Shown here piece after piece: positions 1 through 35,185 of a DNA stretch of 35,185 nucleotides; within the stretch, counting starts at the first letter, position 1; every line of letters starts with the position of its first letter. The translations under genes were made by a program, and so were the position numbers. The notes under the pieces were generated by a model. It did no database searches and was not told the origin of the DNA. It saw only the letters and a program-made list of their open reading frames with translations. The stretch covers positions 62,001 to 97,185 of the forward strand of contig JYFJ02000988.1 in assembly GCA_000934665.2 (NCBI GenBank), written 5' to 3'. This stretch comes from Catajapyx aquilonaris (Eukaryota).

Positions 1-2367
1 TAACAAGACCACAGCTGCAGGGATTTTGTGGCAGAAGCAATAGTTTGAGCCAATGCCAAACAGTCAGGCAACAATAATTAAACTATGATATTGATAAAAG
101 GAAAGTTCGGCAAGATGATGAGGAAGGAAGCAACAGGGAGTGACTTATTCTTATTAGCAGTTTGTATTAAGATGTCTATAAAACCAAAAGGTTGTCAATT
201 TGGATAAGTGGCAGGTGCTGCTGTTTTGAGAATGTCGTGTCTTGGGAGTCGAAATGGCGCTGAACCATGGAAAGTAACTATGGCATCGGTTTCAATACTG
301 TAGGCCAGTGCATATCACAGTACACATATTACAGTGTATCAAGTGTGGGTATAGTGAGACGAGCTATAAACCTCCGCTTTATTTGTGTGAAAATTATGAA
401 AACATGAAAACGCATATGCTGTTTACCTGCGTGAATTCGGGTTGATCAAATCAAATTAAAAGCACGTGAATATAACAGGTGCACAGTTCACGTACTGTAT
501 CGGAAAATATATGCACACACCTGCAGTATTCACTAGTTGAGTTTTGTTATAGGTTTGGTCACAGGAGATAAAGCCAAAACTCAATCATCTGATGATGACA
601 GGTGGTTCAGGGAAAATCTGGGAACTGGCATCATTCTTCGCAACAGGAGTTCTTTGTAACTGATGTCCTTCACGTGTAAATGAACATTATAAATATTTCA
701 ACAGTGCGACGATTTGCTATTCTATACGGCTCAGCATTAAAATTAATGTTTTCGGATATAATGTACTGGTAATGTGGAAATTTTTTTAAAGCGGTATCAC
801 ATGCAGGGTAATACGCGCATGAAAATATTTTATCGGCCATGACCAAATCGGGACTCAAACGTGAATAAGAGTTATACTGTATAGGCCACAGTACAGACGA
901 TAATGTTACGCATCCCAGAGTCTCGATCCCAGAGCAATGCAAATTACAGTGTATGTCCCCAAAGCCTCTGTGGTCATCGCCTGTTGCCGCAGTAACAGAG
1001 AGGCAACAAATTCCAGACTCTCCAACAGCATTCCTAGAGTCGATTGACCCTGCATTACAATAGACCACGCAATTCCTGTGTTAGATAAGCAGCATCTCTG
1101 CGCTATTAAAGGGTGACGCATTTCTCTCTATATATATTACGCTGAGTTAGTTACGACAGACGTTTACAAATTAACGCCACAAATCCAATCACTCTGTGTT
1201 TACTCACGAGATGAAATGACATGCGACGCCCTGATATCATGCCAAAACTTGCTGGATTAATCTTCTCTTCTTGCTTATGGATTCCGAGAGATCATGAAAT
1301 TTTACACCAGCGTTTTGCCGGGATTGCCTTTTTTTATATATATAAAATTTCCTCTCTCCTGGCGTCCAAAGTCGGACAATGTCGTACACCATGTCTTTAT
1401 AGTGGGTTTGGAGACGGGCCAATCAGCGCCAGATTTCTCTCGAGACTGTCAAAATTTTTTCGGGAACCTATAGGATCGCAGTAGAAGAGCAGGGGAAATT
1501 ACTCTTTAAAGTGCGATGTATTTAACTGCTCCGGCACCACTCGGCTTCAAAAATGGAAATTGAAACCGCATTCATACTGCCATTAATTGAAATGGCATTG
1601 GATTTAAACTATACATGCGACTATCCCGTGGATATAATGGAATATGTGAGTATTGGCTTACATTTCAATCAGCAGAAGTGAGTAGTTGGCCAAAAACACA
1701 ACAGGCTGTTATAAAATATTGGGAATCAAGGGTTAAGCCGACACATGCCATATATGTGATGGAAAACGCTAAAAGCATGTAGGGTCAAATTAGGTTGCAT
1801 GACTTGAACCCTGTGTCATGTCAATTGGGGAATGGCATTTTGAGTTGCATTATTATGATTTAGTGTAAAAAAAAGCAGGCGCGGAAAGTGTTGGTAATTA
1901 TACAAAGGCCTTTTTAGTGTGACCCCTCCCTGTGAAAAGCCACAGCTAATTAGTTTACTGCTCATTTTGAATATTCGAGGGAGGGGGAAGGTTATAATCT
2001 TGTTTACACAAAACGAGGTGTGGGTGTTGAGTGTGCGGGTGCAGCTTATTTTCGCCTGCTTCCTGCGCAATAATTTACCCCCTTGTCGCTACCAAGCCAT
2101 CCTCAAGATATTAGCATTTTCTGAAGGAAAAAAAAGAAGTTCTTACACGACAGGAATTGCGGTTTCCGGATTTTGCCAAGGCTAAAAATGCATTATCAGT
2201 AAGCGGTCGACACACGGCAGCCTCGCCTCTCTGGGATAGGAAAAAAAAAATTGGCGCAAACAAGTATAGAAGTCGATACATGGTGAATCTGGGCTGCTGA
2301 CCTCATCAAAAATGTGCAACGATGTGGTCACGATCTGCGTTATGGGAGGCCTCGGTTTCCTCACCCA

Positions 2368-2580
2368 GATGATGGTGATGATGATGACTTTCTTTACGGA
2401 TTTTCCCCGCGAGCCATTAGGTCGCTCGGGGGGCTATGGTATAAGTACTGCGACACTATAGTCCTAACTGAGCCATATAGATAGCCTCGCTCTCCACCAC
2501 TCAGCGTGTACTATCTACAGGTCAAGAGGCTTCCATGAAACTCTACGTTACATCCGGCTACTAGATTTTACGTGGGGGGT
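2368..2580 (-). mobile_element. Probable 3' end of a non-LTR retroelement (LINE 3'UTR or SINE tail) ending in a (CAT)n tail
   Basis: Minus strand ends ...CCCCGAGCGACCTAATGGCTCGCGGGG-AAAATCCGTAAAGAAAGT-CATCATCATCACCATCATC: a GC stem-loop (2405-2431) just before a trinucleotide tail (2368-2387). A second stem is TAGATAG/CTATCTA (2478-2484/2511-2517). No 5' boundary or TSD identified. Confidence 0.4.
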
Positions 2581-5500
2581 AAATTATTCAAGAGCGAAGC
2601 TGATTAAAACCCTTGTTACACAGGGTGGTACACTGCCCAATGTGATGTGGAGAGAAAATGTGCTAAATTACATTTGCATCTGCAGCTGTAGCTCGATAAC
2701 TGATGAAAAGTTATGGCACCTACGAATTAGCAGCTACTGCGAAACTTAGAAGATGATTCTAAGAATTTGATCAGTGCTGATTTTCATATAAGTTTAGCCG
2801 ACCAAATCAAAATAAATAAAGCTTTGATGGTGATGATGGTGATGAGTGATTATGTAGGAGAAGACCTTATTGATTGCTCCAACTAAAGCAAACCAGTTAA
2901 AACGTACCTATAGGAATGGCTCAGCGTCTAATTTTAACTAAATGACAAAGACTATCACGTTAATTATTACGTGCAACATTTTTATGCTTGTATGTGTCCT
3001 TCATGGTCTCTCAGGTCTTTTTTTAGATTGTTGCATGCTTTACGAGTACTTAACGTTTAATAATTAAATTTTGATGAGCATCATAAGAGTGGTGTCAGAG
3101 GTTTTTTAAATATGGAAATGGGCAGCGGGGCAGGTCTGGGATATTTCAGTTTTAAAATGTTGTTATGACATGTTTCGCCAGATATTTCAGCACTAGACGC
3201 CGCGCCGTAAAAACAGGTACCAGCATATTATGCAATATACCGTATACCTATAGGTTTTGCATGGAAGACTATATAATTATATTACTTGAACATTATTAAC
3301 AAACCCATTTTGTATTGGTAATATTCATGATATGTCACATCCCCCCCCCATATTGTCACACACCCAAAACACATAAAAATCTTAAACTGCCTGACCATCT
3401 TTGATGGAAATTGAAGTTTCCAAAAGAGGAAAAAAAATCGGTGGTGAACGACCTTTTTTCAGACCTTTAGTTCAAGGTCTCCCCGGGAGCATAAAAGGTC
3501 AGTGTACTGACTTGCCCTCGTGTGCTTGAGGAAGAGGGCAGACACACTTTGCCTTCGATTATGTCACAGTTCACGTGAAAGGTTCGTGATAAATGCACGC
3601 ATACAATGAAATAAGAATTGCTGATGTCAACTTATATAGCTGCAGCGAGTGACACAATCTATATGCAAAAGCTGTCTTGGACCAACGTGTGCATTTTTTG
3701 GGACAAATATATTACAAGTTCATCCTGCTGGTAACTTTCACCCATACATATTTAAGAGAACTGGTTTGGTCCGTTTTCGAAGCAATTCTCTCGAACCGAA
3801 TTTTCTCTCTTTCCCATGCAGCCCATCAGAAAGAGGAGTCGGCCCAGGTGAAATCCCAGTGAGCGTCTCTTCTTCTTCTTACATTTTTATTGCCCAAAGT
3901 CTTCTTTTCCGACACCTGCTAAGCCCACATGAATATTTTACTACTCAAGGCGGGATCTCAGTTTTCATCGGGAGAATTTCCATCATTACATCGATGCCAC
4001 TTCCATCACGAAAATGAAAACCGTGGATCAATACACTCCCCTATTCTCATTTTTTTTTCAACGCTTCTTGATTTCGTAACTTATGGAAGGGAGGGAGTCT
4101 TGGAGGTTCAAGGAAGAAAGAGAGAAAAAATTATATGTATGGAGTGTCACAATCGATGCTCGCGATTCTTGGAAGTAAACACTCGAGTTTATCTCAGCTT
4201 TCAGACGCCCATTTGTATTAACCCCACGTCCTTATGGGAGCAAGGTTACGATCCGGAATTAGATGAATCTATTATTGACCTTACCGCTTTGACCTTTTCC
4301 TGATTCCAGCTTCCTCTCTGCCTCTCCACCCCCCTGGAAATCATATTCCCTGATTCCCACTCGGGATACGCAAACAGGACTCTAAGCCGGATAAAATTTC
4401 ATCTGACATTGGGGGGGAAAAGCTTGGATGAGAAGACACGAGTGACTATGAATGTATAGAGCGGCTGAGGAGAATTGGGAGTGGACTGTGGAGAAAATGC
4501 AGGCGACAATATTGGATTACATTCGTCTCATTTGAAGATGAAAGAGGGCATATCCATTCATTCCTATAGAGATAATGAGAATGGCTATAGAATTACTTGA
4601 ACGCCTCGATACTTCGAAGTCAGTGTGTCACTATAATGTAGAATGGTGCATGAGGTTGACTTTCTCACCACCACACATTACAGGTATATAGGAAGTGTCA
4701 AACCAGTTCTAACGACAAAAAAAACACTCTCAACTGTCTCGTAGGAGGTGGGTTTCGAATTTGTGATGATTGACAGTAAGTGCTGCAGTGTCGCAATGGG
4801 TCAACCATAAAGTACGTCATGTTATGGTAAGTGGTAGGTGTGTATGGGGTTCAAAATTCGGATAAATCAAAACGAGGAGAAAAGTCCACAATAAGCCGCA
4901 TGTTCAAATCTTCGTAATAAATATTATTCATCTGTAAGTACCACACAGTTGAAGTAATAATCAAATATTACATATTTTTTTGGTTATTCAAAATTCGAAG
5001 TTTATGGACATTGCCCAATTTAGGAAAAAAATATAAATCTTCGTCCTCTGACGAATGGACTTCACATGTACAGCATGTTTTTCACCCTGTGACTTCCACA
5101 GCTGCAGGAGCATGCACTAAATTATGGATTCACGTAGCCTCTCATGTTCTGCGCTGATGGGATTCATGCATAAGGTATTTTCGGGGTCAATTGTTAATCA
5201 TCATTGTTTTCATATGGAGCCTTGCTGAGTTCTGTGAATGACGTTACGCACACTGTAATTTTATGAGTCCAGCCACTGGAACTAACAAGTAATTTAGATC
5301 CCAACATACGGGTACTATACCGTGGACACAGCAAATAAATATTGCATATGTTCTCCTTTGCCGAACCATATTAACTGTATACATTAATATTCATTACTGA
5401 GTAATGCGCAGTATTATTCAATGCACTCGGGATTAGCTCATATTAAACTTTGACTTGGAAGATACTGTTGAGATTTTACTGATCGGCTCTATACGATTTA

Positions 5501-7822
5501 TGCACTGCAACAAAAAGCAGTCGAGTTATATATTATCAAGCTGAACAGGAAGCAATCTTTGTGCAAAACATTTCGTTGACACGCTGCGTAAAAATGCCAA
5601 AAAAAAACACCGATAAGAAAGCTCATTTTAGTGGCAAGTTGGAGCTTTTGTCAACACGCTGATTTGGACATCGCAGGGGGATGGAAGAAAGAAAGAAAAA
5701 ATCCTCATAATCCTAAAACTTTCCGGAACGTTCCTGGCGAAAAAAAGGGTGGCCATAAACTCCCTCCCCTTAAATGAGTAGTAGTTGCAATTTCTTTTTC
5801 CTTTTTTTTGCAGAGATGTGAAGACCGCTGATGAGCATTCTGCTTCTGGGCTCGATTCGCATGCTTTGTTCATTTTCGCCTGAAGGAAAATGCTCAACTC
5901 GCGGATCGAGAGCTGCCAACTACAATTAGGAACAGCATTTAGCTCCGGATAAAAATTGCAGGGTCCATCCGGACTTAGCAGCTTTACTTTTATGGCAATG
6001 GGTGTAACACCACAGATGGTTTTGTTTACAAACAATGACGTAAATAACGGTTCGTTGCCTAATGCTTATTAGCTCCGCCAACGTCTGTCATGTAAAACAG
6101 ATTTTTTTTTCGAAAAGAATGGTGTAAAAAAATGTACATCGTGACATCTCCCAGCAGAGATTAATGTAATGTCAAGATTATCGTCGCTGTTCCAAGTTGA
6201 GGCACCTCTGCGCAATATACTGGCTTCAAATGGGATATTACATAATTACACTACTGTCAACTCAACAATCCACTTGACATGTTTTCAGCAAAATTGCAAA
6301 TTTTTTTTGAGCGCATTAATTACACATTTTATATAGCAGCTCCGTAAATTCAGCGTTTCGTGCCACTAACAAATCCACACCGGGATTTGTACCGTATAAT
6401 CAACCGCCCAATTTTTGTAATATGATATTTTATCGTCGCAATTTTAATATTCCGCTCGTCGTTTTGCTTCCAGCTGCACGCAATCGACCTTGGACCTTCG
6501 AAATGGTAGTTAACCTGAACTTGAGAAGCGTGAGAAAAATGCCTGGAGCTGGCATCTAGTTTTCCTTGACACTGTCCCAGATACTTCCGAGGACGGTGAA
6601 TCACAAATGAGCAATTTTTTCAATAACCTTCATTCAGAATTCAAGTGCGAGGTAAGTTACTTGTGTACGTACTTAAGCATCACGTGCTTGTTGGCCTATT
6701 CTGTAGGTACAGTACAGCAGTAGGCTACCGGTGTACATGAAGATGAATTACGTACCTTTTCGTCCATTTTAATACCTTGCAATAATTGTTGATTCTGTAA
6801 TGATACATTCACTAGACAATTATGTAATAACAGCAACGTCTATAAACTAGCAGCAATAATAATTATTTATTTATTCTGTTGAATGCTCTGAGTTAATATT
6901 GCCAGAAAGTTTTACTTTGAATGGATATGTATTCATATCGTGTAATGTCAGACAAAATTGGTTACGACTTGTTTTTCTTCAGGAATCGATATTATTGCAA
7001 TTCAGCAGTGGCAAGCGAATATTGTACAGTGCGTTTTGATGTAAATTGCGGTGACAGACTTTTGGCCAAACTCTGATTTAAAAAAAAAAACAAGTTATGC
7101 AACGAATAAATTGATTTCGTCTCACTTGGTCATCAAACATATCAGTGCAACGAAAGTGGAAAAAAGTGAAATAAATAGTGACAGTTAATTATTGCTGTGC
7201 ATTGCGCACTTGCATATTTATCCGAGTGAAGCCAGCTGATGATGAAGGGGATGGAAATTAAAAGTAGGGGAGATGACTTCTTGAGAAACTTCCACCAGTC
7301 TGCTCACCTGGAAGGGAAAGCAGTGACCTCCTTTGCCACTGTGCCCCCTTCCCACACCCTAAACAACAATCCCCCACCACCACCACCATCCTTATACCCC
7401 TCCCCACTTTTAAAAAAAAATTGCGAAGACGCAACATCGCGACTTCTTCATTCCAGATTCTCTCAGGAAATGCGACCAGCCTTGAGAAAGAGCAGTTTCA
7501 TGTCAATTCAACTACTAACCGGTCTGACCATATGATTTGCTCTCATAGGATGACACCCGCAATTTTCTAACCACACAGTAACGTGCTAGTAAATTATCCC
7601 GTATTTTTGCGGCCGTGAAATCGAGTGCATTGCTTTGCAGGGGGGGAGGGTGTGCAGCAGCAGCTTCAAGTACTTAATAACATCGTCACGAGCACACTTA
7701 AAACATACGCAATAAATTGTCATTTATTAATTCATATTTCACGAAATAATAGTAAGGGGGCTCCAGCTCCGTTTGAAATATAACGGTTATACGCCCTCTC
7801 TTTTTTTCCGATTAAAAAAAAA

Positions 7823-7838
7823 GAGAGAGAGAGAGAGA
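7823..7838. repeat. (GA)8 microsatellite next to a poly-A tract
   Basis: Direct reading; a second (GA)8 lies at 12579-12594. Confidence 0.85.
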
Positions 7839-10382
7839 AAGGAAGTGTGAACCAAGATTGTAATGTGGCTATTTAGGTGCGACTTGAAACATGATCCGAC
7901 CTGAATCTATAGTCGAGCCTGCTCCGAATATCAAATCCGGGCAATCCCAGTGCCCCGGAGAGAAAACGAGTCGGCGCGTTTTATAGGGAAGGAAAGAAAA
8001 TTGTAATTTATTACGTTCTGAAATCGCCGGCCGCTGTAATTTCTCCCATGGGCCAGATCATTAAACGCGCCTTTTCTCCAGCAAAGTTTCCTCTTCTCCA
8101 GGACTTGCCCTGGATGAAAAAAAAGTCCATACCTGACTCTGATTGCTCCAGAGCAATTTTCCCGGAACTCAAAATGGCCACAGTCAAAATCGGGACGAGG
8201 TAGCTCCCGGACACAAGATCTAATTAATTGGAGAGTGCTTCCCCGGATTGATTTAATCCGGTGATTACGGGACGCGCAGATCTATTAGGCACATTTTTTC
8301 GCGTCATAATTTTAAACGAGGCAATGTTAGAATTGAATTGAACGTCCCAGTAGCCATTAGCAGTGCTTTTTTATTATTCGTGTTTGTTCTTGGAAAGATT
8401 ATTATTCGTCTGCTGCCCTGGATCTCATTTGCACAGACCTCCTTAAGTTTTTCGCATCCGAATAGCTTAGGATTGTTAGGCGGAATTTTTGCTTTGCAAC
8501 CAGTTCTGCTGGATTTTGTATTACTTTGTTCAGCTGTGGAGTAATCTTCATGACGGAAAACAGTTATTCAAGCCGATAACAACATCAATTAAGAGCTATT
8601 ACAACTGTGCTACTTTTCTTGTTAAGCGGTGCATCATTTCAATTGGTATGTACGAATTTAAATTCAGTGCTTTTGCAACTTTCGTTTGTTTCTAAATTGC
8701 AATTTCTGAATATAAATATTCTAGTGATGTCAGCAATCAAAAGTTGCCAACATGAATATACGGACCTAGAATATTTCTCAGGTGATTAGCAATCCTCGTG
8801 TGGGTTGTTCCCAATTCCGTAATTTACCATCAGCGGGATCCATTTATAGCTTGCTCAGTGCATTGCCTTTTCAAGGACCTATACAAGTACAGCAAGCTAA
8901 CTCATCACCAAACTACTCCAAAGCCAATTTTTATTCACAAGTTTTACTCGGAGCTTGTTTTATTTAAACAATCGACTTTGCCAGTTAATCAAGTTGAACG
9001 GCCCTCGACCAGGAAAATGCTTTAACATGAGTTCAGATCAATATAATAAAGGCTAGAATCCAATATGGATGCAGTGCAGGTAATATTGGCATTTCATCAC
9101 TGTAAATTACTGGTTGGTTCTTCACTATTAATTAAAATACAGCATGGAAGCCATGTGGAAGCATTAGTTGCATAGTTTATGTGAGTAGGAATAATTGGTC
9201 AATGCAGCCTATAAGTTACATTATGCTTGCAACTGCAGGTATATATTTGTGGATAGTAAAAGTGACATAGTGCTCCAATAGTCTTTGCTAATACATAATG
9301 ATTATGCTGTATTTTAATCAGTTACTTTTAGAGGATATCAACAGTATTAGTTGATAAATTCGACCCAATTACAGCAACTATACAGCGACTAAAATGAAAT
9401 GAATTTTCGACGCATAATTTTTTTAAAATGTGGAATAGGGCCTATCAATGATGTTGCTTTTATTTAAACAATTCGCAACTTCTCTCCTTGCCTATCTCCA
9501 TTTCGCATATAAGCCTGCCGGCCTTCACTTCCAAATAAAAAAAGTGCACTGTACTTTTATAATTGCCATATGCCATGCATAGCTTTTTCCAACAAAAGTT
9601 CCAACTTTTAACAAGTACGGCATATATATCCATTGACCTATTGAGCTAGTTTGATGTAAGCCTCTCCTAGTGCATTATTCACAACTTCCAACACCAAACT
9701 TGCAAGTGGAGGGTGGTCCCAACTTTTTTCAGAAACATTAATAATGAGTAGCCTGGAGTGCACCATCGTGAAAAAAAGCGGAAGGAAGTGGGGGAAAAAA
9801 AGTCCAGTAGTTGATGCCATATTATACAGAGTGCCTTATGGAGTGTGTTGGTCGGCCAGCATTTCCGCTCGACTTGTCCCCTGAAAGAAGGGTCCGATCG
9901 GCCACTGGCCCCATAACTTCACACAACTCGTGAAGGAAAATGGAACCTCTCTCCCACCCCCCCTCCTCTTCCAGTCCCAATACATAAGTGTGATTAAGGG
10001 GGTTGGGTGGAAAAAAAGGAGTGCTTTTCACTCCGCTTCCGAGCACCAGTCGTTTTCCGGCCAGCCCCCCGATTAGAAAACGGGCCCTGGCAAAAGTTTT
10101 GCGGGTTTCCAAAATGATATTGGCCTCCGGGACTGGTGAATGGGCGAAAGGGAACTCTCTTCATGCCGACGCCTGAAAGTCTACTGCATTCCCCCCCAAT
10201 GGCCTCTAGGGATTCGGGCCTGATCAGCACCCTTTAGAGGACACCACTGGAATCACCAGGCCAAACTAATGCAACATGGACCCCAGTGACGTCACATCCC
10301 AGGAAAAGTAGGTCGATCAGAGGCAGGGAATTTGAATCTGAAAATTTTCTTCCATCATATATCATCATCAGGGGTCGAAATA

Positions 10383-10758
10383 TTAGCATGGAGTGCTTAA
10401 TAGTTATTAAGTAATAATAATAATAATTGGGTGTAGTGCAGTACCTCAGCTGAGGTCATGACACGGACCTTTATTGCCAAGGTGTACATGAATTTGGACA
10501 ACGAAGAGCCATTGTCCGAGGGCAGGGTGACTGGGAGGGGATGTGCAGTGCAATGTCGGCACTATGGTCATTTTGTGAGCTCCCCCGGGTGGTTCGTCTA
10601 TCGGAAATCCCACCCTAGACGAAGCCGGAGACGACCCCGAACTCCGCACGAGATGCCCGGGCTTGGTATCGAACCCGGGACCCTTCCAACCGTGGGCGCA
10701 TACGTTACCGCAGTGCCACTTCGCCTTCCCTGCTTAATTATTAAGCACTCCATGCTAA
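10383..10758. repeat. Perfect 20-bp palindrome split by a SINE insertion
   Basis: TTAGCATGGAGTGCTTAATA (10383-10402) is the exact reverse complement of TATTAAGCACTCCATGCTAA (10739-10758). Confidence 0.9.
10412..10730 (-). mobile_element. tRNA-derived SINE (~319 bp)
   Basis: Minus-strand head GGGAAGGCGAAGTGGCACTGCGGT (A box, 10707-10720) ... GGTTCGATACC (B box, 10665-10675). The body TGCGGAGTTC..TCTCC..GTGGGATTTCCG resembles the post-tRNA segment of V/Meta-type SINEs (from memory). It has a 3' hairpin ACCTCAGCTGAGGT and a (TTA)n tail at 10412-10429. Imperfect TSD: TGCTTAATAGTTATTAAG (10394-10411) and TGCTTAATTATTAAG (10731-10745). Confidence 0.85.
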
Positions 10759-12948
10759 AGTAATTTGCACTCCAGAGGTAAGTCTTGCAAACTTCTTTGC
10801 ACCTGGTCAAAAAATTTAAGATTCGACCCCCTGTTATGTGCATATCTAATCAAAGAGTTGCTTCCATTACTCTCTAAGAGAGGAGGTCGAAAGGTCGAAA
10901 ATAAGGATGACTTAATAGGTGTACTTATAGGGCTTATAGTTAGGCAATGAGGCAGCTTCCTTCTTTTTCTGGGGGTAAAATAATGCCGTCTTGGTGAATG
11001 GGATTTTGTGGGTAATTAAAAAGTTTTAATCAGACTTCTCAGTTTTCCAGAAAACGGAGGATTATTAAAAGAAGCCGAGTCCTAAGGCCCCCTTTGCTTG
11101 TTTTTGTTTCCTTGCGTACTTTTTTTTCATTCTCCATCGATTCCTAAACTTCATTAGCGCTGGCTTAAAGGCAGAGGGACGTACAATTTATTTTTTTAAA
11201 TGGTACTGTACACAATTGGGGGTTCACTTGAGCGTCTAGTTACCTCGGAGCGTAACGTCACCTTTTCGTCATCAGCAGTCTGTGTTCGGTTCGTTTTCTA
11301 TTTGTCCGACTTGTTCCCAAGGGCGGATTGACAAGGAAATTAGTGGAGGCTAAATCTGTCCCGACTTTTCCTTGGGAATGACCAATGGGAAGTGGCGACA
11401 TTCAGTAAGGAAGCCAAAGAAGGTCACCTAGAAGTCTCTTCCGATAACACGCCGAAGGTCCAGTTGACTTCAATTTCATGTTTACAACCACTTTTGTTTA
11501 TCTACCCGCTCTTCTTTCTTTGTATATATAAAGGGGGGCTGAGTTATGACGTAACTGTTTTCTGGACTTACGAGTTTTGGGGACCAGCGAAAGGAATCCT
11601 TCAAACGGGACTAATGATCGACTTATCAAATAGGGCAGGCTGAGGTTTATGAGTGGTCAGTTACGACCGCAAAGTCTGCTCAGAGAGAGAGAAAAAAAAG
11701 TATGGTTTTGCAATGTCTCGGTAACTGGACAGGGACAAAGAAGGCGGTGCCGGGTTATACCGCTAATTCGCCGGTATGACCTTTTTATCTCGCAATGGTC
11801 GAGTATATTCCATCGGCTTGCTTCATGACAGTCAACATGGGTGACATTTAGAAGACGGGTGGAGATGACTTACATACGGTTTTTGTTGAAGGAAAATTGT
11901 CTTGTTACGTGACTTGGAAGTGTTAGAAAGCAAAGCCGGAAGGTTTGGTTGGTTCAAGATTTGGCGGACAGATAGAGCTCAACCTTTTGTGTGACGTCAC
12001 CTTGCTCTAATTATTCTGCCGAGTGGGTGACGTATACTATTACAAGAGAAAAAGATAATTGCTGCCAGGTAATTATTGCACAGGTAGCTTATATGAATGG
12101 ATGAGGTACACTCCTATAGAAAGTAACTTGGAAATTGTTAGCCAATGTAGCAGATTGAGTCCAAGTAAATAGTCTATTGCTATATGGTCCGCTCTTTGTT
12201 CCTTGTTTGTTGTTGTTATGTTTAACAATTTTGAAGGTCACTTTTCAAGGCAGACGGTCAGTTATACACAATATGCTAGGCACAGTTAGGTATATATTTA
12301 ATTCAGCCTTTCAATGTTCGCAATGTTACCTTTGGGCCACTCTTTGGCCAATAATTACCATCATCTTTTTCACAATTTTCATTAATACGACGTACATATG
12401 AAATTATTATCGTAACTAATTTACAAAATCTTGTAAAACATGTAACGCGTTTGTGTACATTTTGTTCGACAACGAGATTACAGGTCATGCTCACTTATTG
12501 ACCGAGACAGAGACAGAGGGAGAAAAAAAAGGGTTATGTTTTTCTTCGAGTCGTCGCAGGAGTATGTTTTCTTTCTTTGAGAGAGAGAGAGAGAAAAAAG
12601 CTGTAAGAATCTAATGGAAAGCCATTTCCGGTCCTTTCCTAATTAGTTGACTCTGGAGGAAATGCCGGGGCATCAAGTACGGTGAAGTAAGTTCCAATGG
12701 AGCTGTCTTCTAGTTGGCAACAAAAGCGTGACAAAAGTCCCAACCGTCGGCTTCAATAGTTGATGTCGTGCCCAGACATGTCTTGCGGACTTATTTTTTC
12801 GCAATCAAACCAAGCGTACACTCCGATTTTTCCTTCCACTTGACAATTATGGTTCAAAGACACTCAATAACAACATATAGGATGGAGCTATACTCATTAT
12901 GCCACGAACATATAATTAATTAACTCAACTTATGAAAGCACTGCAGTG

Positions 12949-12988
12949 TTTGCCAAATTTGCCAAAATTGGCCAAAATTGCCAATTTG
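12949..12988. repeat. Short tandem repeat, about 4 copies of a 9-10 bp TTGCCAAA(A) unit
   Basis: tttgccaaatttgccaaaattggccaaaattgccaatttg read directly. Confidence 0.75.
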
Positions 12989-13566
12989 TATAATATTGCG
13001 TATTGCAAAAAGAATCGGCGAAAGATAACCAGACCTAATATCTGGACTGGCGACCAATGTTCTTTTGATCAGAAATAAACGGAGACGACGTTGAATTAAG
13101 AGGCAATGGAGTTGGAGGAATCCGGAGGGGGGAGAAAAATTCAATTTGGCATCAGAGTGTGGTTATGGGGCGAGAGGGGCCACTCTGCAAAAGACATCGC
13201 AGATTCCACGCACGGAAGCACTTCTACCCACTGGCACCGATTCAAAACTTAGGGCTCCTCCCCCGAAGCACTTGGACCTCAAAAAAAAAAAAAAAACTTT
13301 TCCTTAAAACTTCCCAGATTCCGGACTGATGAAGGAGGAGGAAAAAAAGGGAGAAGATAAAAAAAAATTACATATACGGTACGATAAAAAGGAAGAACTA
13401 ACGGGATAAAAGCATGTGATCAACACGTTCGTGTTCTTGAATTTTTCAACTGGTGTTGCTGGTGGTTAGGCTACGTAATTTTTGTTAACAACTTGTGGTG
13501 ACATTACATAACTCCGGATGCAAATGTACCCTCGTCAGAGAAAAAACTGCAGGTTAATTTTTTTAA

Positions 13567-14221
13567 CGAGCACAACCGAGTGCGCACCCTCACCGCGCAG
13601 CTCTACGACCTCGGAAACGCCGCAAATGTCGGCCATTTTGTTCCCCTCTCCCCAAGCGTAGCGTTGGAAATACATGCAGCGTTTATTTTACCGGTACATC
13701 CACCCAGTCCGTTAAACCAACCCCCCCGATGGTATCTCCACCTTATCGTGATGGTGGGGGTTTGCGTCTCTCCCGTGACCCCAAGAGCTATGCCGGCGGT
13801 AGCTTCGTCTACTGGTAGGGCCACCCAAGTCGGACAGGTCTTTGGGATAGGAGACAGACTAAGAGAGATACCAGTCTTTTCTCTCTTCTTTTTCCTCTTC
13901 GTTTCTCCCTCCATCTGTCCCACCTTTCTGTATTCTTACAGCCATAGTTGCTTTGGCTTCTTCTCAATAAACCCAACCCAACCAAACCGTTAAACCAAAT
14001 AACGATAGGCGTCACACCAGTCGTGTTTTATGAGCATGTGCAGTAGTATATGCTTGCGGATTCAGGGACATGATTGGAGGAAGGAGCCAGGTGGAGGAGG
14101 GGCTGAACGTGACGTCGTATAGTTCTTTGGTTTAACGGACTATAGAAAGCTTATGCACGTATCATTGATAATTCCAACCGTGCAATCTGCGCGAACTGTG
14201 GCGCGCATTCGGTTGCGCCCA
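13567..14221. mobile_element. Degenerate MITE (PIF/Harbinger-like) hosting the 266-bp retro-insertion
   Basis: Outer inverted repeat GAGCACAACCGAGTGCGCAC (13568-13587) vs 14201-14220, 16/20 identical with all mismatches transitions. Inner inverted repeat AGTCCGTTAAACCAAA (13706-13720 plus 13999 once the insert is removed) vs TTTGGTTTAACGGACT (14126-14141), 16/16. TAA flanks both sides (13564-13566, 14222-14224). Confidence 0.65.
13721..13986 (+). mobile_element. Non-autonomous bipartite retroelement: LINE-type structured 5' RNA motif, pyrimidine spacer and I/Nimb-like 3' tail
   Basis: Exact 12-bp TSD CCGTTAAACCAA (13709-13720, 13987-13998). The 5' part CCACCTTATCGTGATGGTGGGGGTTTGCGT..GAGCTATGCCG..GTAGGGCCACCCAAGTCGGACAGGTC matches the conserved 5'UTR motif I recall from RTE/BovB/Expander and I-group LINEs. 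The 3' part is a hairpin AGCCATAGTTGCTTTGGCT (13940-13958), AATAAA (13966-13971) and a (CCCAA)n tail. No tRNA head and no credible ORF. Confidence 0.85.
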
Positions 14222-15484
14222 TAAATAGTCGCAAAAGTAAATCAAATTGTAACAACATTGAGTGTTAGTTTCGTCTCACTGATAGTCACTGCTAACTTAT
14301 CAGTACTACCATTGCCAACACTAGCAGGGACTATTAGTGGGACGAAAATTCCACCTATTATTGTTTGCATGTTAAATTCATAAATTGAGCAGTGAACCAC
14401 CCTGTAGCCTTCTCTATCCGGGGGGGGCAGGCATTTATGGCGTGGGGAAGATGGATCCCGTGTTCCAGACTGTATCATCTCGGACTTTCCTGGATTATCC
14501 GGATGGGAACTGGGGAAGCATGAATGCGAGAGGAGGATGGCCTCCGGGAGATATTTCCTCTCCGGATTAATAGTAACGGGGCTGCCCCGGAAATACGCAC
14601 CGGGGCAAAAGGGAGGGGGAAAAAAAAGAGGCATCTCAGCTTCACATCCGGACCAAATAAGCCCCCCCCCCCATTTTATACGGGCACTGCTCCAAACTAG
14701 ATGGATATCATGAATAAGTACCTCCGATTATTTTAAAGGGGGGGAAAGTATAGAAAACCGTGTGCAATTAATTCTGAGAGCAATTTGGTGGAAAAAAGGG
14801 GCTTCTTTTTCTGTCTGCTTTAAAGGCTCTTGTGAGGTTATTTCGGTCAGTAATTGGGGGCTTAGCCGCACGTTCGCTTCCCTGGCACCGATTAAACTGT
14901 GGCGTCCACCTTATTCCCTTCCCCAGCAGCAGCAGCAGCAAAGGGTTCAAACTCCAGGAGATAGACCGCTTAAGGCCGCAACTATCCCATTTGAAACCCA
15001 CCTTATCTCCCATGGCAATATTCGCCACAACAAAACTTTCTCACGACACTGATGCTGCAGCTCTTGGAATTTTCCGCCTCATATACCTTTTTTGTTGTTG
15101 TCTCTGCGGTTCCACCACAGAGAAGGGGTCATGATTTTTGTGGGATCAGTGTCGACATATTTTTGTGCTAATAATTTTTGGTCCGAATTCTTGACAAAAC
15201 CGAGAGGAATTTGACCCACTTGTCAATTAAGAGATAACTGCAGGTCTGGCCGTAGTTATGTTACACTGGGTAATTTTATGAGAGGAAATTTTTGTGGCTC
15301 AGATGGAATTTAAATTCCACGTATTATTGATCGGGGCTTGTACTACGAGGAGCAATATTTAATTTGGTTTATAGAAGCCAGCAGAGGGTTTAAACTTTCA
15401 TGTATAATAACGTTATACTGTACTATCGCATGGGGGGAATACAGCTCCGCAAAAAGAGACTGCTTTTGACCGAAGGCAACTGAT

Positions 15485-15878
15485 TAACTTGAAAAACATT
15501 TTTGACTTAATATCATTGGTTTTCACCAAATGAATATTGCAATGATTACATATGCTTTTCGCATAACAGATTAGTCGCAATTCATGTAGAAATTACGTTT
15601 GCAGTATAGATTATTTATTAGAGGTTGCATACGTAATTTCTACATGAATTGCGACTGTTATGCGAAAAGGATTAATATGTAAAATATGATATCATTTGAA
15701 TTTGAATTATTTGGTGAAAACCAATGATATCAAGTTAAAAATGTTTTCCAAATTATGTTTGCAAAAATATTAAAGACTGCAAATGTAATATCTACACGAA
15801 TTATTGCGACTAATCGGTTATGCGAAAAGCATTCATAAAATACGTATATCATTTACATTCATAATTTTTTGGTGAAAA
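15485..15878. repeat. AT-rich inverted repeat (~120-bp arms) followed by a third, partial copy of the right arm
   Basis: Left arm 15485-15604 is the reverse complement of right arm 15627-15755 (e.g. AGTCGCAATTCATGTAGAAATTACGT vs ACGTAATTTCTACATGAATTGCGACT; ATATCATTGGTTTTCACCAAAT vs ATTTGGTGAAAACCAATGATAT). 15777-15878 repeats the right arm (TTGCGACTAATCGGTTATGCGAAAAGCAT..TTTGGTGAAAA). Confidence 0.9.
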
Positions 15879-18376
15879 GTCAAAAAAATATTATAGGCCT
15901 ATATATGGTTTGCAGGTTTGGTTGCAAGTAAGTGAAAATGCAACAACATCTAATATCCTCTAAGTATAGTCAGCACTAAAACGGCGCTTATTAGTAATAT
16001 TAAAAAGTTGGTAACGTACCATTAGGCGCCAGCCAAAAATTCTATTCAAAATAATGAAAGGCCCTAATTAATTTCCCCAGCCCATGAGCCTTGATCCAGT
16101 TAGCGGCAAGGTACTTTTTAAGCTCCCCGAAAAAAAAGGAGCGAGAAAAAGAGAGACGTGTACATTTAGCTCAAAGATTAAATCCTATTTGCACCGTGCA
16201 GATTTTCCTCGGGATCAAACCATGCCGTATGAATTTGGCTCGCTCTCTCCTGTGATCATTAGCTAAACTATAAGCTCTTTTCACCTTTTCGCAAACCTCC
16301 TCTCAAAGCACCTTTTTCATATACGAGTATATACTCTGCAGATTTATATTCTAAAAAAAAAAATCCCTACTGAACTATACCACACTATACTTATGCTAAA
16401 GGTAGGCTATTTTTGTTGGTTAATCAAAAGCACTTTTGCGGCCTGGTTTGACTTTGCAAAAAAATGTTAGGTGATCGATTTGCATTGTCATGGACAGCAG
16501 GCTTCAATCAAATTTGTTTCGAACTCATTGATGTTACTAGATTTATATTTTTTTCCCCCCCATTGGGATGTGTGGATTGAATCGATAATGCATGTGGGGA
16601 AAAATTGAGCTGAAACATTAATTATGCATAAGGTGGGACCTTGACGGATCAGGTGTGGCAGAAAAATATATTTACATTGCAAATCTGTGCTCAAACAACG
16701 AGTCCGGTATGCTCGACGTGGTTTGTGGTATGCGGGAAAAAATAATAATGGGACAAAAACACAGGGCTTTCCAATTTAGAGTCAGGAATGAGCACTGTAA
16801 GGCACGGTGTAATGATATAATGCTCAAAACAAAAAGCCATGTCACTCATGCTGATCCGTCAGTGACACCAAATCTCTCAGCAGCAAATTGCGCTGCCGCT
16901 ATGTAGGAATCCAGCACGCAAAAGCTAGGTGCAGCACAGAATTGTCATAAAATACAATCAGTCTCAAACTGACATCAGAGTAACAACAGAGGAGGAAACG
17001 ACAATAAATATATTCAGAATATTTGCATAAATCCTGATTGTTATCTGCACAAATCTTCCATAAACCAACCACAAATCTGCTGTAATCCCATTAGTTTACA
17101 CCTCTTCAAGGAATTTTACCACACCGAAACCACCTCAAAATGTGAATGAAAATATTTGCAGTACTTAATACTAGAAGTATAGGACATTGTAGAGTTCTTC
17201 TTTCGCAAAAAGCAAATGGAAAATAGGACGATTTGCAATCATTGTCGCATCACTGCATAGAAAACATGCAGAGAGATTTTTATGCCTCTCTATGGTCATA
17301 TAAATGCAATGGTTATGAAATCATACATTATTTTATGCTTTGGTGTAACATTCCTCGGTTTTAAAAACAGAAATATGCAAAAAATGGGTATATGACGTTA
17401 ACGATGACCGGCAATTAGCTGAAATGGCAGGAATGAAGTTACCCAGTGGCCCTTCATGTCTCATAACATCTTCCAGAAGATTAGGTCATAGCTTACAAGT
17501 GTCAGAGAAATGGGACTAGCTGTACCAGATAACCAGTTGTTCTTCATAAATTCATCATCTCGGGTAATGGAAATTTGGAAAAAAAAAGGATTAGAAAATG
17601 GTAAAAGCAGGGCATCTTTATTTGTTTTGCATTTTTTTCCAGGTCAATCCATTTATATGGGAACAGGGGCATTAGCAAGTTATATCTCCATGCAGTTTTC
17701 TCGGACAGGATGTGAGCAATAGTAAGTCATATTTTATTGCTTTACAATCCCTAATCCGACAGGATTGCAGCATATATACAAAATATCCAATTAAAATATT
17801 TTCATTCGTCAGTTTGTGTTACGTCAAACATTGCCTTGCCCAAATTCTGACACAAGCTGCAAAAAATTAATTTGTAGGTCATTTTACACATTTATACATT
17901 TAGGTATCAAAAGTACAAAAATGTTATAAGAAGCATCCATAAATTATATAACACTACGATCATGAATCACTGGGGGATTTCCGGATGAAAATTATTACAA
18001 TAAAACTATTACCATGGACCACTTGTGTAAAAAATACAACAATGCATAGGTCAACATGAATACTTTAAAAAGTATCTGGAGATCATTATGACGTGTTACA
18101 ATAATTGGGAGAGGCTAGGTTAGGACATCACCTGTAGACATTATTAAATTGATACAGCAGTAAATATGAGGGGTACATCAAAAATAAAGTCATATAACTT
18201 AACGTGAGCCCATCAGCACCGGGTGAAATCAGTCACCTCTTTACACCACCACCTTATCAAATATTGGGAATGATTTTGGCAGTGTCCTTTCTGCAATAAA
18301 AATGAGGGGAAAAAAAATCAGATTGTAATAGAAGAACAGTGGTAATTTTCGAAGAGCATTCTCCTCCCACCACTGG

Positions 18377-20422
18377 TCAGTTGTCTCTGTCGAAAGTGGT
18401 CAGCTCCATCAACGTCTGCATCTCAGGTCCCCACTTCTTCCCATTAACAACCATAACAGTGGGAAGCTCCACTCGGATTGATCTGAACTCATATACCTGT
18501 GAAAAAGAGGAACTGGTAAAGATCTTCACCAGAACGACATTAATTTGACAAATCCATCACAGGCAGTCTCGCTAACCTGGTCCTTGTAGGTGACTCTCAC
18601 TTCAGATAAAAATGGGTCTGGAATGGCAACACAGTCTCCAATAATGACTCCTTTTCCAGCAGCTAAATTGTAAACTGTGACAGCAACACATGTCTTCATT
18701 TCATCAATCATGCAGAAAGTGCTGTAGGAAAAGAAATACACAGCAATGAGCGAGGATTGGTAAAATTCAGATGTATAATTCCAACCGTAATTAAACCCAG
18801 TAAAGAAAACTGAGATGAAACAAAGCCACAAGCTTACAACGGCACAGTCCCTTCTGTTTGAACACTGCAGACGACACTCCCAAGAATAACTTTGCCAGTG
18901 TTGAGACCATTCTGCAGGTCATTCAGGCCAACGACGCTGCGCTCTCCTGCTTTGACTTTGGCTGCTAAGGGACCGAGACTCTTCTCCTTCTGATTCGACA
19001 TGGTCTCCACCATCTGTCTCAATTGCCGGGCCTTCACCTGACCACTTTGAGCTGATAGCTTGTTCACCTTGTCCAAGTACCTCACCAGGTCATCCCGCTG
19101 TTTACGTGGATCCTCCCAGTTTGGGTCAAGGGCCAAACTCTGCTCAAAGGATGCCAGGGCGCTCTGGTGTTCCTCAGCATAGCGCAATGCCTGCCAAGTT
19201 AATTAATTGTCATTCACAGTACAATACGTTACTTACAATATGTTACTTGTCAAGAATAACTCACCACTCCCTTGTTGTATGAGAGCTCTGAGGTGTTTCT
19301 AGAAATTGGATCCTTTTCCTGCATAAAAAGACACAAAATTTCATAAGATGTCAACCCAATTCAATGCCTGAAGCAAACTCACGGCCTGAGCATATGCAGA
19401 CAGGCAGAGCTTGAGTGTGTTTGGATGCTGCGAATAGGAAAAGTACAGGGAAAGATGCGCATTGCCCAGGACACCCCACGATGTTCCGTCCAAAGGATCG
19501 ACTTCCACTGCCTGCTTTGCCGTCGACACCCCGTCCAGCAGGTTCTTCTTCCGCTGCACCTGGTTCTCTGTTGGCAACTGACGAAGTACTATGGACAGGT
19601 TCCGATACGACTCCTTGGTTCCGCCCTGTGCAGATACGCTTTCATTACACTCCTCATAAACTTCTACATCACTTTAATCATACCTGATCGATCGCAGATT
19701 TGAAGCATCTCATCGCACCTTGCAGGTCCCCTTTCTGGTAGAAGCACTCACCAAGCTCATTCCAGGCCTCGATCATCCTCGGATCAAGCTTGACCGCTTT
19801 AGACAGCAGCGACTCCGCCTCTGGATTGTACACACACACAACATTCAGGCTACGGCCACGAAGGTAGTGGTACCGAGACCGCTCCTTTGACTGTACGGAA
19901 TCTGGAAAATTGCATCAAGTGCCGACAGTTACTCCTAAAATATTGTCACACATTTCCTGTCCAAATAATTAATGAAATGTACAGTGTTTGACGTAATGAC
20001 TGTTCAATAATGCCAGAAAATGCTTATAAAAGCCGTACTTTTGAGCCTGTCAAAATGCTCCATGGCCACGGCAAGCCTCTTCTTAATCTCATCCTCCTTC
20101 TGTCCCGCCTGGTCCAAACTATGGTCCTCGAAGTACCTTTCCTTCAGCCGGTACAGGGCGTCCACTTCACTCTAATTAATGTGCAATAATAATAATTAGA
20201 ATTGAAACAAAAAAAGGGAGCTTCAATGCGTGGGTGGGCAGTCCTGTCACTAGTCACCACACGCCTTAGTGCACATATAGACTCATTGTTTTATGTCGAT
20301 GCATTGTAGGCACATTAAGGATAAATTTAGAGTACATAATGAGCCGTAAAATGGCCAGAACTTGCCTGTAAAAATGAAATAACATCGACTTCCGAAGCCT
20401 GTCCATCTCTTTCGGCAGCCAT
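18377..20422 (-). CDS. TTC5: Tetratricopeptide repeat protein 5 (TTC5/STRAP), TPR plus C-terminal OB fold, 440 aa
   Basis: Exons (minus): 20422-20366, 20171-20039, 19901-19684, 19625-19383, 19318-19265, 19190-18838, 18721-18577, 18496-18377. Total 1323 nt with consistent phases. Translation shows TTC5 motifs: EVDALYRLKERYFEDHS, GRSLNV..EAESLLSKAVKLDP..EAWNELGE, RNLSIVLRQL, DGTSWGVLGNAHLSLYF..LSAYAQAEK, LDPNWEDP, VILGSVV..VPFTFCMID..AVTVYN..GVIIGDCVAIPDP, SIRVELPTVMVVNGK. Confidence 0.96.
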
Positions 20423-20879
20423 TTTTTTTTCAGAACGCAGGGTTACCAGCCTTATCGCATTTTAGTACAATGTAAATTATTTATTAATTAGAATTAAAGC
20501 ACCGGTATGCCACTGTAAATTAAGTAACACCCAAAGTAATATTTATAATATTAAATTAGTGCTCGGAATGTCTAATCGGTCCGCGACTTTTCACTATGAA
20601 AATACGGTGCATGTTAATACGGTAGGCGCGCGATTTAAAAAAATATTAAATTGAAACAAGTCAAGCGAAGCACAAGTTATTTACTTACACAGACTTACAC
20701 ATTGCGCAATTATTAATTACGCATACATGATGTAATAATTTATTGCTGCGTGTAATTCCTGCGTGTACTCCGTGTAGTTCCCACTAATGTAATAACATGG
20801 CAGTAATATTTTGCAAATAATTTCAACTGCTGAGCTGCAGTTGTCTTCGGCAACGCTTCCGTTCTTTTGCATCATAATT

Positions 20880-20918
20880 AACACGTCTCCTTATAATAAT
20901 TAAATAAGGAGACGTGTT
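20880..20918. repeat. Perfect 15-bp palindrome with 9-bp AT spacer
   Basis: AACACGTCTCCTTAT (20880-20894) - AATAATTAA - ATAAGGAGACGTGTT (20904-20918). Confidence 0.9.
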
Positions 20919-20993
20919 GAAAAGAAGAGACATGTGTCAATAATGAGAGAAAATTACGTCACACTTTTCCTGTGGCTACAATGCACACCTGGA

Positions 20994-21012
20994 CCAATCA
21001 GAACTCGCCAGC
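20994..21012 (+). promoter_or_regulatory. ER stress response element (ERSE)-like motif
   Basis: CCAAT-CAGAACTCG(N9)-CCAGC against consensus CCAAT-N9-CCACG, about 200 bp upstream of the ATG of an ER chaperone that is a known UPR target. Confidence 0.55.
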
Positions 21013-21053
21013 TTCACTTCATACGCCCAATGATCAACCATATGTACTTGGGC

Positions 21054-21131
21054 ACATAGGCCGATAGATGGCAGGGGCCTGTCCTATGCTTTTCTACTGT
21101 CCCGGTGGTGCTGCTATCTTGCGGCCTATGT
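21054..21131. repeat. Small inverted-repeat element (21-bp arms) immediately upstream of HYOU1
   Basis: ACATAGGCCGATAGATGGCAG (21054-21074) vs the reverse complement of 21111-21131 (ACATAGGCCGCAAGATAGCAG), 18/21 identical. Confidence 0.75.
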
Positions 21132-21206
21132 AACTAATTATGATCAGCTGTGGCGGTGTGTGTTATAAGAGTGTCTCTGGACTCCTCGGAGTTTGTTCGA
21201 AAAAAG

Positions 21207-24200
21207 ATGGCGAGAGAGGATCGGCTGTGTCCATGTGGCCGGTCTGCCCCGGGGCCTGCCCCGAGGCGGCCCGCCCCGTGGTTGGCCCTGGTTGTGGGGC
21301 TGGCCTGCCTCATCCTGGCCCCACTGGGGGCGGAAGGGGTGGCCGTGATGAGCGTGGACCTCGGATCCGAGCACATGAAGATCGCGGTGGTCTCTCCCGG
21401 CGTTCCGATGGAGATCGTGCTCAACCTGGAATCGAAGAGGAAGACTCCCGTTGTCGTCTCTTTTAGAGACCGGGAGAGGCTCTTTGGAGAAGACGCACTC
21501 AACACTGGAGTCAGGTTCCCTGCAAGCATGTACAGGTAAATATCATGGTCATACGCTGATGTGTGCGCAGTCTGAATCTGACATGTATTAAATGTATGGC
21601 AGAAACATACAACAACAATAGTAATCTGGGTATTAGTGCACGAGGCACATGGAACAACAGGCATGTACGAGCATCACTTTTTACCCAGACGTACTTAGTA
21701 GCCTATTAAGACACTTGTACAGTTGTTGGATTTATTTTAGAGGCGGTAGCCCGTAAGTAAGACCGTACAACCATTTTCAGCAATGAATTTTATTTGCAAG
21801 AAATCGTGGTATTTTTTTAAAATTTTATTATTATTTATAGTCGTTAAGGTGCATTTACATGTGCGCAATTTGACGAGCGCAATCGTCGCCGAGGCTGAAA
21901 TTAACAATCGGCTTTCGCCTCATACAATATCGGTTACTTGGGTTACTTACCGTCGGCGATGACTTCGCTCGTCAAATTGCTCACATGTAAATGCACCTTT
22001 AATGTTCATGTGCTTTAAAAATTTAACATGTAAAATTTTTTGCAATGAATAATGAGATTATGGGACTGCTGTATTACATCTACGGGGTTATCGCTTGAGC
22101 TTGATTAGGGCTGATATGACGTAATGCGACATGCAGTCTGCATGGGATGTGGGTTGTTCTGAATAAGTTGATATTTATAATCATCCTGACCTGTGCAATT
22201 ATTTGCAGTAAAATGACGTTAAATGAGCACTGTGACGCTGTTCGGAACATAAATTAATGTTGATTTTTATTGTGTAATTTTTTTTATTTACTAATTGTGT
22301 GTGTTTTGGTTGGCAAAAATTATGCCTCTGCCGCTTGGATCTCTGGTACCAGCGGAGGACAGTGGCATTGAATTAGTGCATGTACCGTGCAGTTTCCTGT
22401 GAGGATCATCCGGATCAAGGACCATGAACATTTTGGCAGACAGTATTTTTCATGTCAGGAGTGTGATGTTGCGGTGCATCCAAGCAAGGGCCTTGTCCAC
22501 TAGGACCATTGCCAAATCGCCTGGTGCCGTCATGTCTCAGATGTGTGTCAAAATTTTCAAAATGAGCATCTATTCATGAGATGAAGTCATTTTTGGTCCG
22601 AAGTTGGGATCAGGAGATATTTTTTAAATATGTCAATTTTAGGCTGCTACATCAGTTAAGAAAAATCCTTGTATTTTTGCCTATTTTTGGACAGTTTGGG
22701 TTAATTTTGGTGTCAAATTAAACCTTTTTCTTTTCTCTTTCGATATAAGGTACAAAAGTGGAACGTAGTGCCGCAGATATCTATTTCTGACCATTGAAAT
22801 GGAATTTTAGCAATGTCTACTTACTGTCATAAAATTACTGCATAAAACTTTTCTGGAATAATATTGAACAATTCTTTTGTTTCACCCTGAACAATAGCTT
22901 TAAAGATTTTTCACTGAGCATTCAAAGTGAATTTTTAGTAATGTTTTACCTTGGTGCGTTCAGTAAGCCATAGCTCACAAACCACTAACACGTACGTATG
23001 ATATATTTTGTGTAGAATGCACCTGCTATGATTTAAAAATCAGAAGGGTGTTTGTTGCGGTTATCAAATTTTTAACAATTATATTGGACAAAAAACACAT
23101 CATTTTTATTTTGCATAATTTGTACAATAATTGTCAAAAAATTGTTGTTATCACGATGCAATGTTTGTAATCAGACTGCTTGAAAAAAAGTACCAAATGA
23201 TGCGGAATTTCTGTGCTATAACTTTCAGGGTAGTCTCCAATTTATGTTTCTAATAAATAATTGGAGATTATATCCTTAATTTGCATTAACACCTTTACCC
23301 AGCATGCCTTCAAATGTGATAATTTTCGTCACTTAACCAAATTAACATCCTGCCTCTTTCTCAGCTACATGCTGGATCTCGTAGGTAAAAGCCCCGACAA
23401 CCCAGCAGTGAAACTCCATCGAGCTCGCTTCCCTTACTACGAGTTCGACCGAGATGAGTTGGAGAAAGGTCGGGTGGTTTTCCGCTATGACAACGAGACC
23501 AGTTTCAGTCCAGAGGAGCTAATTGCAATGGTGCTGAGTAAGGCCAGGGATTATGCGCAGGACTTTGCCCTGCAGCCGATCAAGGACGTCGTGGTCACCG
23601 TTCCTGCCTTCTTCAACCAGGCGGAGAGACGAGCCATTATGATGGCTGCCGAACTTGCTGGGCTCAAGGTATTAGGATTGGGCTCTGAAAAAAGTTGTTT
23701 TATCAATTCGCCACGATTGAAATTTAAGCTAAGCTGGAAATGTGTGGTTCTCGGACAATGTGCGTTAGTGATTGGGGAAAATTAATGCGCTGTTTCCCTC
23801 TCCAGGTTCTGCAACTAATTAATGACAACACTGCCGTTGCTCTGAACTACGGGATGTTCAGACGCAAAGACTTCAACACAACCCCGCATTTCATTTTGTT
23901 TTACGACATGGGAGCATCTTCCACTGTGGCCACTGTGGTTGGCTATCAGGTGGTGCGCACCAAGGAGAGAGGAGGCCTTAGCGAACAGAATCCACAGCTG
24001 AGCATCCTTGGTGTGGGTTATGACCGGACGCTGGGAGGACTGGAAATCCAGCTAAGGCTGAGGGACCACCTGGCCAAGTCGTTCAATGAGATGAAGAAGG
24101 CCAAAGGGGATGTCTTCGACAGTCCGAGGGCTCTGGCCAAGCTCTTCAAAGAGGCTGGGAGAGTTAAAACTGTGCTCAGTGCCAATCCAGATCATTATGC

Positions 24201-26333
24201 GCAGGTTAATGGCCATTATTGTTCATTTTTGCTTCACCAATTCGGTTATAATAACACTCTTAATTTCTACCAAGGTTGAGGGCCTGCTTGAGGATCATGA
24301 CTTCCGACTACAAATGACCCGTGAGCAGCTTGAGTCTCTTTGTACTGACCTCTGGCCCAGGGTTAAGGGTCCGGCAGACCGGGCTCTGGCCGCAGCTGGG
24401 ATCCCGCTAGACAAGATCGACCAGGTGATCATAATGGGAGGTGGAATGAGGGTGCCGAAGATTCAGGAAGAATTGGGCAACCATCTCGGAAGAGAGCTAG
24501 GGAAGAGTCTCAACATGGACGAGGCTGCTGCTATGGGGGCTGTGTACAAGGCGGCCGATCTTGGACCAGGATTCAAGGTAAATTTGTTACAGGTTGGTTA
24601 GCTGACTAAAATCTTCACCTGATTTTCTTAACTTCCAGGTAAAGAAGTTCATTGTCCGTGATGCTGTGATCTTCCCGTTACAAGTGGACTTTGAGCGAGA
24701 GCTTGAGAATGGAGGGATCAAGGTGGCCAGACGCACCTTGTTCTCACTCATGAATCCGTATCCTCAAAAGAAAATCCTCACTTTCAACAAACACGTGACA
24801 GACTTCACCTTCCGGGTCAACTATGGCGACCTGGATCACTTGGGATCTCAAGAAGAGGTCAGGGCCTTGGGTTCACTCAACCTGACCTCTGTTACACTCA
24901 CAGGTGTAGGTGCTGCGATAGAGAAGAGCAGCGGAGAGGGCGTTGAGTCAAAGGGCGTAAAGGCTCACTTCACTTTGGACGACAGCGGGATTTTGACCCT
25001 CACCAATGTGGAGAGCGTGTTTGATAAGGCTGTCCCTGAAGATCCAGAGGAGTCGACATTTTCCAAGCTCGGCAGCACCATCAGCAAGTTGTTTGGAGGC
25101 GAGGATGCACCAGAGCCGACGGAGGCACCAGACGAGACGCCAGAGGGTCAGGAAGTGAAGGATGAGGAGACGACTGCCACACCCACACCAACTCCTGCTC
25201 CTGAAGGTACAACTACGGAGGCACCCAGCACTGAGGGTGAAGCTAAGGTGCCGCCCGTGGCACCTTCTGAAAAGAAAGATGAGGTTGCAAATGACACCAA
25301 AACCGAAGCCAGGAAGATCGTGGTTGTGAAGGTGAGTTTGCATCTTCCAGTCCATGACATCAAACGCAATTCTCTCTAGATTAGTGACATGTTATTTATT
25401 TATGACGGACAGCTGAGAATAATTTCATTCCAATTAATTTTTACAAGATTGTTAACACACTTGTTATGTTCAGGAGCCGATTGTGTCAGGAGAGACCCGT
25501 CATGATGCTGCGGAGATAACGGATATGGAGCGGCGCCAAATGCAGCGCAAGTTGGACCAGCTGGATGAAACAGATCGACGTCGCAATGCTCTTCAGCGCG
25601 CCAGAAACTCCCTGGAAAGTTTCGTGTTGGACACAGAAGAAAAGTTAAGCACGCCCGAGTATAAACGTGCGTCTACTGAGGAGGAGCGTGACAAGATCAT
25701 GGCTGCTTGCTCCGAAATCTCAGACTGGCTGTATGGAGATGGCGACGATGCAGAGCAATCTGAGTTTGATAATCGCTTTGTGACGCTGAAGACCTTGGTG
25801 TCTCCTGTTGCTGAAAGGGTGAAGGAGCACAGGGAGCGTCCCGAAGCACTCAACGCACTCAAGGAAGTTTTGAATGCAAGCAGCGAGTTCTTGGGGAAAG
25901 CACGTGCACTTGATGACAGGGAGCAGTACTTTACAGAGGTAAAGTTCTTCCAAAATATGATCATTCTGAATTTCAGATCGGGACATTCCGTTGGCAGATG
26001 TCTAACGTGTTTTGTCTTTTTCAGGTGGAACTCAACACACTTGAGAAGATGATCAATGACACGACATCCTGGAAGGCCCAGAAGGAGCAGGAGCAGGCAG
26101 CTACTCTAGAAACGCTGACGCCGAAGCTGACGACCAAGAGTGTAGCGGAGAAGATAGCCCAGCTGGACAGGGAGGTCAAGTATCTGGTCAACAAGGCGAG
26201 GGTCAATCGGATCAAGAAGGAGGCAGAGGAGAGGGAAAAGACGACCAAAGAGGAGCCCACACCGAGTGAGGAAAAGAAACCTGAAGAGTCGACAGAGAAA
26301 CCAGAGGATAAGGAAAAGCATGGAGAGTTATAA
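21207..26333 (+). CDS. HYOU1: Hypoxia up-regulated protein 1 / GRP170 / ORP150 (ER Hsp70-family chaperone and nucleotide exchange factor), 933 aa
   Basis: Exons: 21207-21535, 23365-23668, 23806-24204, 24275-24577, 24639-25331, 25474-25938, 26025-26333. Total 2802 nt, all introns GT-AG, phases consistent. A signal peptide is followed by [130 protein letters not shown], an acidic E/P/T insert, and a C-terminal ER-retrieval-like KHGEL. Confidence 0.98.
21847..21998. mobile_element. PIF/Harbinger-type MITE (152 bp) in HYOU1 intron 1
   Basis: 46-bp TIRs AGGTGCATTTACATGTG.. with 4 mismatches; TTA target duplication at 21844-21846 and 21999-22001. Confidence 0.9.
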
Positions 26334-26774
26334 CAGAGGAAATTAGACCAACAATTTTTTTTTGCGGGGGGATGATTGGGGGGATGGGGGGATTTGAAGT
26401 GAGAGAGGGAGATATTTATTAACTGTTCATTCCTGTTTTATCAGAAGGGACTTTGTTGGGAGGATGAGACAACAAATTCAGGAAGTCAGCATCAAGTTCC
26501 TGATTTGCGCAGGTTTATTGTGCGTGAGTCCAAATTATTATTTTTTTTGTCACACTTTTTCGTTAAGGTATGGTTGGTATTTGGGAATGTAAATAGTGCA
26601 GTGGTTTTCTCTTTTTTTTTTGAGAGGTGGTTCGTCAGGATTGTTAAATGTAGAAATATTCCTGCATTTCAACAATGTTAATGGGCTGTGCAACTATAAT
26701 TCCTAGTGTTTCTAACGTATTTAAAAAGGCACCATGGTTGTGTTTTTATCGTATAACCGTGAAAGAGTGTCGGG

Positions 26775-26780
26775 AATAAA
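26775..26780 (+). terminator. Likely polyadenylation signal of HYOU1
   Basis: AATAAA about 440 nt after the stop codon, followed by a GT-rich tract (atgtgttgtatagttgttg). Confidence 0.55.
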
Positions 26781-27856
26781 AATTGGTGGCAGCACTTTGA
26801 ATATGTGTTGTATAGTTGTTGCTAATTTCATTGAATATAATCATTGTGCGTGGAAAATGCTGTTTATATTTTATGGCAAAGAAAATCATGTGACATCATA
26901 TCTTTAATTTTTGATATGCTGCCAAAATGTTTACAAATGTTCGTGAGAGAGGTACTTCACTTTTTGCAATGGTTTTGTTCAAGGGAATGGAAGTCGGGTA
27001 ATAAATTGTAAATGTGGTTTTGACAGCTGTCGAAATATGTAATTGTGTTGTTACGGATGAATTTATGTCGACTTCATGTCGACAATGGTCGGTTATTCCC
27101 CGCATTGCGTAATTGCAGCTTAATTATGACAGTGAAGAGGTGACAATGGCAGGGGAGACATTGCAGGAATATTTCTACAGTAAACAATGCCTTTCAGCCT
27201 ACCTTCGCCACTGACAATTAGTATATAATGTAAACTTTCAGGTAGTTAACACAGGTCAATTTTTTCAAAGGAAAGTATTATAAATGCTCAACTCTTAATA
27301 TGCCAAACTTGAAGCGAAAATCAGCTCCCTCTTTGAAAATTTTTTGTCTACAGTGGTAAGGAAACATGAATATAAATTTAAAATCTCAATGGTTGGCCGC
27401 CTTACATTCGAAAGGGAAGTGATAAATGTAATTTTGTTTTACATTGCACCAGAAAAATAAAACAAGACGAAAAATGTTGTGTAAATGGACCGCACCTTTG
27501 TTGTAAACCAAAAAAAAAAAAAAGTGATCCTCACCTGTAAAAGACAATGAAAGTTATTTTATCAACCAGTCTTTGAATATTTTTTTATAGTACTGTGAGT
27601 TACAACTGGTAAATCATAAGTGTACATATTCATGAGCGGAAAGTAAGAATGCATTGTCCGTAATGTAATTAGCTGACCAAAAATTCTGGGATTTGTGACA
27701 CCATTCCGAGGATTGTTGAGGCAACCTCGCAACAGCATGATCTAATGAGAAGCGATATAACACCAGACGACAAAATGCATTAGAAAATATTTGGTTTTAA
27801 TTGGTCGAGTTTTGATGATTGCATTTTACCAATTTTTTGGCACAAATTTCTTGTGC

Positions 27857-29803
27857 TTATTGAATAACTTTCTTAAAAAATGGAAAAGGCCACCTTTTAC
27901 CGCAGCATCCCAGTAACTTTTTAATGACTATTTCTGTCAAGAACATAGCAACAGAAGCCACACTACCAACAATAAGAATGCAGAAAGCTCCCCCGACACT
28001 TTCCAAAGTGACGGCCACATCGTCCTGATCCACTATGCCATCCTCTCGCCTCCTCCTGAACTTATTCAGCATTTGCATGTGATCTTCATGTGCGGTTCTT
28101 CTCATCTCAAGACCAATGCTGTGATATATTCCCATCCAGTAATCAAAGTAATTCTGGTAGATGCTTCTGCGTGCAAGAAAAACTGCGGTGTACATTACGA
28201 TTAAATTGTCATTGGATATGAAAGTGTTTCCATGGCCGTACACGTCGATGTCATTAGACATGATGTGCAAGGACCTGTCGTCTCCCACGCAGGCTCTGTC
28301 ATACCTCATGAAGTCTGACACGCATTCACGACTATGAGATATTACAGTAAATTTTTCAATCAGTGTTTCGAAATCTAGGAACATTTTCTCGAAGAATTTC
28401 TCTATCATGATGTCATACTTGGAATTGAACAATTCCTGGGAATTGGAGGGGACTATCTCTTTTGGAGGGAAAGTGATGAAGTAATAGAGCTTGCTTGTGT
28501 ATCCGGTTGTAATGACGATCACAAAAATCATCCACATTGATACAAACGCCCTTGAAGATGATGGCTCGTTGGAGAGGTTGTTGGAGAATTGTCCTAAGAG
28601 AGTGCGTCCAAGGTATCTGAAGGTGTACAATGCTGAACGGAATGGAGACAGAGCTCGTATCATTAGAAACCTCACCTTTGCAAAGGCCCACAGGAACAAA
28701 CCAGATAGACAAAAGCAGATGGCAAACTGACTCCAACAAAATGAGTCGTAGGGATACACAATGATGAGGGGAGTTTGTAAATCGCGAGGAGTCCTAGCGA
28801 GAAAAGTTATCCGAAGTTGAATGTTTTTGGGCACGACGTCAAATATAAAGCCAAAAATATCAATCAACGGTCCGGATGGTACAAATGAGAGTTTTCCGTC
28901 CCTGAAATCATCCAAGACAGTGTAGCTCCTGTTGTCCAGAAGTAAAAGTTCAGTCAAGCCGGCGTTGGTATGCCACCTGAAGTTCAGGGCTTCTGCTACA
29001 AAACATAGATCATTGAGTTGAAAATATGGCCCGCACATAGTGTCATCCATTTCTTCTGTAAACAGGCCTTCAAGTTTTAAACCTCCCAGGTCGTTGGCTG
29101 TGTCTCGAAACAGATCCAGTGTCACATCGTCGTTGAAGACGACATGGTCGAAGATAGGTCCGTTGCAGAAAAGGCACACTGAATTGACACGAATGGTGTC
29201 GTTATCTCCTGGAGTGAGAGACACCTTCAACTTGATGTTGGATGCAGGTTTTTCAGCCAGGAATTCGTTGCCATCCGAATCCCTGATCCAAAAGACGAAA
29301 GGGTCGCGAGTGGTTTTTGCCACTATCAGAGCCTCCTCTTGATCCAAAAGCGCCTCCGTGACATCCTCGTAGTTGTCGGCACATGTTATGACCAGATGCA
29401 ATGCGCATTTGGCCTGTGTTGCCACATTCCATCCCCCAGCATATTCTCTTCCTTCTACTGAGTCATCGCATGTCCAGGTGCTTTTATATTCTGATCTGGA
29501 GATGACCACTGGTCTTCCCACGCTGGACATGTTGGCCAGAAGCGTCTGGACACTTGCAGGAAGAGACTTTCCCACGTCGTGACTCACCACCATAGGACAT
29601 TCCAGCTCCACAATTCGTTCGTTGTTTAGGGCTCTCCACACGAACTGAGACTCGACATGTCCGTTCACCGTCTGGTCTGTCTCTATTGAAACATTGGCAG
29701 ATGTCACTCTGATGGATGTGAGAAACAGTAGCCAAGAAACAAAAATTTCCATAAACTTACGGTTATACATGGTTATGCCAAAGACTGTGTCCGTCCTTTT
29801 CAT
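27857..29803 (-). CDS. Divergent ionotropic receptor (IR; iGluR-related chemosensory receptor), single exon, 648 aa
   Basis: 1947-nt uninterrupted ORF. It has an N-terminal hydrophobic signal (MEIFVSWLLFLTSIRVTSA), M1 (PYDSFCWSQFAICFCLSGLFLWAF), pore loop (RTLLGQ), M2 (SSRAFVSMWMIFVIVITTGYTSKLYYFITFP), an S2 lobe and a final TM (VTLESVGGAFCILIVGSVASVAMFLTEIV). The true start could be the 1st, 2nd or 3rd Met. Confidence 0.88.
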   Translation of the reverse strand: MKRTDTVFGITMYNRKFMEIFVSWLLFLTSIRVTSANVSIETDQTVNGHVESQFVWRALNNERIVELECPMVVSHDVGKSLPASVQTLLANMSSVGRPVVISRSEYKSTWTCDDSVEGREYAGGWNVATQAKCALHLVITCADNYEDVTEALLDQEEALIVAKTTRDPFVFWIRDSDGNEFLAEKPASNIKLKVSLTPGDNDTIRVNSVCLFCNGPIFDHVVFNDDVTLDLFRDTANDLGGLKLEGLFTEEMDDTMCGPYFQLNDLCFVAEALNFRWHTNAGLTELLLLDNRSYTVLDDFRDGKLSFVPSGPLIDIFGFIFDVVPKNIQLRITFLARTPRDLQTPLIIVYPYDSFCWSQFAICFCLSGLFLWAFAKVRFLMIRALSPFRSALYTFRYLGRTLLGQFSNNLSNEPSSSRAFVSMWMIFVIVITTGYTSKLYYFITFPPKEIVPSNSQELFNSKYDIMIEKFFEKMFLDFETLIEKFTVISHSRECVSDFMRYDRACVGDDRSLHIMSNDIDVYGHGNTFISNDNLIVMYTAVFLARRSIYQNYFDYWMGIYHSIGLEMRRTAHEDHMQMLNKFRRRREDGIVDQDDVAVTLESVGGAFCILIVGSVASVAMFLTEIVIKKLLGCCGKRWPFPFFKKVIQ

Positions 29804-32800
29804 TGCTGAAACTGCGTACTATATTCGAATAGTCCACCACCTGGTCGACCACGCCCTCTGTCAGTTCATGAGTGCATAATAATAAATCAAGTACAGTGTT
29901 ACAACACAAAGTGCCTCCGAGTTGACGCCCAATCCATGGTTGCGACAGAATCGGATAAATACCAAGAAAATGTCGACATCGATACCTAGACCTGGTAATC
30001 GAAGCCATCAATACTCTGTCAATGAAGATGTTATTATTACGTATGTTGGCTAACAAAAATAGGGGGGTTAACAAAATCTTTTGACTAAAATATTATGCGC
30101 TGCGGTGTGTTGAAAGAATGAGAAAATGAGGTTCTTATCAGTACCAATCCAAGAAAGGAAATATTAATTAATATTATTAATTAGCAGCCTATAGGTGATA
30201 TTTGTATAACATTATGTAGACAAAGCAGAATTACGATGGGACGAATTACGATTAATGGGAGTCAAGAAATTGGAGGTTGGTTTTGTTGAGTGTTTTTCTC
30301 AATCAACTTAAAACTAATTATATATGTATTTAGAGAATGATACTCGTGAATGTTAATAAGCGTCCCTTCATATCGAACCGGAAACTGCGAAGGTAAGTAC
30401 AGCTAGCCAAAATAAATAGAGGAAAATTCAAATGGGAACTTTTCAATTATTTCGCAATAATTATCAGGTGTCTCTGGATCATGTAAACAGTGCGTGTCCT
30501 CCAGTTATTTAGATATAATGTGTGTACCTATAGGTCTATGTACGTTGTTATTTGATGGTTAGTTTATGCCCGATTGCGCCAACGAAATTACCGATTTGAT
30601 AGCTCCTAACAGATCGATCGTTAGCAATATACGTGTCGGAAAAAAAATTTTGAGGGGAAAAATCAGCTCCGAATTAAAGTGTGTCCCAACAATAATATTA
30701 GTTAATGAATAAAAAATTCCAATAGGACGATTGTATTTTAGACATGGTTTTAAATACGTGTCTAGATAAGTGATGTAGGCAATAGGCTATACACCAGCAT
30801 GATTTTTGTGTGACGAAAGCTGACCTTCGTCGTTCAATCTTTTTTTTCTGACAACAAGAGTAGACCACAAATCCACAATGCATTGCACTTGTAATACTCG
30901 AGGTGGCCTTGACGTGCCTTGAAGCGTGGTACACTACACTCCATCGGACTAGTCAGATCGAAATCTAGGCATTGTAGATAAGACATATACCACCGACCAG
31001 GAGGGGGCTGGGTCGGGGGTGGTGAAGGAAGAGGCGGAGACGACTTTGAACTGGCTGCCCCTCTTTCTTTCCCTGCCTGGAGCTGCATCGAGAAGGTTCT
31101 CTCTGATGACGGACCTGCACCATATTATGGTAAGCATACCTAATTGCTGGGGGGTAGTTCTGCATAGCCCATACTATGCCATTGAACCTGTCAAGCAGGG
31201 TCATGCACTCGGGAAATATTCCAACATATACGTATATTATATTGAGTATTTTGTTTCCAGGTGAGAGACAACACTGACTGATGGCCAGCACTTTTGGGAT
31301 CGAGTACTGCAGATGTATCCATCGATGCTGACTTGTCAAAATGGTCCTCGGGCTTCTTCGTTGTCAACATGAAGCACTTGACGACCACTGTTACACAACT
31401 CTGGTGAGTACCTGACAAACACAAACCCTCTGACTCTCTTCCATGATCAATTTTCCTGCCAAATTCGTGTGTTTTTCCAGTGGGGATTTCAGATGAAGCA
31501 AAATATTGAAAATCCAGATTTTTTATGCCTTGGTGAAAATCAAGAAATTTGCCGATTTGCGCATTTTTAACCTTTAAAATGGCTCCAGGAGGCTATTGGA
31601 ATGTGGGCAAATTTTTTATTGCAGCATTTGCAACAATGGTATAGAATGTGCCCCATTTTTCGAGCCGTAATTAACTAAAACTGGCAAATTCTGACTTGTT
31701 CACAGCCGAGCTGGCCCCCCATTGGACAATGGAAGTCGAGATTTGAACTCATAATTTGCGAATAATTTGACTCGAATTGGGCATTATGTCTTAAATCCTG
31801 ATTCTTCAACTTGGGCAATATGAACGACAAGCTAGAATTTTGAGGGATATGTCAACTTGCACCACCCGTCATTTTATTGGCAAACTGGAGGACAGTGATG
31901 AGTAAAGTGTTAAATGATCTTGATTTTTTTGATTGACATGTAAAATTGTAAATTATTAAATCAGTGGTAGGTCCAGATGGTCAAATGCCTTGACCCCAAT
32001 AGGGTCAAATATATTCTGGGTGCTGTGGCATTATGGTAATTCCTTTTTCTCATATCACGTTTTAATATGTAATGAGCTTATAACGTAAAAGCTCTAAAAG
32101 ATGGCGACTGTTTTGCAATGAAGCCAAATTCAAAATTGTTGTATGTGATGACCAACTTGATCTGCAATATTAAATGAAGGTGCAGCCTACCTTTGCTTGA
32201 GTGCTGTAAATAGCAAATAATTGGCATTTTTCCTGGAAATTTGGAGGTGTGAGATCCCCTTTAATTGATACAAAATTGTACTTTTAACTGCTAAAAGAGA
32301 ACCTAAACCCATTCCATAGTGTTTAGTGACTTGTTGCTTGACATTTTGATCTAATACAATATCTGCCCTTTGCAGAAGCAGCCTCAACTAGCCTGAAACG
32401 TCTGCGTTGCTCTGGAGACGTTACTGCTGCGATGGACACCTGGTTTCGCTGAGAGACTCCAGCAACAGACATGGTCATCTCATTTCATCACCAGCCCCCA
32501 TCCAGCACAATTATGGTTCTGCCAGTGACTTCAGCTGCCAACACGGTTGCACTTGGTGAGTCCTATTCTCTTGCTTTCATTTATTGGTGCCTCGATCGTC
32601 GTCGTGTCTTGATCGGAAATAGGATAATCCACGCACAGTTTGAGTTGAAGGCAACGTAAGAGTAGTGACAGTGTCAGGTTAATTGTTAGGCTGTCGAGTG
32701 GGCTGCAGCGACATTTGACTTGAGGTAGTGCGAGGTTTAATTTCAGTGCAAAATAGTACCGTACATGAATATTTTGTGAGACAGTCCAAGGGCATATGTG

Positions 32801-33085
32801 ATGAAGGCATGCAGCAGGAGTCATGAAAGTTTCTAGATATTCAATGTGAATTGCTGTGGTACTGATTCCAAATGTTGTGCATTAATATGAATGGAATCTG
32901 TTATCAACAGGTGCTTAAAATTGAAATTAATCAAATACCTGTATAAGGACAATGGGAAATGGGATATTCAGTTTTCTGAGGGTTGCTTGTCGCATGTGCC
33001 TTGAATACTGTAATCTATTGACATTTGACAGTTAATTTTCTTGAGGAGGAATAAGTCACCTATAATAATCTGTGCACCCCTGAAA

Positions 33086-34260
33086 ATGGCCTGGCAGTGC
33101 TAATTTGAAAAAAAACAACGTTGCATTGGAAGCGTTAAATATGACAGATTGAAACAATGAGTTAAGTAGCATTTTGCCTATTAGGTGGCAGCCTTCTCAC
33201 AAAATGTGGTGAGTGTTACATGTGTATTCACTGCGAAGCATACTTAGCCACTTGATTGAACTTGTGAGGAAATGGTTACTTTGCAAGTTAACGATCAGTG
33301 ACAAGGACATTGTTACATTGATGGCTATGGTTTACTCTAACTGTAAGTACGGCGCAATAGTCTTTCAGTTAAGTCTTCCCTTCAATGGCATTTTTCTCAT
33401 AACAAATCTACGTGTTATTTCAGCAGTGTCGTTTTAGTGGCTATTTAAATTACTTCCCAATATAATCAGGTCACCACTGTACATGACCTAGTACGAAAAA
33501 TCACCTGCATGTCCATGTCACAAATATGAATTAGTAGAAAACGAATAATGTTTTAATAAGATCTGCAGGCTGCAACATCGCTCTTCCATATTCCTAATTA
33601 TAATTGTTATATGATTGTAACATTAGAATTATAAGTGTAGATATATAGAATATAAGTTGTATGATAGCATTTATTAGAATAATTATAGATATGTATAGAT
33701 ATACGTAGAATATAAGTTGTACATTCATATTCTAATTGAATGGAAGTGATGTTGGGGCCTGCAGGTGTTATTAAAACATGATTAGTTTTCTACTAATTCA
33801 TATTTTGTAAGATGGACATGCAGGTGACTTTCATGCTAGGTGAACTTCACTGGTGTTCGGCAAGTACAGTGGTGCACTGATTGTATCAGGAAGGGATTTA
33901 AATAGCCACTAAAGAGATACTGCTAAATAACAAGCAGATTAGTTATGAGAAATATGCCATTGAAGGGAAGACTTAACTGAAAGACTACTGCGCCGTACGT
34001 GCATTTCAATCATGAAATTAAACCATATAATAGCCATCAATGTAACAATGTCCTTGTCACTGCTCGTTAACTTGCAAGGTAACCATTTCCTCGCAGGTTC
34101 AATCAAGTTTCTAAGTATGCTTTGCATTGAATATGCAAGCAACACTCACCACCACATTTTGTGAGAAGGCTGCCACCCAATAAGTACTCAACTCATTGTT
34201 TCCATTTGCCTGATGTTTTCAATGCAACTTTTTAATAAATTAGCACTACTGCCAGGCCAT
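33086..34260. mobile_element. Long foldback / inverted repeat (~1.17 kb, ~515-530 bp arms), probably a non-autonomous DNA transposon
   Basis: Arm 33086-33600 is the diverged reverse complement of 33733-34260 (e.g. 27-nt exact match, 33184-33210 vs 34151-34177). The AT-rich spacer has a duplicated TAGAATATAAGTTGTA (33646, 33706). ORFs 33213+ and 34145- are mirror translations of the two arms. Confidence 0.9.
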
Positions 34261-35185
34261 TATTTCTGAGGTGGGCAGCTCAAAAGAAGGAATTTTTGGG
34301 GTTCAAGGTCACACAAGCTACTGGGAGATTTGAATGGGTGTGTAGGTCTAGTAGTTGATGAAATTGAACTGGAACGTGAACGACCCCCTGGGAATGCAAC
34401 TCTGCCACAATTTTTTTCAGCAGTACCAGACACAATTTGGCCCCCCCAAATTTGCCGCTCTTGAACTTGACTGCCATTGGGCAAGTGTAGTGGGGTGCGG
34501 CCTGGAAGGAAGGTGTAAATTAATTCTTGCCTGAGAGCAGCAGTGAGTTCCAGGACTTGTCGCAAGAGGAGGATGCCCATAACGAGACATTGATGTAGGT
34601 CAGTATCATGAGGAAGACAGGTCTCAATGCACTTGCATGGATTTGAGTGTTTGCTCCTGTGCAATGTTGACTAGTGATTGAATTACCTGACAGCAATAAA
34701 ATGACATTATTCTGAATGTAACTGCTTTCTCTGGGAAAATGGGGGGGCGGAAAACCTTTTGTGCTGAGCTCCAAGTCTTTGCCTTTACAGCCTTTGTTTC
34801 CAACATCGACTAGATCAGGTTCTGGAATTTTGGGAACACCTGCGATGTCTCGCAGTATCTCCACTTAATCAGTTCTGCAACTTGACCATTATCAGCTTCT
34901 TTGGCATTGCTCTTGTTGGAAAACGACAATGTATATTAAGCAGTTTTTTGGTGTTGCATGGCTGGAAAATATCTATTCAAAATGTCAATTTGCCTAATTT
35001 TTGTGTGCAGGAAGTTAAGTTCAATTTCCATGTAATGGCATATGTTGACCCTTTTCTATTGTGTTGTATGTTTTAGAATATTATTTAATTCTCTTTCCAG
35101 GGCTGGTAATTTGCAGCCTGCTGCTGAGATGGTGCCACTCTGGAAGCCAGCAGTCCTGCCTGAAATGATCATCATTTTTCTTGTA

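What the first reader, a model, noticed from the sequence alone, without database searches (positions are those of the whole stretch)
13721..13986. Headless mini-retroelement built around a compact multi-stem RNA (candidate ribozyme, internal promoter or translation element)
Seen: a 266-bp insert with a perfect 12-bp TSD, AATAAA and a (CCCAA)n tail, so it moved by target-primed retrotransposition. It has no tRNA/5S/7SL head and no ORF. Its first ~145 nt fold into a closed domain: TGGTATCTC/GAGATACCA (13730-38/13865-73), CCACC/GGTGG (13738-42/13753-57), GGTTTG/CAGACT and TCTCT/GGAGA (13759-71/13850-60), CCCAA/TTGGG (13780-84/13842-46), CCGGC/GTCGG (13793-97/13829-33), GGTAG/CTACT (13798-802/13809-13), GGT/ACC (13814-16/13823-25). 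Knowledge (from memory): this motif (CCTT..GTG..GGGG.TTGCGT..GAGCTATGCC..AGGGCCACCCA..CAGGTC) is conserved at the 5' ends of RTE/BovB and I/Nimb LINEs, and other LINE 5' ends carry self-cleaving ribozymes (HDV-like, twister, hammerhead). It does not match those known cores. Inference: the element keeps only the two cis-acting RNA modules needed to be mobilised. The 5' domain may be an uncharacterised catalytic or 5'-end-defining RNA, possibly with a degenerate kink-turn at GTGA (13775-78).
Basis: partly seen in the sequence, partly recalled or inferred. Interest (0 to 1): 0.8.

Follow-up and report, generated by a model that had tools for sequence, protein, structure and literature searches.

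The report
Mini-retroelement headed by HDV-like ribozyme
The 266-base insert is a protein-less, cut-down copy of an RTE-type jumping gene whose folded front end has the double-knotted shape of the hepatitis-delta family of self-cutting RNAs, a known way for such elements to trim their own 5' end, so it is real and well built but not a new kind of RNA.

Summary
A 266-bp insert (13721-13986) lies between perfect 12-bp target-site duplications. It ends in AATAAA plus a short CCCAA-type tail, and has no tRNA/5S/7SL head and no ORF.

Its first ~152 nt are a real structured RNA.

- P1 is the element's first 7 bases paired with the 7 bases after P3.
- P1.1 is a single pair that switches cleanly between A-U and G-C (30/31 of 62).
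- P4 is a large conserved arm.
- J4/2 carries a conserved A-C-N-A-A.

The duplication abuts the first base of P1, which is the predicted cleavage site. In related loci the same domain precedes an endonuclease/reverse-transcriptase ORF of RTE type.

The element is therefore a bipartite non-autonomous RTE derivative, a published class, carrying an HDV-like ribozyme, as published for RTE. No Rfam model detects it, and cleavage is untested.

The parts
13709..13720 (+). Left target-site duplication, CCGTTAAACCAA
   Evidence: Identical 12-mer at 13987-13998.
13721..13727 (+). P1 5' strand (CCCCCCC). Its first base is the predicted self-cleavage site and the first base of the insert.
   Evidence: Pairs with 13753-13759 at 6 of 7 positions in the alignment register. 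In homologues, 21 of 40 sequences have 7/7 pairing with their own 3' strand, against 7.9% of 1,274 cross pairs.
13728..13730 (+). J1/2 linker (GAT)
   Evidence: Unpaired columns 11-13 of A3. A is the commonest base at the middle position (29/42) and T at the last (26/42).
13731..13738 (+).
   Evidence: 8 of 8 pairs with 13865-13872. All 8 pairs show compensatory changes among homologues.
13740..13752 (+). P3 hairpin: ACC (13740-42), L3 TTATCGT (13743-49), GAT (13750-52). The middle pair C13741 x A13751 is broken in this copy.
   Evidence: P3 is 90.5-94.3% paired in homologues. L3 consensus is U U R N Y G U. Nearly all sibling contigs read G at 13751 (20,249.7 of 20,279 depth in X1).
13753..13760 (+). 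P1 3' strand (GGTGGGGG, T13755 unpaired), lying immediately after P3
   Evidence: All 7 P1 pairs show changes on both sides.
13761..13761 (+). P1.1 partner: T13761 pairs with A13745 in L3 (second pseudoknot)
   Evidence: Counts are AU 24 / GC 15 / other 2 in A3, and GC 31 / AU 30 / GU 1 / unpaired 0 in the 64 distinct CM-aligned sequences. The covariance model did not contain this pair.
13762..13857 (+). P4 domain, a long conserved arm. Helices: TTG/CAG (13762-64/13855-57), TCTCC/GGAGA (13769-73/13850-54), CCC/GGG region (13778-84/13842-48), CCGGC/GTCGG (13793-97/13829-33), hairpin GGTAG/CTACT (13798-802/13809-13). Conserved unpaired stretches: AGAGCTA (13784-90), GGTAGGGCCACCCAA (13814-28), ACAGGTC (13834-40).
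   Evidence: Helices 6, 8 and 9 are 88-97% paired with many compensatory changes. AGAGCTA is at least 90% conserved although it was not part of the search pattern. This is the most repeated part in the source organism.
13858..13864 (+). J4/2 (ACTAAGA) with candidate catalytic C13859
   Evidence: Column counts are A 42/42, C 36/42 (5 T, 1 A), N, A 40/42, A 39/42.
13865..13872 (+). P2 3' strand (GAGATACC)
13873..13926 (+). CT-rich stretch, shared with most sibling copies. Probably the remainder of the parent's 5' UTR (inferred).
   Evidence: Summed contig depth stays at 50,000-100,000 up to 13926, then drops about five-fold. A recurrent loose end lies at 13927.
13927..13986 (+). 3' module: about 39 nt, then AATAAA (13966-71), then CCCAACCCAACCAAA (13972-86). 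Presumed 3' end of the parent LINE, recognised in trans.
   Evidence: The sequence itself. Depth is about 11,000-16,000 against about 30 in the unique flank. Contigs of two kinds bridge 13926/13927 with at least 31 letters on each side. Homology to a LINE 3' end is not testable here.
13987..13998 (+). Right target-site duplication

Best explanation
The insert is a bipartite non-autonomous derivative of an RTE-type LINE. It keeps the LINE's 5' UTR (13721-13926) and its last ~60 nt with a short simple-repeat tail (13927-13986), and has lost the ORF.

- P1: 13721-27 with 13753-60
- P1.1: A13745 with T13761
- P2: 13731-38 with 13865-72
- P3/L3: 13740-52
- P4: a 96-nt conserved arm
- J4/2: contains C13859

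**Inferred life cycle.**
1. A master copy is transcribed as part of a longer Pol II transcript.
2. The ribozyme cuts immediately 5' of its own first base, giving the RNA a defined, knot-protected 5' end.
3. An RTE endonuclease/reverse transcriptase made elsewhere recognises the 3' module and copies the RNA into a nicked target. This produces the 12-bp duplication.

**Shown versus inferred.**
- Shown: the fold (by covariation), the 5' end coinciding with the start of P1, the multi-copy family, and the link of this domain to APE+RT ORFs.
- Inferred: cleavage itself, mobilisation in trans, and the origin of the 3' part.
- This particular copy carries a broken P3 pair, so it is probably a dead daughter copy.
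For: **The structure**
- On 42 sequences (window plus 41 loci) the pseudoknotted HDV-like structure has 85.3% of cells paired, against 34.0-49.5% slid.
- It has 241 double-change cells against 32-62 slid, and 34 of 42 pairs change on both sides. 0 of 500 shuffles reach any of the five measures.
- On 64 distinct CM-aligned sequences the figures are 87.0% paired against 33.5-50.0%, and 385 double-change cells against 39-98.

**P1.1**
- Counts are AU 24 / GC 15 / other 2.
- On the larger set they are GC 31 / AU 30 / GU 1 / unpaired 0, on an alignment whose model did not include the pair.

**P1**
- 21 of 40 sequences pair 7/7 with their own 3' strand, against 7.9% of 1,274 cross pairs.
- 13 of 25 distinct 3' strands have a perfect own partner.

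**Core letters**
- J4/2 reads A 42/42, C 36/42, A 40/42, A 39/42. The L3 G is 40/42.

**Agreement with the published definition**
- The architecture matches: a nested double pseudoknot, cleavage at the first nucleotide of P1, and a core formed by L3 and J4/2 (PMC4908430, passage).
- P1 of about 7 nt anneals to the ~7 nt immediately downstream of L3/P3 (PMC3774820, passage).

**5' end and RTE link**
- The duplication abuts C13721, the first base of P1.
- In the 11 sequences of the L017 group, similarity begins at the P1 start or one base earlier (read off A3).
- 4 of 10 downstream ORFs hit Exo_endo_phos at E<=0.01, though only one is above Pfam's cut-off.
- 18 of 26 longer relatives of the L054 ORF carry Exo_endo_phos plus RVT_1, are 727-1,035 aa long, and several sit on contigs of about 3.2 kb.

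**Family size**
- 1,684-1,801 contigs per run were laid, and contigs bridge 13926/27.

**Precedent**
- RTE-N1_Lch is 262 bp. RTE-N2_Lch is 286 bp, made of the 5' 214 bp plus the 3' 70 bp of its parent (PMC5786205).
- RTE ribozymes cleave at the 5' junction (PMC3774820 citing Ruminski 2011).
Against: - No Rfam HDV-like model (or any other family) matches the window at E<=10, or 20 related loci at E<=1.
- The MFE is no better than shuffles (z = +0.10).
- In fixed register P1 is only 71-73% paired. Its G-rich 3' strand gives a high background: cross pairs average 5.44 of 7.
- The first P1 pair is C-G or U.G, not the G.U that I recall for HDV and CPEB3.
- This copy has a broken P3 pair and an unpaired T in P1.
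- The loci were chosen by a motif inside P4, 12 of 54 representatives were dropped as truncated or deleted, and the sequences are related. The shuffle control therefore overstates significance. The slid control and the P1.1 switch are the sounder evidence.
- RTE clade membership rests on ORF architecture and source names, not on a tree.
- The parent LINE and the 3'-end homology could not be checked, because no genome is held.
- Self-cleavage is untested.
Confidence: 0.8

Rival explanations
1. The conserved part is a twister-type ribozyme, truncated or rearranged, rather than an HDV-like one. This would match the RTE-clade element Perere-3 of Schistosoma.
For: - A review states that truncated but active twister ribozymes are conserved at the 5' end of RTE-superfamily retrotransposons (PMC7761336, passage citing unpublished work).
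- Perere-3 carries a twister variant at its 5' end, with the TSD next to the cleavage site (PMC8501958, abstract and two Results sections).
- By eye, the distal P4 region here shares several things with the twister rows of that paper's Table 1: a GC before a GUAGC-type hairpin, the motif CCCAAGC followed by CGG, and an AAAGG stretch.
Against: - No Rfam twister model matches.
- The topology differs. Here the CCG strand lies before the hairpin and forms one continuous covarying helix with GCCGG. There is no counterpart of the 3' GAGGG loop that forms pseudoknot T1.
- A twister-type cut would fall about 55 nt inside the element, yet the insert and the related copies start at the HDV-like P1.
- P1 and P1.1 covariation is unexplained by a twister fold.
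- The resemblance was judged by eye only. No alignment with the published sequences was run.
Confidence: 0.06
2. The domain is a structured but non-catalytic 5' UTR element, such as a protein-binding site, translation element or promoter-associated structure. On this view it only resembles the HDV fold.
For: - The most conserved letters outside my search pattern lie in unpaired parts of P4, for example AGAGCTA, which is at least 90% conserved. That suggests a sequence-specific partner.
- In R2 the element's protein binds a pseudoknot within the extended ribozyme, and HDV-like ribozymes promote translation (PMC6765202, passages).
- Kojima speculated that conserved RTE 5' UTRs bind regulators (PMC5786205, Discussion).
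- No cleavage data exist for this family in what I could read.
Against: - All defining helices of the ribozyme fold covary, and the J4/2 C and L3 G are conserved.
- The 5' end of the insert sits exactly at the P1 start.
- An ORF-less element has no use for a translation element.
- This rival is compatible with an added, second function of P4 rather than a replacement of catalysis.
Confidence: 0.1
3. It is a one-off internally deleted or 5'-truncated LINE copy, or a SINE with an unrecognised Pol III head, and not a propagating bipartite family.
For: - There is only one copy in the 35-kb window.
- The parent LINE was not seen.
Against: - Contigs of two kinds in the source organism bridge the presumed 13926/13927 junction with at least 31 letters on each side, at roughly 86-90% identity.
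- Summed depth over 13927-13988 is hundreds of times that of the unique flank.
- There is no tRNA, 5S or 7SL match.
- The 5' end is complete, not truncated.
Confidence: 0.04

Closest known systems
HDV-like self-cleaving ribozymes at the 5' ends of non-LTR retrotransposons (R2, R4, L1Tc, Baggins, RTE; Ruminski et al. 2011, Eickbush & Eickbush 2010/2013)
   Same: - The fold is a nested double pseudoknot (P1, P1.1, P2, P3, P4).
- P1 begins at the element's first base.
- The core is formed by L3 and J4/2 and holds a conserved C.
- The presumed role is to release the element from a longer transcript.
- For RTE in particular, cleavage at the 5' junction is stated in PMC3774820 (passage).
   Different: - No Rfam HDV-like model detects it.
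- P4 is a 96-nt, multi-helix, sequence-conserved arm, whereas P4 is described as highly variable or absent in R2 (PMC3774820, passage).
- P1.1 is a single Watson-Crick pair (A-U or G-C).
- The first P1 pair is Y-G.
- I could not read Ruminski 2011, so I cannot say whether their RTE ribozymes are this same family.
Bipartite non-autonomous RTE elements (RTE-N1_Lch, RTE-N2_Lch, RTESINE1/2, WALLSI3, Bov-A; Kojima 2018, PMC5786205)
   Same: - It consists only of the 5' and 3' parts of a LINE.
- It has no ORF and no small-RNA head.
- It is 195-290 bp in size.
- It keeps the extreme 5' end.
- It carries a microsatellite-type tail.
   Different: - The parent LINE of this copy was not found.
- Kojima notes the striking conservation of RTE 5' regions (87% between a coelacanth SINE and a butterfly SINE) but gives no structure. 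He mentions the ribozyme only as a possible reason why SINEs lack the extreme 5' end.
Twister variant ribozymes at the 5' end of Perere-3, an RTE-clade LINE (Liu et al. 2021, PMC8501958)
   Same: - A self-cleaving RNA sits at the 5' end of an APE+RT single-ORF element.
- The TSD lies next to the cleavage site.
- Short motifs are shared with the distal P4 region, by eye.
   Different: - It is a different ribozyme class and topology.
- No twister model matches here.
CPEB3 ribozyme (mammalian HDV-like ribozyme)
   Same: As I recall it, CPEB3 has a 7-nt L3 of very similar sequence, a weak P1.1 with one Watson-Crick pair, and a C-G-A-A type J4/2. This is recalled and was not tested here.
   Different: - CPEB3 is intronic, single-copy, and has a small P4.
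- The Rfam CPEB3 model does not match this domain.

Membership tests
HDV-like self-cleaving ribozyme | Five paired regions (P1, P1.1, P2, P3, P4) forming a nested double pseudoknot (PMC4908430 and PMC3774820, passages) | tested here: met
   All of the helices are present in the right order. Paired cells are 85.3-87.0%, against 33.5-50.0% slid. The P1.1 pair switches between AU and GC with 0 unpaired of 62.
HDV-like self-cleaving ribozyme | A P1 of about 7 nt that anneals to the ~7 nt immediately downstream of L3/P3, with cleavage at the first nucleotide of P1 | tested here: met
   The geometry is met. The insert's first base after the TSD is the first base of P1. The cleavage itself is inferred, not observed.
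HDV-like self-cleaving ribozyme | A catalytic cytosine in J4/2 and a conserved L3 | tested here: met
   C is found in 36/42 sequences at the expected place, flanked by A 42/42 and by A 40/42 and A 39/42. The L3 G is 40/42. Function is untested.
HDV-like self-cleaving ribozyme | Match to a curated covariance model (Rfam HDV, CPEB3, drz-Agam and similar) | tested here: not met
   No hit at E<=10 in 13400-14300, none at gathering score in the window, and none at E<=1 in 20 loci. The 96-nt P4 and the unmodelled pseudoknots may explain this.
HDV-like self-cleaving ribozyme | A G.U wobble as the first pair of P1 (recalled from HDV and CPEB3; may not be defining for the wider family) | tested here: not met
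   The first pair is CG 21, UG 11, AU 1, UA 1, other 6, gap 2.
HDV-like self-cleaving ribozyme | Site-specific self-scission in Mg2+ | not testable with these tools
   This needs an in vitro transcription and cleavage assay.
Bipartite non-autonomous RTE (RTE-N type) | The 5' part is the 5' end of an RTE-type LINE | tested here: met
   The same domain precedes Exo_endo_phos ORFs in related loci. 18 of 26 longer relatives carry APE plus RT and are 727-1,035 aa long. The clade is assigned by architecture, not by a tree.
Bipartite non-autonomous RTE (RTE-N type) | The 3' part is the 3' end of the same LINE, including its simple-repeat tail | tested here: inconclusive
   The tail and AATAAA are present and the 3' part is multi-copy. 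No LINE 3' end was available for comparison.
Bipartite non-autonomous RTE (RTE-N type) | No ORF, no small-RNA head, TSD, and a propagating family that shares the junction | tested here: met
   Contigs of two kinds bridge 13926/27 (one sample only).
Twister ribozyme | P2-P4 with pseudoknots T1 and T2, and a match to Rfam twister models | tested here: not met
   No Rfam hit. By eye the strand order differs and the T1 partner is absent (comparison with the table).
SINE (tRNA, 5S or 7SL head) | A Pol III head derived from a small RNA | tested here: not met
   ARAGORN found none. Rfam found none.

The most novel reading that the evidence does not exclude
The 96-nt P4 arm may be a functional module in its own right, nested inside the HDV-like ribozyme. 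Two versions are open.

- It could be the 5' recognition site for the RTE protein. That would explain why bipartite elements and many SINE 'bodies' keep exactly this RTE 5' piece.
- More boldly, it could be a rearranged relative of the twister ribozyme that heads the RTE-clade element Perere-3. In that case two self-cleaving ribozyme classes would be evolutionarily linked within one LINE 5' UTR, and this would be a natural non-circular permutation of twister, which a published search did not find (PMC10085705, passages).
Probability: 0.1. Interest if true: 0.75.

Novelty: new member of a known kind. Interest (0 to 1): 0.4.

Why it matters
It replaces 'unknown catalytic RNA' with a specific, testable assignment: an HDV-like ribozyme with mapped helices, a candidate catalytic C and a predicted cut site.

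It also gives a structural reason for a published puzzle. RTE 5' regions are almost as conserved between distant animals as SINE 'bodies' (Kojima 2018), and the conserved stretch is the core and P4 arm of a ribozyme. In the papers I could search I found no statement of that link, but the key paper (Ruminski 2011) was not readable.

There is a practical side as well. The family is not detected by Rfam, so a model such as R1 would annotate many animal-genome copies. RTE 5' and 3' UTRs are also now used as template modules in gene-writing systems (PMC13708176, passages), where knowing the fold of the 5' module is useful.

Tried and rejected
- **Own genome.** None is held. The parent LINE, the copy count and the 3'-end homology could therefore not be obtained. 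Records behind the loci are not held either, so only 600-bp flanks were available.
- **Expression.** No RNA holder is listed among the sequencing runs, so nothing can be said on expression.
- **Viral contigs.** 0 matches to the core pattern.
- **Literal sequence search in papers.** The two 14-mers gave nothing, and the 10-mers gave only unrelated hits in the 20 of 80 papers listed.
- **RNAalifold on the unfiltered 54-row alignment.** It gave only a partial structure, 19 pairs. It proposed UGGU/GCCG in place of CCGGC/GCCGG. I rejected that because only the latter shows changes on both sides.
Rejected. Its G belongs to P1, its variable position is the P1.1 partner, and its C is the J4/2 C.
- **Kink-turn at 13775-78.** No support, by eye only.
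- **Thermodynamic test.** z = +0.10. It is uninformative because pseudoknots are not modelled.
- **Covariance-model coordinates for mapping 5' truncation points.** Uninformative, because all hits were reported end to end.
- **Earlier findings of the scan.** Nothing by place or sequence. By words, only phage/archaeal theta-type ribozymes came up, with no bearing here.
- **Papers not held.** Ruminski 2011 and Webb 2009.
- **Supplements.** Kojima's supplementary figures with the RTE and SINE sequences were not opened. They could show directly whether his 'RTE 5' region' is this domain.
Full report
**1. What is in the sequence**

The window reads CCGTTAAACCAA at 13709-13720 and again at 13987-13998. 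Between them lie 266 bases. They start with seven C's and end with AATAAA (13966-71) followed by CCCAACCCAACCAAA.

Only four direct 12-mer repeats spaced 100-400 bp apart occur in the whole 35-kb window, and random sequences give about one. This one brackets exactly a unit with a simple-repeat tail. The reading as a target-primed retroposition product therefore stands.

There is no tRNA, and no Rfam family reaches gathering score in the window. A permissive scan of 13400-14300 gave only chance-level miRNA/snoRNA hits. tblastn found no RTE-like ORF in the window.

The window is eukaryotic. It holds a ligand-gated ion channel ORF and Hsp70-like frames. No genome is held for it.

**2. Is it a family?**

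Contigs of four runs of one sample of the source organism (coded X1-X4, organism A) were laid on 13400-14300 at 80% likeness or better.

- 1,684-1,801 contigs per run lie on the stretch.
- The unique flank (13400-13523) has a summed depth of about 22-35.
- 13772-13926 reaches 44,000-115,000, 13710-13771 reaches 8,500-23,700, and 13927-13988 reaches 8,900-16,500.
- The tool warns that summed depth is not a copy number, but the element is plainly highly repeated.
- Contigs of two kinds bridge 13926/13927 with at least 31 letters on each side: records 7, 18 and 26, and record 32. Siblings therefore share the arrangement.
- Recurrent loose ends lie at 13769 and 13927, and other joints lead into 13941-13943. 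The central part thus also occurs with other 5' and 3' continuations.
- Nearly all siblings read G at 13751, where the window has A.
- All of this comes from one sample.

**3. Relatives elsewhere**

The same pattern found nothing in viral contigs.

Printed in register, the whole ~150-nt domain is recognisable in most loci, and several start like the window copy. 86 of the 108 loci cover the whole domain, and 53 of those differ by more than 10% from one another.

After dropping 12 rows that are 5'-truncated or internally deleted (listed), 41 loci plus the window were aligned with MAFFT (A2; A3, with nine more upstream bases).

One caveat applies throughout. The 21 positions of the scan pattern are invariant by construction, so their invariance says nothing.

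**4.

It has 191 double-change cells against 26-46, and 27 of 40 pairs change on both sides. 0 of 500 shuffles reach the observed values.

- The closing stem, TCTCT/GGAGA, CCGGC/GTCGG and GGTAG/CTACT are strongly supported.
- CCACC/GGTGG and CCCAA/TTGGG are moderately supported.
- GGTTTG/CAGACT is not supported. It has no compensatory change, and one position is unpaired in 17 of 41 sequences.
- The MFE of the window copy is no better than shuffles (z = +0.10), so the case rests on comparison alone.

**5. The fold is HDV-like**

- **P1.** The seven bases at the very start of the element are complementary to the seven bases that follow the small hairpin, and they change together between subfamilies. 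Examples are CTCCCCC/GGGGGAG, CCACCCT/AGGGTGG, CCTTCCC/GGGAAGG, CCACTCC/GGAGTGG, CCGCTCT/AGAGCGG, CTATCCC/GGGATAG and CCTCCTT/AAGGAGG. 21 of 40 sequences pair 7/7 with their own 3' strand, against 7.9% of 1,274 cross-combinations. 13 of 25 distinct 3' strands have a perfect own partner.
- **P1.1.** The third base of the hairpin loop pairs with the base that follows this 3' strand. Counts are A-U in 24, G-C in 15 and other in 2.

To test P1.1 on more sequences I built a covariance model from the nested pairs only (R1). I then aligned 68 matches to it (64 distinct; A4). The P1.1 pair, which the model does not contain, reads GC 31, AU 30, GU 1, unpaired 0.

With these two pseudoknots the order of elements is P1, J1/2, P2, P3, L3, P3', P1', P1.1, P4, J4/2, P2'.

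That is the nested double pseudoknot defined for HDV-like ribozymes. In that definition the cleavage site is the first nucleotide of P1, and the core is built from L3 and J4/2 (PMC4908430, passage; PMC3774820, passages).

The whole structure scores as follows:
- On A3: 85.3% paired against 34.0-49.5% slid, and 241 double-change cells against 32-62.
- On A4: 87.0% paired against 33.5-50.0% slid, and 385 double-change cells against 39-98.

The core letters are conserved. J4/2 reads A (42/42), C (36/42; 5 T, 1 A), N, A (40/42), A (39/42). L3 reads U U R N Y G U, with G in 40/42.

**6. The window copy on this fold**

| Element | Coordinates | Note |
|---|---|---|
| P1 | 13721-27 with 13753-59 (plus G13760) | T13755 unpaired |
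| J1/2 | 13728-30 | |
| P2 | 13731-38 with 13865-72 | 8 of 8 pairs |
| P3 | 13740-42 with 13750-52 | C13741 x A13751 broken; the family has G here |
| L3 | 13743-49 | |
| P1.1 | A13745 with T13761 | |
| P4 | 13762-13857 | |
| J4/2 | 13858-64 | candidate catalytic C13859 |

The target-site duplication ends at 13720, so the inserted cDNA begins at the first base of P1. That is the expected result if the template RNA had been cut by its own ribozyme.

In the largest subfamily of loci, similarity also begins at the P1 start or one base before it (A3).

**7. Link to RTE LINEs**

Downstream of the domain many loci carry an open frame.

- 4 of 10 tested frames hit Exo_endo_phos at E<=0.01, though only one is above Pfam's own cut-off.
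- A search for longer relatives of the L054 frame returned 26 proteins. 18 of them carry Exo_endo_phos plus RVT_1, at 727-1,035 aa, and several sit on contigs of about 3.2 kb. Some bear the name 'craniofacial development protein 2'.
- A single ORF of about 1,000 aa with APE and RT in a 3.2-kb element is the RTE build. That name is, to my knowledge, attached to an RTE-derived domain.
- I built no tree, so the clade is inferred.

**8. What is already known**

- **Kojima 2018** (PMC5786205; Introduction, first part of Results and Discussion read). It describes bipartite non-autonomous LINEs that keep only the 5' and 3' parts. They are reported for RTE, Ingi, Vingi and R2. RTE examples are 195-286 bp, among them RTE-N2_Lch, made of the 5' 214 bp plus the 3' 70 bp of its parent. 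The paper notes that RTE 5' regions are strikingly conserved between distant animals and only speculates on why. It cites Ruminski 2011 for predicted ribozymes in several RTE families.
- **Eickbush 2013** (PMC3774820, passage). It states that RTE ribozymes cleave at the 5' junction.
- **Weinberg 2019** (PMC6765202, passages). It lists RTEs among the carriers of HDV-like ribozymes.

Both the element type and the ribozyme type are therefore in print.

I could not read Ruminski 2011 or Webb 2009. I therefore cannot say whether their RTE ribozymes are this very family.

In four searches I found no paper that identifies the conserved 'RTE 5' region' of SINE bodies with a ribozyme fold.

No Rfam model matches the window or 20 loci.

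**9. Rivals**

*Twister.* A review says truncated twister ribozymes are conserved at RTE 5' ends, citing unpublished work (PMC7761336). Perere-3 carries a twister variant there (PMC8501958).

- By eye, the distal P4 region shares a GUAGC-type hairpin, CCCAAGC-CGG and AAAGG with that paper's Table 1.
- However, the strand order differs and the T1 partner is missing.
- No twister model matches.
- A twister-type cut would fall inside the element.
- P1 and P1.1 covariation would be left unexplained.
- I keep it as a low-probability lead on the origin of P4.

*A purely structural, non-catalytic element.* This cannot be excluded without an assay. It fits the evidence less well, though a second role for P4 (protein binding) is plausible. 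AGAGCTA (13784-90) is at least 90% conserved, unpaired, and outside my search pattern.

*A one-off deletion product or a hidden SINE head.* argue against both.

**10. Verdict**

The element is a bipartite non-autonomous RTE-type retroposon. [quoted passage not shown]

This copy is probably an inactive daughter, given its broken P3 pair.

It is a new member of a known kind. The residual interest lies in the P4 arm and in the structural explanation for the conservation of RTE 5' regions.

Noticed in passing
window 13555-13709 and 14020-14236: The flanks of the insert are themselves repetitive in the source organism, with summed depth up to about 10,000-18,000. Many contigs join about 13645-13697 directly to about 14156-14164, with 5-39 other letters in between. 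The retroposon therefore landed inside, or next to the variable middle of, another repeat family.
   Followed up: no
L001-L108, about 5-90 nt downstream of the ribozyme (for example L017:664-750): In the LINE-bearing loci the ribozyme is followed by a second conserved block, CCTGGYCCTCCAGGTTGGGGGTTGGGC, then a covarying hairpin and an A-run. The window copy lacks this block. The downstream reading frame is often open right through it, translating as GPPGWGLG.
   Followed up: no
window 13793-13846 compared with Table 1 of PMC8501958: The distal P4 region resembles the core of Schistosoma twister variants: a GC, then a GUAGC-type hairpin, then CCCAAGC-CGG, then AAAGG. The strand order is different. 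The comparison was by eye only.
   Followed up: partly
window 33179-34182: A roughly 1-kb foldback: nested inverted repeats with arms of 33-123 nt at 82-97% complementarity (I1-I4 and I7). It looks like a foldback or MITE-type element.
   Followed up: no
window 15485-15832: A cluster of three nested inverted repeats with arms of 30-47 nt at 91-97% complementarity (I5, I8, I9). It is probably a small DNA-transposon remnant.
   Followed up: no
window 23261-26052 (+): Hsp70-like segments lie in successive overlapping frames: profile positions 68-164, 161-274, 276-382 and 499-597. This is either a frameshifted pseudogene or a gene interrupted by short introns.
   Followed up: no
window 27857-29818 (-): An uninterrupted 653-aa frame with a Lig_chan domain, just above Pfam's cut-off (32.8 against 30.8 bits). 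It looks like an intronless ionotropic-receptor-like gene.
   Followed up: no
window 13859 and homologous column 166 of A3: All 5 loci that have T instead of the J4/2 C read ATG where the others read ACG. This is consistent with CpG decay of dead genomic copies rather than a functional variant.
   Followed up: partly
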